DNA from: an uncultured Candidatus Saccharibacteria bacterium
GTDB lineage: Bacteria; Patescibacteriota; Minisyncoccia; Phycocordibacterales; PALSA-1337
DNA: 61,347 nucleotides
Assembly (NCBI GenBank): GCA_964646515.1
Contig: CAZYES010000002.1
Coordinates: 1 to 61,347, forward strand
Direction of reading: 5' to 3'
The notes beneath the pieces were generated by a model. That model had not been told where the DNA came from, searched no databases, and saw nothing but the letters and a program-made list of their open reading frames with translations. Position numbers and translations under genes: made by a program. This document shows, piece by piece, positions 1-61,347 of this stretch (its first letter is position 1; each line of letters starts with the position of its first letter).

Positions 1-346
1 AACATTCTGGACATTTCTTGGTCATAGGATCATCTGGTACCTTGTTCTTTTTCGCGCGGGCAACAAGTACATTGATAGGTACAACTACAAAAAAATAAAT
101 CGCCGTGGCGACAATCAAAAAAGCGATGAATGCGTTGAGAAAATCACCGATCATAAACTTACTGCCGTTCAGAGTGAAAGATAATTGAGAAAAATCTGGT
201 ACTTTGCCCAAGGCGCCTATGAGCGGAGTTATGATATCTTTGACCAAGGCCGAAACCACGGTCCCAAAAGAAGCGCCAACGACAACGCCAACCGACAAGT
301 CAACCACATTACCGCGAAGGATAAATTGCTTGAAGCCTTTGAGCAT
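1..346 (-). CDS. mscL: Large-conductance mechanosensitive channel MscL; 3' end runs off the window
   Basis: Not in the ORF track because no stop lies inside the window. Minus-strand reading from ATG (346-344) gives MLKGFKQFILRGNVVDLSVGVVVGASFGTVVSALVKDIITPLIGALGK...FLIVATAIYFFVVVPINVLVARAKK, the canonical MscL N-terminus and two-TM layout. ORF 185..397(+) is its antisense shadow. Confidence 0.85.
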   Translation of the reverse strand, partial: MLKGFKQFILRGNVVDLSVGVVVGASFGTVVSALVKDIITPLIGALGKVPDFSQLSFTLNGSKFMIGDFLNAFIAFLIVATAIYFFVVVPINVLVARAKKNKVPDDPMTKKCPEC

Positions 347-406
347 GTTCGAAAAATTAGATTGATAATATTGACCGATCATCTAGAAAACTCGTAACCG
401 AATAAT

Positions 407-649
407 TTACTCGTTTTCAGTTTCATTGTTTTTATACCAACTCTCAATAACTTGCTTTTTGTATTCAGGATCGGGAATGCCATCAATATTTTCCAGCTGT
501 CCCATTAGATTGGCGATATTACCACTTTCAAATATTCGAACAACTTTTTGTTCATCGAATAGATCTGCCAATATCTCTCTAGCTCTTTGTAAATTGGCTT
601 CGTAACTGATCTCCACTCTTTCTGCTTGAGAATTATTATCTATACTCAT
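407..649 (-). CDS. hypothetical small acidic protein
   Basis: 80-aa ORF with no recognisable motif. Compact spacing after mscL. Confidence 0.4.
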   Translation of the reverse strand: MSIDNNSQAERVEISYEANLQRAREILADLFDEQKVVRIFESGNIANLMGQLENIDGIPDPEYKKQVIESWYKNNETENE

Positions 650-1267
650 AATTTTTAAATTAAATTAATAATACTACTTTTTTTATCCGTGATTATTGTT
701 ATCTATTTCCTGTTCTAAAATTTGATACTGGCGAATTGGCGCTACTAGAGCCATCGCTAGCAACCGCCCGAATGACATAATAATACTTCTACCACGTACT
801 GACTTTACATAAATTATCGTGTAACTTTTGCATATTTGTTAGTTAATTTATAAGCACGCATGACTTCATACTAATAATAACAAATCCGAAATAAACTTAC
901 CACGAATTTTGATATTCTTACTCATAAAATATTACCACCGTTGATTAGGCCCCCCCTACTCCTCCCAAAAATAGATGCAAGATGAGAATTCACGCAATTG
1001 CATTCCAGTGTACCGTATTGTATATTAATATTAGGTATGCACATGAATGGCTACCAGTTCACGGTGCTCCTGTTCTTGGGGGCTGTCCTATCACTCTGGC
1101 TTCAAGTCAGAGACCGGGTGGTTTATCAGTTTTCGGTCAAGAAAACGTTGCGTAGCAAAGTTGCTTCACGCAGGTTGTCGGACCCGATAGTACTGGCGTT
1201 TGCTAAGGGCGCAAATCAAAACCAGGTCGACACTTTCGATAGACCCACAAAACCGTAAACAATCAAC

Positions 1268-1299
1268 GCCGCTACGGCCAGTGCAGCGGCTTTTCTTTT
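1268..1299 (+). terminator. intrinsic-terminator-like hairpin plus T-run
   Basis: GCCGCT(1268-1273)/AGCGGC(1285-1290) followed by TTTTCTTTT. It closes a plus-strand unit of about 1000-1300 that contains only a doubtful 86-aa ORF. Confidence 0.45.
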
Positions 1300-1383
1300 A
1301 TTCTGACAGCCTGAATAAAGACGCCCCTCGTTTCGCCCACATTAAAGTCCACTAATGAATAGATTTAGAACTTATTTGGCATA

Positions 1384-1412
1384 ATAAAAAGTGGCGAACT
1401 ATTGTCCGCCAC
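1384..1412 (-). terminator. intrinsic-terminator-like hairpin plus T-run on the minus strand
   Basis: GTGGCG(1391-1396)/CGCCAC(1407-1412), with AAAAA on the plus strand at 1386-1390 giving a U-run on the minus strand. Convergent with the 1268-1299 hairpin. Confidence 0.45.
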
Positions 1413-1701
1413 ATGCAAAAGGTTCAATCCGACGAGCTGTTTCCGACCAGCATTTGACAACTAGGACCAAGCCGAGAATTCTATTACATCATACAGAACG
1501 CTCAGGTTGTTTGTTATTCGCTAAAAGTAGGGATGTAATACTATAGCAACCGTATTCCTAAACGGTCCCACACCCTGGGTGAGGAACACTCGTGCACTAC
1601 GATCCCGTGCACCGGCGTCAAGATGAACCGCCAAACACACTAGCACCGGGCACTAAATTTTGCAAGTAAATGTACCTTGCCTCTCACTGTTTCCGTCTTT
1701 T

Positions 1702-1710
1702 TGCTATAAT
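1702..1710 (+). promoter_or_regulatory. extended -10 box TGcTATAAT, 8 nt upstream of the MazF-like ATG
   Basis: The sequence ttgcTATAATgcgcatcaATG is read directly. No Shine-Dalgarno can fit in the gap. Confidence 0.5.
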
Positions 1711-1718
1711 GCGCATCA

Positions 1719-2123
1719 ATGAAAAAAGATTACAAAAAGTGGCACGAGAAGAAAACGGAAGTTAATGAAGCCGAAGGTACTGCCCTGTTCCACGAACGAG
1801 AGGTATGGTGGTGCACACTTGGAGAAAATATTGGGTACGAGCAAGACGGAAGCAGTGAGCTGTTCACCCGTCCAGTTGTAATCCTAACAAAGTTTAATCT
1901 TGATGCCTGTCTCGTAGTACCTCTTACAGCAAAGCCGAAGAAAGGAAAATACTACTTTGACGTTGGAGATATTTCTGGTCGCAATGCAGTAGCAGTGCTT
2001 TCACAACTACGCTTTGTAGACAGAAAGCGACTTTCAAGCAAAATCGCCACGATGGACCAAGATGTTTTCAAAAATCTCAACAAGGCTGTGGTCAACGCGT
2101 GTTTCCCGGACCCCATAAAATAG
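1719..2123 (+). CDS. PemK/MazF-family endoribonuclease toxin; no adjacent antitoxin ORF
   Basis: REVWWCTLGENIGYEQDGSSELFTRPVVILT...CLVVPLTAKPKKGKYYFDV...AVLSQLRFVDRKRL aligns block-for-block with E. coli MazF (GDLIWVDFDPTKGSEQAGHRPAVVLS...CLCVPCTTQSKGYPFEV...ALADQVKSIAWRAR). Confidence 0.8.
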   Translation: MKKDYKKWHEKKTEVNEAEGTALFHEREVWWCTLGENIGYEQDGSSELFTRPVVILTKFNLDACLVVPLTAKPKKGKYYFDVGDISGRNAVAVLSQLRFVDRKRLSSKIATMDQDVFKNLNKAVVNACFPDPIK

Positions 2124-2127
2124 TTTT

Positions 2128-2149
2128 CCCCCGCTCTTGCGAGTGGGGG
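2128..2149 (+). terminator. GC-rich hairpin directly after the MazF stop; no T-run
   Basis: CCCCCGCTC / GAGTGGGGG form 9 bp including one G.U pair that is valid only on the plus strand; the loop is TTGC. Confidence 0.35.
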
Positions 2150-2424
2150 CAGGCCGAAGCCGTTTGTACCCATAGACTAGCAAATGGCCAGCAATTGTCA
2201 AGTGTATGTACAATTAACCATATGGGGTGATAAAGGTTAAGGCGAAAAATCGAACTGGTTTTACAACTTAAGATATGCGTATATTAATAAGTTCAATTTG
2301 GCGCCGTCGTAGAGCTCTTCGCTTCGCTCAGAGTCTTCGAAATGTTACCTATCCTTCCGTAGCTTTAGTGGAGGAGAAGAAATATATTTGGGTGCAGAAA
2401 TGATGCGGATATTTATATTCCTAA

Positions 2425-2811
2425 TTACAAATAATGACGATTTCCACCTCTTTTTTTATATGCAACGAAACCCCACGACTCCATTATTAACCAAACAACT
2501 AATACAAGAAAAAACATATATGAAAGACTAGAATTAGAAATATTTAGAAAATAAATAAGTACGAATCCCAATACTCCCAAAATAACATCTGCTGATCTAT
2601 TAAATTTTGTCTCATAAATTTTATTGATAATTTCAAAAATCTCCCACGATATCATGGCCAAGAGTGCAATCATAAAGTTGACGACCTCGTCTAATCCCAA
2701 CAAAATTCCGACAATCGCAAGGAGAGTACCAGCGAGAAAATGATTAACGTGCCATAAATCAAAATGTTTTCCATCATTCCAAATTTTAATAAACCATGGT
2801 TGTGAATTCAT
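2425..2811 (-). CDS. hypothetical polytopic membrane protein (about 4 TM)
   Basis: 128-aa ORF with four long hydrophobic segments. Confidence 0.5.
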   Translation of the reverse strand: MNSQPWFIKIWNDGKHFDLWHVNHFLAGTLLAIVGILLGLDEVVNFMIALLAMISWEIFEIINKIYETKFNRSADVILGVLGFVLIYFLNISNSSLSYMFFLVLVVWLIMESWGFVAYKKRGGNRHYL

Positions 2812-2845
2812 TACTAATAAATCTTAACAGGTCAGAACTGAAAAG

Positions 2846-3100
2846 TCATTGCAAAATATTTGCATCCAACAATTTCAATCTCTTTTCTCTTCTCCAGCCT
2901 TTGATTTCAGCTTCCCTCTTTCGAGCTTCTTTGAGCGAAGGAAATTCTTCGGAATATAGTAACGTCACTGGCCGTCTGATTTTTGTATAGTGAGCGCCTT
3001 TTTTGGAGTTGTTGTGTTGAAGCACCCTCCTTTCCAAGTCATTCGTGGAACCGACATACAATGAATCATCGGAGCATTTTAGAATATAAACGTAATACAT
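2846..3100 (-). CDS. GIY-YIG nuclease-family minigene
   Basis: MYYVYILKCSDDSLYVGSTNDLERRVLQHN...EAEIKGW shows the GIY...YIG-type core with the conserved Arg and Glu. It ends in TGA. Confidence 0.8.
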   Translation of the reverse strand: MYYVYILKCSDDSLYVGSTNDLERRVLQHNNSKKGAHYTKIRRPVTLLYSEEFPSLKEARKREAEIKGWRREKRLKLLDANILQ

Positions 3101-3126
3101 GGTATTTCTGAATTATACTATGCCCT

Positions 3127-3224
3127 CGCTTCGCTCGGGACCTTCGTCGCTAATAAAACATTATTAAAATCTGAAAAACACCGTGGTCGAAGACCCTGAG
3201 GAGCGAAGCGACGAAGGGGTCCCC
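3127..3224. repeat. interleaved GC-rich inverted repeats upstream of the GIY-YIG gene
   Basis: A = CGCTTCGCTC (3127-3136) has an exact reverse complement GAGCGAAGCG at 3201-3210. B = GGGACCTTCGTCGC (3137-3150) pairs with GCGACGAAGGGGTCCC (3209-3224). The order A-B-A'-B' is a crossing, pseudoknot-type arrangement. Confidence 0.6.
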
Positions 3225-3367
3225 TACTGTATAGATTTAGAACTCTTCGAGCCTGAGGTCATTCGACTCCGAGAGTCTCAGACTCTAGGAGCTCTCGGAG
3301 CCGATGGCCTGTTTGAGATAAAAAGGCCACAGATTTTACTCTGCGGCTGTTTGAAAGTGTTTGTTTC

Positions 3368-3649
3368 CTAGCGACTAATTGCCACTATCCACGGCAGTAG
3401 TACCCTCCAGATTGTTATTCCCGCCATAACTATGGGGACTATTACTCCAAAGGAAGCAACAAATTTCTTGAATCCGCAGCTTTGCGAAAAACCCTTACCC
3501 CAAGTAATGAAAACGAAGAAATTAACGACGAGTTGAAGGATTCCTGCAAGAACAGCGGAGCCATTGAAAATTGTCGTGAAGTTTGCAATCAGGAAGAACA
3601 CAAAGCCTGCAATTCCTGAAACTGCCATAAGCTTTGAATTAGTTTTCAT
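3368..3649 (-). CDS. hypothetical small membrane protein (3 TM)
   Basis: 93-aa ORF that is strongly hydrophobic. Confidence 0.45.
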   Translation of the reverse strand: MKTNSKLMAVSGIAGFVFFLIANFTTIFNGSAVLAGILQLVVNFFVFITWGKGFSQSCGFKKFVASFGVIVPIVMAGITIWRVLLPWIVAISR

Positions 3650-3696
3650 AACTCTGCTCTAAATCATAGCACGACTAAGATTCTACTGTCAACTTG

Positions 3697-3769
3697 GGTG
3701 CCTATCGGGATTTGAACCCGAACTGGAGGTTCCACAAACCTCAGTGCTAACCATTACACCATAGGCACC
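3697..3769 (-). tRNA. tRNA-His (anticodon GTG) with encoded G-1
   Basis: The minus strand reads G-GTGCCTA TG GTGT-AATGGTTA-GCAC T GAGGT TTGTGGA ACCTC ... TTCGGG TTCAAAT CCCGA TAGGCAC C. G-1 pairs with C73 as expected for tRNA-His. Confidence 0.85.
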
Positions 3770-3802
3770 ATATGATTTCACCTTACAACCCCTAGCCACA
3801 AT

Positions 3803-4354
3803 TTACGCATAACTTGGCGGTACCTCATTTATACCAGATTTGTGGTTCACAAGTCGAGCCAGAGCATAGAGGAGAGATGAGAGACGATTCAAGAAAGCAA
3901 GGGTAGCATCACTCACCAAGACTTCCCCGCTATCGAAGCCATCAACCACTCTACGCTCGGCTTTGCGCGCCAAAGTTCTAGAGAAATCAAGAAGTGCTGA
4001 CAATTCCGTGCCACCAGAAACAGAGAAGAATCTTATAGGGGGCATTTCTTTTTCGGTGGCGTTGATGATATTTTCCATCTCTTTTACATTCTTCTTACGA
4101 ATCGTCTTCCTGGCTCCAGCAACTTCCGCTTGCACTGTAAATAAACAATCCTGACAAAAAACCACGATCGTCGCTATCTTCTTCCTCATAATTTTCCAGC
4201 CAACCGTGACAGACTTCAGCTTGACCAACCCTAAAAATGAATTGAGTTCATCTAGCGCACCCAGTGCCTCGGCCACTTTGGAGCTCTTGGAAAACCTCTG
4301 ATCGCAGTCAAATTTATTGGTTTTGCCATCATCGCCTTTTCCGGTATAAAGCAT
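3803..4354 (-). CDS. PduO-type ATP:cob(I)alamin adenosyltransferase family protein
   Basis: The N-terminus YTGKGDDGKT...ALGALDELNSFLG and the C-terminal LNRLSSLLYALAR match the PduO/MMAB signature. Confidence 0.75.
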   Translation of the reverse strand: MLYTGKGDDGKTNKFDCDQRFSKSSKVAEALGALDELNSFLGLVKLKSVTVGWKIMRKKIATIVVFCQDCLFTVQAEVAGARKTIRKKNVKEMENIINATEKEMPPIRFFSVSGGTELSALLDFSRTLARKAERRVVDGFDSGEVLVSDATLAFLNRLSSLLYALARLVNHKSGINEVPPSYA

Positions 4355-4419
4355 ACCTATAGATTAGAATTAACTTCTAAAAATGCAAGTACCACCGATA
4401 ATTACCAGACTTCCAATTG

Positions 4420-4790
4420 AGGGCTAGAATTCATATAGTAGAAAAAATGAGATTATGCTTCGCCGAGCAGGACATATTTACGTCTATTTCACCTACGGCA
4501 TGCATTGGACGTTGAATATCGTCGCGAGACCAAAAGATTATCCGACCGCAGTACTCATTCGCGGTGGAATAGTTTTCAAATCAAATAAAACATTCAATGG
4601 TCCTGCGAAATTGACCAAAGCACTTAAGATTAATAGTACCTTGAATGGGAAAACGCTTTCGAAAAAAAGTGGGCTATAGATCGAAATACCCAAAAACAAG
4701 ACCGCTTTCAATATCCTCAGATCAAAGAGAATCGGCGTTGATTACGCAGGACCAGCGTGAACGCACAAAAAGTGGAGATCCCTTATCCGT
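4420..4790 (+). pseudogene. decayed DNA-3-methyladenine glycosylase (Mpg/AAG family) remnant
   Basis: GHIYVYFTYGMHWTLNIV...AVLIRGG...GPAKLTKALKI is the Mpg core. An in-frame TAG (4677-4679) is followed by IEIPKNK...RIGVDYAGPA, then an in-frame TGA (4758-4760), then THKKWRSLI. The upstream RIHIVE fragment is in another frame, and most of the N-terminal half is missing. Confidence 0.65.
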
Positions 4791-4793
4791 CGA

Positions 4794-6962
4794 TTAATGA
4801 GTCGAGTACCACGCTCTAGCCGCGTCAAACATTGACGCGGTCAAATTGTTTACAGACCAAAGGTCAACACCACTTAGACCCGCCCTCAGAACATCTAGGT
4901 TCACCGACCCCGTACTTTGATTATAGACTTTCTCATACCACGAATGGAGTTCACTTGTGCCACTACTTACCACGCAGCTAGGAACACGCCCTAGTATTTG
5001 CTGGAAAATCTGAATGATTTGTTGTTTTGTTTGATACTCTATACCAGACACCATCCCCTGTTTAACAGCGTTAATATCACCATAACTATTACTCCAGTAG
5101 TCCCAACCTTGTGAATCTGGTTCGCGGCACTGCAAATCTAGATAAAGCTGTCTGACTTGATCACGACTGACTCCAGTTACACCGCCAAACTGCACATATT
5201 GCTGTCCTCCGGCACCGATGGTTTCCACATAAATTTTGTACTGATTGCTACTAGTTACCAAACCTGAAGGTACTGTCCAGTAAATTCCATTCTCCCCCAC
5301 ACCAACAGCCCTTATAGTACTAATCCCCAAGACATTGATCCATGTCATTCCTTGAAGTTCATATAGGGAAACTCTGGTCACATCTTTTGTGTTTGTCTCG
5401 CTCCATTTTATGTAATATGTGTTTCCTTTTTGAAGATTGGTTGTCCCAATACCATTCAAAGAAACCGTCACGGCATCAATGGTAGGGTTCGTGGTAACAG
5501 ATCCTACGCTAACTGTCGCACTCGTCTCTGCGGTCTGGCCACTTGCATTCCTAACAGTAAACGTCGGCGTATAAGTGCCTGACTGATAATATGAATGAGT
5601 AAATGTGGCATTCTGTACAAACGAAGCCGTGGTTGGGGCCTGATTCGTACAAGTGTATCCGGTAGGACAATTGAAATCATCGCCCCAATTTACCGAGTAA
5701 CTCAAGCTACTATTCTGTGGATCATACGCATTAACAGTCCATGTTCCTTGTTGATTGACATTGAGCTGAGTTGGAGCGGTCACACCAGTAATTACAGGGG
5801 ATTGGCTGGTGCTAGCTGGGTAGTAAAACTGAAGTGCGTTACTCCAGGTGTCACCATAACCGACCTGAATATCATAAATACTCGTGTCAGCAGGTAACGA
5901 CGGCATATAAAACATAATCTGTGTTGCGGAAGATTGGTTTGGAATGATACTTACCCTGAACGCTGTTGCGGAAGATTGGTTTGGAATGACACTTGTCTCG
6001 AACCCCTTACCTGAAACTCTCACAAAATTACCCTTCTGAAAGTTGCCACCGTTTATCGTAACGAATGTGCCCGAAGTGCCGAAACTTGGATTGAGGGATG
6101 AAATATAAGGGCCATTCTTTCTGTCTACTACGATAGAAAAAGATCCAGAATACACCTTCTCTTCTGTCGTTCTATCATTAACTACCGTATTCTTGTATAT
6201 CGCGATCCGAATCTGACCAGTTACATAGGAGGGTGGTATCCATGAATAACGACACACTCCTTTACCATAACCAATGCAACCAGCTTTAGCTTGTGATAAT
6301 CCGGAAGCTATGACGCCTCCTTTTTCCGGTATATTTGGAAGCTCCCATTGAATATTGAATGTGTCGCTACCGCTCCACATTCCACTCCAGGTAATCGGGA
6401 CTTTTGTGCCTTCCATGTATACATCACCTTGTTTGGGAGATATTACAGTCATTGATCCCGGAACCGTACCCGGAACGCAAGACGAATTGACCTTTGTCCT
6501 GGTTAGAGGTCCAAAGAAACCTGTCGCAGGAATACCTACGCTGGATTGATACCCCTTCAAGGCTAAGTATGTTGAATTACCAAAATATCCTTTGGCACTA
6601 TCAAAGCCAACGGTTAAATCACTTATAGTGAAACCTTGAGCAACCAAAAATGTCTGGAGTGCCGCCACATCCGCCCCAACAGATCCTAGTTGTAGGTTAG
6701 CCGAAAAATTGTAGCAAGATTGGGTGGAAGTTGAAATGGGTATTGGTACAGGTGTCGGTGAGGGACTAATTGGTGTGGGCGTGCACACAAATCCTGAAGG
6801 ACAACCAGCTGGTTGTACTGGGATAGGTGTACAAGTATAACCAACAGGACAAACAACCGGTGTTGTCGCTGTCTGTGCATTGGCATATTCTGGTATATTG
6901 ATAACGACCGACAAAGCAAATATCGTTAGTGTAATCGCGAACGAAAATATGATTTTTTTCAT
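4794..6962 (-). CDS. secreted multidomain surface protein (signal peptide, Cys-rich CPxGYTCTP motifs, PG-binding-like, IPT/PKD-like repeats, DUF4214-like C-terminus)
   Basis: Signal peptide MKKIIFSFAITLTIFALSVV...ANA. PG_binding-type segment GSVGADVAALQTFLVAQGF...GYFGNSTYLALKGYQ. PKD-like segment WGDD...FTHSYYQSGTYTPTFTVRNASGQ. Confidence 0.7.
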   Translation of the reverse strand: MKKIIFSFAITLTIFALSVVINIPEYANAQTATTPVVCPVGYTCTPIPVQPAGCPSGFVCTPTPISPSPTPVPIPISTSTQSCYNFSANLQLGSVGADVAALQTFLVAQGFTISDLTVGFDSAKGYFGNSTYLALKGYQSSVGIPATGFFGPLTRTKVNSSCVPGTVPGSMTVISPKQGDVYMEGTKVPITWSGMWSGSDTFNIQWELPNIPEKGGVIASGLSQAKAGCIGYGKGVCRYSWIPPSYVTGQIRIAIYKNTVVNDRTTEEKVYSGSFSIVVDRKNGPYISSLNPSFGTSGTFVTINGGNFQKGNFVRVSGKGFETSVIPNQSSATAFRVSIIPNQSSATQIMFYMPSLPADTSIYDIQVGYGDTWSNALQFYYPASTSQSPVITGVTAPTQLNVNQQGTWTVNAYDPQNSSLSYSVNWGDDFNCPTGYTCTNQAPTTASFVQNATFTHSYYQSGTYTPTFTVRNASGQTAETSATVSVGSVTTNPTIDAVTVSLNGIGTTNLQKGNTYYIKWSETNTKDVTRVSLYELQGMTWINVLGISTIRAVGVGENGIYWTVPSGLVTSSNQYKIYVETIGAGGQQYVQFGGVTGVSRDQVRQLYLDLQCREPDSQGWDYWSNSYGDINAVKQGMVSGIEYQTKQQIIQIFQQILGRVPSCVVSSGTSELHSWYEKVYNQSTGSVNLDVLRAGLSGVDLWSVNNLTASMFDAARAWYSTH

Positions 6963-7100
6963 ATAATTAAAAGTAACTAGTAATGTGAGACTCGTAATAA
7001 AACAACAAAATTGAAATGGATAGTTTCAATTCCATAAGAGTATTATTCCACATACACATACACACACAAGCACGCAGTGGGGATAGTCATTATGATGTTT

Positions 7101-7175
7101 TGGTGCCCCCACCAGGAGTCGAACCTGGACCACGAACTTCGGAGGCTCGTGTTCTATCCATTAAACTATGGGAGC
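7101..7175 (-). tRNA. tRNA-Arg (anticodon CCG), CCA encoded
   Basis: The minus strand reads GCTCCCA TA GTTT-AATGGATA-GAAC A CGAGC CTCCGAA GTTCG TGGT CCAGG TTCGACT CCTGG TGGGGGC A CCA. Confidence 0.9.
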
Positions 7176-7334
7176 TTCGCATCGCCCTTATACTATGCGT
7201 CAATTAAGATCTCATTACAACATGATAATGTTAGCACAATAAAAACAATTACTATTAACCGAGAAATAAACCAACCATGCATACTTAATTCCCCATTTTA
7301 GTTTTATTAAAAACCGCCATATATGTGCATATTA

Positions 7335-7346
7335 CCCCCCCCCCCC
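7335..7346 (+). repeat. C12 homopolymer abutting a TTGACA box
   Basis: The sequence attaCCCCCCCCCCCCgcctaTTGACAagagc is read directly, about 45 nt upstream of ORF 7391. Confidence 0.9.
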
Positions 7347-7390
7347 GCCTATTGACAAGAGCATACATTTCGTGCTAACATATAAAACAG

Positions 7391-7621
7391 ATGAATGCTT
7401 TGAATTCCTTGTTTGTCGCAATCGTGGTAATCATGATTATGTCCTTTGGTACAGGGCTAATTCTTGGAGGACCCGAGAAAGCGACGAAGATCCTTACGTG
7501 GGAGCTCAAACAGCTCACCAAATTTGGCCGATGGGTACTGAAACATTTTTTTCAGACCATGTCGGATCTCTTCAGGTATCTTGCAAAAGCATGCGGGCCA
7601 CAAAAGAAGAAGACACCCTAA
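7391..7621 (+). CDS. hypothetical small membrane protein
   Basis: 76-aa ORF with an N-terminal TM helix (LFVAIVVIMIMSFGTGLILGG), followed by a strong hairpin. Preferred over the overlapping ORF 7372..7767. Confidence 0.4.
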   Translation: MNALNSLFVAIVVIMIMSFGTGLILGGPEKATKILTWELKQLTKFGRWVLKHFFQTMSDLFRYLAKACGPQKKKTP

Positions 7622-7628
7622 AACTACA

Positions 7629-7654
7629 GGCGAGCAGTTTCAAAACTGCTCGCC
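7629..7654. terminator. bidirectional hairpin between convergent genes
   Basis: GGCGAGCAGTT TCAA AACTGCTCGCC, an 11-bp perfect stem. Confidence 0.6.
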
Positions 7655-7768
7655 TTAACCTTTATTATTGTGCGCAGTTAGATACTTTACTTGAACTCTT
7701 TGATATTATCACAAAGACCTCGATACGTTTTTGGTATATACTTATTTGTAATTATGTCAAAAAATAAA

Positions 7769-8119
7769 TTACTGTGGGTCCTTACCGACTTGAGCAAGCC
7801 ACAACTTAAATGGTTCAGCTTTCGGAGATGGAATAGATTGGATAATGCGTAAAATACCCCGCAAATCAGCACAGCTCATCTTCTGTCGACCTCCTTTTGT
7901 CATTATGTCAAGGGTATGTACAATTTGTATCCACCCTTGACTAAGTTGCTCGTCGCGTTCTCTCATCCTTTGAACGTACTGTTTTGCATCATTCGACTCA
8001 ATAAGCGCTAACACTATATCTTCCACTACAAAATACCACCGCTCTTTGTGCCATGCTCGACGAATTTCGTGCGATTCGAAAAGTGCAATTGATTTTGATT
8101 CCTGTTCCTTCTTTTCCAT
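7769..8119 (-). CDS. phage-type Bro-N/KilA-N-like DNA-binding domain protein, probably C-terminally short
   Basis: IRRAWHKERWYFVVEDIVLAL...RIIQSIPSPKAEPFKLWLAQVG resembles the N-terminal module of prophage antirepressor-like proteins. This family call comes from memory of the motif, not from a search. Confidence 0.45.
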   Translation of the reverse strand: MEKKEQESKSIALFESHEIRRAWHKERWYFVVEDIVLALIESNDAKQYVQRMRERDEQLSQGWIQIVHTLDIMTKGGRQKMSCADLRGILRIIQSIPSPKAEPFKLWLAQVGKDPQ

Positions 8120-8199
8120 GCCACAATTTTCTCACTCCCAAAAGAAAAAACAATATTGACTACTATAAATATCAGTGCGGTATCACGAATAAATTTCTG

Positions 8200-8373
8200 G
8201 TGCGCGGGAGAGGACTCGGCTTCGCCTCTCGGCCGACCAGTCGTCCTCGGGCTAGCCACCGGCTCGCGGCTCGGCTTGCTAGCCTCGCACGCTGCGCCGT
8301 TCTCGTCCCTCCTTGCGTCACAATGATGCTCCACTCGGAGGCATAACATGCCTCCTCGTGGATCATTGTGCGC
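8200..8373. repeat. left 174-bp direct repeat (19-nt tRNA-Leu 3'-end copy plus 149-nt GC-rich module X plus GTGCGC)
   Basis: Compared base by base with 13688-13861 and found identical, at an offset of 5488 bp. Confidence 0.95.
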
Positions 8374-8417
8374 CGTCTGGAACGTTATTAGAACGGAGTT
8401 AAGTCTCGCAAGTTCAC

Positions 8418-9725
8418 CTATCTGTTATAAATAGCTTTCTCTGATCGTGCTTCAACTTCCTTCTTATATTCTCTTCGTGGCTTTTTCTTTTCCGCATCCA
8501 TTGCAAGCACGAATTCACGCTTCTTATCGGGTGAAAACTTACTAATCGTGCCTACCATTTCTTGCATCTGCTCGGGAGAAAGTGGATCTATCAACTCAGA
8601 AAAAGCGAGAGCTTGTGCTGCTGTTCTCACATCACCAGCATCTAAAGCAGCCAAACCGACGCCTTTTAATACCCGAGTACTTTCCATCGGATAATCATGA
8701 AAATCTAAAGCCCTATTTATGGCACCTTCCTTTTTTCTGTAGTCAAATACATTATTGACCCTTTCAGTCAGACCACGAATGAGTTCGTCGGGTTTTTCAA
8801 TTTTTTGATTCTCTTGAGTGACGTTAAAGCCGCCATTTTTACCTTTTTGCCGAAGCCCCTGACCATCTTTCAAAGCCTCTCTGTCTCTCCTCATCAGGTC
8901 TGCGAGCTTGTTCGGATCGTTGAGCTCTGCTATCTGATTTTTAAGATATTCAATGCGACGAGATGTCTCACCTCTCTTATAGGTTAAATAATCTTCTTTT
9001 TGTTTTGGTGTCCTTATAGAATCATTGGTATACTCGCCACTTGTAATGATTAGTTCCTCATTTTTAAGGGCAATTTCTTCTCTATCAATAGTCACCTGTA
9101 GAACACCTTCAACTGACCTTTTGTACAAATCAGGGTTTCCTGAGATAACAGCATAAGCTTCTTTGCCAGTGTCAATATCTGACGTCGCGATAAGTTTTTC
9201 TGCGGCCTTATTCAGTTCTGCCATTTGTTTTTCGCGCTCAACCTTTTCCTTATCTATCGGTTTAATGACACCCCCTTCCATCGTAAAACCTTTTGATTTG
9301 AATTCTTCATGAAAACGAGAGTTTTCCGCGCCCAAGGCTTGAAATTCTGGAGTAGATGTCCATGCGTCTCCAAATTTCTTATGACCTTCTTCATATTTAG
9401 CTTTCAACTCCGCATGTTTTTGTTGCAATTCAGCCAATACTGGGTCTTCATTTTTTGGACCAGTTGTCTCGCTCTCAGCAAGACCTTGAATATCTGTTGA
9501 ACTGGCAGCAGTTGATTCAACTCTCACCTCCTCCTTGCTGTCAACTTTAATTTCCTCTTGAAGACCTTTAAGCAAATCTTCCATATTCGCCGGTGTTGCT
9601 TCACTAGTTGGTTCAAGTATTTCAGGAGACGAAGTATTCCTTTTGGCTTCGTCTTCTTGACGGGCTTTTTCTAATAATTGATCCAGGCTTGGAGTTGATG
9701 AACTTTGTGGATTTTCTATGCTCAT
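8418..9725 (-). CDS. hypothetical acidic coiled-coil protein (element cargo)
   Basis: The ORF track begins at a TTG (9761). The first ATG (9725) gives MSIENPQSS... No recognisable domain. Confidence 0.5.
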   Translation of the reverse strand: MSIENPQSSSTPSLDQLLEKARQEDEAKRNTSSPEILEPTSEATPANMEDLLKGLQEEIKVDSKEEVRVESTAASSTDIQGLAESETTGPKNEDPVLAELQQKHAELKAKYEEGHKKFGDAWTSTPEFQALGAENSRFHEEFKSKGFTMEGGVIKPIDKEKVEREKQMAELNKAAEKLIATSDIDTGKEAYAVISGNPDLYKRSVEGVLQVTIDREEIALKNEELIITSGEYTNDSIRTPKQKEDYLTYKRGETSRRIEYLKNQIAELNDPNKLADLMRRDREALKDGQGLRQKGKNGGFNVTQENQKIEKPDELIRGLTERVNNVFDYRKKEGAINRALDFHDYPMESTRVLKGVGLAALDAGDVRTAAQALAFSELIDPLSPEQMQEMVGTISKFSPDKKREFVLAMDAEKKKPRREYKKEVEARSEKAIYNR

Positions 9726-9831
9726 AGAATTTATGTTAAAAATTGATAATTGTTTGAACAAGATCGATATGATTTGACTGACATAATAATACCACGTCTT
9801 CCGATAAAAGTGGCAGTCGGTTTTTGATCTT

Positions 9832-10133
9832 CGCCCCGCCCGTATCGGCTTTGGAGGGTAGGCGGTGCGCGAGCCGCTTTTGAGATGAGAACGCGTCTAC
9901 TTCCGCCCGTCACCACGAAACCTATTCGCGCCTAGCTCCTGTTGGTGCTGCGTAGCGCACCCCTATTGCGATCAGCAATTGGGGAAATGCGCGAAGCAGT
10001 ACGAACAGGAGCGTAAGGCGCGCCACATACCCTCTTAGGGCGGAAGTGGGCGCGTTCGTACTCTCGCATGTCACACGCTCCCGAAAAAGCGGCCGCGCAC
10101 GGCCTGCCCGGAAAAGCCGTTTGGGGCGGGGCG
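9832..10133. other. ~300-nt GC-rich, multiply nested stem structure (candidate single-strand origin or structured RNA)
   Basis: Nested perfect helices: 9832-9841/10124-10133 (10 bp), 9846-9852/10113-10119 (7), 9900-9908/10038-10046 (9), 9927-9932/10017-10022 (6), 9935-9943/10004-10012 (9), plus two terminal hairpins at about 9944-9961 and 9960-9984. Line 10081-10140 is 72% G+C. Confidence 0.65.
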
Positions 10134-10174
10134 CCACAGACGCAATCAATATTCATTGGTGTTAAACTATATGA

Positions 10175-11017
10175 ATGGATCTCCTCATAGCTGAACTTAA
10201 CCACAAATATTCAGAATTTTTAACTGCCATCGAAAGACACAGCCTCTGTAGGACTTCCAGAGCTGTATATGAATACTTTGATCTTGTTCAAGGACAGAAA
10301 ACCATACAGAAAATACTGGAAACTGACAGGCAAGAAATTGCTACTCGTAAGGCCATTGTAAACTCTGGTACCAGTTCAACCCAGGATAGTCGAGACGAAA
10401 TCGTGAGACGAATCGAAAGGAATTCGCTCACATATAGCCATGATTTAATTTACAACAAAATGTATGCGCCCATGAAGGCATACAAGGAATCTACCGATCA
10501 CAATGATGAGAAGGTACTGACCGGCATGTCTTTATTGTTTCAAAACGAATCTATTTCTGGAAAACTGATGGGTACTTGGGATCAATTCAAATTATACTGC
10601 GCACTGGATGACTTAGTTATTTGGATGGAGAGAATCCACGCGACTCTCGTAAAAAAGTTGCTTGAAGTAGAGAAACCAGAACCTGTGATTGCTTTTGATG
10701 CGCCGAACAAAATTAAGATCGTTATTGATGACCGCAAAGGTATTTACCAGGCTGACAAAGAACAGAATGCTTATGGTATTGAGAGAGACAGCAACAGAAT
10801 GAAACTGATCGAGCACCTCATTTCAAAAGATAACTGTGGCATCGCAGAGTTAGAAGAAATTACGGGTCAAGCGAGAAACGTCACCATAAAATCAATAGCG
10901 AAAATTAACGAGCTATTTAGAGAATATTTACATCTTGTTGACGATCTGATTCTTAGCTTGAAGACAGGTGGCTATTCGCTCAACAAGGACGTTTTCGACA
11001 TTATCGTGAAGCCGTAA
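10175..11017 (+). CDS. hypothetical protein with a possible C-terminal winged-helix/HTH tail (element cargo)
   Basis: 280-aa ORF with an ATG start. The C-terminal CGIAELEEITGQARNVTIKSIAKINELF looks HTH-like. Followed by a terminator. Confidence 0.5.
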   Translation: MDLLIAELNHKYSEFLTAIERHSLCRTSRAVYEYFDLVQGQKTIQKILETDRQEIATRKAIVNSGTSSTQDSRDEIVRRIERNSLTYSHDLIYNKMYAPMKAYKESTDHNDEKVLTGMSLLFQNESISGKLMGTWDQFKLYCALDDLVIWMERIHATLVKKLLEVEKPEPVIAFDAPNKIKIVIDDRKGIYQADKEQNAYGIERDSNRMKLIEHLISKDNCGIAELEEITGQARNVTIKSIAKINELFREYLHLVDDLILSLKTGGYSLNKDVFDIIVKP

Positions 11018-11047
11018 CCTTTAGGTGTTGTTGGTAAGTCCAGCCTA

Positions 11048-11073
11048 GGCGTCTAAAATACGCCCTCTTTTTT
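11048..11073 (+). terminator. intrinsic terminator
   Basis: GGCGT ctaaaat ACGCC followed by CTCTTTTTT. Confidence 0.55.
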
Positions 11074-11122
11074 GCATGAAGGTCATCTAACGGTTCATAT
11101 TGAAAATTGCGACCATTATCTC

Positions 11123-11326
11123 ATGGCACACCAATTCAGCCATGAGCTAACACAACGAGCACAGACATACTTCGGGGAAAAATCCGGTCGAGATATTTCA
11201 CATGAAGAAGCCAATGAGTACATGAACAGTCTGGCTAGCTTGTACGAATCGTTTATGGAATTGGCGGTGGCCGGCGGGACTGCTTCCGATGCTTTAGCGC
11301 GGAGCAGTCCGCCGGCAGTGCTTTGA
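11123..11326 (+). CDS. hypothetical small protein (element cargo)
   Basis: The track ORF starts at TTG 11072. The in-frame ATG at 11123 gives MAHQFSHELTQRAQTYF... The 3' end overlaps the conserved-loop hairpin. Confidence 0.4.
   Translation: MAHQFSHELTQRAQTYFGEKSGRDISHEEANEYMNSLASLYESFMELAVAGGTASDALARSSPPAVL
11270..11316 (+). repeat. conserved-loop hairpin, copy b (loop ATGCTTTAGCG)
   Basis: GCCGGC-G-GGACTGC-T-TCCG [ATGCTTTAGCG] CGGA-GCAGTCC-GCCGGC, about 17 bp with two single-nt bulges. Confidence 0.6.
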
Positions 11327-11366
11327 TGACTTGCTAGAGACCTAACCTAAGACAATACAGAAAACA

Positions 11367-12191
11367 ATGGGCTACAACAAAATCGTCACCTACGGAAACA
11401 TAATTGAAACATTCACATATGCAAGAGATCCCAATATTCCTCCAAGAACACAAAGAAGACATTCGTGCCATGCTGGAATTCCTGGTGCTTCAGATGATGC
11501 TGGCTCTGTCGATGAACGAGAGGCTTTCGAAGGCAAGCGCAAGGACAACGCAGACCGCGCTTCAATGGTTTTTCGACAACTCGTCCTCGCTAACCTTACA
11601 GGAACTGAATATCCTCTACTCCTTACTGCGACGTACCGGGACAACCAAACGGACTTACGCCAAGGCTACAGAGATTTCGGCGCTTTCATCCAGGCTATGC
11701 GCTATCGATTTGGAAAAGAATGGCGGTATATTGCAGTCCCCGAATTTCAAAAACGTGGAGCTGTTCATTTCCACGCTCTCATCTGGGGATTACCCACAAG
11801 TGTGTTTGAAGAAGAGCGATCTACCCGATTGGTTGCGGGACTCTGGAAACATGGATTTGTTTACCTCAAAATGACCGATGGGAATGAAAAGCTATCGTCA
11901 TATCTGACCAAATACATGGCTAAATCATTTGTAGACAGAAGACTCATGAATCAGAAAGCATATGTCTGCTCAAGAAATCTGAAGCGGCCTCAAGTCGTTG
12001 GCCACATTTCAAAATTCAGCATTGATACTTACCTAGAAGAATGTGGTGTGACTGATCCGGAAATCGACAACTCATACGAAACGCGTTGGCTTGGAACAGC
12101 ACGCCACCGCATTTACAAGCTCTCCACAGAAAATCCACCGAAACAAAAATTGTCCGAAGAAAATATTGAGAGTACAATTCCGTTAACTTAA
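11367..12191 (+). CDS. HUH-superfamily rolling-circle replication initiator (Rep)
   Basis: Motif I LLLTATY, motif II (HUH) AVHFHALIWG and motif III YLTKYMAKS, with two Tyr spaced YxxKY, occur in the canonical order. Confidence 0.75.
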   Translation: MGYNKIVTYGNIIETFTYARDPNIPPRTQRRHSCHAGIPGASDDAGSVDEREAFEGKRKDNADRASMVFRQLVLANLTGTEYPLLLTATYRDNQTDLRQGYRDFGAFIQAMRYRFGKEWRYIAVPEFQKRGAVHFHALIWGLPTSVFEEERSTRLVAGLWKHGFVYLKMTDGNEKLSSYLTKYMAKSFVDRRLMNQKAYVCSRNLKRPQVVGHISKFSIDTYLEECGVTDPEIDNSYETRWLGTARHRIYKLSTENPPKQKLSEENIESTIPLT

Positions 12192-12233
12192 ATTATTTTT
12201 TATTCTCATTATCAACATAACCATATCAATCAC

Positions 12234-13814
12234 ATGAAATACATTTTGTACTGTAGAAAATCCACTGATACTGAAGACAAACAGGTGCTTTCCCTTGAAT
12301 CACAGGAGAAGGAGCTTACCGATCTCGCCAAAGACCGGAATCTTGAAATCGTCCAAATTCTCACTGAAAAGAAATCTGCCAAAGCTCCCGGCCGCCCTGT
12401 ATTTAACGAAATGATGACTGCCATTTCTGCCGGCAAAGCCGACGCTATTCTCTGCTGGAAAATTGATCGCCTGACGCGTAACCCCGTTGATGGAGGACAG
12501 ATCCAATGGCTACTTCAAAACGGCAATATCAAGTGTATCCAGACTTCAGAGAAAACATATTTGCCTAGCGACAATGTGTTGTTAATGAGCATTGAGCAAG
12601 CTATGGCTAACCAATACATTCGCGATTTGAGCACGAATGTAAAGCGTGGAAATAGAGCCAAACTTGAACACGGCGGCTGGCCTAATCATGCACCGTTTGG
12701 CTATCTTAACGACAAAGCTAGCAATTCAATCATCTTGGACAAGAAACATTCTAAGTATGTGCCACGCATATTTGATCTCTACATTACCGGCGCTTACAGC
12801 CTGCAACAGATTTCAGATATTCTCTTCAAAGAGGGTCTTCGCACCTGCTCCGGGGACAAGGTACGCAAGGGAAAGATTCATAAAGTCCTGTGCAATAAAT
12901 TCTATATCGGCCTCATGGAAAGAGACGGCAAAATCTATCAAGGCAATCACGAAACATTGATCTCAAAATCCACCTTCGACAAAGCCCAAGACATTCTCTG
13001 TGGCCGCATCCATTCACGAAAACGCAATCATTTCTATTCAGCCCGAGGATTCCTGCAATGCGCCTCCTGCGGCTGTAATTTAACCTGTGACACCAAGAAA
13101 GGATTCAAGTATTACTACTGCACCAACGGCAAGGGCAATTGTGAACAGCATAAAAAATACATGAGATCTGAATTCATTGATGAACTGCTGGCCAAAATGT
13201 TCCTTAATCTCAAATTCGACGAGCAACTCATTCAAATGTCCGCTGATGCTTACAAAGAATCCAACCAGAGCAAGATTGATTACACACAATCGGCTACTGA
13301 TGCCCTCACAAGCGAGCTACAAGCCCTCACAAAGAAAGAATCTGTCTTAACCGACGGATATGCTTCTGAAGTCATTAAACCTGATATGTACAAGCAGAAG
13401 ATGTTGGAAATTGAAAACAAGAGAGCCGAGCTACAAACACAGCTCACAGAAATTCAGTCAAAGGGACCAGTCACTCAAGTTACTTTCGAACAGATCAGGA
13501 ATATTTTTATGGACGGCAACAGGGCCTCGGAAAAGTATATGGCCTCCGGAGATGAAGCAAAACGAAATATGCTGTCAAAGCTACTTTCGAACGCAACCAT
13601 CAAAAATCGAGAAGTGGCGCAGTACCAATTCAAAAGCCCGTATCAGGTGCTCGCGGAAACACCCAAAAACATTGATTTTGAAAAATTGTGCGCGGGAGAG
13701 GACTCGGCTTCGCCTCTCGGCCGACCAGTCGTCCTCGGGCTAGCCACCGGCTCGCGGCTCGGCTTGCTAGCCTCGCACGCTGCGCCGTTCTCGTCCCTCC
13801 TTGCGTCACAATGA
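12234..13814 (+). CDS. large serine recombinase (integrase)
   Basis: N-terminal resolvase-type catalytic region YCRKSTDTEDKQVLSLESQ...ILCWKIDRLTRN; recombinase domain; zinc ribbon CASCGCNL...YYYCTNGKGNC; coiled-coil C-terminus. The last ~42 codons and the stop lie inside the right 174-bp repeat. Confidence 0.85.
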   Translation: MKYILYCRKSTDTEDKQVLSLESQEKELTDLAKDRNLEIVQILTEKKSAKAPGRPVFNEMMTAISAGKADAILCWKIDRLTRNPVDGGQIQWLLQNGNIKCIQTSEKTYLPSDNVLLMSIEQAMANQYIRDLSTNVKRGNRAKLEHGGWPNHAPFGYLNDKASNSIILDKKHSKYVPRIFDLYITGAYSLQQISDILFKEGLRTCSGDKVRKGKIHKVLCNKFYIGLMERDGKIYQGNHETLISKSTFDKAQDILCGRIHSRKRNHFYSARGFLQCASCGCNLTCDTKKGFKYYYCTNGKGNCEQHKKYMRSEFIDELLAKMFLNLKFDEQLIQMSADAYKESNQSKIDYTQSATDALTSELQALTKKESVLTDGYASEVIKPDMYKQKMLEIENKRAELQTQLTEIQSKGPVTQVTFEQIRNIFMDGNRASEKYMASGDEAKRNMLSKLLSNATIKNREVAQYQFKSPYQVLAETPKNIDFEKLCAGEDSASPLGRPVVLGLATGSRLGLLASHAAPFSSLLASQ

Positions 13815-13861
13815 TGCTCCACTCGGAGGCATAACATGCCTCCTCGTGGATCATTGTGCGC
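13688..13861. repeat. right 174-bp direct repeat, fused to the tRNA-Leu 3' end
   Basis: Identical to 8200-8373. Its last 6 nt are the first 6 nt (on the plus strand) of the genuine tRNA 3' end. Confidence 0.95.
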
Positions 13862-13940
13862 GGGAGAGGACTCGAACCTCCATGCCCTAATGGGCGCTAC
13901 CACCTCAAGGTAGTGCGTCTACCAATTTCGCCACCCGCGC
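13857..13940 (-). tRNA. tRNA-Leu (anticodon GAG), long variable arm
   Basis: The minus strand reads GCGCGGG TG GCG-AAATTGGTAGA-CGC A CTACC TTGAGGT GGTAG CGCCCATTAGGGCATG GAGG TTCGAGT CCTC T CCCGCGC A; 84 nt. Confidence 0.9.
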
Positions 13941-14011
13941 TTTATAAACCACAATATTCAAAAAACTATAAGATACTGGCTAACTATAACCAAAAAACAC
14001 TAGTTTTTCAA

Positions 14012-14036
14012 TTAAAAATGTCTGCCAAAAGCAGAC
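14012..14036 (-). terminator. intrinsic terminator downstream of rplS
   Basis: The minus strand reads GTCTGC TTTTG GCAGAC followed by ATTTTTAATT. Confidence 0.6.
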
Positions 14037-14064
14037 CTGACGATTCCTCAACTTGTCTCATAAA

Positions 14065-14493
14065 TTATCCCTCCACTTCCTCCTTGGCTACTTCTCCTGT
14101 AGCCACAGCCTCTGTGACCATTGCCTCCGGCACGTCCTTCATGGTCATAGTACGACGCATCTGATGGCGAATCTCCTTGGCAGCTTTGCGCCTAATAAAA
14201 TACAACTTGGCACGACGAACCTTGGCGCGACGAATGATATCTACATCATCAATCATCGGCGAGTACAAAGGGAAAGTACGCTCAACACCAACACCATCAA
14301 TAACTTTGCGTACGGTAAAAGTAGCTCCCGCTTCGCGACCGTGTTTGCACGAGATAACGATACCTTCGAATGCCTGCAAGCGGAACTTGCCTTTGTCTTC
14401 TTCTATTTTCTGCCAAACACACAGAGTATCACCAGCACGAATGCCGAGATTCCTACGTTCCTCTATATTCACGGTCGTTATTACCTTTACCAT
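14065..14493 (-). CDS. rplS: 50S ribosomal protein L19 with an acidic C-terminal extension
   Basis: GDTLCVWQKIEEDKGKFRLQAFEGIVISCKHGREAGATFTVRKV..GVGVERTFPLYSP is the L19 core. Confidence 0.9.
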   Translation of the reverse strand: MVKVITTVNIEERRNLGIRAGDTLCVWQKIEEDKGKFRLQAFEGIVISCKHGREAGATFTVRKVIDGVGVERTFPLYSPMIDDVDIIRRAKVRRAKLYFIRRKAAKEIRHQMRRTMTMKDVPEAMVTEAVATGEVAKEEVEG

Positions 14494-14560
14494 AGTGAAA
14501 ATACACTATCATAAGCAGTACAAATATTCAAGAAAACTAACCACAGACTAAAGCCTAGTC

Positions 14561-15373
14561 TCACTGTTTGAGTTGTTCTAAAGCATACTCGAAATCGGCT
14601 GGCAGGGGCGCTTCAACCGCAATGCGTTTACCTTTTGTCATATTCTCAAATTCAATAAAACACGAATGGAGCGCAAGCCTTTGGAAACCCAACACCATTG
14701 GTCTTTTTGGCGCATAGAGAATATCTCCAACAACCGGGTGATTCACGGCATTCAGATGAACACGTATCTGGTGCGTCCTCCCCGTCTTTGGCTGGACCTC
14801 AAGATAAGAAAACTTTTCCATTTTCATTTTCCCTCCAAATGTATCCCCAAGCTTTCCATGTTCATAAGAAGAGTAATCGGGTATATCAATTTTGCCACTT
14901 ACAATCTTGGTCCAATAAGTCTCGGCTTCCCTCAGTTCACCTCTCGCGCCCCTCTGTGCAGACCACTTGCGAAAATCATTTCCACTTCTGCCAATCGGTC
15001 TTATAATAGTGCCAAATTCTTCATCCATCTCTCCCCAAACAAAAGCCTTATATTTCTTCGTAATAGTTCTATCCTTGAATTGTTTCTTCAGATGAGCATG
15101 CCCGTTGGCTGTCTTCGCAATAATTAACGCCCCAGATGTCTCCCGATCTAGACGATGAACGATACCCGCCCGATTAACCGGTTTGCCACTAGCGTCAGTC
15201 ATCGGATCTCCAACATTCTCTGCCTCTGGAAAATTATTAACAATCCATTCAGTCAAGAACGGCCCTTTCGCCCTACCATCGGAATGCACCATGAGACCGG
15301 CTGGCTTGTTAACAACAACACAATCCGTATCTTCATATAAGATTTCTACTTCTATACTCTCTTTATTGCTCAT
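14561..15373 (-). CDS. rluD: RluA/RluD-family pseudouridine synthase
   Basis: HRLDRETSGALIIAK catalytic motif. The true start is taken as ATG 15373 (MSNKESIEVE), because the track ORF up to 15742 runs through tRNA-Val and the GC-rich module. Confidence 0.85.
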   Translation of the reverse strand: MSNKESIEVEILYEDTDCVVVNKPAGLMVHSDGRAKGPFLTEWIVNNFPEAENVGDPMTDASGKPVNRAGIVHRLDRETSGALIIAKTANGHAHLKKQFKDRTITKKYKAFVWGEMDEEFGTIIRPIGRSGNDFRKWSAQRGARGELREAETYWTKIVSGKIDIPDYSSYEHGKLGDTFGGKMKMEKFSYLEVQPKTGRTHQIRVHLNAVNHPVVGDILYAPKRPMVLGFQRLALHSCFIEFENMTKGKRIAVEAPLPADFEYALEQLKQ

Positions 15374-15459
15374 AGCATGAATATACGCTAATCTATGGCA
15401 AAGGTGAAGTGCCATTGAAATCTTCAATCCTTGCAACCAGTTGCCCACAAAATTAACAT

Positions 15460-15532
15460 GCGCGATTAGCTCAGTTGGTAGAGCAGTGCTTTTACACAGC
15501 AAAGGTCGGGGGTTCGAATCCCTCATCGCGCA
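15460..15532 (+). tRNA. tRNA-Val (anticodon TAC)
   Basis: GCGCGAT TA GCTC-AGTTGGTA-GAGC A GTGCT TTTACAC AGCAA AGGTC GGGGG TTCGAAT CCCTC ATCGCGC A. Confidence 0.9.
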
Positions 15533-15780
15533 CATTTGATCTGTACCCCCTAGTGAGTTTGTAAGCAACAGCAAGTCGCCTACGCGACTTGCGCGAGGGA
15601 TTCGAACAGCGAGCGATCTCCGAGCCAGCGGGCGAGGAGCGCGAGCTGGTGCCCAGGAAATGTGAGCGGGTAGCGAACATTTCCGAGGGCGAATCCTCGA
15701 TCGCGCACTGCTTCGCTCGCTATCGCGGGCTACGCAGTGCAAGCACCAGTCCTGCGTAGCTTTAGCGGAGCAGGACTAAT
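15533..15780 (+). repeat. GC-rich module V, 3' of tRNA-Val, containing a degenerate second copy of the tRNA 3' end
   Basis: GAATCCTCGATCGCGCAC (15691-15708) compares with the tRNA's GAATCCCTCATCGCGCAC (15516-15533), 175 nt upstream. An inverted T-arm copy TGCGCGAGGGATTCGAAC lies at 15590-15607. Hairpins lie at 15571-15592, 15704-15740 and 15748-15777. Confidence 0.7.
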
Positions 15781-15794
15781 TCGTAAGCGTCTGA

Positions 15795-17618
15795 TTACAT
15801 CTTCACCGCCGCAACCTTGTCCATCGGGAAGACAGAGCTAGTCAACACTTCGCAAAGTATACCTGGGCAAGCATTACTTGTTACTGGATAGAAACCGTAA
15901 TAACCCAAAGTACCAAGAGTGCCCAATCCATATATACCTTCTCCGGCCTGTGGTTGTATGGCCATTATTTCGTCCACTGTAGCAGGCCGATATCCCATCG
16001 CAGCTAGTCTCAAGGCAATTTCTTTTGGCTGTACGCCAAGTTTGTCTCTACCCAGAGCATCTATAATTGGAGAATCTGGCATTAATCTTTTGAACTGGAA
16101 CACTGTTACAGTAACCTCTTTCGGAGGAGTATCCTTAGCCTGAACAAGATTATTCATGTGCTTTCTACTAAAAAACAGGTCTTTGCCATAACGAACGTTG
16201 GCCGTATATGACTTGGCTATATATTCTGACGGTGACATAACCGGGCGAACGGGCACTATTATTATTTTCGTCTCGGGAGCATTCAGACTAAGTATTTTTT
16301 GTTTGTTATATTCTGGGGGAAGATTGGAAACATAATTACTATCCAAACACAGACCAAAGACGACTGGATTTCTATAAAGCCAATCGGCTGAACTATAGTA
16401 TCTTTGAACTCCTGAGCCCTTTTCAACGGCACCGGGCCTTGTCCCATATGATTTATACAACCAAGTAAATGGCACGTGCTCTACTACTGAACGTATGTAC
16501 AGTTTCTCTGGAGTTAGAAGTGAACTTGCTGTCGCTTGACCAGATTGGATCATTTCGTTTGCCTTCTCAAAACTTACCACATTCGTACAACCTTTCTCTA
16601 TATGATTGTACGACGCACCACCGGCTAGACCTATGGTACACCCTTCTGGTGGGCAATCCAGTGCAATATATTCACCCGAAGGATTCAGTGTCTCTTTGGC
16701 TTGTGAAATTCCTTGGATAGATTTGAGTGCCGACCTATATTCTGTTTGAGTAAACAATTTACCAGTATTTGGGTTTTTCTTCGTCATCCATGTGGTTGAA
16801 TCCCAAAAGAAATAATTTATGGAGTTATATACATGCCACTCACCAGGATAGGGATTACTCACTTTTGTACCATCAGCATTATTGCATATTACACTAAAAT
16901 CATTTGACTTGGCACCACCACATGAATAGTCATAATAAGTCGGAATGTTTACAGTCATATACTCCAAACCGTTTCGCTGTTTTACAGTGCTTGTAGCCAA
17001 CCAATCAGTTGCCCAGGTGGCCTTAGTTCTATAACTAAAAGTTGGCACGTTCAGCATAGACGCGAGAGAGACGGTATTACTAGTACCAGTGGTATTCGTA
17101 GTTGCGGTAGTAGTTGTATTGTATGGCCAAGAATTACTCGGCGTCAGAGAACCCAAGAGACTGTTCAACAAAGTTTGCCCGGCTCCCGAGTCAGTTTGAG
17201 ATGACTGGGTATTCTGATATGAAGCGGTAGTTACAGTGTTATTGGTGGCACCGGTAGTCTTCGGCGTACAAGTATAACCAGAGGGACAGTCAACACCTAT
17301 AGAATATGACGAGACCGTGTTCGTGGAATAGGACGATGTATTCGCTGGTAAATCCGAAGTATTACAGCTCTCTTGCTGTATAGCCGATCTGGTCAAAGCG
17401 CCAACATAACCCGTACCTTCTATGTTATGAGCTATCTGGTATCTTTTGACAGCACTCATAGTCATAGTACCAAAATAACCCGTTGGCTCTGTATCGAGAT
17501 AACCAGTGCGTACTAGATAATCTTGTAGAGCGGTCACATTGGTGCTGGTAGTACCTCTGCCAACATCAGCAGGAAATGGTGACACAAGAATTCTGGAGAT
17601 CACTACCCGATGGGTCAT
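15795..17618 (-). CDS. surface protein with a PG-binding-like domain; body of a gene whose signal peptide is out of frame
   Basis: ADVGRGTTSTNVTALQDYLVRTGYLD...GYFGTMTMSAVKRYQ is a PG_binding-type segment. The CPSGYTCTP motif is shared with ORF 4794..6962. See the frameshift finding. Confidence 0.65.
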   Translation of the reverse strand: MTHRVVISRILVSPFPADVGRGTTSTNVTALQDYLVRTGYLDTEPTGYFGTMTMSAVKRYQIAHNIEGTGYVGALTRSAIQQESCNTSDLPANTSSYSTNTVSSYSIGVDCPSGYTCTPKTTGATNNTVTTASYQNTQSSQTDSGAGQTLLNSLLGSLTPSNSWPYNTTTTATTNTTGTSNTVSLASMLNVPTFSYRTKATWATDWLATSTVKQRNGLEYMTVNIPTYYDYSCGGAKSNDFSVICNNADGTKVSNPYPGEWHVYNSINYFFWDSTTWMTKKNPNTGKLFTQTEYRSALKSIQGISQAKETLNPSGEYIALDCPPEGCTIGLAGGASYNHIEKGCTNVVSFEKANEMIQSGQATASSLLTPEKLYIRSVVEHVPFTWLYKSYGTRPGAVEKGSGVQRYYSSADWLYRNPVVFGLCLDSNYVSNLPPEYNKQKILSLNAPETKIIIVPVRPVMSPSEYIAKSYTANVRYGKDLFFSRKHMNNLVQAKDTPPKEVTVTVFQFKRLMPDSPIIDALGRDKLGVQPKEIALRLAAMGYRPATVDEIMAIQPQAGEGIYGLGTLGTLGYYGFYPVTSNACPGILCEVLTSSVFPMDKVAAVKM

Positions 17619-17718
17619 AGTCGCCTTCTAGAGCAAAAGTCGGTGAAAATGAGACCGTACATACAAAAAGAAACACTGCAAGGAGAATTAGGCTTACGCT
17701 AGTGATTGATTTTTTCAT
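17566..17718 (-). CDS. detached signal-peptide exon-like fragment of the same gene (+1 frame offset)
   Basis: ATG 17718 gives MKKSITSVSLILLAVFLFVCTVSFSPTFALEGDYDPSGSDLQNSCVTISC*. This is a textbook Sec signal peptide that stops at TGA 17568-17566 and overlaps the start of the 607-aa body ORF. Confidence 0.6.
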   Translation of the reverse strand: MKKSITSVSLILLAVFLFVCTVSFSPTFALEGDYDPSGSDLQNSCVTISC

Positions 17719-17845
17719 ATAATAAATTAACTAATGATAAACAAATAGGAGAACATCCTATGTACTGTATTATGACATATAGTCAGCGGGTTAGGGAGTG
17801 GGAGCCGTGGGGATAATAAATATCAGTAATATCTCCAATATAGTT

Positions 17846-20371
17846 TTACTTCATTTCTCCCCAATTTTTGCCAACCGATTTTGATGTTTTCAAAACCACG
17901 CCCCCAATATCCTTTGGATCGATAACTGACTCCATAATGTTTTTGATTTCCGAGACGACTTCTTTCTCCTTATTCTCCCTAACCTCATATACCAACTCAT
18001 CGTGCACTTGGAGCAAAGGAAAAACATCATTCTCTAATTTATTTTTCTTGATATATTCATGCACCTTGACCATCGCAAGCTTGATAACGTCCGCCCCCGT
18101 ACCCTGGATCGGCGCATTTATAGCCATGCGTTCGGCTCGTGCTTTGATATAAGGAATCTTTGACTTTACACCATCGAAATAGCGCCGTCTGCCAAAAAAT
18201 GTTTCTGTATAGCCTTTCAAATTTACTTCCGTCTTGATTTTATTCAAATAACCGGACAAGGTAGAAAAAGTATCAAAGTAATCATTCAAAAAATTTTGTG
18301 CCAGATCACGAGTGGTACCGAGATTTTGCTTCAAGGCCATAACACCCATACCATAAATGATCCCAAAATTGATAACCTTGGCTTTTCTGCGCATATCTGA
18401 CGTAACCTTATCTTGTGGAACTTTAAACACAAATGAAGCAACCGCTGAGTGGACATCCTCGCCTCTCTTGAAAATACCAATCATTTTTTCATCACCAGAA
18501 AGGAAGGCGGCAATACGCAACTCCACTTGTGAATAATCAAAACCTGCGAGAACAAACCCGTCATCGGCAATAAAAGCGTTGCGAATAGCTTTGCCTAGAT
18601 CAGATTTGATGGGAATATTTTGTAAGTTTGGATTCTGTGAAGCCATCCTGCCAGTTGTGGTACCAGAAGGAACAAAATCCGTATGTAGACGATCATTTTT
18701 GTCCAGAAGTGGTGGAATAGCGTCAATATAAGTCGAAAGAAGCTTCTGAAGTTCGCGATATTCAAATATCAATGGAACAATAGGATGAAGTTCTTTCAAT
18801 TTTTCCAACTCCGATTCCCTAGTCGACCTCGCACCGCCACTAGTTTTCTTGATATTCTTGGTCACCAGTTGGAGTTTGTCGAACAAAACCTCGCCCAATT
18901 GTTTGGGCGAATTGATGTTAAAAACCGCGCCGGCCAGTTCGTGTATTCTCTTTTCGAGCCTTGAAGATTCAGCATGATATGTCTCCGAAAGACTCTTTAG
19001 TACAGACCGATCGATTTTCACGCCACATTTTTCCATTTCGTGCGTAATTGAAATCAGTGGCAATTCAATATCTTCATAAACTTTTCGTAAACCTCTCTTA
19101 TCTAACTCAGCAAACACAAAACCTTTGGCTCGCTCGTAGTCTTCGGTGTTGGCAAAGTTTAAAATATCTTCCATAGTCGGGTTGGTCAAATCTGAGTTTA
19201 CGAGCCACAAGGCAAGAGAAGTTCTTTCGATGTCAGCTGTACTCACTGACGTTAATGATTTCACTCCTGCGCCTCTTTCTGGGTATTGTCCAATAACAGA
19301 CCCGCTCGCATTAGACAACGATTTGGTCGTATCTACGGAAAACGTGTCCGTCGCATCTACAAAACGTGACTCTGCTAGATTGCCCAAGACCTTCTTGAGC
19401 CTCTGCGTCAACGTGCGAAATTCTAGTTCCTGCCACAAAACATTTACTTTATCAACATCAACATTTTCCCTGAATTCTTTCTCTGGTAATTGAAAATTAA
19501 TAGGCACATCACGACGAATAGTGGCTAACATCTTGCTAAATTCGGCTTCTTCTTTATTATCTTTCAGCAACTGAATAATACGAGGCGTTATTCCGGCCTT
19601 TTTAAACTTGTCCTCATGGTTACCCTCTAATTCCTTGTAAATATTCTCAACCGTGCCAAATGTCGTAATCAAAATGGTCGCGGTCTTTTCACCAATACCC
19701 GGCACACCAACTATATTATCCGATGGGTCGCCACGCAGACCTTTATAATCAGCAATAAGTTCTGGACTAAAACCAAAACGAGCTTTCACGGCATCTTCGT
19801 CATACATAACTGTATCACTAATACCCTTCTTCAATGTGTAAACCTGAATATCTTTTCCGCTAACCAACTGCATCGTATCCATATCTCCCGAAGCAATGAT
19901 AATCTCTAAAGGTATCTGATCCCCAGATTTGTAATCAGTAGATTCTCGAGATCCAGAATCCGCCTTTTGCAATTTATTCTTTTTGTCCCCCCGTAACTGC
20001 TCCACAATTGTCCCCAGAATGTCGTCAGCTTCGAAACCTTGTCTGTCATATATTGGGATATTTAACGCGACGAAAATATCACGCGACCTTTTCATCTGTA
20101 CCACCAGATCGTCTTCGGCAGTCTTTCTTTGAGCTTTGTAAGCTTTGTAAGCTTCGTGGCGATATGTTGGTCCTTTCACGTCATAACAAGCAACAACATA
20201 ATCGGGCTTCAAATCCTCAAAAATTTTTATAAGCATGGCAGAAAGACCATAAAGTGCTCCCGTCGGTTCACCTTTGGCAGTGGAAAAATCAGGTAATGCA
20301 TGATAAGCACGGTGTAAAATGGCATGCGCGTCAAGCAAGACTAACCTCTTTTTCTTTTGGATAACCTGCAT
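17846..20371 (-). CDS. polA: DNA polymerase I
   Basis: 5'-nuclease N-terminus (LLDAHAILHRAYHA), and polymerase motifs DYSQVELRIAA and QVHDELV. Confidence 0.95.
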   Translation of the reverse strand: MQVIQKKKRLVLLDAHAILHRAYHALPDFSTAKGEPTGALYGLSAMLIKIFEDLKPDYVVACYDVKGPTYRHEAYKAYKAQRKTAEDDLVVQMKRSRDIFVALNIPIYDRQGFEADDILGTIVEQLRGDKKNKLQKADSGSRESTDYKSGDQIPLEIIIASGDMDTMQLVSGKDIQVYTLKKGISDTVMYDEDAVKARFGFSPELIADYKGLRGDPSDNIVGVPGIGEKTATILITTFGTVENIYKELEGNHEDKFKKAGITPRIIQLLKDNKEEAEFSKMLATIRRDVPINFQLPEKEFRENVDVDKVNVLWQELEFRTLTQRLKKVLGNLAESRFVDATDTFSVDTTKSLSNASGSVIGQYPERGAGVKSLTSVSTADIERTSLALWLVNSDLTNPTMEDILNFANTEDYERAKGFVFAELDKRGLRKVYEDIELPLISITHEMEKCGVKIDRSVLKSLSETYHAESSRLEKRIHELAGAVFNINSPKQLGEVLFDKLQLVTKNIKKTSGGARSTRESELEKLKELHPIVPLIFEYRELQKLLSTYIDAIPPLLDKNDRLHTDFVPSGTTTGRMASQNPNLQNIPIKSDLGKAIRNAFIADDGFVLAGFDYSQVELRIAAFLSGDEKMIGIFKRGEDVHSAVASFVFKVPQDKVTSDMRRKAKVINFGIIYGMGVMALKQNLGTTRDLAQNFLNDYFDTFSTLSGYLNKIKTEVNLKGYTETFFGRRRYFDGVKSKIPYIKARAERMAINAPIQGTGADVIKLAMVKVHEYIKKNKLENDVFPLLQVHDELVYEVRENKEKEVVSEIKNIMESVIDPKDIGGVVLKTSKSVGKNWGEMK

Positions 20372-20422
20372 AATAACAAAGGTATTGTAACACTAGAAAA
20401 CAAGATTCACCTTATATGCCGA

Positions 20423-20929
20423 TTAATTGGAAGTTATTATGTGATTGCCATCCACAATCTCAAATTGCAAAAACTCCGTAAATCTAGACCTGCCCATCCC
20501 CACATTTTCAGGCCATTCGATCATAACTAGGTTATAAGGATCTGAAACGATCCTTTCGAAATCAAGCGCCTGTAATTCTTGTTCTCTTTCCAACCTATAA
20601 GCATCGATGTGAACCAAACGACGCCATTTTTTGCCGTCTAATCGGTCACCGGATCTCTTGCCAATAGAACTAACTGCCAAGTCATTATCTGACAAATGAC
20701 CAGACTCATATATCTTCATGAGTACAAAAGTCGGACTAGTCACCTCCCCATCGACACCAAGCTCTTTCGCTACGCATTTGACAAACGCCGTCTTGCCAGC
20801 ACCCAAATGGCCAGACAATCCCACGATCAAAGCTTCATCTGACTTCACGCATCTATCCGAAACTTCCATCAGCCATTCCGTGGCGATTTTTTGCGTTTCT
20901 TCCAGAGAATGAGAAATGTTCGTTTTCAT
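20423..20929 (-). CDS. tsaE: tRNA t6A biosynthesis ATPase TsaE
   Basis: LSGHLGAGKTAFVKCVAKELGV...VTSPTFVL...HIDAYRL. Confidence 0.8.
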   Translation of the reverse strand: MKTNISHSLEETQKIATEWLMEVSDRCVKSDEALIVGLSGHLGAGKTAFVKCVAKELGVDGEVTSPTFVLMKIYESGHLSDNDLAVSSIGKRSGDRLDGKKWRRLVHIDAYRLEREQELQALDFERIVSDPYNLVMIEWPENVGMGRSRFTEFLQFEIVDGNHIITSN

Positions 20930-21066
20930 ATTTATATTGAAATAATACCTTACTTTGCCATCCGTGCAATTTATAGTTCCGACACTTCAAAACTACGCCC
21001 GATTTGGCTTGATCCCAAAGTAAGTTTCCGAGATCATATCAAGATTCGCATACCCGCACCAATACT

Positions 21067-21075
21067 TGCTATAAT
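21067..21075 (+). promoter_or_regulatory. extended -10 box TGcTATAAT, 8 nt upstream of the pilB-like ATG
   Basis: The sequence cttgcTATAATaatgtgcaATG is read directly. Confidence 0.5.
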
Positions 21076-21083
21076 AATGTGCA

Positions 21084-22757
21084 ATGACCATCGTTTTTGA
21101 CGAAGACAAACAAAAAAGAAAAATAAACGACCTTCTACGCAAAGAGGAAGAAGATTTGGTGCAAATACTTTCAGCCAAATATGGTGTCGAATACATCAAC
21201 CTCACGGTTACGCCCGTAAACGCCGATGCTATACGTATGATAGATGAAAAGTCCTCACGGGAAGCACAAACCGCAGCATTTGCTTTGTCTGATAAAAAAA
21301 TAAAGATCGCCTCAAGAAACCCCAACAGCGAAAAAACCCTAGCCATAATAGAAGACCTGAAAACAAAGGGTTATTTGCCAGAACTTTTCATTACCTCAAC
21401 GCAGAGCTTAGAAAAAGCCTGGAAAACATACAAAGACCTCTCCTTTGCCTACGAAAGCAAAGCCGGCGCGCTAGAAATCTCTAGCGAAGAGATAACCTCC
21501 ATCATTGCCCAAATCAAAGATCTGCCGACCATCATCTCAATTTTGCAAAATACTATGTCTGCGAACAAAAGCTACAGAGTCTCAAGAATACTGGAAACTG
21601 CCATAGCTGGCGCACTGGCAATCGACGCCTCCGACATACACTTCGAACCAGAAGAACTGTATGTTCGCCTACGCTATCGACTAGATGGCATATTGCAAGA
21701 CGTAATCAAGTTCGACAAAGAAACTTACGCCCTATTGCTTTCGCGCATAAAACTTATCTCTGGCATGAAATTGAACATCAAAAAAGACTCCCAGGATGGG
21801 AGATTCAGCATCCGCTTGGATATCGGGGATATTGAAGTACGTGTCTCAATACTTCCCGGTGCTTACAATGAATCGATCGTCATGCGTCTCTTGAACCCAA
21901 AATCAATCAGTGTCCCTCTCGAGGAGCTAGGCATCCCCGAAAATCTACTAGCAATCCTGATAAAAGAAACGCAGAGACCTGACGGCATGATCTTGACTAC
22001 CGGGCCAACAGGATCAGGAAAGACAACCACTCTCTACGCCTTTTTGAAAAAAATTCACACGTCTGACATAAAAATCATAACTATTGAAGATCCGATCGAA
22101 TATCATCTAGAAGGCATAGTACAAACACAGGTCAACGACAAAGGCTACAACTTTCTCGAAGGACTTCGCGCCGCCGTCCGCCAAGATCCAGACGTCATCA
22201 TGGTCGGTGAAATTCGCGACAACGAGACCGCGAACATCGCCATCAATTCCGCGCTAACTGGCCACTTGGTATTCTCTACGCTACACACCAACGACGCCGC
22301 CGGCACATTTCCCCGTCTGATCGATCTCGGAGTAAATTCAAAGGTCATCACTTCGGCCATCAGGGTGGCAATGGCGCAAAGATTGACGCGAAGACTCTGT
22401 GAATATTGCAAAAAAGAAGTCGCCCTGGAAAACGAAACTCAAAAAGAGATAGAACTAGTGGTAAATAGTATCGAGGATAAAACTATGATACCAAATGATA
22501 GAACAAAAATATGGGAGCCGGTGGGTTGCAACAAATGCAACAAAACCGGTTATAAAGGGCGTATCGGTATATATGAAGCCATCTTAAATAGCAAAGAGAT
22601 AGAAGACGCCGTGGAAAAGAACCCTAGCGAGAGAGAAATATGGACTGCCGCCAAAGGTCAGGGTATTTTGACTATGAAACAAGATGGTGTGATAAAAGTC
22701 CTAAAAGGAGTTACCTCATTCGAAGAGCTCGGTAGAGTAATATCTATGCAAGATTAA
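21084..22757 (+). CDS. pilB: GspE/PilB-family type II/IV secretion (type IV pilus assembly) ATPase
   Basis: Walker A GPTGSGKTTT, Walker B IMVGEIRD, His box, and tetra-Cys CEYCKK...CNKCNKTGYKGR. Confidence 0.9.
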   Translation: MTIVFDEDKQKRKINDLLRKEEEDLVQILSAKYGVEYINLTVTPVNADAIRMIDEKSSREAQTAAFALSDKKIKIASRNPNSEKTLAIIEDLKTKGYLPELFITSTQSLEKAWKTYKDLSFAYESKAGALEISSEEITSIIAQIKDLPTIISILQNTMSANKSYRVSRILETAIAGALAIDASDIHFEPEELYVRLRYRLDGILQDVIKFDKETYALLLSRIKLISGMKLNIKKDSQDGRFSIRLDIGDIEVRVSILPGAYNESIVMRLLNPKSISVPLEELGIPENLLAILIKETQRPDGMILTTGPTGSGKTTTLYAFLKKIHTSDIKIITIEDPIEYHLEGIVQTQVNDKGYNFLEGLRAAVRQDPDVIMVGEIRDNETANIAINSALTGHLVFSTLHTNDAAGTFPRLIDLGVNSKVITSAIRVAMAQRLTRRLCEYCKKEVALENETQKEIELVVNSIEDKTMIPNDRTKIWEPVGCNKCNKTGYKGRIGIYEAILNSKEIEDAVEKNPSEREIWTAAKGQGILTMKQDGVIKVLKGVTSFEELGRVISMQD

Positions 22758-22940
22758 ACTTGGTCAGCAAGAAATTGATAAAAACGCTTTGACAAAAACC
22801 TAAGTTTTTCAAAACAGCAAAAAACACCAGTGTCAATTTGCTTTTTTCCTGTGGACAGCGCTAGGATGCGACCAGTTAGTCATTTGTTGTCTGCAATACG
22901 CTCGCACACCTTTATTATTATATTAGCTAGTAGTCAAGCA

Positions 22941-23090
22941 CGAGAATCTCTAAGCAATATCATATCGCGTGATGCGTTATGCGAGGCACAGTCCCGAGGA
23001 TAATATCAGTAACTCCACGACAAGCGTGGTAACCAAGATGTCCTTAGTACTATGCCCAAACCTGGGAAGGCCATTGCTTAGAGGTTCTTG
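22941..23090 (+). ncRNA. candidate structured RNA of unknown class in the pilB-ruvB spacer
   Basis: An 18-bp closing helix pairs 22941-22958 with 23073-23090. Its two wobbles (G22942.T23089 and T22947.G23084) are valid pairs only on the plus strand. Nested helices: 22985-22992/23049-23056 and hairpin CCACG-ACAAG-CGTGG at 23015-23029. Confidence 0.4.
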
Positions 23091-23136
23091 GGCTCGAATG
23101 GATCGTTCACCAACATACTAGCATACCTTAATATAA

Positions 23137-24147
23137 ATGTCAAGAACTAGCCCCAAACAAACCGCCGAAGAGAAAGACGTCGGATTCCTCGACCAGACCT
23201 TGCGCCCATCGCGTTGGGATGAATATATAGGCCAAAAGAACATAAAAGACAACTTAAACATCCTCCTCACCGCCGCCAAAGAGCGCAAGCATCCGCCAGA
23301 ACACGTACTTTTTTATGGTCCACCTGGATTGGGCAAAACAACCTTGGCCCATTTGATCTCCAAAGAGACTGGAGCACAAATGAAGGTCACTTCTGGGCCA
23401 GCCATATTGAAAGTGGGCGACCTGGCTTCGGTCTTGACCAATCTATCCGCCGGCGACATCTTATTTATCGACGAAATACACCGACTCAATAAAGCCATCG
23501 AGGAAGTACTCTACCCCGCAATGGAAACTGGAGTACTGGATATTATCATAGGAAAGGGGCCATCGGCAAGAACTATTCAACTAGACCTTCCGCCATTCAC
23601 CCTCATCGCCGCAACTACACGGATTGCCATGATCTCTTCTCCATTACGCTCAAGATTCTCTGGGGGTGTATTCAAGCTTGAATTCTATTCAAATGCAGAA
23701 ATTTCCAGCATAATCAAACGCTCTGCTAAAATATTAGGAATAGAAATTCACCCCGAAGCCATAAACGAAATCGCTGTCCGTTCGAGATTTACCCCACGTA
23801 CCGCCAACTACCACCTGAAAAGGTGCCGAGATTATGCACAGATCAACAAAACAACATTGACCAAAGACGTCGTCGAGAAGGCCCTGGCGATGCTCGGCGT
23901 AGATATCATCGGCTTGACTTCTGCGGACCGTGATATCTTGAAAACAATTATAAACAAATTTGGCGGTGGCCCAGTCGGCTTGAATACCATTGCTGCCGCA
24001 TTATCTGAAGAGCAAGCAACCGTGGAAGAAGTCTACGAGCCATACCTGATCCAACTAGGTCTACTAGAAAGAACTTCACGAGGCAGAACAGCCACTCAAA
24101 AAGCCTACGAACACCTAGGTATAAAAGATGTAGCCAAATTATTATAA
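23137..24147 (+). CDS. ruvB: Holliday junction branch-migration helicase RuvB
   Basis: GPPGLGKTTLA, LFIDEIHRL, and overall RuvB collinearity. Confidence 0.95.
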   Translation: MSRTSPKQTAEEKDVGFLDQTLRPSRWDEYIGQKNIKDNLNILLTAAKERKHPPEHVLFYGPPGLGKTTLAHLISKETGAQMKVTSGPAILKVGDLASVLTNLSAGDILFIDEIHRLNKAIEEVLYPAMETGVLDIIIGKGPSARTIQLDLPPFTLIAATTRIAMISSPLRSRFSGGVFKLEFYSNAEISSIIKRSAKILGIEIHPEAINEIAVRSRFTPRTANYHLKRCRDYAQINKTTLTKDVVEKALAMLGVDIIGLTSADRDILKTIINKFGGGPVGLNTIAAALSEEQATVEEVYEPYLIQLGLLERTSRGRTATQKAYEHLGIKDVAKLL

Positions 24148-24174
24148 TTTTTTATATCAATCTAATATAACTCT

Positions 24175-24702
24175 ATGTCAGGACACAATAAATTTTCAAA
24201 AATAAAACATCTGAAAGCCAAGAACGATGCCCAGAGGAGCAAACACTTCAGCAAACTTGTCCGTATGATAACTGTCGAAGCCAAGGAGGCCAAAGGCAAT
24301 CTCTCATCTCCCGGATTGGCGGCCGCTATTGACAAAGCACGTAAAGAAAATATGCCCAACGACACGATCGAACGTGCCATCAAAAAAGCAAACGACAACA
24401 GCACCGTCATGGAATCGATCACTTATGAGACTTACGGACCAGGTGGTGTGGCAATGCTCATCCACGCTTTGACAGACAATAAAAACCGTGCCGCGCAAGA
24501 AATAAAACATATTATTTCGAAACATGGATTCGAACTCGCCTCTCCCGGTAGTGCTTCTTGGGCATTCAAGAAATCCCATAACGGATGGGAGGCTACAACA
24601 ACCATCCCCCTAGAAGACACCGACATTGAGCTTCTCTCAAAAATGGTGGAAGATTTAGAAAATAACGAAGACGTACAAGAAATATTTACGAATGCCGAAT
24701 AA
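24175..24702 (+). CDS. yebC: YebC/PmpR-family regulator (short form, 175 aa)
   Basis: MSGHNKFSKIKHLKAKNDAQRSK...MPNDTIERAIKKA. Confidence 0.8.
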   Translation: MSGHNKFSKIKHLKAKNDAQRSKHFSKLVRMITVEAKEAKGNLSSPGLAAAIDKARKENMPNDTIERAIKKANDNSTVMESITYETYGPGGVAMLIHALTDNKNRAAQEIKHIISKHGFELASPGSASWAFKKSHNGWEATTTIPLEDTDIELLSKMVEDLENNEDVQEIFTNAE

Positions 24703-25204
24703 CCGAACAAAAATACTCGGGATTGACCCGGGCTACGACCGAATAGGCATAGCTATCATAGAAAAAGCACCAAAGACAAAAGAACTTGTACTATATTCCG
24801 ATTGCCTACAAACATCGGCAAAAGATCACATTTACAAAAGATTCTTGGAAATAGGCGCTGAAATTGACCGCGTACTCGACAGATTTGAGCCAGACGCCGT
24901 AGCCATAGAAACACTTTTCATCACTAGGAATCAAAAAACCGCCATGCGCGTATCCGAAGTGCGCGGTATCATAATCTATCAATCGATAAAAAGAAACATT
25001 CCCGTATTCGAATATAGCCCCATGCAGATAAAAACCGCCATCACCGGCGATGGTACGAGCGACAAGACTCGAATGGTAAAAATGGTCGAATTGCTCGTCA
25101 AACTACCAAAAGGTGCAACCAAAAAAACAAGTAATAAAAAAGATGACGAATATGACGCCATCGCCGTAGCGCTTGCTCATTCCGCATACCAAAAACAAAT
25201 ATAG
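24692..25204 (+). CDS. ruvC: Holliday junction resolvase RuvC
   Basis: ILGIDPGYDRIGIAII...AIETLF...DEYDAIAVALAH. 11-nt overlap with yebC. Confidence 0.9.
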   Translation: MPNNRTKILGIDPGYDRIGIAIIEKAPKTKELVLYSDCLQTSAKDHIYKRFLEIGAEIDRVLDRFEPDAVAIETLFITRNQKTAMRVSEVRGIIIYQSIKRNIPVFEYSPMQIKTAITGDGTSDKTRMVKMVELLVKLPKGATKKTSNKKDDEYDAIAVALAHSAYQKQI

Positions 25205-25295
25205 CCCCCGACAATTATCCACAGCTCTACCCTGTTGCAAAAAATATAAAGTTTGGTACAAATTACTCACAAGTAATTACAAACTAAAAAAGACC

Positions 25296-25571
25296 ATGTC
25301 ACCAACAAAAGTTGCTAATTATAAAAAACAAAAAAATACCAGACATTCGAATGTTTCCGTGGATGAGACGCCCAATCACGCTCCACCGAAGAAAGCAAAA
25401 TCTTTAGAGATCGACGACTTGGATCACATTGCGAGCACTACCATCAGTATAGAAGAAAAACTCCCTGAAGATCCGATCGCCACAGAAAACGAAGACACCG
25501 ACCTAGAACTAGAAGAACTGGAGCTAGACGACGAGGAACTAAACCCTTTTGGCGACAAATGGGAACAATAA
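25296..25571 (+). CDS. hypothetical protein with a basic N-terminus and a highly acidic C-terminus
   Basis: In-frame ATG at 25296 (MSPTKVANYKKQK...ELEELELDDEELNPFGDKWEQ). The longer track ORF from 25173 would overlap ruvC. Confidence 0.4.
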   Translation: MSPTKVANYKKQKNTRHSNVSVDETPNHAPPKKAKSLEIDDLDHIASTTISIEEKLPEDPIATENEDTDLELEELELDDEELNPFGDKWEQ

Positions 25572-25621
25572 CACAAGCAATTATATTGACGCGCTAGTAA
25601 AAGCAAGCTTCTTGTGATTTC

Positions 25622-25630
25622 TGCTATAAT
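25622..25630 (+). promoter_or_regulatory. extended -10 box TGcTATAAT, 10 nt upstream of the PBP1A ATG at 25641
   Basis: The sequence ttctgcTATAATaagattcgtcATG is read directly. It lies inside the GTG-extended track ORF. Confidence 0.45.
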
Positions 25631-25640
25631 AAGATTCGTC

Positions 25641-28169
25641 ATGTTCAAAAATCACAGGAAAAGGCATCATTACGTAAGATCTGCAATACTCGTTTTAATT
25701 TCAATCTTTTTGATCGCCACTGGAGCTGGCGTTTTTTGGGTTGCCACATTAAAAATGCCAGATCTGAGTTCTTTCAAAAACAGAAAAATAGCGGAATCAA
25801 CCAAAATATATGACCGCACAGGCACAGTTTTGCTGTATGACACGGGGATCAATGCCAAACTCACGGTTGTCCCGCTATCTGACATATCCCCTTTCATACA
25901 AAAAGCGGCCATAGCTATCGAAGATTCAAACTTTTACCAAAACACCGGCATTGAACCAAAATCAATAATCAGAGCAATAATCGCCAACTTGTCCACGGGC
26001 AATTATAGTCAAGGCGCGTCAACAATAACACAACAAGTAGTCAAAAATTCACTTCTGACACAAGACAAGACTGTTACCAGAAAGATAAAGGAATGGGTCT
26101 TGGCAATAAAATTGACCAAGATAATGGAAAAGGACCAGATCCTTGAGGCCTACCTCAACGAAAGCCCATATGGCGGGACTATATATGGTGTTGAGGAAGC
26201 TAGCCAACAATTCTTCGGGAAACAAGCCAAGGATGTGAGTCTGGCTCAGGCAGCATATTTAGCAGCAATACCGCAAGCACCAACCTACTACTCGCCCTAT
26301 GGCACACACCGTGAAGAGTTGGACAATAGACAAAAACTAGTACTGTCGCGCATGAAGGCCCTGGAAATGATATCCGAGGACGAGTACAACAACGCCAAAG
26401 CAGAAAAAGTACAGTTTCTTTCCAAACAAGCTGGTGGCATACGTGCGCCACATTTTGTAATGTTTGTAAGAGACTACATAGTACAAAAATACGGCGAGGA
26501 TGTCGTGAACAACAACGGACTGCGAGTCACAACTTCCCTAGACTACAATATGCAACAAAAAGCAGAAGAGGTCATAAAAAAATTCGGACCATCTCTAACT
26601 TCAAACTTCAACGCAAGCAATACAGCCATGGTAGCAATAGACCCAAAAACCGGTGACATTTTAACGATGGTTGGTTCTCGTGATTATTTCGATGAAACAA
26701 TAGACGGAAACTACAATGTCGCCATAGCAAAAAGACAACCAGGATCAACGTTCAAACCTTTTGTGTATTCAGCACTATTCAAAAAGGGCTATACGCCAGA
26801 AACAATACTATTTGATGTAAAAACAGAATTTTCCACCTATTGCACCCCAGAAGGCAAACCCATCAACCGTTCTGATGACCCAAAAAAGGCCTGCTACACA
26901 CCCGGAGAATACGACAATATTTTTGCTGGACCAATGACCGTAAAACAAGCATTGGCACAATCTAGAAATATCCCAGCAGTCAAAGCCCTGTATCTGGCTG
27001 GTATACAAGAATCCATACAAACCGGTGAAGATATGGGCATTACAACTCTCACCGACCGCAACCGTTATGGACTAACCCTGGTACTAGGTGGCGGAGAAGT
27101 GACTTTACTAGATCTTACCAGCGCTTATGGAGTTTTTGCCAACGATGGAGTAAAAAATCCAACCAGATCTATACTAAAAGTCGAAGACAGCAAGGGAAAC
27201 ATATTGGAAGAGGCGACAGCAAGCCCCTCACAAGTATTACAGCCGGAGATATCTCGGCAGATCTCGGATATACTCTCCGACAACGCTGTTCGTATGGAGA
27301 GCCTCAAACCGATCGCAAACAGCGTAGGTAGACAAGTGGCTATAAAAACCGGTACAACTAACGACTATCGTGATGTCTGGACTGTTGGATACACGCCAAA
27401 CCTGGTCGTTGGCGCTTGGGCAGGCAACAACGACAACACACCGATGCAACATAATGTAGCCGGATTGATAATCTCGCCACTTTGGGGGGCGTTCATGTCA
27501 GAAGTGGCAAAAACTTTCCCGCCGGAGAACTTCCAAACACCACCACCATCACCCCACATAGACAACAAGCCTGTACTACACGGAATATGGCAGGGTGGCA
27601 TTTCCTATAAAATAGACAAGATATCAAAAAAATTGGCAACGGAATATACACCACAAGAAACCATCGAGGAGATAGCGTCGCCAGATGTACACACGATACT
27701 ACATTGGATAAACAAAGACGATCCGCGTGGTCCCGCACCAACAAACCCAACTCAAGACACACAATATTCTCGCTGGGAATATGGTGTACGAAACTGGGTG
27801 CAGACATACAAACAAAGTCACCCCGAATTTGTAGAGACGCCCAATGCAATTGTGCCCACGGCCACAGACGACGTACACACTCCAGACAAAATGCCAAAGG
27901 TTACCATAGAGTCGCCGATAACAGATTCTGTTATCAATCCGCAAAACATGATATTACTACGGCTAAAATCCACTGGAGCCTATCCGCCACAAAAAACTGA
28001 GGTCTACTTGAACGGCAAATACGCTCTGACAGCAGACAAAGATCCTCTCAATATCTCGTTCGTACCAGCCGACATAGGCAGTCTCTCTAAAACAAACACC
28101 ATATCAGTAACCCTTTACGATAGCGTATTCAACAAAGGCCAAGCATCGGTGAACTTCTCGGTACAATAA
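25641..28169 (+). CDS. ponA: class A penicillin-binding protein (transglycosylase/transpeptidase, PBP1A type)
   Basis: GT51 motifs EDSNFYQNTGIEP and RKIKEW; TP motifs STFKPF, SRN and KTGT. N-terminal TM anchor. Confidence 0.9.
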   Translation: MFKNHRKRHHYVRSAILVLISIFLIATGAGVFWVATLKMPDLSSFKNRKIAESTKIYDRTGTVLLYDTGINAKLTVVPLSDISPFIQKAAIAIEDSNFYQNTGIEPKSIIRAIIANLSTGNYSQGASTITQQVVKNSLLTQDKTVTRKIKEWVLAIKLTKIMEKDQILEAYLNESPYGGTIYGVEEASQQFFGKQAKDVSLAQAAYLAAIPQAPTYYSPYGTHREELDNRQKLVLSRMKALEMISEDEYNNAKAEKVQFLSKQAGGIRAPHFVMFVRDYIVQKYGEDVVNNNGLRVTTSLDYNMQQKAEEVIKKFGPSLTSNFNASNTAMVAIDPKTGDILTMVGSRDYFDETIDGNYNVAIAKRQPGSTFKPFVYSALFKKGYTPETILFDVKTEFSTYCTPEGKPINRSDDPKKACYTPGEYDNIFAGPMTVKQALAQSRNIPAVKALYLAGIQESIQTGEDMGITTLTDRNRYGLTLVLGGGEVTLLDLTSAYGVFANDGVKNPTRSILKVEDSKGNILEEATASPSQVLQPEISRQISDILSDNAVRMESLKPIANSVGRQVAIKTGTTNDYRDVWTVGYTPNLVVGAWAGNNDNTPMQHNVAGLIISPLWGAFMSEVAKTFPPENFQTPPPSPHIDNKPVLHGIWQGGISYKIDKISKKLATEYTPQETIEEIASPDVHTILHWINKDDPRGPAPTNPTQDTQYSRWEYGVRNWVQTYKQSHPEFVETPNAIVPTATDDVHTPDKMPKVTIESPITDSVINPQNMILLRLKSTGAYPPQKTEVYLNGKYALTADKDPLNISFVPADIGSLSKTNTISVTLYDSVFNKGQASVNFSVQ

Positions 28170-28207
28170 CTGGCACACTCCAAAAAAACGTCCTCATGAA
28201 ATTGACA

Positions 28208-28471
28208 CTAACGTATATCCAAAACCTTTTTAACCGTCTGTAATTTATTAATCTCTTTGAGAAGAGCTTCCTTTTTTATGTAAATTGTAGACCTGTCAGC
28301 CTGGTTGATATTGGTCAACGTCACCAACGAATCTTTGAACTTTATATTCTCTACACCAACCTCTATACCAACTAAATTTCTCAAAGAATCAGCAACCGCC
28401 ATACGCAAAAATAACTCTTTCGCATAAGAGCTCTGTATTTTTTTGAATAAATGGCCAATTCCAAACATCAA
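28208..28471 (-). CDS. small DUF721-like protein downstream of dnaN (possible DciA-type)
   Basis: 87-aa ORF placed immediately after dnaN as in many genomes. The call rests on position and size only. Confidence 0.3.
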   Translation of the reverse strand: MMFGIGHLFKKIQSSYAKELFLRMAVADSLRNLVGIEVGVENIKFKDSLVTLTNINQADRSTIYIKKEALLKEINKLQTVKKVLDIR

Positions 28472-28473
28472 AT

Positions 28474-29580
28474 TTACCTGTTCATCGGCATCACTAGATA
28501 CATGAAAGTCTGATCGCCAGAAACCGGACGTATAACCATGGGCTTATTTATACCACCCAGCTGTAACGAAATACTATCAGAGTCAATGGACTGGAAACAG
28601 TCAGCAATATACTTGTAATTAAAATTGACCTCTATCTTATCGCCAGTAAGAGCCGAATCAACCACCGTGTCGTTCTCACCAACATCGCTATTTTTTGTCT
28701 TTATTTCAAATAATTTACTCTTTGGATCAATAACCATCCTTATTTGGTTAAATTTATCAGAAAAAATGTTGGATATCTTCAGGGCATTTACAAAATCCTG
28801 TTTCAACATAACCGCTTCGGTAGAATAACCCTTCGGGACGATCTGCCTGTAATCTGGAAACACACCATCAATTATTCTTGACGCTACGTATATACCATTT
28901 GCCTCAAAAGAAATGAGGTTCTTGCTTGTTTTCATTGTCGTGTTTTCACCCATACCCTCTAATAACCTTATTAGATCGGAAATGTTCTTGAAAGGAATAA
29001 GAATATCGTTCAGTTTCACTGTTGTTGGCACTTTGACCTTTCTTTCGGCCAAACGAAAAGAATCTGTGGCTACAAAAATCAAATACTCACCGTCACGATA
29101 AATATAAACGCTGGAAAGTTCCGGTTTTACGCTGGAAATCGAGGAACTATACCAAACCGATTTTAACCCTTTGATAAAAACGTTCGTGGGTAAAGAAAAT
29201 TCTTGACCACCAATTACCTTCGGAACGGACGGAAAATCTTCATGGGGAATCGTTTTTATCACTCCTTTTGACCTAGAAGTTGATATATGTAAGTTTTCAG
29301 AGATAATTTCCAATTTAACAACCTGATTGTCTTCATAAATCTGAGAGACAAAAGGAGAAATAACATTAGCCGGTACCGTTATAATACCTTCATCGTTCGA
29401 TTTCACTGGAACTGTTACTTCGATTCCAATATCAAGGTTAGTTGTTTTGAATACAGCTGTGTTCTTACTAACTTCTATTAAAATACAAGAAAGTACAGGC
29501 AGGGTCATATGTTTGCCTGCCACTTTCTCAACGAGTAGCACGGCTTCTTTGAATTTCCGAAAATTTATTTCCAGTTTCAT
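28474..29580 (-). CDS. dnaN: DNA polymerase III beta sliding clamp
   Basis: 368 aa with a three-domain clamp pattern. LVMPMNR C-terminus. Synteny with dnaA. Confidence 0.9.
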   Translation of the reverse strand: MKLEINFRKFKEAVLLVEKVAGKHMTLPVLSCILIEVSKNTAVFKTTNLDIGIEVTVPVKSNDEGIITVPANVISPFVSQIYEDNQVVKLEIISENLHISTSRSKGVIKTIPHEDFPSVPKVIGGQEFSLPTNVFIKGLKSVWYSSSISSVKPELSSVYIYRDGEYLIFVATDSFRLAERKVKVPTTVKLNDILIPFKNISDLIRLLEGMGENTTMKTSKNLISFEANGIYVASRIIDGVFPDYRQIVPKGYSTEAVMLKQDFVNALKISNIFSDKFNQIRMVIDPKSKLFEIKTKNSDVGENDTVVDSALTGDKIEVNFNYKYIADCFQSIDSDSISLQLGGINKPMVIRPVSGDQTFMYLVMPMNR

Positions 29581-29807
29581 AATAGTTTTAATTTAAATTA
29601 TTTTATATGTTTTTATTATTAGTGTTGTTGATATGTTGATATCTTTTTACGTAGCCTGACATATACATTTTTTTGTAATAAAGACTTTTTAGGGTGTTAA
29701 TTATTTCCGGATAAATTTTATTGATCTCATTTTTGTGTTAAATTTAACTTTTTTATTCCAAACTAATCAACATCCTAAATACATCTTATCAACAGGCTTT
29801 ACACTTT
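29581..29807. promoter_or_regulatory. AT-rich dnaA-dnaN spacer with DnaA-box-like 9-mers (candidate oriC half / DUE)
   Basis: TGTTGATAT occurs twice, overlapping, at 29626-29642. TTATCAACA lies at 29786-29794. The surrounding sequence is extremely AT-rich. Confidence 0.5.
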
Positions 29808-31154
29808 TTACAACATTGATCTAAGCTGGCTTATTTCTTGTGATAATAAGGTGTCGGTTTTCAGTTCCTCTTTGATTTTTTCATAGGAGTGTATCACGGT
29901 TGTGTGGTCTCGGCCCCCCAGTTTGTTGCCAATAGAAGGAAATGAGATGTTGAAATCTTCTCGGAGTATATACATGACTACTTGTCTGGGGCGCACCACC
30001 TCTTTTCGGCGTGTTTTGTTGAGAACGCTGTCCTCATCTATATTGTAGAATTCGGACACGACCCTTACAACATCCTTGATGGCGATGGTTTTTTTGGGTT
30101 TGGCGCTGTTTTTGAGTATATTTTTTATCTCATTTATATTTAATTCTCGATTTCGGAGCTGTGTCTGACAGGCAATGACATTCACAATGCCTTCTATTTC
30201 TCGAATGTTGTCTTTGATAGATGAGGCTAGATAATCGACAATCTCTTCAGAAAGAGTGATGTTTTGAACACAACACTTGGTTTTTACGATGGCCATTCGC
30301 GATTCGTGATCGGGCTCGGGAATATCGACGATCATACCAACACTAAATCTGCCACGCAGGCGGTCTTCTAGGCCGGGAATAATGTTTGGGTGTCTGTCTG
30401 ACGAGAAGACCAGCTGTCTACCTGTATCATGGAAGGTGTTGAAGAAATGGAATAGTTCTTCTTGGAACTTGTCTTTATTTGAGAAAAACTGGACGTCGTC
30501 CATGATCATCACGTCATATTTACGATATCTATCTTTGAATTGTTGAACTCTGCCTTCCTGTATGGCCACGAAAAATTCAGAACCAAAGCGCTCAGAAGTA
30601 AGGTAAAAAACTTTTTTGTTGGGGTGGGCCTTTTTGATTTGGTTCCCTACGGCTTGGATCAGGTGAGTTTTGCCTCTGCCCGTAGAGCCATAGACGAATA
30701 ATGGGTTGTAGATCTGCCCAGGGGTTTTTATAACGGTTTGCGAAGCCGCATGGGCAAGCTCATTAAAAGGTCCCACAACGAAATTTTCGAAGGTATAACG
30801 TGGGTTGAGGTTGTCTTCTTTGTTTATGTAGAAGTCTTGCAAAGGCATTGGTATGGTGGGAGTAGACGATTGCCTTTTTAGCTCATCTTTTTTGGAGCCG
30901 GACTCTTCTTTGGTCACAACATACTCTAGTGCTCTGACGCGGTCGTTCATCTGGCGAAGTATTTTTAGTATAGAATTATGAAATTTTTTAAATAGCCACT
31001 GTTGGGTAAAAGAGTTTGGTACTCCTAGATAAATAACGCCCTCTTCTTCTTTGATGATAGTGGTTTCTTTGAACCACGTTGAAAAATTAGCCTGAGATAC
31101 TGCGGTTTCTATCTCTACCAAAGCCGTTTGCCACATTTTTGTGTAGTCGTTCAT
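29808..31154 (-). CDS. dnaA: chromosomal replication initiator DnaA
   Basis: GSTGRGKTHL Walker A, MIMDDVQF, and C-terminal DNA-binding helix GGRDHTTVIHSYEKI. Start taken at ATG 31154 (MNDYTKMWQ). Confidence 0.95.
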   Translation of the reverse strand: MNDYTKMWQTALVEIETAVSQANFSTWFKETTIIKEEEGVIYLGVPNSFTQQWLFKKFHNSILKILRQMNDRVRALEYVVTKEESGSKKDELKRQSSTPTIPMPLQDFYINKEDNLNPRYTFENFVVGPFNELAHAASQTVIKTPGQIYNPLFVYGSTGRGKTHLIQAVGNQIKKAHPNKKVFYLTSERFGSEFFVAIQEGRVQQFKDRYRKYDVMIMDDVQFFSNKDKFQEELFHFFNTFHDTGRQLVFSSDRHPNIIPGLEDRLRGRFSVGMIVDIPEPDHESRMAIVKTKCCVQNITLSEEIVDYLASSIKDNIREIEGIVNVIACQTQLRNRELNINEIKNILKNSAKPKKTIAIKDVVRVVSEFYNIDEDSVLNKTRRKEVVRPRQVVMYILREDFNISFPSIGNKLGGRDHTTVIHSYEKIKEELKTDTLLSQEISQLRSML

Positions 31155-31202
31155 AATTTGCAAATTTACTCTGATAGTATATACCTGTTTATAAATATGC
31201 AA

Positions 31203-31270
31203 ACTTGTGGAGAGCCATAAAATATGTTGATAAGTTGTGGACAGTAAAAAACTTGCGCACTTGTGAATTT
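31203..31270. promoter_or_regulatory. cluster of four co-oriented DnaA-box-like 9-mers between dnaA and rpmH (candidate oriC half)
   Basis: TGTGGAGAG 31206-31214, TGTTGATAA 31225-31233, TGTGGACAG 31236-31244 and TGTGAATTT 31262-31270, compared with the consensus TGTGGATAA. Confidence 0.55.
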
Positions 31271-31275
31271 TCTAC

Positions 31276-31281
31276 TATAGT
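31276..31281 (+). promoter_or_regulatory. -10 box TATAGT, 6 nt upstream of the rpmH ATG
   Basis: The sequence ctacTATAGTgcctacATG is read directly. Confidence 0.4.
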
Positions 31282-31287
31282 GCCTAC

Positions 31288-31422
31288 ATGTCATTTACGT
31301 ATAATCCCAAAAAAAGGAAACGAGCGAAGTCTCATGGATTTCGTGTACGCATGAAAACAACTAGTGGCCGCAAAGTTCTTGCCCGTAGACGTCACAAGAA
31401 GCGTGCCAGGATAGCGGTTTAG
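31288..31422 (+). CDS. rpmH: 50S ribosomal protein L34
   Basis: Below the ORF-track size cut-off. Translation [44 protein letters not shown] is a canonical L34. Classic rpmH-rnpA-yidC synteny. Confidence 0.9.
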
Positions 31423-31518
31423 GTTTTGACGCCTGCCATTTTGTGTCTAAATCATGTTTGCCAAAAATAGATTATCTGGTGGTGGGTAGGAAGAGCGCTA
31501 ATCGGGATCTAAATCGTT

Positions 31519-31854
31519 ATGTTGCCACGACAAAAAAGACTACAGACCAGACAATTCAACGAGGTGATGGCAAAAGGGAAAGTTAGCCACTCGCTTTTTT
31601 TCTTGTTGCGTACGTTGATTGTTGGTAAACCGACTAGGGTTTCGGTGGTGGTACCACAGAAGATTGGCAAAACAGCGGTCATCCGCAACAAGCTACGACG
31701 TAAAGTGTATGAGGCTGTTCGACCATTATTTTCTTTGGTTGCTCCCGATGTTTATATTATTATTTTTGCAAAAAGTTCTGCACTATCAGCGTCATTTGCT
31801 GAACTCCAAAGAGAAATAAGAGTCGCCTTTGTAAAAGCGGGAGTTTTGAAGTAG
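31519..31854 (+). CDS. rnpA: RNase P protein component
   Basis: 111-aa basic protein containing KIGKTAVIRNKLRRKVYEA (the RNR motif region). Synteny supports the call. Confidence 0.85.
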   Translation: MLPRQKRLQTRQFNEVMAKGKVSHSLFFLLRTLIVGKPTRVSVVVPQKIGKTAVIRNKLRRKVYEAVRPLFSLVAPDVYIIIFAKSSALSASFAELQREIRVAFVKAGVLK

Positions 31855-31883
31855 TATTATCAGGTTGGTGTAAATTTATTACG

Positions 31884-32633
31884 ATGTATCATAATTTAAT
31901 TTTTCTTCCCCTCTATAATGGTCTTGTTGGTATTATGGATTTTATTCCCGGAGTTGATATTGGTATTGCTGTAATTATCTTTACTATAATAATTCGCCTG
32001 ATTCTCTTCCCTCTTTCCAAGGGCTCTTTACTCACGCAGGTCAGAATGAAAGAAATTGAACCGGAAGTCAATAAAATCAAAGCCAAATACGCAGATGACA
32101 AACAGACACAAGCACTGAAAGTGATGGAGCTTTATAAAGAAAAAAAGATAAAACCATTTTCTAGTATATTACTTTTGATTATACAGATACCCATTCTGAT
32201 AGCACTCATTTCGGTTTTTTATAAGATAATTCCTTCGGTCAATCCAGAATTTTTGTATAGTTTCATCGGTGTCCCCACGGCAAAAGCGACCTTGCTTGGT
32301 CTCGATTTGACTCAGAAAAGTCTAATCTTGGCGCTGATTACTGGTGTGGCTCAATTTCTTCAGTTACATTTTTCTGTGGCAGTTAGGCAACAGAACATCG
32401 CGACTTTGCAAACACTTAAAAGTGGCGGAAAACTTGATACAGCCTCGCAACTATCTAGTTCCATGAACAAACAGATGAAATTTTTCTTGCCAATCTTGGC
32501 TTTTGTCTCCGTATATTGGATTATTCCCGCCAGTTTCCCGCAAGCGGCGGCGATAATTGCTATCTATTGGTCTGTAAGCGCGCTATTTACGCTTGGTCAA
32601 GAATTGTATATCAAAAAAAGACACTTAGGATAA
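31884..32633 (+). CDS. yidC: membrane protein insertase YidC (short, Gram-positive-type)
   Basis: IAVIIFTIIIRLILFPLS...MKEIEPEVNKIKAKY...ELYKEKKIKPFSS, and five TM segments. Confidence 0.85.
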   Translation: MYHNLIFLPLYNGLVGIMDFIPGVDIGIAVIIFTIIIRLILFPLSKGSLLTQVRMKEIEPEVNKIKAKYADDKQTQALKVMELYKEKKIKPFSSILLLIIQIPILIALISVFYKIIPSVNPEFLYSFIGVPTAKATLLGLDLTQKSLILALITGVAQFLQLHFSVAVRQQNIATLQTLKSGGKLDTASQLSSSMNKQMKFFLPILAFVSVYWIIPASFPQAAAIIAIYWSVSALFTLGQELYIKKRHLG

Positions 32634-32647
32634 CCAGAATGGCTATC

Positions 32648-34054
32648 TTATTTGGAGGAAACCAGATCCAACGACCACAGTGACAGGTCGTTTTTGTTCA
32701 TGAAGTACAAATAATTGTCTTTTGGGTCTAGGCCCAGATTGAAAGCGTCTATGACACGATCACTTTCGTCCAAGATAGATGAAATCAGGTGTATCTCCCC
32801 AGTTAGAACGTTGATTTGCCAGATTTTGTCTGCGAAAGAGACCTTGCCCATTGCCCAATCGTCAGGATAGGTAGCATTTGTTAGTTGCGAAGGAGTAGCG
32901 CAGTAAACTATTTCTTTATAAAAATTTCCCCAAGCACATTTGTCGGCCAAAGTTCTTACCACCGCATCTGTTATAGTGGCGTCTGCTATCGAGTATATGT
33001 TTGTTTGGAGTTTTTTGTCGCTATTGACCGATGAAACGATGGCGAACTTGGCATCATGGCTGACCTTGGCGCTGAGTCCCAGCATTGGTCCAGCAACTTT
33101 TTTCCATGTACCGGTTTTCATATTTATTAGGTACAGGAAGCCACTTTGACTGGCAGATCCTTTGGTGATTATAGCTATGGTGTTGTCTTCTGGCCAATCT
33201 ACGTTGATTTGAGTCATTGGCGTGTCGAATATCTTGGTTATCGATTTACCATCGAACGTGGCAGTGTATCCTACTCCTACCCCGCTTTCGTTGACCACCA
33301 TGAGAACCTTGTCTTTCTTGGGAGATGTGGCATAGGAAATTACGCGGTCTGATAGATTGTTTCCTTTGAGCGTGAAGGGTGTTAGCGGTAGTTTTGAATT
33401 GTTGGAAACAGTAGTTGAGGTGGCATTATATGTGCTTGTTGCTACTTTTGTATTTGATGCTGTCTGGGTTTTTAGTTCTGCATATAGTGTTGTGGCCCAC
33501 GATGAATCGTCATCGAGCATTGAACCGACAAATATCGTTAGGTTTTTGTTCCAAACGCTGTCGTATATTTTGGGCAATACGGTATTGGATAATGTTGTTA
33601 TGGCCAATGAATCATCTCTAGCCTCATAGATATTTCCTCTTCCCCGATCGACCCACCTGACCACGGCTACGTCTCTTGATGTTGTCTGTGGCTTGGTTAA
33701 TTTTTTTGTGGTCGTACCGGTTGAGCTTGTGGCTACAACAGGGGTTATGATAACGGTCGTGCTGGCGCCGTATCCGCCGACGGGCGTATTACTGAGCAAT
33801 CTCAATATAGGTATTTTTGTGGCCACGCTCGTCGTAGTTGAAATGTTGTTGCCATTATTGTTGGTGCCGGTGTTAGTGGGCAGGTTGCCACCTGTGGCTG
33901 GTCTGTTTAGTGGCTCAAATCCGTTCGTTGGTTCATTTGTCACTGGCTCGGTGCTAGTTTTTGTTGTGCGTGCAAAAAAATACCAGTAACCACCCGCAAC
34001 CAAGACAAGAATGGCGATCAACATGACAATAATTTTCCAAGTGGGCTTATTCAT
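32648..34054 (-). CDS. N-terminally anchored, Thr/Asn-rich linker plus beta-propeller-like protein (last gene of the T4SS-like operon)
   Basis: TM anchor KIIVMLIAILVLVAGGYWYFF. A low-complexity T/N linker, then a beta-rich region. Confidence 0.5.
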   Translation of the reverse strand: MNKPTWKIIVMLIAILVLVAGGYWYFFARTTKTSTEPVTNEPTNGFEPLNRPATGGNLPTNTGTNNNGNNISTTTSVATKIPILRLLSNTPVGGYGASTTVIITPVVATSSTGTTTKKLTKPQTTSRDVAVVRWVDRGRGNIYEARDDSLAITTLSNTVLPKIYDSVWNKNLTIFVGSMLDDDSSWATTLYAELKTQTASNTKVATSTYNATSTTVSNNSKLPLTPFTLKGNNLSDRVISYATSPKKDKVLMVVNESGVGVGYTATFDGKSITKIFDTPMTQINVDWPEDNTIAIITKGSASQSGFLYLINMKTGTWKKVAGPMLGLSAKVSHDAKFAIVSSVNSDKKLQTNIYSIADATITDAVVRTLADKCAWGNFYKEIVYCATPSQLTNATYPDDWAMGKVSFADKIWQINVLTGEIHLISSILDESDRVIDAFNLGLDPKDNYLYFMNKNDLSLWSLDLVSSK

Positions 34055-34067
34055 AGGTAATATTTTG

Positions 34068-35288
34068 TTATGGTGCTTTTACATCTTGTATACCTTTTGT
34101 TATTTCATTGGCGTATGTTGTTAACTCATTATATTTTTCTTGTGGCAGTTTATTTCTTGATGCATACAAAATGTCTGCCACATTACCCGCAGCCGCGTTC
34201 TTGGCGCCTTCTTGGCCGGATGGCGACCTGAAGGCGCTGGCTACTCGTTGTATATTTCCTAATAATGGTGTTGTTGCCACGATGATATGAGTCGTGTCTT
34301 CGATAACACCTCCCCAAAAAGTTGGGTCATTTGCTCTCCTGACTGCGGCCAATTGGGCCAGCATGGCCAGTTTGGTTTGTGTAAAGTTTGACTCAATTTC
34401 TAATTGTTTTACTTTTTCTGTTTGTCCCAGTGCTGTCAATTGTTCTTTGTAGGTTTCTTCTGTATCTCTGCACGCTTGTATCGCTTGATTTATGGTGTCC
34501 ACTGTTTGCACAGCCGTGTCGGTACTGATCATCTGGTTATCGATTGACTGGGTGCTGTAAATTAGGTATTGTTCGCCTCGACTTTCATTTATTTGCGCTA
34601 TTATTTCTTGAGCTTCAGGGTCTGTGGACGTGTCGACTTCATAGCCATTAGATTCTCTATATGACTGTTTGTATTGTTCTAGCTCATCTTCTAATACCTC
34701 GATTTCCTCATCGATTTCTTCTATTCTTGTTACAGCACCTTGGTTGGTTTGTCTTATTTGTTCTCTTTCTCTTTCAGCTATATTGTCAAAAAAAATTGTA
34801 GATGAATTGGTCCTACAGCCCGGATCTGTTATTTTTTTATTGCGGTCGCTCGGACAAGTCAGCTCTATATCGGGCACTAAAGTTTTTGGTATTTCTACCA
34901 GACGCGGATTGATGGTTCTTAGTATGATATAGGAGCACAATACCAAAAGGAGACCAAGTAAAGCATTTTGGATTTTCTTTTTGCCGTCGGTTTTTACTCC
35001 GGGGATAGAGCTTGTCATATATTGGAAGCCCCCCAAAACAATCATGAATACGGCAGCTACAGCAGCCAGGGCGACAAGTAAGTTGAAGGCATACTTGATA
35101 TATTCTTCGACAGTTACTGTCTCTTCCATTGACATACTGCCGTCTTTTTCGATCTGTGGCAAAGGTGCAAGCATGGTATATGTTTGAGGCTCTGTGGCCA
35201 TTGATATGCTTGGCAAGATAAATAAAAAGAGCAAGATTACTAGTAAAAACTTTTGGCCTTGGTTTGTCTTGTTTGAATTTATTTTCAT
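34068..35288 (-). CDS. T4SS-pilin-like (TrbC/VirB2-type) N-terminal domain protein with a long coiled-coil C-terminus
   Basis: Signal sequence, then two hydrophobic helices FNLLVALAAVAAVFMIVLGGFQYMTS and ALLGLLLVLCSYIILRTINP, the layout of T4SS pilins. The C-terminal 250 aa are acidic and helical. Confidence 0.5.
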   Translation of the reverse strand: MKINSNKTNQGQKFLLVILLFLFILPSISMATEPQTYTMLAPLPQIEKDGSMSMEETVTVEEYIKYAFNLLVALAAVAAVFMIVLGGFQYMTSSIPGVKTDGKKKIQNALLGLLLVLCSYIILRTINPRLVEIPKTLVPDIELTCPSDRNKKITDPGCRTNSSTIFFDNIAEREREQIRQTNQGAVTRIEEIDEEIEVLEDELEQYKQSYRESNGYEVDTSTDPEAQEIIAQINESRGEQYLIYSTQSIDNQMISTDTAVQTVDTINQAIQACRDTEETYKEQLTALGQTEKVKQLEIESNFTQTKLAMLAQLAAVRRANDPTFWGGVIEDTTHIIVATTPLLGNIQRVASAFRSPSGQEGAKNAAAGNVADILYASRNKLPQEKYNELTTYANEITKGIQDVKAP

Positions 35289-35297
35289 GAATATATT

Positions 35298-36335
35298 TTA
35301 AAAGGTTACTGTTGTGTTTTGCGGACTTGAATCGGTGTCTTTGAATACTACCGAGAAGCCAGCTTGGGCGTTCTGCAAGATTTGCTTGTTATTTCTGACA
35401 GACAGTTGGATATTTGAAGAACCAGTTAAGCCGTCAGGCGCGCGCAGTACCACCGACTCGTTCATGGTAAGTTCTGGGTGTCTCACGTTGTTGATTAGCC
35501 AAGTCAATACAAGATCGCCGTTACTATTATTTGGCTTGTTAAAACCAAAAGGTACCATGAGTACACTCGTTTCTTTTTCCGATCCTATATTGACGGAGTT
35601 ACCAATAGATTTGTTAAAAAGCGGTCCATACAATGGATCATCTACGTAAAAACCGATCAACGGCGCCACGAAGCTTATGGTAACTGTTCCTATCGCTTGT
35701 GAGCTGTTATCTCTTGGTGAGACGGTAACAGATATAGATGAAGCCTGAGGAACGATCTCACCAGTCAAAATGATTGACTGTTTGCCATAACCAGACAGGT
35801 TTTCTATGGCTTGTCCGTTTCTTTTCCACTTGTAGACGAGAGTTTCCGGATCGTATTCTACTCCAGACGAGTCGGCAATATGTGGGATAGCTATGATTTT
35901 ATAACTATTTTGGTATACAACGGGCATTTTCCCTCTGAACATTGGTGGCACATAACCATCTGTCTCAACGATTAGGTCCACTGAGCCAGAGCCTATTGTG
36001 ATTGAATTTGTTAGATTAGTCCCACCTGTAGTTATCGCCGTGGCTATGATCTTTAATTTTTGACCAAGTTGCGGTGCTTTTACTTCCAGTTTTGTGATAC
36101 CAACATCATTTTGTACGGTTTCTCCGTTTACGGACCAGGTAATTTTTGCCGAATCAATGTTGGCACTGTAACTTCTTGCTGTGATAGTGACCATTTGTCC
36201 TGGAGACGGATTGTTTGGAGAAGCAGAAAGAACTAACCCACTAGTTGCCAAAGGCGCTATCTGTGCATGTGCCGTCGAGATAGAGAATATAATATAGAGG
36301 ACAATTAATGAGACACAACGTTTCATTGCAGTCAT
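35298..36335 (-). CDS. secreted beta-rich (Ig-like repeat) protein
   Basis: Start placed at the ATG giving MTAMKRCVSLIVLYIIFSISTAHA, a signal peptide. The track ORF extends 20 codons further upstream. Confidence 0.5.
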   Translation of the reverse strand: MTAMKRCVSLIVLYIIFSISTAHAQIAPLATSGLVLSASPNNPSPGQMVTITARSYSANIDSAKITWSVNGETVQNDVGITKLEVKAPQLGQKLKIIATAITTGGTNLTNSITIGSGSVDLIVETDGYVPPMFRGKMPVVYQNSYKIIAIPHIADSSGVEYDPETLVYKWKRNGQAIENLSGYGKQSIILTGEIVPQASSISVTVSPRDNSSQAIGTVTISFVAPLIGFYVDDPLYGPLFNKSIGNSVNIGSEKETSVLMVPFGFNKPNNSNGDLVLTWLINNVRHPELTMNESVVLRAPDGLTGSSNIQLSVRNNKQILQNAQAGFSVVFKDTDSSPQNTTVTF

Positions 36336-36401
36336 TTTATCAATAAACACGGATAATTGCGATTGTAGCTGTGTACGATGTGCTTTTTGAGTCATATAAA
36401 T

Positions 36402-36830
36402 TTAATTTTGTGGGGCACGGACGCCGTCGACATTGGCTGGTTGCATGGCTTGTGCTGGCAATCTGATACCATCCTGATTGAGTGGGCGAGACGCATGACC
36501 GTTCATGGCAGATATGGTTTTTGACATACCTAGCTTGTCTTCGGTTCTGACCATGACTATTACGATGATGATACCGGCCAGAGTCATAGGAAAGGCCTGG
36601 ATTGCGGGGATCATCTCGGCTATTGTTGATATAGCTCCTGTGGCCAATCTTTTTGCGTTTACGAAACCACAGCCAATTTTCCAGAGATATACGCTGGCGC
36701 ACACCCAGAATACTGGCCCAGAAATGTCCCCAACAAATGGTATCAAACTAAGGAGATCGGCCAATACTGCAAAAGAAATGAAGAAGACCATTCCGATTAT
36801 CCCTATACGATATTTGGTTTGTCCTTCCAT
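36402..36830 (-). CDS. small polytopic membrane protein
   Basis: 142 aa with 3-4 TM segments and a soluble tail. Confidence 0.5.
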   Translation of the reverse strand: MEGQTKYRIGIIGMVFFISFAVLADLLSLIPFVGDISGPVFWVCASVYLWKIGCGFVNAKRLATGAISTIAEMIPAIQAFPMTLAGIIIVIVMVRTEDKLGMSKTISAMNGHASRPLNQDGIRLPAQAMQPANVDGVRAPQN

Positions 36831-36873
36831 GGTGACCTAATTATAGCAGAACTTATTTGTTTGTAGGTTTTAT

Positions 36874-38688
36874 CTATTGACCTGACGCTTCTAGTTCCCT
36901 CTTTGCTTGTTGTATCTGCATTATTTGCGCGGGGTTGGTGGTGATGATCTGGTCTTCCGTGTATGAGGCAACGATTTTCATGGCCACGTGTTTCAATCCT
37001 ACGAAGAACATCCCTTCGCCAACGTCAGATTCTAGGAGTAAATATTTTTCTTCGTCGGTTAGGTTGAAGGTTTTTTGTATGTGGTCTATAACTGATGGTG
37101 ATTGTTTCAAAAGAATTTGTATAGAAGAGTTGGTCACAATGGGCATGCCGTATGGGGAATTTAGAAAGTCGTCCACATCTTGCGTGATTGTCGCTAGACC
37201 AAGAAAATATTTACGTCCACGTTTGGCTAGGCTGAACAGGAACGAGGCGGTATCTTCAGATTTCATCATCCACCACGCTTCATCTATCACTAGTAGTCGT
37301 TTCTTTAGGTCCTTACGGACGGCATTCCATATATAGTGAGTCACGATGTACATTGCCACTGGTTTCAGTTCGTCCTCCATGTCTCTCAAGGAAAATACGG
37401 CAAATTTTTTGTTTATGTCCACATTTGAAGGACGATTGATGAATCCAGCCCAAGTTCCTTTGGTATACTTGGTCAATCTTTGTACCAATGAATCGGCGCC
37501 TTCCATTCCCGCAAGGACCATTTCAAAGTCTGAAAGTAATGGGGGTTCAACGCTTCGAAAATCTGATTCGGGGGTTATATCTTTGAGAGCGTAGGTCTCT
37601 GAAATAGCTCGGTCAATGATGGCGTCTTCTTCTTGTGTTAGACCTCCTAACATGATGCGGAATAATCCGACAAGGTTGATGATATTTGATCTCAGAACAT
37701 CAGAGGCTGACTCATCCTCTCGGGGTATTGGCAGATCAAATGGATTGATATGATGTTCGGAATTGAGAGAAATATTGAAATACTTCCCTCCCGTGGCTTC
37801 GGCCATGTATTCGTATTCTTTTTCTGGATCGATGACGATAACATCGGTGTCAAACATCAAAGTTCTCAGAATCTCAAGCTTTGTGCAATAAGATTTACCG
37901 GCGCCAGCAACGGCAAAAGTCACCGAATTGTAGTTTTCCAACAAAAAACGATCAAAAAGTACCAGAGAAGAATTGTGTCGATTGATACCATACAAAATGC
38001 CTTTGTCGGAGGTCAAATCGAAAGAAACGAATGGAAATAGCGATGAAAGTGGCGAAGAATTAAGCTTTGAATGTACAGCCAATTGGTCGTCCCCTATTGG
38101 AATAACGCTCTTGAACCCTTGTTCCTGTTGAAACAGTGCCGGTTTTACGTAGACGAGTTTTGATTCAAGAATGGATTTTATCTCTGATTCTAGTTTATCC
38201 AACTCGCCTTCGGAGTCTGCAAAAATAGTTATGTAGACGCCAACATCAAAGAGATGTTCTTGTGCCTGCATGAGCTGGTCACGCAAAGCTTCTAGATCTT
38301 GATAAGCGGTGTCTAATGCTGGGTCACGCACTAACCCCTTTTCTTCTCTTCTGGATATTTGGCTTTGCACTTCGGCTACTTTCTTTTGGAAATGACGCAA
38401 CACTTTGGCCGTGTCCACCGGATGTATGAAGATAGAGACATTAAAAACCTTGTCTAGATTAATAATTGGCGCGAACCAGCTTCCATCGAGAAAACGCGGA
38501 TATGAGATAACGAACAGGGTGCGTCCTACTTTTTCGCCCAGATTCAATTCCTTGGGACTTATTTTTAATGCCGATGGAGCAATAACATCTTTTAATTCCA
38601 ATACGCCAGCTTGGTATATCTCTTCAGGTAGGATAGAAACTATTGGGGATTCTTCTTTTTTGCCTAGTAATTTGTTGAATAGAGACAT
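36874..38688 (-). CDS. virB4: VirB4/TrbE-type T4SS ATPase (C-terminal ~3/4 of a Gram-positive-type VirB4)
   Basis: Walker A FAVAGAGKSY; Walker B LLVIDEAWWMM; LGLATITQD. The start codon lies 1 nt after the stop of the upstream ORF. Confidence 0.8.
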   Translation of the reverse strand: MSLFNKLLGKKEESPIVSILPEEIYQAGVLELKDVIAPSALKISPKELNLGEKVGRTLFVISYPRFLDGSWFAPIINLDKVFNVSIFIHPVDTAKVLRHFQKKVAEVQSQISRREEKGLVRDPALDTAYQDLEALRDQLMQAQEHLFDVGVYITIFADSEGELDKLESEIKSILESKLVYVKPALFQQEQGFKSVIPIGDDQLAVHSKLNSSPLSSLFPFVSFDLTSDKGILYGINRHNSSLVLFDRFLLENYNSVTFAVAGAGKSYCTKLEILRTLMFDTDVIVIDPEKEYEYMAEATGGKYFNISLNSEHHINPFDLPIPREDESASDVLRSNIINLVGLFRIMLGGLTQEEDAIIDRAISETYALKDITPESDFRSVEPPLLSDFEMVLAGMEGADSLVQRLTKYTKGTWAGFINRPSNVDINKKFAVFSLRDMEDELKPVAMYIVTHYIWNAVRKDLKKRLLVIDEAWWMMKSEDTASFLFSLAKRGRKYFLGLATITQDVDDFLNSPYGMPIVTNSSIQILLKQSPSVIDHIQKTFNLTDEEKYLLLESDVGEGMFFVGLKHVAMKIVASYTEDQIITTNPAQIMQIQQAKRELEASGQ

Positions 38689-38689
38689 G

Positions 38690-39331
38690 TTAGGTTATTT
38701 GGATGGGTTTTTCTGTTTCGCCCGGGTTGAATAATTTATAATATAACTCCACTACTTCTTCTGTCCCCAACTCTGCTACACGAACACCGCATCTTACCAA
38801 GCCCTGTTCGACGACGGTGACGCGTTGTTCCAACTGGCTTCGATATTCTTGGAATTGTTCATCGGCGCTCTCGGTTCGTGTTTTTCCTTTGTTTCTGCCT
38901 GGCATTATGTTGGAAATCGGGTTGTTACTACTGCTCATAATTGCCGGATCATATGGTATGACAACGAAGAAACTTTTTGACATGATGTTGGTGCTTTCTA
39001 CGAAAGCCTTGATGAATTCTATATATTCGCGAACTTGTATTTTCATTAACTCGGTTTGTTGCTCTTTGTAACGATCTTCGAGTAGCGCTATATATGGCCT
39101 GATGTCTAGTTTTTTTGATTGCACAAAAATTTGTATCGGGAAATCCAGGGAGTTTAAGAAATTTTGAAATTGAAAAAGAATAGAATTTTGCTCATCCTGT
39201 GATTTTAGGGCGAAATTCAATGATGAAGCCAAAATGATCGAACGCATGTTGCCATTTTTTAGGACGATTACGCCGTCGCGAATTTCTTGTATTGGCACAA
39301 AGTCTTGAGTTGTTTTTGATTTGTCAGCCAT
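38690..39331 (-). CDS. 213-aa protein resembling the N-terminal domain of Gram-positive VirB4 ATPases (possible split VirB4)
   Basis: TQDFVPIQEIRDGVIVLKNGNMRSIILASSLNFALKSQDEQNSILFQFQNFLNSLDFPIQIFVQSKKLDI...FFVVIPYD follows the pattern I recall for the N-termini of Tn916-Orf16/PrgJ-type ATPases. Not verified by alignment. Confidence 0.45.
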   Translation of the reverse strand: MADKSKTTQDFVPIQEIRDGVIVLKNGNMRSIILASSLNFALKSQDEQNSILFQFQNFLNSLDFPIQIFVQSKKLDIRPYIALLEDRYKEQQTELMKIQVREYIEFIKAFVESTNIMSKSFFVVIPYDPAIMSSSNNPISNIMPGRNKGKTRTESADEQFQEYRSQLEQRVTVVEQGLVRCGVRVAELGTEEVVELYYKLFNPGETEKPIQIT

Positions 39332-39333
39332 TT

Positions 39334-39768
39334 TTATTTTTGGTTTTTGTTAGAATATATACTCTCTTTAATATCCAAACTCCAAGTCAAATCTTTGAGT
39401 TTACTATTGGAAATTTTTGGAACGGTTATGGAAGCATAATTTTTGGCATCCTTGATTGAGCTTTGCACGTCTTTGGGTTGTGGTTTTTGGGTCTTTTCCC
39501 AGATGTAAAGTTTGTTGCCGATGAAATACTTGAACCCGTATTCTACTACATTTATGAGTGGTTTATTATTTATTTTGTAAAATGCCAAAGCGCCTGATAT
39601 GCCTATAATAACCACTATAGGGATGGCCGATAGCCACAAACTGCCCAAAAGTACATATACCAAAAACGATAGACCACCTCCGCCAGCCAGGTATATAAAC
39701 TGTTTCAGTGTAAGCGGTCCGAAGATTTTGTCTTCTATTTCTATGAATTGAGGTACTTGGAAACGCAT
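39334..39768 (-). CDS. PrgI/VirB3-like two-TM protein
   Basis: MRFQVPQFIEIEDKIFGPLTLKQFIYLAGGG followed by two TM helices, the PrgI-family signature. Confidence 0.6.
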   Translation of the reverse strand: MRFQVPQFIEIEDKIFGPLTLKQFIYLAGGGGLSFLVYVLLGSLWLSAIPIVVIIGISGALAFYKINNKPLINVVEYGFKYFIGNKLYIWEKTQKPQPKDVQSSIKDAKNYASITVPKISNSKLKDLTWSLDIKESIYSNKNQK

Positions 39769-39822
39769 TGCTTGTATTATAGCTTATTTGTTCTGGAACA
39801 GCGAAAGTATTTTTGGTAATGA

Positions 39823-40536
39823 TCACTCTATGGGTTCCCTATATGGGTCTGGACCGGTTCTTTTTGCTGGTATAGCTTGAGCCGGTCTCTCATTTTGTGT
39901 GGGGTTTACTGTTTTTGCTGGACCATCTGGTATCTGTTTCGTGGGCACATTTTCTGGCGCTGGCGCTCCGACATTATAGGTTGTTTTTTCTTCTACTTGT
40001 GCTCTACCACCTTCTAGTAATTGGTCGATCAATGGCTCGGTGAATGTTTCACTACTTTCTTTCTGTACAACGGTTTCTTTGCTCGGTGTGGGATTTTCTA
40101 TGTCTGAAATGATTTTTTCTTTATCTGCTGGGGTTACGCCGTTATTGCCATTTTCAGTTTCTTTTTTTTCTTGTTCGACCGTGAAATTGCCAACAGTCTC
40201 TAGATTTGAAATTGTTTGTGCCTCGTATTCTTGTATTTGTGCTTGCATTTCCTTCTTTATAGTTTGGAATACATCTTCGTTTACCATTTTTGCTATTTTT
40301 TCGGCGGTATCTCTGTCGATTTCGAGTCGTTTTACTATGTTCGTGACGAAATCTTTTGATTGGCTCTGTCCCGTAATGGTGTCGCCTATCTCGGCATCGA
40401 GTTCCCCTATCTGGTCTATGTGTAGGCCAAATTGATTTCCTATTTTTTCACAGGCATCGTATATCATCGGCGATTGAGCCAACTTGATCATGTCCTCGTT
40501 TTTTGTTTTTGTTGTGTCCATTTTTTTATTAGTCAA
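39823..40536 (-). CDS. hypothetical acidic soluble protein
   Basis: 237 aa, rich in E/T/Q. No recognisable motif. Confidence 0.45.
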   Translation of the reverse strand: MTNKKMDTTKTKNEDMIKLAQSPMIYDACEKIGNQFGLHIDQIGELDAEIGDTITGQSQSKDFVTNIVKRLEIDRDTAEKIAKMVNEDVFQTIKKEMQAQIQEYEAQTISNLETVGNFTVEQEKKETENGNNGVTPADKEKIISDIENPTPSKETVVQKESSETFTEPLIDQLLEGGRAQVEEKTTYNVGAPAPENVPTKQIPDGPAKTVNPTQNERPAQAIPAKRTGPDPYREPIE

Positions 40537-40592
40537 CTGTATTAGTATATTTATCGAATACTTTTTTCATTGGCTAGTTCTTCTCCGTTAAA

Positions 40593-42569
40593 TTATGTCC
40601 AGCTATCAATGTTACGGTTGATATATCCAGCTGCTGCATGTTTTCGTCCTGCTCTAGGGCCAGTGGTACTTGTTATTTGATTTAGGACCTTATTGGCGAT
40701 CAGGGTTTTTGTCCCTTGGTCTAGGCCATTTTTGTCCAAATAATCTAGTTGTCCAGCATTCAGGAATGGGACGAAATAAGCACCCGATACCATGCCAGGA
40801 TTTTTTGTGGCGATTTTTAGTAAATCTGGACCATTAAGGTTTTTTACCATGTTTTCTATACTTGAAGTGTTGCCACTCGTCACGGCGTCGTTCACTGACA
40901 GATTCAGGGCCTTTTCTCTGTTATCCATTACTGATTTCTTGTCTGCGTCAGAAATATCTTCCGATTTCATTATGGCTTCGAAGTCATCTTTTCCTAACCG
41001 CTTTATTACTTCAATGTTTTTGAGGTTATCGGCTCCCAGTGCAAGTCTTTCTTTTGTATTCATTTTGCCGATGATATTTTCTACGGTTATTATCTCACCA
41101 GTCTTTGGATCTTTTCTAATTACTGGTGGCGCTCCCGGTTTGATGTCTTTCAGTGCGATACCAAGTTGATCTCTGCGATCAAATTCAGCCTTTTTGCTTT
41201 CTGCCACCTTTTTTTCTTTTGAGTATTCCTCGGCAGATCTCTTTGTGCCGAATTTCTTTTTAGCCAGAGCTCCCGTTGTAGCACCTCTAATATCTTTTCC
41301 GAGTACAGTATCTCCGAAGAATCTTGAGTTTGATAACTTTTTGTCCAACGACATGGCCCCTGCTCCTATGGTGCCTCTGGCAAGCACTCCGCCAGCTGTT
41401 GTGGCTGTCCCAACAGTCGCTGATTTTGCCAAACCTCCTGCTCTACTCCACATTGCTCCGGCGCCGATCTTACCACCGAGTTTGTTCAAGTATTGGTTCG
41501 CTATACCTTCTCCACCAGCGCCAAGCTTGAGTGCGGCCAGCAATGGCAAGTTGAGCATTATTATTACAAAAACGCAGTTAGCGATGAGACCGAAGAAACT
41601 GAAGTAGAAATTGGTATTAGCTACACCCAAGCTTTCAGTGAAATTGGTACCGTTTACGACCTGTAGAGCCATATACATGAGAAGCAGATATGCCGGCATG
41701 AATATCAGTTGCCCGGATAGCAGTTTCCAACCTTTGTTAGCGTATTCTTTGAGTTGGGGTATTATATATGCCGCAAACCAGATCGGTGAGAATCCAAGTA
41801 GAAAGACCAAAATAGCCAGTCGTATGATAAAAGCCAGAGACGCAAATAGAAAACTTAGACCAGCTGTTATCATCATCCCTGCTCCAGCAAAACTGACGAT
41901 GGCTATACGTATCCAGTTTGGTAATCTATCCCCAGTATTGGCGGTCATATTTTCAATACCTTCACTTTTATATAACTGAGTGAGATTTAATGAATTCATA
42001 AAGACATCGGATATACTGCCTTTGACCATAGATTCTTGTGCCAACGAAGTAATTGGCACGTCTTTGATTGGTAATACATTGGGGGTTAGTTGTTTGAACA
42101 ATTGTACAGAGACTATGTTGGAGGCATCTATCAAGACGCTGACGATGAAAAAACTGAAGTTTATTAGAACCCCAGCGATAATTATGTTTTTCATTATTTC
42201 GCCGAATCCCGGTCTTTTTAGGTCCAATATCATCTGAAAGGCCATGAACAACAAAGAGAATATGATGAACATGCCTGTTATGTCTCGTATTGATCTCCAA
42301 ACAACATATATGGCGGGTGTGCTATCCACGAAATCTTTTATCTGTATGGTGATATTGATAGACATGTTCAATATCAGTCCACATATGCTTAGAAAAGCAG
42401 AGGCAAGTGTTAGGACAAAGTATCCCAATCTATTAAAAATCGCTTCCGCAATGCTATCTCCAAGACTAGCATTAGCAATATGCGCAGGTATGCTTATCAT
42501 GTAAATGATCAGGATCGATATTATGATTAATGGCAGGTATTTCTTCATTTTTTGTTGGTAGCGCGACAT
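40593..42569 (-). CDS. VirB6/TrbL-like polytopic membrane protein with a Gly-rich linker and a soluble C-terminal domain
   Basis: At least 6 TM helices in the first 370 aa, then GAGGEGIANQYLNKLGGKIGAGAMW..., then a 250-aa charged domain. Its position next to PrgI/VirB4 is as in Gram-positive T4SS loci. Confidence 0.55.
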   Translation of the reverse strand: MSRYQQKMKKYLPLIIISILIIYMISIPAHIANASLGDSIAEAIFNRLGYFVLTLASAFLSICGLILNMSINITIQIKDFVDSTPAIYVVWRSIRDITGMFIIFSLLFMAFQMILDLKRPGFGEIMKNIIIAGVLINFSFFIVSVLIDASNIVSVQLFKQLTPNVLPIKDVPITSLAQESMVKGSISDVFMNSLNLTQLYKSEGIENMTANTGDRLPNWIRIAIVSFAGAGMMITAGLSFLFASLAFIIRLAILVFLLGFSPIWFAAYIIPQLKEYANKGWKLLSGQLIFMPAYLLLMYMALQVVNGTNFTESLGVANTNFYFSFFGLIANCVFVIIMLNLPLLAALKLGAGGEGIANQYLNKLGGKIGAGAMWSRAGGLAKSATVGTATTAGGVLARGTIGAGAMSLDKKLSNSRFFGDTVLGKDIRGATTGALAKKKFGTKRSAEEYSKEKKVAESKKAEFDRRDQLGIALKDIKPGAPPVIRKDPKTGEIITVENIIGKMNTKERLALGADNLKNIEVIKRLGKDDFEAIMKSEDISDADKKSVMDNREKALNLSVNDAVTSGNTSSIENMVKNLNGPDLLKIATKNPGMVSGAYFVPFLNAGQLDYLDKNGLDQGTKTLIANKVLNQITSTTGPRAGRKHAAAGYINRNIDSWT

Positions 42570-42599
42570 GACACTATATTAACGTAACCAATCTTCTAT

Positions 42600-44165
42600 C
42601 TAAATCGTAGTGGTGCAGGCGGATAATAACTGACCATATTGTGTCTGCAACATTTCCAGTGTTGAGTTAACTGATTCTTGGTCGTTATTTGCATTGGTGA
42701 TATCATTTTCGGTTATTATGGTTCCAGACGAAAGCATATTGCCGTACCTCTTGCTCAACTGATCGATCAGTTTAGGATCATTTGTTCTAGATGCCTCAGT
42801 TTTTATTCCGTTGAGGGTATTCAAACTATTATTTGCCTGGTCGGCCTTGTTCTGATACTGCGCCTGAAGTGGTCCAATCTGTCCAGCCAAGATATTGTCT
42901 CTTTGACTTGACGGGCACAGAGACTCATAGAGGGCTTTCATATTGTTGATATCAGCCAGAGTCTTGTCTCTCAAAGCCTTGTATCTGTTAGCTATTGTTA
43001 TGTTCCCCTCGATATTATCCAATAGTTCTGTTTTGGTATTGTCCGCCGGTTTTGTGTTGGCCGTATCAGTTCTCAGGTTGTCAATTAGTGATTGTGTTTC
43101 GCCATAATTGTATTCTCCCTGGCTAGATGAATATAGTCCTTTCTGCAGGATATTTTTTACGAGTTGATTGAAGGCGGCACTGATGATTTCGTCTATTTCG
43201 TCTGCGGCAACCAAACTATCGTTCCCTGATGATAATTGGACATTTAGCGCAGATGATATGACCGAGCCAGGAGTTTCTGTGTGGCATATCTGATATGTAA
43301 CGTTTCCATCGCTACCCATTTTCGGAGTGATTTCTGGATTGTTCAAAGCGGAATAGTCTTCTGAATTTTCTGGGTCTATATTTTCACATACTTTGTAAGA
43401 CATAAATCCACCACCTCGGTTTAGATCGTTATTGATGGCAGTTTGTGCCTTTTCTATTTCGTTTTGTAGGTCCGCGTCCGCCAGGAGTTTTGCTCCTATC
43501 CAGTTATTTTGTTGTTCAGTAGTCATGGCAATGAAAGCTGGCCAACCACCCTGCGAAAAGTCTCCACCCATAAAAGCGTCGATACCGCCTGAACCAGCCT
43601 GGACACCTGCAACAGTTGACCCGTTAACAGAGACTCCGGCACTAGCACGGGCATTTCTCACATTTTCGATGATGGTGTCCAAAGTACAAGCATATCTCTG
43701 TTGTCTGGCCGGTAAACTTTCTTGAGCCCTTAGCGCTATATCCAAACGGAGGTTGAGATTGAATGGAGAACAGAGGTCTTGCAGAATCCCATTGTTTGCG
43801 ATAAAGGCTCCAGTTAACTGATTGGCAGAGTCTAGGAAAAATGATTGTGGGTGAGTCAAAAATGCTGGACTGCCGTTGAAACCACTGTTAATCCAATCTA
43901 TTACATCTGCTGTTACTGACTGTAACAATTGTTTTGCCAATGCCCAAGCCAAAGGATCTAAGACCGTTTCCTTGAGTTTCATATACGTGTCGTGAACAAC
44001 TTGAAGTATTGATTGGATTGAAGTTATTTTGTTTACTGAAGTGTTTGCGGCATCAAATACAGGGTAGACCGCTTGCGTTTGTTTGGGCACAGACATACTT
44101 ATGATGGCCAGTATCAATCCGATGATGACGAGCTGTTTTGCGATTGAGTGTTTTTGATTTTTCAT
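42600..44165 (-). CDS. secreted/anchored protein of unknown function
   Basis: N-terminal anchor or signal IAKQLVIIGLILAIISMSVPKQTQA; 521 aa. Confidence 0.45.
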   Translation of the reverse strand: MKNQKHSIAKQLVIIGLILAIISMSVPKQTQAVYPVFDAANTSVNKITSIQSILQVVHDTYMKLKETVLDPLAWALAKQLLQSVTADVIDWINSGFNGSPAFLTHPQSFFLDSANQLTGAFIANNGILQDLCSPFNLNLRLDIALRAQESLPARQQRYACTLDTIIENVRNARASAGVSVNGSTVAGVQAGSGGIDAFMGGDFSQGGWPAFIAMTTEQQNNWIGAKLLADADLQNEIEKAQTAINNDLNRGGGFMSYKVCENIDPENSEDYSALNNPEITPKMGSDGNVTYQICHTETPGSVISSALNVQLSSGNDSLVAADEIDEIISAAFNQLVKNILQKGLYSSSQGEYNYGETQSLIDNLRTDTANTKPADNTKTELLDNIEGNITIANRYKALRDKTLADINNMKALYESLCPSSQRDNILAGQIGPLQAQYQNKADQANNSLNTLNGIKTEASRTNDPKLIDQLSKRYGNMLSSGTIITENDITNANNDQESVNSTLEMLQTQYGQLLSACTTTI

Positions 44166-44167
44166 TG

Positions 44168-45058
44168 TTATTGATTAAAGATTGAACCGCCTTCAAAATC
44201 ATTGTAGGTGATATTGGCTGAGGCTAAGGCCATTTTTATAGAAAGTATATTTTGTGTGATAAGACCGTATGCAGTCTCGTACGTTTCCAGGGCATTTATG
44301 GCTTGCATAGGATCTGTTTCTTGTTTTTGAAATGAAATGTTCACATATATCATATTACTGATTCCATTTATTAGACCGATATGATAGGTTGCCAAGTCGG
44401 TCGGTACAGGAATTTTTAATAATCCAGCCAGTATCGCGCGGTATTTTTTCTCATTTCCAGCCAGTTCCTCTACATATTTCGGATTTTTTTTCTGCATGCC
44501 TTCCAAAGCCAAGGATGCGTCCTCTTGCGTTGGGGCGTATGTCTTTATTAGTGTTCCGATACTATTGCCATATTGACGAAGCGCGGTAATGTCATTATTG
44601 CGGTTAGTTTTGATGTCGCCCGTTGTGTATGTTTTTGGTTTATCTTGTCCAGAATAATCTTGTGCCAAAAGACTAGCTATTGTACTACTTACGACACTTG
44701 AGTCATTATTTAAACCGATTTGTTTGAGGTTGATGTACTGTGTGAACAGGTCTCTGCCAAATAATTGGGTGGCAGTGAGATTTTCTTCTGTTTTTATGGT
44801 TTTGTCAGATGTGGGCGTAGATTTGAGGACGTTATTGCTGGGATTACCTTGTAAAAATGACTTTTGCCAATCTGTACTAGTACTTGTCGTGGTGTTTTTA
44901 TTGTTTTGTGTCTCTGTCGATATGAGAGGGGCTTCTTGATCTTTTTGTTTTTGTTTTGTCGACGTATTTCCAAACGCATAAATAGCCGTAGCCACTACTG
45001 CTAAGAGGCAGACGATAAATATTAGCATGGTCTGTTTTTGCGGGTGAAACGTGGCCAT
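44168..45058 (-). CDS. N-terminally anchored protein of unknown function (first gene of the operon)
   Basis: TM MLIFIVCLLAVVATAIYAF; a T/N/K-rich linker; a helical domain. Confidence 0.45.
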   Translation of the reverse strand: MATFHPQKQTMLIFIVCLLAVVATAIYAFGNTSTKQKQKDQEAPLISTETQNNKNTTTSTSTDWQKSFLQGNPSNNVLKSTPTSDKTIKTEENLTATQLFGRDLFTQYINLKQIGLNNDSSVVSSTIASLLAQDYSGQDKPKTYTTGDIKTNRNNDITALRQYGNSIGTLIKTYAPTQEDASLALEGMQKKNPKYVEELAGNEKKYRAILAGLLKIPVPTDLATYHIGLINGISNMIYVNISFQKQETDPMQAINALETYETAYGLITQNILSIKMALASANITYNDFEGGSIFNQ

Positions 45059-45105
45059 AAAACTGCAACAAGTATAGCAGATTATGGTCAGTTATGGGAT
45101 AAAAG

Positions 45106-45942
45106 TTATACACATTTTGCAATTTCTAGCCATTTTTCTAGTGATATATCCTCTGGTCTGCTTTTTGGGTCCAAATTTAACCTTAACCAATGGGCTTCTA
45201 ACTTTTTTCTATCGGCGATGATTTCGAGATTTCTGATAGCGTACTTGCGTTTATGTGCGAATCCTGATTTGACGACCGCGAAGAATTTTTTTATTTCCAT
45301 ATGGTTGTCAACGAATATTTTGTCGCTTATGTCGGCGATAGAAAGAATGGCAGAATCAACATTTGGCGGTGGCGTAAATGCTCCTTTCGGTACGTTTTTA
45401 ATGATTTTTGGTGTGCCAAATGCTTTGACTGATATAGATAGCACGCTTTCTTTTTTGTCGCGGGCCACGATACGATCGGCGACTTCCTTTTGGACAAGCA
45501 GAATCATTCTGGTGGGCCTCGGTTTGTTTTCTAGGAATTTTTCCAAAATAGCGCCAGTAATATAGTAAGGAATATTTGCGACAACAGCGTACTTAGAATC
45601 AATTATCTTGAATGATTGTTCGATAGATTCTGACTTATCGTCTGATGTTATTTTGTCGCTCAGTATATCGCCAGGTATCAGTTCTAGCTGTTTTGTATTT
45701 ATTTCCCTAAAGAATTTTTCTTTTAGTAGCTCGCATATTTCCCGGTCTTTTTCTATGGCCAGAACTTTCGCTCCACTTTCGAGTAGCGCTGTAGTCAAAA
45801 CGCCAGTACCAGGGCCAATTTCTAGTATCAACTCGCCCCTTTTGACGTTAGCCGCTGAAATGATTTGACCAAGAACGATTCTTGAATTTAAGAAATGTTG
45901 CCCCAACGTTTTTTTCGCTTTTATTTTGATTTTTTGTGGCAT
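45106..45942 (-). CDS. rsmA: 16S rRNA (adenine1518/1519-N6)-dimethyltransferase RsmA/KsgA
   Basis: LGQHFL, the SAM motif ILEIGPGTGVLT, and NIPYYIT. Confidence 0.9.
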   Translation of the reverse strand: MPQKIKIKAKKTLGQHFLNSRIVLGQIISAANVKRGELILEIGPGTGVLTTALLESGAKVLAIEKDREICELLKEKFFREINTKQLELIPGDILSDKITSDDKSESIEQSFKIIDSKYAVVANIPYYITGAILEKFLENKPRPTRMILLVQKEVADRIVARDKKESVLSISVKAFGTPKIIKNVPKGAFTPPPNVDSAILSIADISDKIFVDNHMEIKKFFAVVKSGFAHKRKYAIRNLEIIADRKKLEAHWLRLNLDPKSRPEDISLEKWLEIAKCV

Positions 45943-45982
45943 GAAGTTATTTTTTGTCGCGGGTTATCTCACGAGCCAGTGG

Positions 45983-47932
45983 TCAAAAATCGATGAATAT
46001 TGCTTTGGCACCGCTTGGTTTTTCTTGAGGCGTGTCGTCAATCAATATTTTTTCAATATCCTCAATAAATTCCGAGGGGGTGTTCACCCTTTGTGCGCCG
46101 TATATTGTGCGAATCATGGCGTAACTGAGATACACCTTCTTTTTAGCACGAGTTAGCGCAACATAAAAGAGACGTCGTTCCTCTTCCTCTTCTGATTGGT
46201 CAATATTTTTCTCATCTATATGTTTGAATGGGAAAAGATCCTGTTCCATTCCAGCAATGAAAACATGTTTAAATTCAAGGCCTTTCGAGGCGTGTACGGT
46301 CATTAGTTTTACCGCGTTTTCTTCTTTTGTCAGATCGTCTTGGTCAGTTGCCAATGCCGCATTGTCTAGTAATGCATCGATATATTTTGGTCCTGCTGAC
46401 TCTGAGCTTGGATTGTCATATTGTGTGGCCACCGAGACAAGCTCGCGAATGTTCAACAGTTGTTCTTCGTCCGCACTATCCCCTTTTTGTAGCGCTCTTT
46501 CCATGCCAGTCTCTTGGATTACGAATTTTACGACTTCTGATGGCATCTTTTCGAATATTTCTTTTTTTATATCATCCAAGAGTTTCCAAAAGTTTTTGAT
46601 TTTTTCTCTTATCGCTAGAGAGAGTAGGTCTTCTCTGCCAGACATGATTTTGGCGATGGTTGCTTTTCCTATGCCTCGACTTGGTGTGTTGATGATGCGA
46701 CTGATGTCATTCCACGATTCCCTATTCAGGGCCGCCCGTATGTATGAGAGCACGTCCTTGATTTCTTTCCTTTCGAAAAAACGTATTCCAACTAGTTGGT
46801 AGGGAATATTTTTCTTGATGAATGACTCTTCCAATAATCTCGATTGGAAGTTTGCGCGATATAGTACGGCGATCTCTCTTGGCGATTCGCCATTTTCGAC
46901 CAATGATCTTGATATATCAGCAATTGTGCGGGCTTCGTCAACGTCGGTGTATGAGATAATTAGAGATATCTTTTCTCCCTGGTCGTTATCAGTATACAAA
47001 GTCTTCTTTTTTCTCATGGTGTTTTTTTCTATGACATTATTGGCTGCCGCCAGTATTGTTTTGGTAGAACGGTAGTTTTTTTCAAGAGTAATCACCGTCG
47101 CTTCCGGGTAGTCTTTCTCGAAGTCCAATATATTTTTGATTGTTGCTCCACGCCAGCTGTATATATTCTGATCAGCATCACCCACGACGCAAATATTTTT
47201 ATGTGATTCTGCCAAATATTTTGCGATTTTATATTGTACGCGGTTCGTATCCTGATATTCGTCAACGTGTATATATTTCCAGATGTCAGAGTAACGTTCT
47301 CTAATAGTTTTATTTTTTTCGAAGAGTAAAGCCGTCTTTAATAGTAGGTCGTCGAAATCTAGCGCTTTTTCTTTGGCAAGAATATTGTCATATTTCTGCC
47401 AAATCTGTGCCACGGTTTCTTGGATATAGTCTTTGGCGCTGTCGGAGTATTCGATCTGATTCAAACTTTCGCCCTTGGCACGGGATATCATATTTAGTAC
47501 TACGCCAGGCTCGAATTTTTTTGGGTCCACGGAGCACTGCGTCATGCTTTCTTTGATTGCTCGACGTGAGTCATTGCGGTCGAATATTGTAAAATGGCGA
47601 TTTAGACCGAGAAATTCTGCGTTTTCGCGTATGATATGTACGCCCAAAGCATGGAAAGTACTTATAAACGGTCTTTCATTTATGGAAATTGGCAGATTCA
47701 ATCTAGTGTCTTCGCTCAAAAGTATTGAGACTCTTTCCTTCATCTCCTTGGCGGCTTTATTGGTGAAAGTTATTGCCAAAATAGATTGGGGTGGTATGCC
47801 TTTCCTGATCAAATTGAGAATACGATGGGTTATTACTTTAGTCTTTCCTGCCCCAGCGCCAGCAATGATCAAAACTGGACCGTTTGTTGTCTCGACAGCT
47901 TTTTTTTGTGCTTCATTTAGCAATGTCATCAA
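45983..47932 (-). CDS. pcrA: UvrD/PcrA-family ATP-dependent DNA helicase
   Basis: AGAGAGKTKVITHRI, VDEYQDTN, TVHASKGLEF, and YVALTRAKK. Confidence 0.9.
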   Translation of the reverse strand: MMTLLNEAQKKAVETTNGPVLIIAGAGAGKTKVITHRILNLIRKGIPPQSILAITFTNKAAKEMKERVSILLSEDTRLNLPISINERPFISTFHALGVHIIRENAEFLGLNRHFTIFDRNDSRRAIKESMTQCSVDPKKFEPGVVLNMISRAKGESLNQIEYSDSAKDYIQETVAQIWQKYDNILAKEKALDFDDLLLKTALLFEKNKTIRERYSDIWKYIHVDEYQDTNRVQYKIAKYLAESHKNICVVGDADQNIYSWRGATIKNILDFEKDYPEATVITLEKNYRSTKTILAAANNVIEKNTMRKKKTLYTDNDQGEKISLIISYTDVDEARTIADISRSLVENGESPREIAVLYRANFQSRLLEESFIKKNIPYQLVGIRFFERKEIKDVLSYIRAALNRESWNDISRIINTPSRGIGKATIAKIMSGREDLLSLAIREKIKNFWKLLDDIKKEIFEKMPSEVVKFVIQETGMERALQKGDSADEEQLLNIRELVSVATQYDNPSSESAGPKYIDALLDNAALATDQDDLTKEENAVKLMTVHASKGLEFKHVFIAGMEQDLFPFKHIDEKNIDQSEEEEERRLFYVALTRAKKKVYLSYAMIRTIYGAQRVNTPSEFIEDIEKILIDDTPQEKPSGAKAIFIDF

Positions 47933-48179
47933 GCCAGTCTAGCATACATTATTTGGTCATTATTATGATAAAAAAGTTTGTCCATATATCGATGTCATAT
48001 AGTTTGACAATATAGCAAATAAGTTAGTCCCATAAAATAGTTGTTGACAATAAAATACCGACTGCTACCCTGAATAGATGCCATAATGATGTGATACCAT
48101 TATATGGCTAATTATAGCCTTTTGTTATGTGTAGCGTTCAATACGGCAAGGTAGAGAGATATTATGGAAGTATTGCGGA

Positions 48180-49265
48180 ATGATACAAAATGTTATGAAA
48201 TATGTAACCTCAAATAAAAATCAATACCGTGGTTTTCCTAAGCGTATGGTCATATCGACCATCATTTCTATTGCTATAGTTATTTTCATATTTACTTTCT
48301 CAAGGACCGCTCATGCCGGTCTTATTTCATTTGTGAACTCTCTGTTTGGCAGTGAGCAGGCATCCGCTAGAATCGGTGACAATGTTGGCAATACATTAAA
48401 TTCACAAACTATTGCTCTGCTTGCGCCAGCTGTTAATCATGAGCCAAACCCAGAAAAATCCACAGAGATTGTGCCTATTGACGACGGTAAAGCATTGGTT
48501 GCTGATTTGGCTAGTCAAAATGTAGCGAGTCTTGATAATTATAGTACGCAGATTAGCACTTATGTCGTTCGTAACGGTGATACTATCTCCGGAGTGGCTA
48601 AGATGTTCGATGTGTCAGTTAGCACGGTCTTGTGGGCAAACAATCTGACGAGCAAATCTGTCCTAAAGGCTGGACAGACTTTGGTTATATTACCTATATC
48701 TGGTGTTAATTATACAGTGAAAAAGGGAGATACTTTGAGAGGAATTGCTAATAAATATGACGCCGATATTATCGATGTGCTTAATTATAATGACCTGACT
48801 ATTTCTTCTCCGATTGTAGTTGGACAGAATCTCATTATCCCCTATGCTGAGCCTTTGGCGGGTGATAAGGTATTGCCGTCTGTGTCTTCTGGAAGTACAA
48901 AACTTGCCAAAGCGCCAGACAAATATTATCTTAGGCCCATTAGTAGTGGCCGAGTAAGCCAAAAACTTCATGGCCACAATGCTATAGACTTCGCCTCTCC
49001 AGTTGGCACCGCAATAATGGCCTCTGCTTCTGGTACGATTATTATCGATAGAATGAACGGTGCTTATAATGGCGGATATGGTAACTATGTAGTTATCTCT
49101 CATCCAAATGGTACCCAGACTCTTTATGCGCATATGTCCAAGAGTACAGTTTCAGCAGGTCAAGTAGTTTCACAGGGTGAAGTTATTGGTTATATAGGTA
49201 TGACAGGCAGAACTACTGGTCCACATCTACATTTTGAGATTCGCGGTGCCCAAAACCCATTCTAG
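48180..49265 (+). CDS. LysM-repeat M23-family peptidoglycan endopeptidase
   Basis: Two LysM modules (YVVRNGDTISGVAKMF and YTVKKGDTLRGIANKY). M23 motifs HNAIDF and GPHLHFEIR. Confidence 0.85.
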   Translation: MIQNVMKYVTSNKNQYRGFPKRMVISTIISIAIVIFIFTFSRTAHAGLISFVNSLFGSEQASARIGDNVGNTLNSQTIALLAPAVNHEPNPEKSTEIVPIDDGKALVADLASQNVASLDNYSTQISTYVVRNGDTISGVAKMFDVSVSTVLWANNLTSKSVLKAGQTLVILPISGVNYTVKKGDTLRGIANKYDADIIDVLNYNDLTISSPIVVGQNLIIPYAEPLAGDKVLPSVSSGSTKLAKAPDKYYLRPISSGRVSQKLHGHNAIDFASPVGTAIMASASGTIIIDRMNGAYNGGYGNYVVISHPNGTQTLYAHMSKSTVSAGQVVSQGEVIGYIGMTGRTTGPHLHFEIRGAQNPF

Positions 49266-50795
49266 CTAGATTGGTTTCTGCTTATATTGTAAAGCCTCGA
49301 GTATGTGTTCTTTCCTAACAGAACTTGCTTTTGCCAGATCGGCTATTGTCTGTGCCACTTTTATCACTCGGTGAAAAGCTCTACCTGATAGTTCAAATTT
49401 TTTTGCCGATAATGTAAGTAGCGATCTTGCCTCGTCCTCCATGGTTACACATTTTTCGATATCCCCGACGTTCATTTCACTGTTGAACGATTTGGCGATT
49501 TCGTGAGATTTGAATTTTTGTAATTGGATTTTTCTAGCTACCATTACCCTCTCTTTGATCTGCTCTGAACTTTCTGCCGTAGACGATTTCTCTGCTAGTT
49601 TTTCGTAATCAATTTTGTTTATGTTTAGCCAAATATCCAACCGGTCCATGATTGGACCGGAAATCTTACGTCGATATGATCCGATAATATGTTCGGGACA
49701 AGTACAACCTTTTTCTCTATCTTTTCCGCAGGGGCAAGGGTTCATGGAAGCTATCAGTATGCATTGTGCCGGAAAGGTGATCGTGCCACGCGCTCTGGAT
49801 ATTGTCACGACCCCGTCTTCTAATGGCTGTCGCATTGCCTCAAGTACGCTTCGATCAAATTCTGGAAATTCATCCATGAATAAAACACCGCGGTGAGCTA
49901 GGGTTATTTCCCCCGGTCTGGGTAATCTGCCCCCACCAACGATCGATGGATATGAAGCTGTATGATGTGGGGCGCGAAAAGGCGGGTAGGCCATCAGGTC
50001 TTCTCTCAGTGTTTTTGCTACAGAATGTATGCTTGTAACTTCCACAGATTGTTCATAAGAAAGCGGTGGTAGTATAGAAGAAAAACTCTGTGCCAGCATT
50101 GTTTTACCGGTGCCCGGCGGTCCACACATGATAATGTTGTGGGCACCAGCGGCTGCTATTTCTAGCCCTCTTTTTGCCGTTTCATTGCCACGGATAGTGC
50201 TCATATCCACGAATGGTGTCTTTGTATTATTTTCTATCACCGAACGGACGTTGATTGGTTTTATTCTTTTTTCTCCTTTCAAATGTGCTATGACTTCTGC
50301 CAGAGATGATATGGCGAATGTAGAGATGTTTTGCGCTAGAGAGGCCTCGTTGGCATTATGCAAAGGGATGAAGGCCTGAGTGAAACCATGCGCACTTGCT
50401 TGACAGAGTATAGGCAAGATTCCACTTACTTTGTTTACTTTGCCCTCCAGGGACAATTCTCCTAGAAACAGTTTTCTTTCGTGATCGAACTCGATATCAC
50501 CAGAGGCGACTAGATAGGCCAAGGCCATTGCTAGATCAAAAGACGGACCCTCTTTGCGGACGTCGGCTGGCGCCAAAGAGATGACCACTTTTTGGTTTTT
50601 TTGTTTTGGGGAAACATAGCCGGTATTTTTTATTGCGGCCGCAATGCGGTCTTTTGATTCTTCAACGGCCCGGTCGCCTAGTCCAACTACAGAAAATGAA
50701 TGCAAACCATTTGCAATATCTACCTCGACCTCAATTATTTCGGATTGTAGGCCAACCAATTGTGCGCTGTATGATTTTGCGATACTCACGGGCAC
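49266..50795 (-). CDS. comM: YifB/ComM-family Mg-chelatase-like AAA+ protein
   Basis: GPPGTGKTMLA, LFMDEFPEF, and MNPCPCG. Confidence 0.9.
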   Translation of the reverse strand: MPVSIAKSYSAQLVGLQSEIIEVEVDIANGLHSFSVVGLGDRAVEESKDRIAAAIKNTGYVSPKQKNQKVVISLAPADVRKEGPSFDLAMALAYLVASGDIEFDHERKLFLGELSLEGKVNKVSGILPILCQASAHGFTQAFIPLHNANEASLAQNISTFAISSLAEVIAHLKGEKRIKPINVRSVIENNTKTPFVDMSTIRGNETAKRGLEIAAAGAHNIIMCGPPGTGKTMLAQSFSSILPPLSYEQSVEVTSIHSVAKTLREDLMAYPPFRAPHHTASYPSIVGGGRLPRPGEITLAHRGVLFMDEFPEFDRSVLEAMRQPLEDGVVTISRARGTITFPAQCILIASMNPCPCGKDREKGCTCPEHIIGSYRRKISGPIMDRLDIWLNINKIDYEKLAEKSSTAESSEQIKERVMVARKIQLQKFKSHEIAKSFNSEMNVGDIEKCVTMEDEARSLLTLSAKKFELSGRAFHRVIKVAQTIADLAKASSVRKEHILEALQYKQKPI

Positions 50796-50890
50796 ACTCT
50801 ATCAAGCCAAGATAAAATTATGATAAAAAAATAATCAACTTTTGATAAAAAAAGATTAAAACCGTTGGGGGCTATATACTTTTTGTCTCT

Positions 50891-51259
50891 CTACTGATTG
50901 TGAGGATGTTTTATGGATACTTTTGCTGATGGATTTGCCTCTAAACGCTCTTTCTCTATAGGTTTACCGCAGGTCTCACATATTCCGTAAGTTTTTTTGT
51001 CGATTTTGTCTAGCGCTTTCTGTACTTCGTTCAGTTGATTCTCAAGTTGGTTCAAAATAGTTTTGTTTCCTTCCAACTCCTCTAGTTTGTCAGCCAGCTC
51101 ATTTTCATCAGCTGTGTCTACTTCGATGTCTTTGGTACTAGCGTCCCAGTCATTTGGATTATTGGGGTTCTTTTGGCCAATACTAGCCAACTCTTCTTCT
51201 AGTTCAGTTTTTTCGGCCAGGAGTTTATTTTTGAAATATTCTAGATCTTTTGCATTCAT
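50891..51259 (-). CDS. DksA/TraR-type coiled-coil protein with a degenerate zinc finger (one CxxC)
   Basis: A long acidic coiled coil, then YGICETCGKPIEKERLEANP. The second Cys pair is absent. Confidence 0.6.
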   Translation of the reverse strand: MNAKDLEYFKNKLLAEKTELEEELASIGQKNPNNPNDWDASTKDIEVDTADENELADKLEELEGNKTILNQLENQLNEVQKALDKIDKKTYGICETCGKPIEKERLEANPSAKVSIKHPHNQ

Positions 51260-51268
51260 GTCTGTATT

Positions 51269-52969
51269 TTAGCGCATGAAAGATTGTTTTTCAAGCCGTG
51301 TCAGTATTTCTATAAGAGCCGATTCGCTTCCAGTAATCACAAGCTTAGAATTGTCGATGAATGAATATAAGAAAAGCATTCTGCCGTTATCAGTGATAAA
51401 TTCTCTGACATCTCTATTTTTTATGAGGCGATCTTTGAATTGCCCGCGTAGAGTTAGATATGGTTGAGTTGCATCGCTGATTATCTCAATTGTTGATGTT
51501 GCTTGCATAGTAGAAGTTGGTGTTTCTAGCTGTCTTGGCTTTGTTGTTGTTGTGTTTGTTTCACTCATATTAACACTGTTGGTTGCTGTGGTTGGCAAAA
51601 TCGAACCCAAGTTGTTAAGAAAACTGCCCATGTTGATGTTGGTTGTTGTCATGTTTGCAGTCGGAGTAGTATTTGCGGGAGGATTGGTCAACAGATATTG
51701 TTTGAGGTCATTTACCATCATTGGTTCCCATTGCAACATGCCAGCGAAAGCATTTTGGAAGAAATTGTTAGTTACAATTATAAAGACACTTTTTTGATCG
51801 TTTGCGTTGTTATATACACCGAGCATCCATTCGGCAGTAAGTGATCGAAGCAAAATATCAGGAACGTCAATATCCAACAGCTTGACCATCTCTGGTCCGG
51901 TTACTCTTACTACTTGTTCCTGGTTTTTGCCTTCACTGCTTTTGATGGTTTCGGTTAGGACTATTTCTTTTATGCTATTACCCGGCATGATCTTGTCTAC
52001 TTCGGCCTGAATTTTTGAAATTAGTGTATTGTGGCTAGTATTGTCTATAGGTAACAGGACCTGGACATCAGAAGAGACTATAGGGGCCACCGTCTGTTGT
52101 TGGCCTTCTGGCACTTTCGCCGATGGGTATAACGGACTTATAGTGTACAGGTAATATGCTCCTATTATTCCTCCTACAATCATAATGAGACTCAATAATG
52201 TTATGATTATTTTTTTCAAGGCCAACGAAGATTGTTTGTTGGTTATAGATTCTTTTATATTATCTTCTGATACGATATTTCTGTCTACGGCTTTTTCACT
52301 TTCGGCGATGACCATGGAAGCAACAGATGCTTTCTTATTAGACATGATTTTGGCCACGTCGCTTTCATATGTGCGTATTGGTTTTATCGCGGAAGCATCC
52401 ATGGTGCTCTTGTCTATTCTGATTTTCGGTTGGGCCTTTTGGCCGTTTTTCGAAATCTCGGGTGGAATTATTGCTGATATAGCAGATTGCAAATCCCCCT
52501 TTGCGTCTGCCTTGTCAAATTTTTCTTGATGGAGTGTGCCTATAGTTTTTGCTGGTGGGCTTGCTGGCTGATTTCTTGTTGTTCCAGATGCCTGATTTGT
52601 TGGAGTGATGTTTATTGATGGTGACGGAACACTTTGTTGCGGTATTGTTTTTTCTATTTGTGTCGGATTTTTGGGTACTGATAGATCTGACTGGACAAAG
52701 GTGTTTTCATTTTGGGGTTTTTGTTGGACCGTCTGTTTTTCCTCTGGTGATATTTGACCGACCTCTGGTATGGTACTTGTATATTCTATATCTGTGATGG
52801 GAGAAATGTTCAGGTCTGGAGAAATATCAAAAATACGCTCTCGTGGGATGTTTCCCTCTTTGGCTTGTGCGCCGTTGTCATCTTGTCCGGATGTTGCTGA
52901 TTGTGGTTGATTTATTTTGTCATCATCCATTTGTGTATCATTATAACCTATAGTTTTATTTCCGCCCAC
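51269..52969 (-). CDS. hypothetical single-pass membrane protein
   Basis: 566 aa. Disordered Q/P/T-rich N-terminus, a TM helix (IIITLLSLIMIVGGIIGAYYLY), and a C-terminal domain. GTG start; an alternative ATG lies at 52930. Confidence 0.5.
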   Translation of the reverse strand: MGGNKTIGYNDTQMDDDKINQPQSATSGQDDNGAQAKEGNIPRERIFDISPDLNISPITDIEYTSTIPEVGQISPEEKQTVQQKPQNENTFVQSDLSVPKNPTQIEKTIPQQSVPSPSINITPTNQASGTTRNQPASPPAKTIGTLHQEKFDKADAKGDLQSAISAIIPPEISKNGQKAQPKIRIDKSTMDASAIKPIRTYESDVAKIMSNKKASVASMVIAESEKAVDRNIVSEDNIKESITNKQSSLALKKIIITLLSLIMIVGGIIGAYYLYTISPLYPSAKVPEGQQQTVAPIVSSDVQVLLPIDNTSHNTLISKIQAEVDKIMPGNSIKEIVLTETIKSSEGKNQEQVVRVTGPEMVKLLDIDVPDILLRSLTAEWMLGVYNNANDQKSVFIIVTNNFFQNAFAGMLQWEPMMVNDLKQYLLTNPPANTTPTANMTTTNINMGSFLNNLGSILPTTATNSVNMSETNTTTTKPRQLETPTSTMQATSTIEIISDATQPYLTLRGQFKDRLIKNRDVREFITDNGRMLFLYSFIDNSKLVITGSESALIEILTRLEKQSFMR

Positions 52970-52974
52970 ATAAC

Positions 52975-53006
52975 AAACAAGATATTACGGCAGTAATATC
53001 TTGTTT
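52975..53006 (-). terminator. 14-bp perfect hairpin downstream of pnp
   Basis: AAACAAGATATTAC GGCA GTAATATCTTGTTT, between the pnp stop (53032) and the next start (52969). Confidence 0.6.
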
Positions 53007-53031
53007 GATCTTGTATGTAATAGTCACTTTT

Positions 53032-55173
53032 TTAGAATCTTTTATTGGAATTACTTCTTGGCCTCGGTGTTTCTTCTCTTTTTTTGAAGAAGTTTGGATC
53101 GGCCTGTTTGATGGATAGGTTGATTCTTCCCTTTTCGTCGATTTCTTTTACTACGACTGGTACCTTATCACCTTCTTTCATATATGTTTCTACTCTTTCT
53201 ACTCTAAAGGGAGCAATCTCGGAAACGTGTACCAATCCCTCTGCATTGTGGCCGATCCTGACGAATGCGCCGAAATCCATTAGACGTACGACTTCGCCGT
53301 CGAATTTTTCTCCAGGCATATATTCACGAGTCATGTTATATATGATCTCCTTCGCTTTTGCCGCTGTTTCGTTCTTACCTGTAATGAATATCGTGCCGTC
53401 GTCTTCTATGGTGATGTCTTCGACGTGTGTTACGTCACGAATCTCATTGATTGTTTTGCCACCAGTACCGATGACGAGGCCGATCTGATCTGGCTTGATT
53501 TTCATGGTTATTATTTCTGGCGCGTTTGGTGATATTTTTTCTCTTGGAGCGGAAATCTCTTTCTCTATAATGTCGAGTATTTTCAATCGGGCTGTTTTTG
53601 CTTTTTCGAACGCTTCTCTGAGAATATTTAGAGTGATTCCACCAACCTTGATATCCATTTGTACGGCTGTGATTCCGTTCCTAGTACCAGCGACCTTAAA
53701 ATCCATGTCGCCATGATGGTCTTCCGGTCCTTGAATGTCGGTAAGTATTTTGTATTCTTCCGGACTACGCATCATGAGGCCAGAAGCGATGCCTGCAACT
53801 GGCGCTTTTATCGGTACGCCACCGTCCATCAATGCCAAAGTGGAGCCACAGACTGACCCCATTGAAGTGGATCCGTTTGAAGCCAATGCTTCAGAAACGA
53901 GGCGAATAGTATATGGAAATTTGTCTTTTTCTGGAATAACTGGCAATAAGGCTTTTTCCGCTAATGCACCATGCCCTATCATTCTTCTATTTGTTCCGCC
54001 CATTCTACCAGTTTCTCCTGTTGAAAATGGTGGGAAATTGTAATGGTGCATGAATCTTTTGTTTTCTTGAACCGTGAGGCCGTCGATTATGAGTGCGTCA
54101 CCAGGTGAGCCCAGGGTTAATGTTGAAAGTATATGTGTTCCACCACGGAAAAATATTCCTGAGCCATGAAGTATTGGAGATATCCCCCCGGCTTTGGCAA
54201 AAAGAGGGCGGATTTCATCCATCTTTCTGCCATCGGGACGTTTTTGATTGTCGATTGCTTCGTTGTGAATGAGTTCGTTTACTGCTTCCTCAAATATTTC
54301 CATAGCCATGCCAATATTTCCTTCGGGTATTTTTTCTGTGAAGGTTGTTATCCAGTGGCCTGTGATCTCTTCAAGTTTTTTCTTGCCCGGTTCGCCACTC
54401 ATGACGAATTTTTTCAGTTTTGGTTCGATCTCTTTTATGAATAGCTCTTTTGTACCTGGAGTTATCTCTGGCAGTGGAACTTTGATCTTCTTTTTCCCAA
54501 TATCAGCGATGATCTTTTTTTGCCAAACTTGTATTTTCTCTATTTCTTCTGATGCTAGAGCTAATGCTTCATTCACTAGATTTTCTCCAGCCTCTTTACT
54601 GGCCACTTCGATCATGTTGATCATATTGTCTTTACCGCAGGCAACCATATCTAATATTACGGCGGCCTCTTCACGAGCCTTAAAATCAGGATTTACCAAC
54701 CAGTTGCTATTTTTGCCAATTCTTACGGCCGAAACGGGGCCATTCCATGGGATATCTGAAGTCCCTAATGCCAAAGAAGCGGCGATAACTGATATCACGT
54801 CTGGATCATCTTGGTCGATTGAAAGTGTTGTCAAGACGACCTGTACTTCATTTCTTGTCTTTTGATTGAACAGGGGTCGAATAGTACGATCTACGATACG
54901 GCCAGATAGAATGGCTTCGGTGGAAGGCCTTCCCTCTCGGCGCATAAATCTAGATCCAAGGATCTTTCCGGTGGCGTAGAATCTTTCCTCATAATCAACT
55001 GTAAGAGGAAAGTAGTCGCTTTCCTTGGGTTCTTTTCCCATAACAGCAGTTGCCAAAACAACGGTATTGCCATAACGAACCATTACCGATCCGTTGGTTT
55101 GGTCGGCTAGATCATTGAATTCTGCGGATAAAATTTTATCGCCGATCTCTAACGTGTATTCTTTTTTATTCAT
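53032..55173 (-). CDS. pnp: polyribonucleotide nucleotidyltransferase (PNPase)
   Basis: Two RNase PH domains, a KH domain (GKTINEI) and an S1 domain (GEKFDGEVVRLMDFGAFVRI). Confidence 0.95.
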   Translation of the reverse strand: MNKKEYTLEIGDKILSAEFNDLADQTNGSVMVRYGNTVVLATAVMGKEPKESDYFPLTVDYEERFYATGKILGSRFMRREGRPSTEAILSGRIVDRTIRPLFNQKTRNEVQVVLTTLSIDQDDPDVISVIAASLALGTSDIPWNGPVSAVRIGKNSNWLVNPDFKAREEAAVILDMVACGKDNMINMIEVASKEAGENLVNEALALASEEIEKIQVWQKKIIADIGKKKIKVPLPEITPGTKELFIKEIEPKLKKFVMSGEPGKKKLEEITGHWITTFTEKIPEGNIGMAMEIFEEAVNELIHNEAIDNQKRPDGRKMDEIRPLFAKAGGISPILHGSGIFFRGGTHILSTLTLGSPGDALIIDGLTVQENKRFMHHYNFPPFSTGETGRMGGTNRRMIGHGALAEKALLPVIPEKDKFPYTIRLVSEALASNGSTSMGSVCGSTLALMDGGVPIKAPVAGIASGLMMRSPEEYKILTDIQGPEDHHGDMDFKVAGTRNGITAVQMDIKVGGITLNILREAFEKAKTARLKILDIIEKEISAPREKISPNAPEIITMKIKPDQIGLVIGTGGKTINEIRDVTHVEDITIEDDGTIFITGKNETAAKAKEIIYNMTREYMPGEKFDGEVVRLMDFGAFVRIGHNAEGLVHVSEIAPFRVERVETYMKEGDKVPVVVKEIDEKGRINLSIKQADPNFFKKREETPRPRSNSNKRF

Positions 55174-55231
55174 TTTTATGTGAAAACAGTTTATGAACTT
55201 GTGTTCTTTTGTCTGTATTTCGATTAGTGTT

Positions 55232-55291
55232 CGCCGCCAGATTTCAGACTTGGTCCGCTACGATGCGGACAAACCTGTGTATCTGCCGGCG
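55232..55291 (-). promoter_or_regulatory. long GC-rich stem-loop in the pnp 5' leader
   Basis: The outer stem pairs 55232-55242 with 55281-55291 (10 of 11 bp). The inner hairpin is GTCCGC TACGAT GCGGAC (55253-55270). It lies about 60 nt upstream of the pnp ATG. Confidence 0.5.
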
Positions 55292-55448
55292 AAAGTGACT
55301 ATAATAAAGTACTTCTAACGAAGTCAATGTAACATATGGCCATTAGTTTTGACAACATTTGACTAGGCCAACTGGTTTTTTCACTTTGTTGGTAGTTTCT
55401 TATTTCCCGTCACTTGACCCGAGAGAAATCTTTTTTTCATATACATTT

Positions 55449-55967
55449 TTATTTTTTACCTCCCCTGAGCAAGTATTTGTTTGAGTTATCATCCAAGTCC
55501 ATGAAATGGTCAGTGGCTTCTATAAGTTTTGCAGAGGTAGATTTACCGAATGAAGCCACTTCTACTTGGCAACCTTGATTCATTTGCAAGTATTCTACTA
55601 ATGGCACAAAGTCTCCATCTCCTGTCAAAAGGATAACGGCATCGAGCTTTGGGGCCAGACGAAGAGCGTCAACGGCCATTCCCACATCCCAGTCGGCTTT
55701 TTTCGCGCCAGAGCTGAATATTTGAAGATCTTTGACCTTGGTTTCGATGCCCATTTTGGTCAACGCTTCAAAGAAAGCTGTTTCTTCGCCTGATTCTGTG
55801 GATATAACGTAGGCTACGGCTCTCACGAGTTTACGCCCATCTAGAGCATCTTTTACTATGGCGCCGAAATTTACTTTGGAATGATATAAATTTTTACCAC
55901 TATGATACAGATTTTGCGCATCTATGAAAATGCCGACGCGCTGTTCCTTGTGTTTTATTACTGACAT
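55449..55967 (-). CDS. NYN-domain (LabA/DUF88-like) putative RNase
   Basis: VGIFIDAQNLYHS...DWDVGMAVDAL...LLTGDGDFVPLVEYL. Confidence 0.75.
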   Translation of the reverse strand: MSVIKHKEQRVGIFIDAQNLYHSGKNLYHSKVNFGAIVKDALDGRKLVRAVAYVISTESGEETAFFEALTKMGIETKVKDLQIFSSGAKKADWDVGMAVDALRLAPKLDAVILLTGDGDFVPLVEYLQMNQGCQVEVASFGKSTSAKLIEATDHFMDLDDNSNKYLLRGGKK

Positions 55968-56072
55968 AAAAATTAACTGATTATTATTAAAAATATCTAA
56001 CTACAAGTATACTATGTTCTCGCTGTTACCGCGAAAATTTAATAACTGAAACCACGAGAAAAGATGTGGCGG

Positions 56073-56345
56073 TTATTTTTTTAAGTCTAACTTTTTTATA
56101 ATGGCCGAATAGCGCTTGGGGTTGTTCTTTTTGAGGTAACTCAAGTGTGTCTGTCTATCAGCAACCATACCAAGAAGCCCGCGCCTAGAGTGGTTATCTT
56201 TGCGATGCTTTTTGAGGTGGCCTGTCAGTTCGTCTATTCTTTTTGTTAAAAGGGCTACTTGGACTTCGGAAGAGCCAGTATCTTTGTCGTGAATGCCCGT
56301 TTCATTGATTATTCGTGTTTTTTGTCGTGTAGTTAACATGTGCAT
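56073..56345 (-). CDS. rpsO: 30S ribosomal protein S15
   Basis: [40 protein letters not shown]. Confidence 0.9.
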
Positions 56346-56397
56346 ATGTTAGCACATATAAGTGTTGGAGGCAATCATACACGTTAATTTGGTTGCA

Positions 56398-56406
56398 TGT
56401 TATGAT
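56398..56406 (+). promoter_or_regulatory. extended -10 box TGtTATGAT, 6 nt upstream of the xerC/D ATG at 56413
   Basis: The sequence gcaTGtTATGATaaagctATG is read directly. Confidence 0.45.
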
Positions 56407-56412
56407 AAAGCT

Positions 56413-57339
56413 ATGTCGCACAATATATTTGAGTTAAAGAGACAATTTTTGGAGTACATTGAGATAGAGAAGGGCCGTTCTGTCAATACGGTTGAGAATT
56501 ATGACCGTTATTTATCTCGTTTTTTAAATTTTATAAAGAGCAAGAAACCAGAAGATATAAACCCAGAAACTATCAGAGAGTACAGGCTATGGCTCAACCG
56601 TCAGTCCACCGGCAACAATCGTGCCACTGGTCTAACATTGAAGAAAAAGACGCAGAATTATTATCTGATTGCTTTACGTGCTTTTTTGAAGTTTTTGTCC
56701 AAGAAAGGCATAAAAACACTCTCTCCGGAGTATATAGAACTTGCCAAGGTCGGCGAGCGTTCACTTGATTTGATCAACGGCGACGAACTCAGAAGACTTC
56801 TTTGTGCTCCAGAAGGTAACGATCTAAAGTCACTTCGAGATAAGGCCATTCTCGAACTGCTTTTTTCAACTGGTTTGCGTGTTTCCGAACTGTGTTCCCT
56901 TTCAAGTGAAATAGATTTGTCTACTGACGAAATGTCTGTTCGTGGCAAGGGAGACAAAGTCAGAGTTGTATTTTTGTCTAATGACGCGAAGAAGGCCATG
57001 AAGGAATATTTGAAAAAAAGAACAGATATGAGTGATGCCTTGTTTGTGAATATAGATGTCAAAAACAAGGAAAATGGTAGCCAGAGATTGACGAAGAGGT
57101 CAATTGAACGCATCGTGAAGCATTACGCGATCAAAGCTGGTATTTCTAAAAAAGTTACACCGCATGTTATTCGTCATTCATTTGCAACAGATTTGTTAAG
57201 GAATGGTGCTGATTTGAGGTCGGTTCAGATGCTTCTCGGTCATGCAAATATCAACACTACTCAGATTTATACTCATGTGACTGATAGTGAGCTCAAAAAA
57301 GTCCACCAAAAATTTCATGGCATAAATAGGAGGGAGTAA
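56413..57339 (+). CDS. xerC: XerC/XerD-family tyrosine recombinase
   Basis: RDKAILELLFSTGLRVSEL...HVIRHSFATDLLRNGADLRSVQMLLGHANINTTQIYTHV contains the R-H-R-Y residues. Confidence 0.9.
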   Translation: MSHNIFELKRQFLEYIEIEKGRSVNTVENYDRYLSRFLNFIKSKKPEDINPETIREYRLWLNRQSTGNNRATGLTLKKKTQNYYLIALRAFLKFLSKKGIKTLSPEYIELAKVGERSLDLINGDELRRLLCAPEGNDLKSLRDKAILELLFSTGLRVSELCSLSSEIDLSTDEMSVRGKGDKVRVVFLSNDAKKAMKEYLKKRTDMSDALFVNIDVKNKENGSQRLTKRSIERIVKHYAIKAGISKKVTPHVIRHSFATDLLRNGADLRSVQMLLGHANINTTQIYTHVTDSELKKVHQKFHGINRRE

Positions 57340-57379
57340 TTATCGTCACCTTGTAGGTGCGCAACCTTCTACATAGCGA

Positions 57380-57385
57380 TATAAT
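57380..57385 (+). promoter_or_regulatory. -10 box TATAAT, 6 nt upstream of the xth ATG
   Basis: The sequence gcgaTATAATcaggttATG is read directly. Confidence 0.45.
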
Positions 57386-57391
57386 CAGGTT

Positions 57392-58186
57392 ATGAGAATA
57401 ATTTCTTGGAATGTTAACGGGTTTCGCGCCAATATCAAAAAAGGTGGTTTTGATTGGTTTGTCAATGAATCGCCAGACATTTTTTGTATTCAAGAAGTGA
57501 AAGCAGAGGCTTCTCAGTTGGAAGATGGTATTCGTAATCCGGCCGGTTATTTTTCTTTTTTTGATCATTCGAAGGGCAGGAAGGGCTATAGTGGCGTGGC
57601 CGTTTATTCAAAGGTAGAGCCAGAGAAAGTGACTTACGGTATGGGCGACGAAGAATTTGATCAAGAAGGACGGTTTTTGGCCCTGTATTTCAGGGATGGA
57701 ACTTTTGGTAACGACTTGAAGAAATTTGTTTTGCTGAATGTATATTTCCCCAATGGTGGAGGTGGTCCAGATCGGTTGCTGTTCAAACTGAGGTATTATG
57801 ATCAATTTTTGAAGTATATAAATGCTCTAAAAAGAAATGGTTACGAAGTCATTTTTTGTGGTGATGTTAACACTGCCCATAAGGAGATAGATCTAGCGCG
57901 ACCCAAAGAAAACGTTGAAAACACGGGCTTTCTGCCTATTGAACGCGCCTGGATTGATCAGGTTATAAATGCTGGTTATGTGGATGTGTTTCGTCATTTT
58001 CATCATGATGGGAAAGATATGTACACTTACTGGGATATGAAAACGTTTGCCAGAGATCGTAATGTTGGTTGGCGCATTGATTATTTCTTTGTAACTGACG
58101 GAGTTTTGAAATTGGTAGATAGGGCCAGAATTTTAGATAACATAATGGGGTCAGATCATTGCCCGATCGATTTGGTAATTAAATAG
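57392..58186 (+). CDS. xth: exodeoxyribonuclease III
   Basis: MRIISWNVNGFRA...CIQEVK...GDVNTAH...SDHCPI. Confidence 0.9.
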   Translation: MRIISWNVNGFRANIKKGGFDWFVNESPDIFCIQEVKAEASQLEDGIRNPAGYFSFFDHSKGRKGYSGVAVYSKVEPEKVTYGMGDEEFDQEGRFLALYFRDGTFGNDLKKFVLLNVYFPNGGGGPDRLLFKLRYYDQFLKYINALKRNGYEVIFCGDVNTAHKEIDLARPKENVENTGFLPIERAWIDQVINAGYVDVFRHFHHDGKDMYTYWDMKTFARDRNVGWRIDYFFVTDGVLKLVDRARILDNIMGSDHCPIDLVIK

Positions 58187-58325
58187 AAATAGCCAGTCTG
58201 CATTCGTTCGCTGATTGTATTTTATAAAAAGAAAACCGCGTAGAGGTGATGTTCAGATGAATACCACATACCGCGGTTCTGAAGTTCAATCGAAAAAAAG
58301 AAAGAACTATAGGTCTTTTGACCCC

Positions 58326-58352
58326 ACGAATCCAAAAGGTGGATTCGTTTTC
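58326..58352 (+). terminator. intrinsic terminator 140 nt past xth
   Basis: ACGAATCC aaaaggt GGATTCGT followed by TTTT. Preceded by a second hairpin, AACCGCG(58234-58240)/CGCGGTT(58272-58278). Confidence 0.5.
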
Positions 58353-58422
58353 ATCGTGACCATTCCTTGAGTGACAGTGTGCACGTCTGATTGATACTAC
58401 TCTTCCGGAGGAAGGTATTTAT

Positions 58423-58665
58423 GTGATTGAGACGGAATACACGATCATATTATCGAGCAATGGAGCGATGAGAATTAAAAAGATTTTTTTCGAGAGAACT
58501 TCACGGACAAGAGAGATAGTGAAGCCTACCCTGCTTTTGGAAAGATCTATGATTTGTCTAGATCGCAGAAAAGTATTACCGAAAAAATTTCCATGCAGTT
58601 TCAGTAATATTTTTCTGCGATCACCTCGGATGACAAACAGGTCTGGTACAATTTTATGTCTTTAA
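58423..58665 (+). CDS. doubtful small basic ORF
   Basis: GTG start preceded by GGAGGAAGG. 80 aa with no recognisable motif. Confidence 0.2.
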   Translation: MIETEYTIILSSNGAMRIKKIFFERTSRTREIVKPTLLLERSMICLDRRKVLPKKFPCSFSNIFLRSPRMTNRSGTILCL

Positions 58666-58715
58666 AGGACATCTGTAAAGGACATAACTGTGGATAACTC
58701 GTATGCTATATTTTC

Positions 58716-60203
58716 TTAAAGGACATAATATTTACCTCGTATTTTTTCTAAGTCCTGTTTTTCTGCATCGTTTTTTCTCTCCTTACCTTTTTCTGATAAT
58801 AATTTAAGCTCATTTTCGGAAAGAGAAATTAACTTAACTATTCTTTTATTTAGGTATTCTTCGTTGTTTAATTCGGGGTTCTCCAAGACTTCTTCGAGTA
58901 AAGAGTTCAATATATAACCAATTTTGGGTCCAGGAGATATGTTCCCTATTTCCATAATTTTTTTACCATCAACCTTTAGCATTTTTACAGAAATAGGATC
59001 TCTCAGAGCTTCTTCTATCATAGATTTGTATTTCCTTAAGCGATAAGGGTTTTCTTTTGGCCTTCCTGTGCCTATTCGGTCACAGATACGTAAATTCATA
59101 AGATCCCATATATTTTCTTTACCCACATTAGCAATCATTCTTCTTACCGCTGAAAGCGTAATCGTCCCAGTATCGGCGAAAAACATGTGCCAACGTACCA
59201 ATTTTGTTACTTTTTCGATTGTTGCACGTGAAAACTTCAATCTTTCTAGTATTTTACGTGTTTCACGTGAACCAGTGATTTCGTGGCTATAGAATGTTGG
59301 TTGGCCTGTTTCACGTGAAAAACCCTTAGTTTTGGGCTTTCCAATATCATGTAATAGTGCTGCTAGCCTTGTTTCTAGGTCGAATTTCTTGAGAGCGGCG
59401 TGCTGTAGCGTTCTTATAAGATGGCCCCACACATCATAAGAATGCGCCTGTGGTTGTTCTATGCCCTTGGCGGTAGTAATTTCGGGGATAATATATTGGA
59501 GAATGCCAGAATCATATAGCATTTCCATACCTGTTTTTGGGTTTTGAGACATCAAGATTTTTATAAATTCATCACGGACTCGTTCTGCCGATATGCCTTT
59601 TATGAGTGAATTATGGCTCTTTATAGCCTTGAAAGTATCTCGGTCTATGGTAAAGCCGAGTTCAATGGCCAATCTTATAGCCCTTATCATTCTTAAGGAG
59701 TCCTCACTAAAGCGGTCGCCGGGATTTCCTACGGTTCTGATAATTTTGTCCTTTATATCAGAAAATCCAGCGTATAGATCAATTACGTCCTTTATAGCTC
59801 CATTGGACAAGCTGATAGCTATGGCGTTTACAGTAAAATCACGTCTTTTAAGATCATCCTCTATTTTGTCGCTAAACTTTACTTGATCGGGGTGTCTGCG
59901 GTCAGAATATCTAGATTCTAGGCGATATGGCGTGATTTCGACTTTCTTTATTGCTTCATCATTAGCTTCTTCGTTGATGACTATTACTGTACCAAATGTG
60001 TTTTCATATACTGTTTTCGGGAAAAGCTTTTGTATTTGTTCGGGTTTTGCATTGGTGGTGATATCCCAGTCTTTTGGTACTTTACCTAGAAATAGGTCAC
60101 GTACACAACCTCCAACTAAATATGCCTGGAAGCCACTCTTTTCAATAGTATCTATGATATTGACAATTTCTTTTGGGATGATGGTATTCGGGTCAATTTT
60201 CAT
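58716..60203 (-). CDS. cca: CCA-adding enzyme / poly(A)-polymerase-family nucleotidyltransferase with an HD domain
   Basis: GGCVRDLFLGKVPKDWDITT, RDFTVNA, and the HD segment LLHDIGKP. Confidence 0.85.
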   Translation of the reverse strand: MKIDPNTIIPKEIVNIIDTIEKSGFQAYLVGGCVRDLFLGKVPKDWDITTNAKPEQIQKLFPKTVYENTFGTVIVINEEANDEAIKKVEITPYRLESRYSDRRHPDQVKFSDKIEDDLKRRDFTVNAIAISLSNGAIKDVIDLYAGFSDIKDKIIRTVGNPGDRFSEDSLRMIRAIRLAIELGFTIDRDTFKAIKSHNSLIKGISAERVRDEFIKILMSQNPKTGMEMLYDSGILQYIIPEITTAKGIEQPQAHSYDVWGHLIRTLQHAALKKFDLETRLAALLHDIGKPKTKGFSRETGQPTFYSHEITGSRETRKILERLKFSRATIEKVTKLVRWHMFFADTGTITLSAVRRMIANVGKENIWDLMNLRICDRIGTGRPKENPYRLRKYKSMIEEALRDPISVKMLKVDGKKIMEIGNISPGPKIGYILNSLLEEVLENPELNNEEYLNKRIVKLISLSENELKLLSEKGKERKNDAEKQDLEKIRGKYYVL

Positions 60204-60258
60204 AGGACTATTCTACAATAATTTGGGATTTTTTCAAATATGCGTTAGTATTGCAACA

Positions 60259-60330
60259 TGCCCTCGTGGTGAAATGGATATCACTACAGTCTTCGGAACT
60301 GTCGTTGGGGGTTCGAATCCCTCCGGGGGC
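60259..60330 (+). tRNA. tRNA-Arg (anticodon TCG)
   Basis: GCCCTCG TG GTGA-AATGGATA-TCAC T ACAGT CTTCGGA ACTGT CGTTG GGGGG TTCGAAT CCCTC CGGGGGC A. Confidence 0.9.
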
Positions 60331-60450
60331 ACCGTTGATCTGTACCCCATAAAGTGGGTACAAATGATTAAGGCGTTTTCATTGGTAAGCCAATTACTTT
60401 TTTGTTTATATGCTTGCAAACCGAACTATTGATATAGTATTATATAATAC

Positions 60451-61125
60451 ATGCGTACAGATAGAGAAAAAGCCAATATAATGAGACACTCCGGAATGAC
60501 TTATTCGGAGATAAAGGCAAAACTCGGTATTTCTAAAAGCACTCTTTCAGATTGGTTTCGGGGCCAAGAATGGTCAAATGATATAGCCAGAGAAGCTGTG
60601 CGTAAAGCATCGCATTTTGGGGCGATGAGGTTGGTTGTATTGAATACAGTGAGAGGTGGTCGATTGAAGAGATTATATGAAGAGGCTAGGCAGGATGCAT
60701 TGGGTGACTTCAACGAACTCAAATATCATCCATTATTTATTTCTGGTGTTATGACATACTGGGCACATGGTGACAAAAGTTCAAAAAATAGGGTACTGGT
60801 CACCAGTTCAGACCCGAATATAATAAAAATTGCCAAACTGTTTCTTGAAAATATTTGCATGGTAAAACAGTTAAAAACGTGGTTGCTTATTGACCCAAAA
60901 ATACCAGAATCTATATGTCGAGCCCACTGGATATCAAAATGTGGCTTAAAATATGGACAGTTTGGTAAAAATATATTGGTGAGGCATAAAAGACAGTCAA
61001 AGAGACTGCATTATGGTGTTTGCAATATTGGCACCAGTAGTGCATACTTGAAAAGAAAAATTATGAAGTGGATAGAATTGATGGTAGAGGAAATCGGTGA
61101 AGAGAAGTATTTGATAATAGAATAG
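60451..61125 (+). CDS. HTH protein with a possible LAGLIDADG-like homing-endonuclease fold, between two tRNAs
   Basis: N-terminal HTH GMTYSEIKAKLGISKSTLSDWF. The YWAHGDKSSKNRVLVTSSDPNIIKIAKLFL segment resembles the (L)YxGEG.K...v.nsD block of LAGLIDADG enzymes. Tentative. Confidence 0.35.
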   Translation: MRTDREKANIMRHSGMTYSEIKAKLGISKSTLSDWFRGQEWSNDIAREAVRKASHFGAMRLVVLNTVRGGRLKRLYEEARQDALGDFNELKYHPLFISGVMTYWAHGDKSSKNRVLVTSSDPNIIKIAKLFLENICMVKQLKTWLLIDPKIPESICRAHWISKCGLKYGQFGKNILVRHKRQSKRLHYGVCNIGTSSAYLKRKIMKWIELMVEEIGEEKYLIIE

Positions 61126-61135
61126 TTCGAAATAA

Positions 61136-61206
61136 GCGGGTATCGTTTAGTGGTAGGACGCGTCCTTGCCAAGGACGAGGTGGGAGTTCGATTCTCCCTA
61201 CCCGCA
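61136..61206 (+). tRNA. tRNA-Gly (anticodon GCC)
   Basis: GCGGGTA TC GTTT-AGTGGTA-GGAC G CGTCC TTGCCAA GGACG AGGT GGGAG TTCGATT CTCCC TACCCGC A. Confidence 0.9.
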
Positions 61207-61259
61207 CCTCGACTCGTCGTCTCTCGCATACTACGTATGCTCGAGACTCCTCGCTCGGT

Positions 61260-61347
61260 GCAGGCACCATATTATTGCCTAGATCTTTGTTAGCAGGCAC
61301 CATATTATTGCCTAGATCTTTGTTAGCAGGCACCATATTATTGCCTA
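61260..61347 (+). repeat. 33-bp head-to-tail tandem repeat (2.7 copies, cut by the window edge)
   Basis: GCAGGCACCATATTATTGCCTAGATCTTTGTTA starts at 61260, 61293 and 61326. The copies are identical, and each contains the hairpin AGGCA-N9-TGCCT. Confidence 0.9.

Follow-up and report, generated by a model that had tools for sequence, protein, structure and literature searches.

A type IV secretion-like gene cluster beside dnaA in an ultra-small Paceibacteria bacterium and its probable role in host interaction

Layout and surroundings of the cluster

The genome of an ultra-small Paceibacteria (CPR) bacterium contains a cluster of eleven minus-strand ORFs beside dnaA (32648-45058), numbered here p1 to p11 from the 5' end and separated by gaps of 2, 30, 56, 54, 2, 1, 43, 6, 9 and 13 nt, in that order. 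Independent gene calling on public contigs with the same VirB4 returned the same eleven genes, and only the call for p4 differed (232 aa from an ATG start, compared with 237 aa). The set of co-directional ORFs and gaps given in an earlier, sequence-only reading of this DNA is identical to that in the ORF list and agrees with these gene calls. Family searches identified the flanking genes as yidC (60KD_IMP, 1.4e-35) and rsmA/ksgA (RrnaAD, 8.7e-50), in line with the core-gene flanks proposed earlier (yidC on one side and rsmA-pcrA on the other), and the remaining flank genes code for a UvrD/PcrA helicase, DnaA, DnaN, RnpA (31519-31854) and RpmH (31288-31422). [quoted passage not shown]

The cumulative GC-skew has its minimum at about 28-30 kb, which is consistent with an origin near dnaA and with the previous placement of the cluster beside oriC. 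DnaA boxes, scored with the E. coli consensus, were not enriched in the window, that is, the whole 61-kb stretch of DNA that was analysed (17 found versus 17 expected). The G+C content of the cluster is the same as that of its flanks, with no compositional anomaly. The gene for PNPase, pnp, is located 8 kb from the cluster (53032-55173), and an integrated element of 5.5 kb, which is situated 19 kb away and encodes a rolling-circle Rep together with a serine recombinase, indicates that mobilisable DNA is present in this genome.

An extended -10-like motif, TGCTATACT (45071..45079, minus strand), is placed 12 nt upstream of the p1 ATG and is a candidate promoter by consensus match, as well as a candidate marker of the 5' boundary of the cluster; 24/39 related loci have an extended -10 before p1. 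Consensus matches also identify two candidate internal promoters on the minus strand. One is a TATAAT (39776..39781) that precedes the p5 ATG by 7 nt, and 32/72 related loci have a TATAAT in the 30 nt before p5. The other is the extended -10-like motif TGCTATAAT (36840..36848), 9 nt before the p8 ATG. The pattern TGCTATAMT occurs five times in the window, compared with 0.99 expected. Instead of the single operon suggested earlier, the motifs before p1, p5 and p8 suggest that there are at least three transcription units.

Components of the secretion system

The p7 protein (604 aa; 36874..38688) represents the C-terminal two thirds of a VirB4-type ATPase. It contains intact Walker A (AGAGKSY) and Walker B (LLVIDEAWWMM) motifs, scores above the curated cut-off of the NCBIfam family conju_CD1110 (1.3e-110, 370.8 bits, cut-off 325) and matches Pfam P-loop_TraG (4.8e-26), which bears out its first identification. 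Its sequence is 77-93% identical across the best 80 genomes. The adjacent p6 (213 aa; 38690..39331), a TrsD/TraD-like protein of the 'TraC-like' family PF26593, matches NCBIfam VirB4_plasma (4.3e-12, profile positions 99-233) and TrsD (3.8e-8), and is collinear with residues 20-197 of an unsplit VirB4 of 797 aa (BLASTP, E 1e-8). By these alignments, p6 is identified as the TrsD-like, detached N-terminal domain of VirB4, and the split into proteins of 210-216 aa and 600-640 aa is retained in nearly all related loci.

The p5 protein (144 aa; 39334..39768) belongs to the PrgI family (VirB3-like; PF12666, E 1.2e-9, 39 bits, cut-off 27) and contains two TM segments within residues 23-67, as had been recognised from its sequence. 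The p3 protein (658 aa; 40593..42569) is a polytopic membrane protein by hydropathy, with about six to seven hydrophobic segments up to residue 353, a Gly-rich linker and a hydrophilic C-terminal domain of about 250 aa. While p3 itself gave no family match in Pfam or NCBIfam, its earlier interpretation as a VirB6/TrbL-like protein draws indirect support, solely through its orthologues, of which 6/46 match Pfam TrbL PF04610 (best 6e-5) and others match the Gram-positive VirB6-type NCBIfam families CD3337/EF1877 (5), pLS20_p028 (2) and Mbov_0396 (1). Furthermore, p3 is located upstream of PrgI and VirB4, as is VirB6 in pCDC3875 of C. botulinum.

The p10 protein (406 aa; 34068..35288) consists of a VirB2-type T4SS pilin module, with a signal peptide, two TM helices and a conserved YTxLAPLP...TINPxLV motif, followed by an acidic, helical and E/Q-rich extension of about 275 aa. 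The pilin domain, previously described as VirB2/TrbC-like, exceeds the cut-off of Pfam T4SS_pilin PF18895 (31.8 bits, cut-off 26.6, residues 60-125), whereas the coiled coil to which it was said to be fused is a putative feature of the extension, suggested by its composition and by spurious matches to coiled-coil families. In the alignment of orthologues, conservation is confined to the pilin module, and the variable extension accounts for ORF lengths of about 140 to 615 aa. In some relatives the extension weakly resembles a LAS/Hedgehog-type zinc peptidase (E 0.0026 and 0.03), so that their pilin might display a cell-wall hydrolase; this resemblance does not apply to p10 itself. A canonical VirB2 filament may not be able to accommodate an extension of about 275 aa on each of its subunits.

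Of the remaining six proteins, p1, p2, p9 and p11 are predicted to be exposed outside the membrane. The p1 protein (296 aa; 44168..45058), predicted to be extracytoplasmic, contains an N-terminal TM helix (residues 7-33), which a Thr/Asn/Lys-rich linker joins to a C-terminal domain of about 190 aa. No match to p1 was obtained in Pfam, NCBIfam or PDB-profile searches; bacterial TSP3 repeats are present in the linker of 10/41 orthologues. It was detected by BLAST in 41 related loci, with a median identity of 27%, and most other long loci contain a similar-sized ORF at this position. The p2 protein (521 aa; 42600..44165), secreted or anchored, has an N-domain with an invariant W-I-N-x-G...G-x-P motif and invariant cysteines in the alignment, and a C-terminal helical bundle. 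In its AF2 model (mean pLDDT 67), residues 370-520 score above 90 and the N-domain is modelled poorly; a comparison of the model with PDB gave no fold match at E<=1e-3. The p2 family is large (5,825 representatives of 50%-identity clusters found with a profile), and six orthologues match DUF4141 at residues 15-57 with 24-32 bits, two of which exceed the cut-off of 30.

The poorly conserved p4 (39823..40536), which lacks a TM segment, is acidic (pI 4.7) as stated earlier, and nearly all related loci have an ORF of 160-600 aa in its place. The small membrane protein p8 (142 aa; 36402..36830) has about three TM segments, with an ORF of 110-260 aa at its position in most related loci. The p9 protein (365 aa; 35298..36395) is secreted and beta-rich, with a signal or anchor segment at residues 21-49, and probably contains tandem Ig-like domains. 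The earlier label of an Ig-like protein thus holds in a weak form, since the Ig-type matches of its orthologues (Ig_3 in five, BiPBP_C in four, TIG, Big_2 and PKD) are not individually significant, nor is the PDB profile match to Hoc by itself (E 0.005). In the p11 protein (468 aa; 32648..34054), an N-terminal TM anchor and a disordered Thr/Asn-rich linker precede a domain that is modelled confidently (AF2 mean pLDDT 84.5, pTM 0.77) as a TolB-like beta-propeller, in agreement with its first description. Foldseek gave 901 PDB matches at E<=1e-3, including TolB 7mx5 (E 8.6e-10), tricorn protease and WD40-type propellers, and the p11 alignment shows invariant cysteines. The median identities of p1, p2, p3, p9 and p11 are low, 27-31%.

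The sequence-only reading counted four recognisable parts and seven without a nameable motif. With p6 as the VirB4 N-domain there are at least five recognisable parts, while p1, p2, p4 and p8 remain unassigned after family searches, in keeping with its remark that most parts are uncharacterised. Conserved synteny is the sole basis for regarding p1, p2, p4, p8, p9 and p11 as parts of the machine rather than as merely co-located genes.

No VirD4/FtsK-like protein, relaxase or VirB11 was found in the window, for which ORF translations were read and selected ORFs scanned for families; its sole GspE-family ATPase is a PilB/MshE type IV pilus ATPase of 557 aa. The reported lack of these three components therefore holds within the window, but VirD4-like genes occur far from virB4 in most Patescibacteria genomes (PMC12102498), and transport independent of a coupling protein (T4CP) is only tentative because such a protein may be encoded elsewhere in the genome. 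Sequence searches of the cluster recognised no VirB8-like or VirB1-like protein.

Conservation and proposed role

The order pcrA-rsmA-[p1..p11]-yidC-dnaA-dnaN is kept in 41/41 related loci that span 20 kb or more and come from different Paceibacteria species, and all eleven ORFs are intact in many species. The median identity is 81% for VirB4, 63% for TrsD and 56% for PrgI (over 79 loci), compared with 60% for DnaA, 49% for DnaN and 48% for RsmA, so that VirB4 is more conserved than DnaA. The sequence-only reading had named absence or scattering of the cluster in relatives as evidence against it, and the order was instead fixed throughout. Together with the core-gene flanks and the absence of relaxase, T4CP and VirB11 in the window, this upholds its view of chromosomal machinery rather than a conjugative element: the cluster encodes core machinery that is inherited vertically and is not left over from a mobile element.

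We consider the cluster, with a probability of roughly 0.85, to be the Paceibacteria form of the Patescibacteria T4SS, which is non-conjugative and serves in host interaction. Its identity is supported by VirB4, PrgI and T4SS_pilin matches above cut-offs, by TrsD/VirB4-N homology and by VirB6-type matches of orthologues; the order VirB6, PrgI, VirB4 is also common to a Firmicutes conjugative plasmid and the Southlakia locus. A surface or host interface is supported by the TM and signal segments, the invariant cysteines of p2 and p11, the propeller fold and the 27-31% identities. The Patescibacteria T4SS descends from monoderm conjugation machinery of the MPF-FATA class. Here, its core in the cytoplasmic membrane comprises PrgI, an extended VirB6-like channel protein and VirB4, whose TrsD-like N-domain and ATPase body are separate proteins. 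In addition, the cluster encodes a single VirB2-type pilin, which carries a large extension at its C-terminus, and six proteins specific to the lineage. VirB4 may power the assembly of the translocon and of a pilin-based surface structure where the host cell is contacted, and the fast-evolving surface proteins may mediate contact with, or penetration of, the host envelope. Macromolecules would cross without a dedicated relaxase or cluster-encoded coupling protein, and hence not by a conjugation machine, in the service of episymbiosis by effector export, import of host material such as nucleic acids, or both.

Conjugation could still function through a coupling protein and a relaxase encoded elsewhere, given the distant VirD4-like genes of most Patescibacteria genomes and the mobilisable DNA 19 kb away. 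We regard this as improbable, since relaxases are almost absent from the phylum (103/3,035 genomes) and, in S. epibionticum, the VirD4-like gene was not found essential, unlike the T4SS genes (PMC12102498); moreover, a fixed position beside dnaA and a slower evolution than that of DnaA are not the pattern of an accessory transfer function. Less probable still is a decaying integrated conjugative element that has lost its relaxase, T4CP and integrase. The nearest non-CPR relatives of VirB4 are indeed found on conjugative plasmids of Firmicutes and Actinobacteria (33-36% identity), and VirB4 is divided between two ORFs, but the split is conserved and matches the TrsD/TrsE arrangement of pGO1-type systems. 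Along with the intact ORFs, the fixed synteny, the unremarkable composition and the high VirB4 identity across species, it effectively refutes decay.

The direction of transport is much less certain than the identity and role of the system. One tentative possibility is a DNA or RNA import machine like ComB of H. pylori or the archaeal Ced, drawing host nucleic acids into a nucleotide-auxotrophic cell. Import systems need neither relaxase nor T4CP, pnp is nearby, and p7 has a weak, partial match to the DNA-import ATPase CedB (E 1.5e-8), albeit at 33.7 bits against a cut-off of 700 and much weaker than that to conjugative VirB4. In Ca. Southlakia epibionticum, a Saccharibacterium, T4SS genes and pilins are essential and comEC is dispensable for viability (Wang et al. 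2023, PMC10633639), the T4SS has been proposed as a route of nucleotide acquisition (PMC11665869), and the cultivated strain OT8 shows tubular structures and uptake of host RNA (bioRxiv 10.64898/2026.06.21.733656). However, no domain for nucleic-acid binding and no nuclease domain was recognised among the proteins of the cluster, uptake through the T4SS is hypothetical, and import is a sub-case of the host-interaction T4SS rather than a true alternative to it. To a similarly limited degree, the system may export effector proteins into or onto the host, as do Ptl and Brucella VirB, which also lack a T4CP, or may simply build a pilus for adhesion. Protein-secreting T4SSs without T4CP exist (PMC12857230), a VirB2-type pilin is present and host-specific adhesion fits the fast-evolving surface proteins, but no effector candidates or secretion signals were identified, and the peptidase-like pilin extensions of relatives, which would also suit this reading, are weak assignments that do not cover p10. 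Within the host-interaction T4SS, we slightly favour acquisition from the host through a pilus or conduit.

Relation to known systems

The Patescibacteria T4SS was published between 2023 and 2025, and both its proximity to the origin and the absence of a relaxase and a coupling protein were known from that work. The present analysis thus rediscovers it and contributes a few further details. Quiñonero-Coronel et al. 2025 found its VirB4 clade in 2,407/3,035 genomes, near dnaA, dnaN and KsgA (PMC12102498), and a 2025 review also covers the system.

Gram-positive MPF-FATA systems (pCF10 Prg/Pcf, pGO1/pIP501 Trs/Tra, C. difficile CTn and C. botulinum pCDC3875) resemble the cluster in their CD1110-family VirB4, PrgI, TrsD-like and polytopic VirB6-like proteins and in having VirB4 downstream of VirB6 and PrgI. 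They differ in that the cluster lacks VirD4, relaxase, SLT/CHAP hydrolase and VirB8-like protein, contains a VirB2-type pilin, which they do not have, and is chromosomally fixed rather than carried on a plasmid or ICE; its VirB4 is just 33-36% identical to the plasmid proteins. ComB of H. pylori and Ced of Sulfolobales, for DNA uptake or import, and Ptl of Bordetella and VirB of Brucella, for protein export, are likewise VirB4-based, without a cluster-encoded coupling protein or relaxase, and repurposed from conjugation. However, these systems are diderm or archaeal, with other accessory sets and, for Ced, a marginal CedB similarity, and none is growth-essential or fixed at the origin.

The closest counterpart is the Southlakia locus SEML1_0006-0019 (PMC10633639). 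It differs in having six short pilins in an array, rather than a single pilin gene with a long C-terminal extension, a lysozyme-like gene, which the cluster lacks, and an NTF2/VirB8-like gene, of which none was recognised here; the families of p1 and p2, as well as p11 with its TolB-like propeller, are not mentioned in the parts of the published annotation that were consulted. Otherwise, both loci are chromosomal, without relaxase or T4CP, and adjoin dnaA, dnaN, KsgA, RnpA and RpmH (PMC10633639, PMC12102498), and they share the core order PrgI, TrsD-like protein and VirB4, an extended VirB6-like protein, a PF18895 VirB2-type pilin and an Ig-like exported protein downstream of VirB4.

Gene order and conservation of the T4SS cluster

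The T4SS-like cluster consists of eleven ORFs on the minus strand (32648-45058), here called p1 (44168-45058, the most upstream) to p11 (32648-34054, the last), which encode proteins of 296, 521, 658, 237, 144, 213, 604, 142, 365, 406 and 468 amino acids and are separated, from p1 to p11, by gaps of 2, 30, 56, 54, 2, 1, 43, 6, 9 and 13 nt. The same eleven genes are present in independent gene calls on public metagenome contigs that encode an identical VirB4. The flanks are core genes. To the left are yidC, rnpA and rpmH, all encoded on the plus strand, together with dnaA and dnaN, which share the minus strand of the cluster; to the right are rsmA/ksgA and then a UvrD/PcrA helicase. The sequence-only reading had described this arrangement as chromosomal machinery next to oriC; its observation is confirmed, and its interpretation is supported with corrections. 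Since rsmA and pcrA, with gaps of 47 and 40 nt, are co-directional with p1-p11, the co-directional run comprises 13 genes. The cumulative GC skew reaches its minimum at about 28-30 kb. A search of the window for the E. coli DnaA-box consensus showed no enrichment; the placement of oriC comes solely from gene content and GC skew. The run from pcrA to p11 (32648-47932) lies to the right of the skew minimum on the minus strand and is transcribed towards dnaA. It is thus head-on to a presumed rightward replication fork, which is unusual for a highly conserved and presumably highly expressed cluster close to the origin.

A scan of one genome per GTDB species gave at least 576 relatives of the VirB4 protein (p7). 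The best 80 of these all come from metagenome-assembled genomes of Patescibacteria and are 77-93% identical to p7; most are labelled as Paceibacteria/Parcubacteria-type or as Taylor-, Zambryski-, Nomura- or Campbellbacteria, and some records as “uncultured Saccharibacteria”. The best matches outside the CPR are from plasmids of Firmicutes and Actinobacteria, at 33-36% identity. With the identity of the best matches as a proxy, p7 may belong to a Patescibacteria-specific VirB4 clade nested in MPF-FATA. Each of the 41 loci that are 20 kb or longer has the order pcrA-rsmA-[p1..p11]-yidC-dnaA-dnaN, and at the positions of p1, p4 and p8, ORFs of similar size are present in most loci where BLAST fails. 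The median identity across the 80 related species is 81% for VirB4, 63% for the TrsD-like protein (p6) and 56% for PrgI (p5), compared, within these loci, with 60% for DnaA (29808-31202), 49% for DnaN, 48% for RsmA and 42% for YidC. PrgI and the TrsD-like protein are also within the housekeeping range. Only 27-31% identity is seen for p1, p2, p3, p9 and p11, which are membrane proteins or exposed at the envelope. In this cluster the core machinery evolves slowly and the surface parts evolve fast.

The conservation of VirB4 and the fixed synteny show that the cluster is clearly neither absent nor scattered in related genomes, as would be expected of the remnant of a recent mobile element. An integrative conjugative element was considered and rejected, since the cluster contains no recombinase, its position is the same in every one of the long loci and its G+C content equals that of its flanks.

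No Shine-Dalgarno sequences were found for the T4SS genes of the window. The extended -10 motif TGCTATAMT occurs five times in the window (45071-45079, 36840-36848, 21067-21075, 25622-25630 and 1702-1710) against 0.99 expected, typically preceding a start codon by 9-12 nt, as for p1, p8 and pilB, and a TATAAT is located upstream of p5. In the relatives, too, -10-like motifs of this kind are enriched at these positions. Judged from these candidate promoters, the cluster probably contains at least three transcription units. The short distance between motif and start codon, together with the lack of Shine-Dalgarno sequences, suggests that this organism may use leaderless mRNAs or mRNAs with very short leaders. 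When the cluster was scanned for consensus sequences of promoters and terminators, there was no enrichment over shuffled sequences, and the scan therefore says nothing on operon structure.

Core machinery and pilin

Genes for TrsD-like, PrgI/VirB3-like, VirB6-like and PF18895 VirB2-like pilin proteins adjoin virB4 in the cluster. The sequence-only reading had recognised four parts, of which the VirB4 ATPase, the PrgI/VirB3-like protein and the pilin hold by family match. The protein p7 (36874-38688) matches NCBIfam conju_CD1110 with 370.8 bits (cut-off 325) and the Pfam family P-loop_TraG with an E-value of 4.8e-26, and the Walker motifs read from its translation are intact. The protein p5 has two transmembrane segments and scores 39 bits against a PrgI cut-off of 27. 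The reading had left p6 among the unnamed proteins, and this is where it needs correction. The p6 protein has matches to the TrsD/TraD family, with a TrsD score of 33.4 bits that is below the NCBIfam cut-off of 200, and to VirB4 models in their N-terminal part, and it is collinear with residues 20-197 of the unsplit VirB4 of 797 amino acids from the C. botulinum plasmid pCDC3875 (BLASTP E-value 1e-8). By this alignment, p6 corresponds to the N-terminal domain of VirB4. That the two ORFs are a single gene broken by a frameshift artefact is ruled out, because a split into proteins of 210-216 and 600-640 amino acids is retained in nearly all related loci.

The fourth part, p3, has no family match at E<=1 in the window itself. 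Six of 46 orthologues match the Pfam family TrbL/VirB6 (PF04610; best E-value 6e-5), and eight of the orthologues match three Gram-positive NCBIfam membrane families of the VirB6 type. An hhalign comparison of the p3 family with a single VirB6 of the CD1112 family was not significant. The polytopic topology, the glycine-rich linker, the hydrophilic C-terminal domain and the gene position fit VirB6/TrbL, and p3 would fit the “extended VirB6” type.

The p10 protein contains a T4SS_pilin domain (PF18895) at residues 60-125 (31.8 bits, cut-off 26.6), and only this module, with the pattern YTxLAPLP...TINPxLV, is conserved. The ORFs of its orthologues span from about 140 to 615 amino acids because the C-terminal extension varies. 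The pilin of the window has a coiled-coil-like extension, which differs from that of Zambryskibacteria-like orthologues, where the C-terminal domain, about 150 amino acids long and rich in Cys, contains the motif H-x-G-x-x-D...HWH. This domain was located in six of the related loci (L037:13652-14101, L038:13527-13976, L044:13318-13767, L045:12679-13128, L060:13710-14159 and L078:13722-14171). One sequence shows a weak match to Peptidase_M15_4 (E-value 0.0026), and a profile of the extension matches only the Hedgehog N-domain, which has the LAS zinc-peptidase fold, also weakly (E-value 0.03). These matches hint that a cell-wall hydrolase may be fused to, or displayed on, the T4SS pilin in the Zambryskibacteria-like loci. 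An SLT domain suggested by reading the pilin extension of another related locus, L032, had no Pfam match and was dropped.

Accessory proteins and other genes of the window

The p11 protein is a membrane-anchored beta-propeller, with an AF2 model (pLDDT 84.5, pTM 0.77) that among PDB structures best matches TolB and other propellers, with E-values of about 1e-9. Several weak matches indicate that p9 is probably Ig-like. The p2 protein belongs to a large family (5,825 clusters at 50% identity) and has a conserved, Cys-containing N-domain and a C-terminal helical bundle. The AF2 model is confident for the bundle and poor for the N-domain. No hit reached E<=1e-3 in a Foldseek search with it, which retrieved generic helical bundles only. 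A relationship of p2 to VirB5 or to the DUF4141 transfer protein of Bacteroides, encoded between traG and traJ, was not adopted because the DUF4141 match covers only 40 N-terminal residues in some orthologues. Profiles built from orthologue alignments of p1, p2, p3, p9 and p11 gave noise or sub-threshold hints against all PDB sequences, Pfam scans of the p4 and p8 orthologues gave nothing, and neither by sequence nor by profile did p1, p2, p9 or p11 match PDB chains or VirB8-like (NTF2-fold) families, of which PrgL, TraM and TcpC are examples.

A further reading, which we regard as unlikely, is that the VirB2-type pilin of Paceibacteria is not a plain filament subunit but a conserved membrane or pilus module displaying a swappable C-terminal passenger, which together with the syntenic, fast-evolving surface proteins p1, p2, p9 and p11 would make up an extracellular module for host penetration that has not been described before and that stands in for the missing VirB1, VirB5 and VirB8. 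The passengers may be the coiled coil here and an LAS/Hedgehog-type zinc peptidase-like domain in the Zambryskibacteria-like relatives, with none in some genomes.

In agreement with the sequence-only reading, no VirD4/FtsK-like protein, relaxase or VirB11 was found among the translated ORFs of the 61-kb window, and the cluster contains no relaxase or oriT. For VirD4, this is valid for the window only, as VirD4-like genes are located far from virB4 in most genomes (PMC12102498). The sole HUH-type protein seen is a rolling-circle Rep (REP_ORF2-G2P) in a separate integrated element. The only ATPase of the GspE/T2SSE family (21084-22757; T2SSE E-value 3.7e-116) is identified by its length of 557 amino acids and its MshEN domain as a PilB/MshE-type type IV pilus ATPase rather than VirB11. 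Its gene and the T4SS cluster lie on opposite sides of the origin, about 10 kb apart, and hence both envelope machines reported to be essential in Saccharibacteria are origin-proximal here. No hydrolase domain, and thus none of a VirB1-like (SLT/CHAP) enzyme, was found in any of the eleven proteins. An M23-LysM peptidase is encoded 3 kb upstream of the cluster on the opposite strand (48180-49265), a position kept in some relatives only.

Two large secreted proteins of 722 and 607 amino acids (4794-6962 and 15795-17618) have N-terminal PG_binding_1 domains and linkers rich in Thr, Ser and Asn, with a PKD domain in one; they are candidate surface proteins for binding the cell wall of the host or their own. 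A listed ORF of 393 amino acids (14561-15742) runs across tRNA-Val (15460-15533, plus strand), and its N-terminal third is therefore an artefact; the real gene, as judged from the sequence, is a shorter RluA/RluD-like pseudouridine synthase.

The integrated element of about 5.5 kb (8200-13861) lies 19 kb from the cluster across the origin and is not part of it. It is bounded by a perfect direct repeat of 174 nt (8200-8373 and 13688-13861), whose first part duplicates the 3' end of tRNA-Leu(gag); the tRNA gene itself is located at 13856-13940 on the minus strand. Its cargo comprises two ORFs without family match (8418-9761, minus strand, and 10175-11017, plus strand), the rolling-circle Rep (11367-12191; PF23343 at 2.8e-21) and a large serine recombinase (12234-13814). 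The G+C content is 0.45-0.47 over roughly 10-16 kb, which overlaps the right half of the element, compared with about 0.41 elsewhere. To our knowledge, small integrative elements have been little described in CPR genomes.

Proposed function and comparison with published systems

The cluster is the T4SS already published for Patescibacteria. In a mechanism that builds on the observed gene content, conservation pattern, fixed chromosomal position and the fold of p11 in the AF2 model, PrgI, the split VirB4 and the extended VirB6 would form a membrane translocon, and a pilin-based structure would be assembled under the drive of VirB4. Surface proteins would contact or breach the host envelope, and cargo would pass without a relaxase. 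No T4SS before that of the Patescibacteria had been reported as essential for the growth of its owner, and through this system a large part of bacterial diversity may obtain resources from host cells. A 2025 FEMS review (PMC12857230) and a 2024 PNAS perspective (PMC11665869) state that its function is unknown, completely so in the latter, and speculate on roles in effector delivery or nucleotide import. A 2026 preprint on a cultivated member describes tubular structures, possibly T4SS pili, and uptake of host RNA (bioRxiv 10.64898/2026.06.21.733656). The window adds no new concept. It is a clean and complete example from Paceibacteria with three useful details, namely a VirB4 more conserved across species than DnaA, six accessory genes in fixed association with the core and a variable C-terminal domain of the pilin, which point to p2, p9, p10 and p11 as concrete targets. 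What remains of interest is the function of the whole T4SS class and the accessory proteins without an assignment, p1, p4 and p8 among them.

The Gram-positive conjugative T4SSs (MPF-FATA) feature a VirD4/TcpA-type coupling protein, unlike the ORF translations of the window, and a relaxase, an oriT and a VirB1-like SLT/CHAP hydrolase, unlike the cluster. Wang et al. 2023 (PMC10633639) describe a homologous locus at the chromosome start of “Ca. Southlakia epibionticum” (SEML1_0006-0019) that resembles these conjugative systems, is essential in co-culture, including its pilins, and has no recognisable coupling protein or relaxase. In that locus, PrgI, the TrsD-like protein and VirB4 are encoded in the same order as in the cluster, and an Ig-like exported protein is encoded downstream of VirB4. 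Quiñonero-Coronel et al. 2025 (PMC12102498) identified the VirB4 clade in 2,407 of 3,035 genomes with almost no relaxases, and with genes for TrsD, PrgI, VirB6 and PF18895 pilins adjoining virB4. In Paceibacteria, the commonest neighbours of virB4 in that study are DnaA, DnaN, KsgA, RnpA and RpmH, and this chromosomal context, with no relaxase nearby, is exactly that of the cluster.
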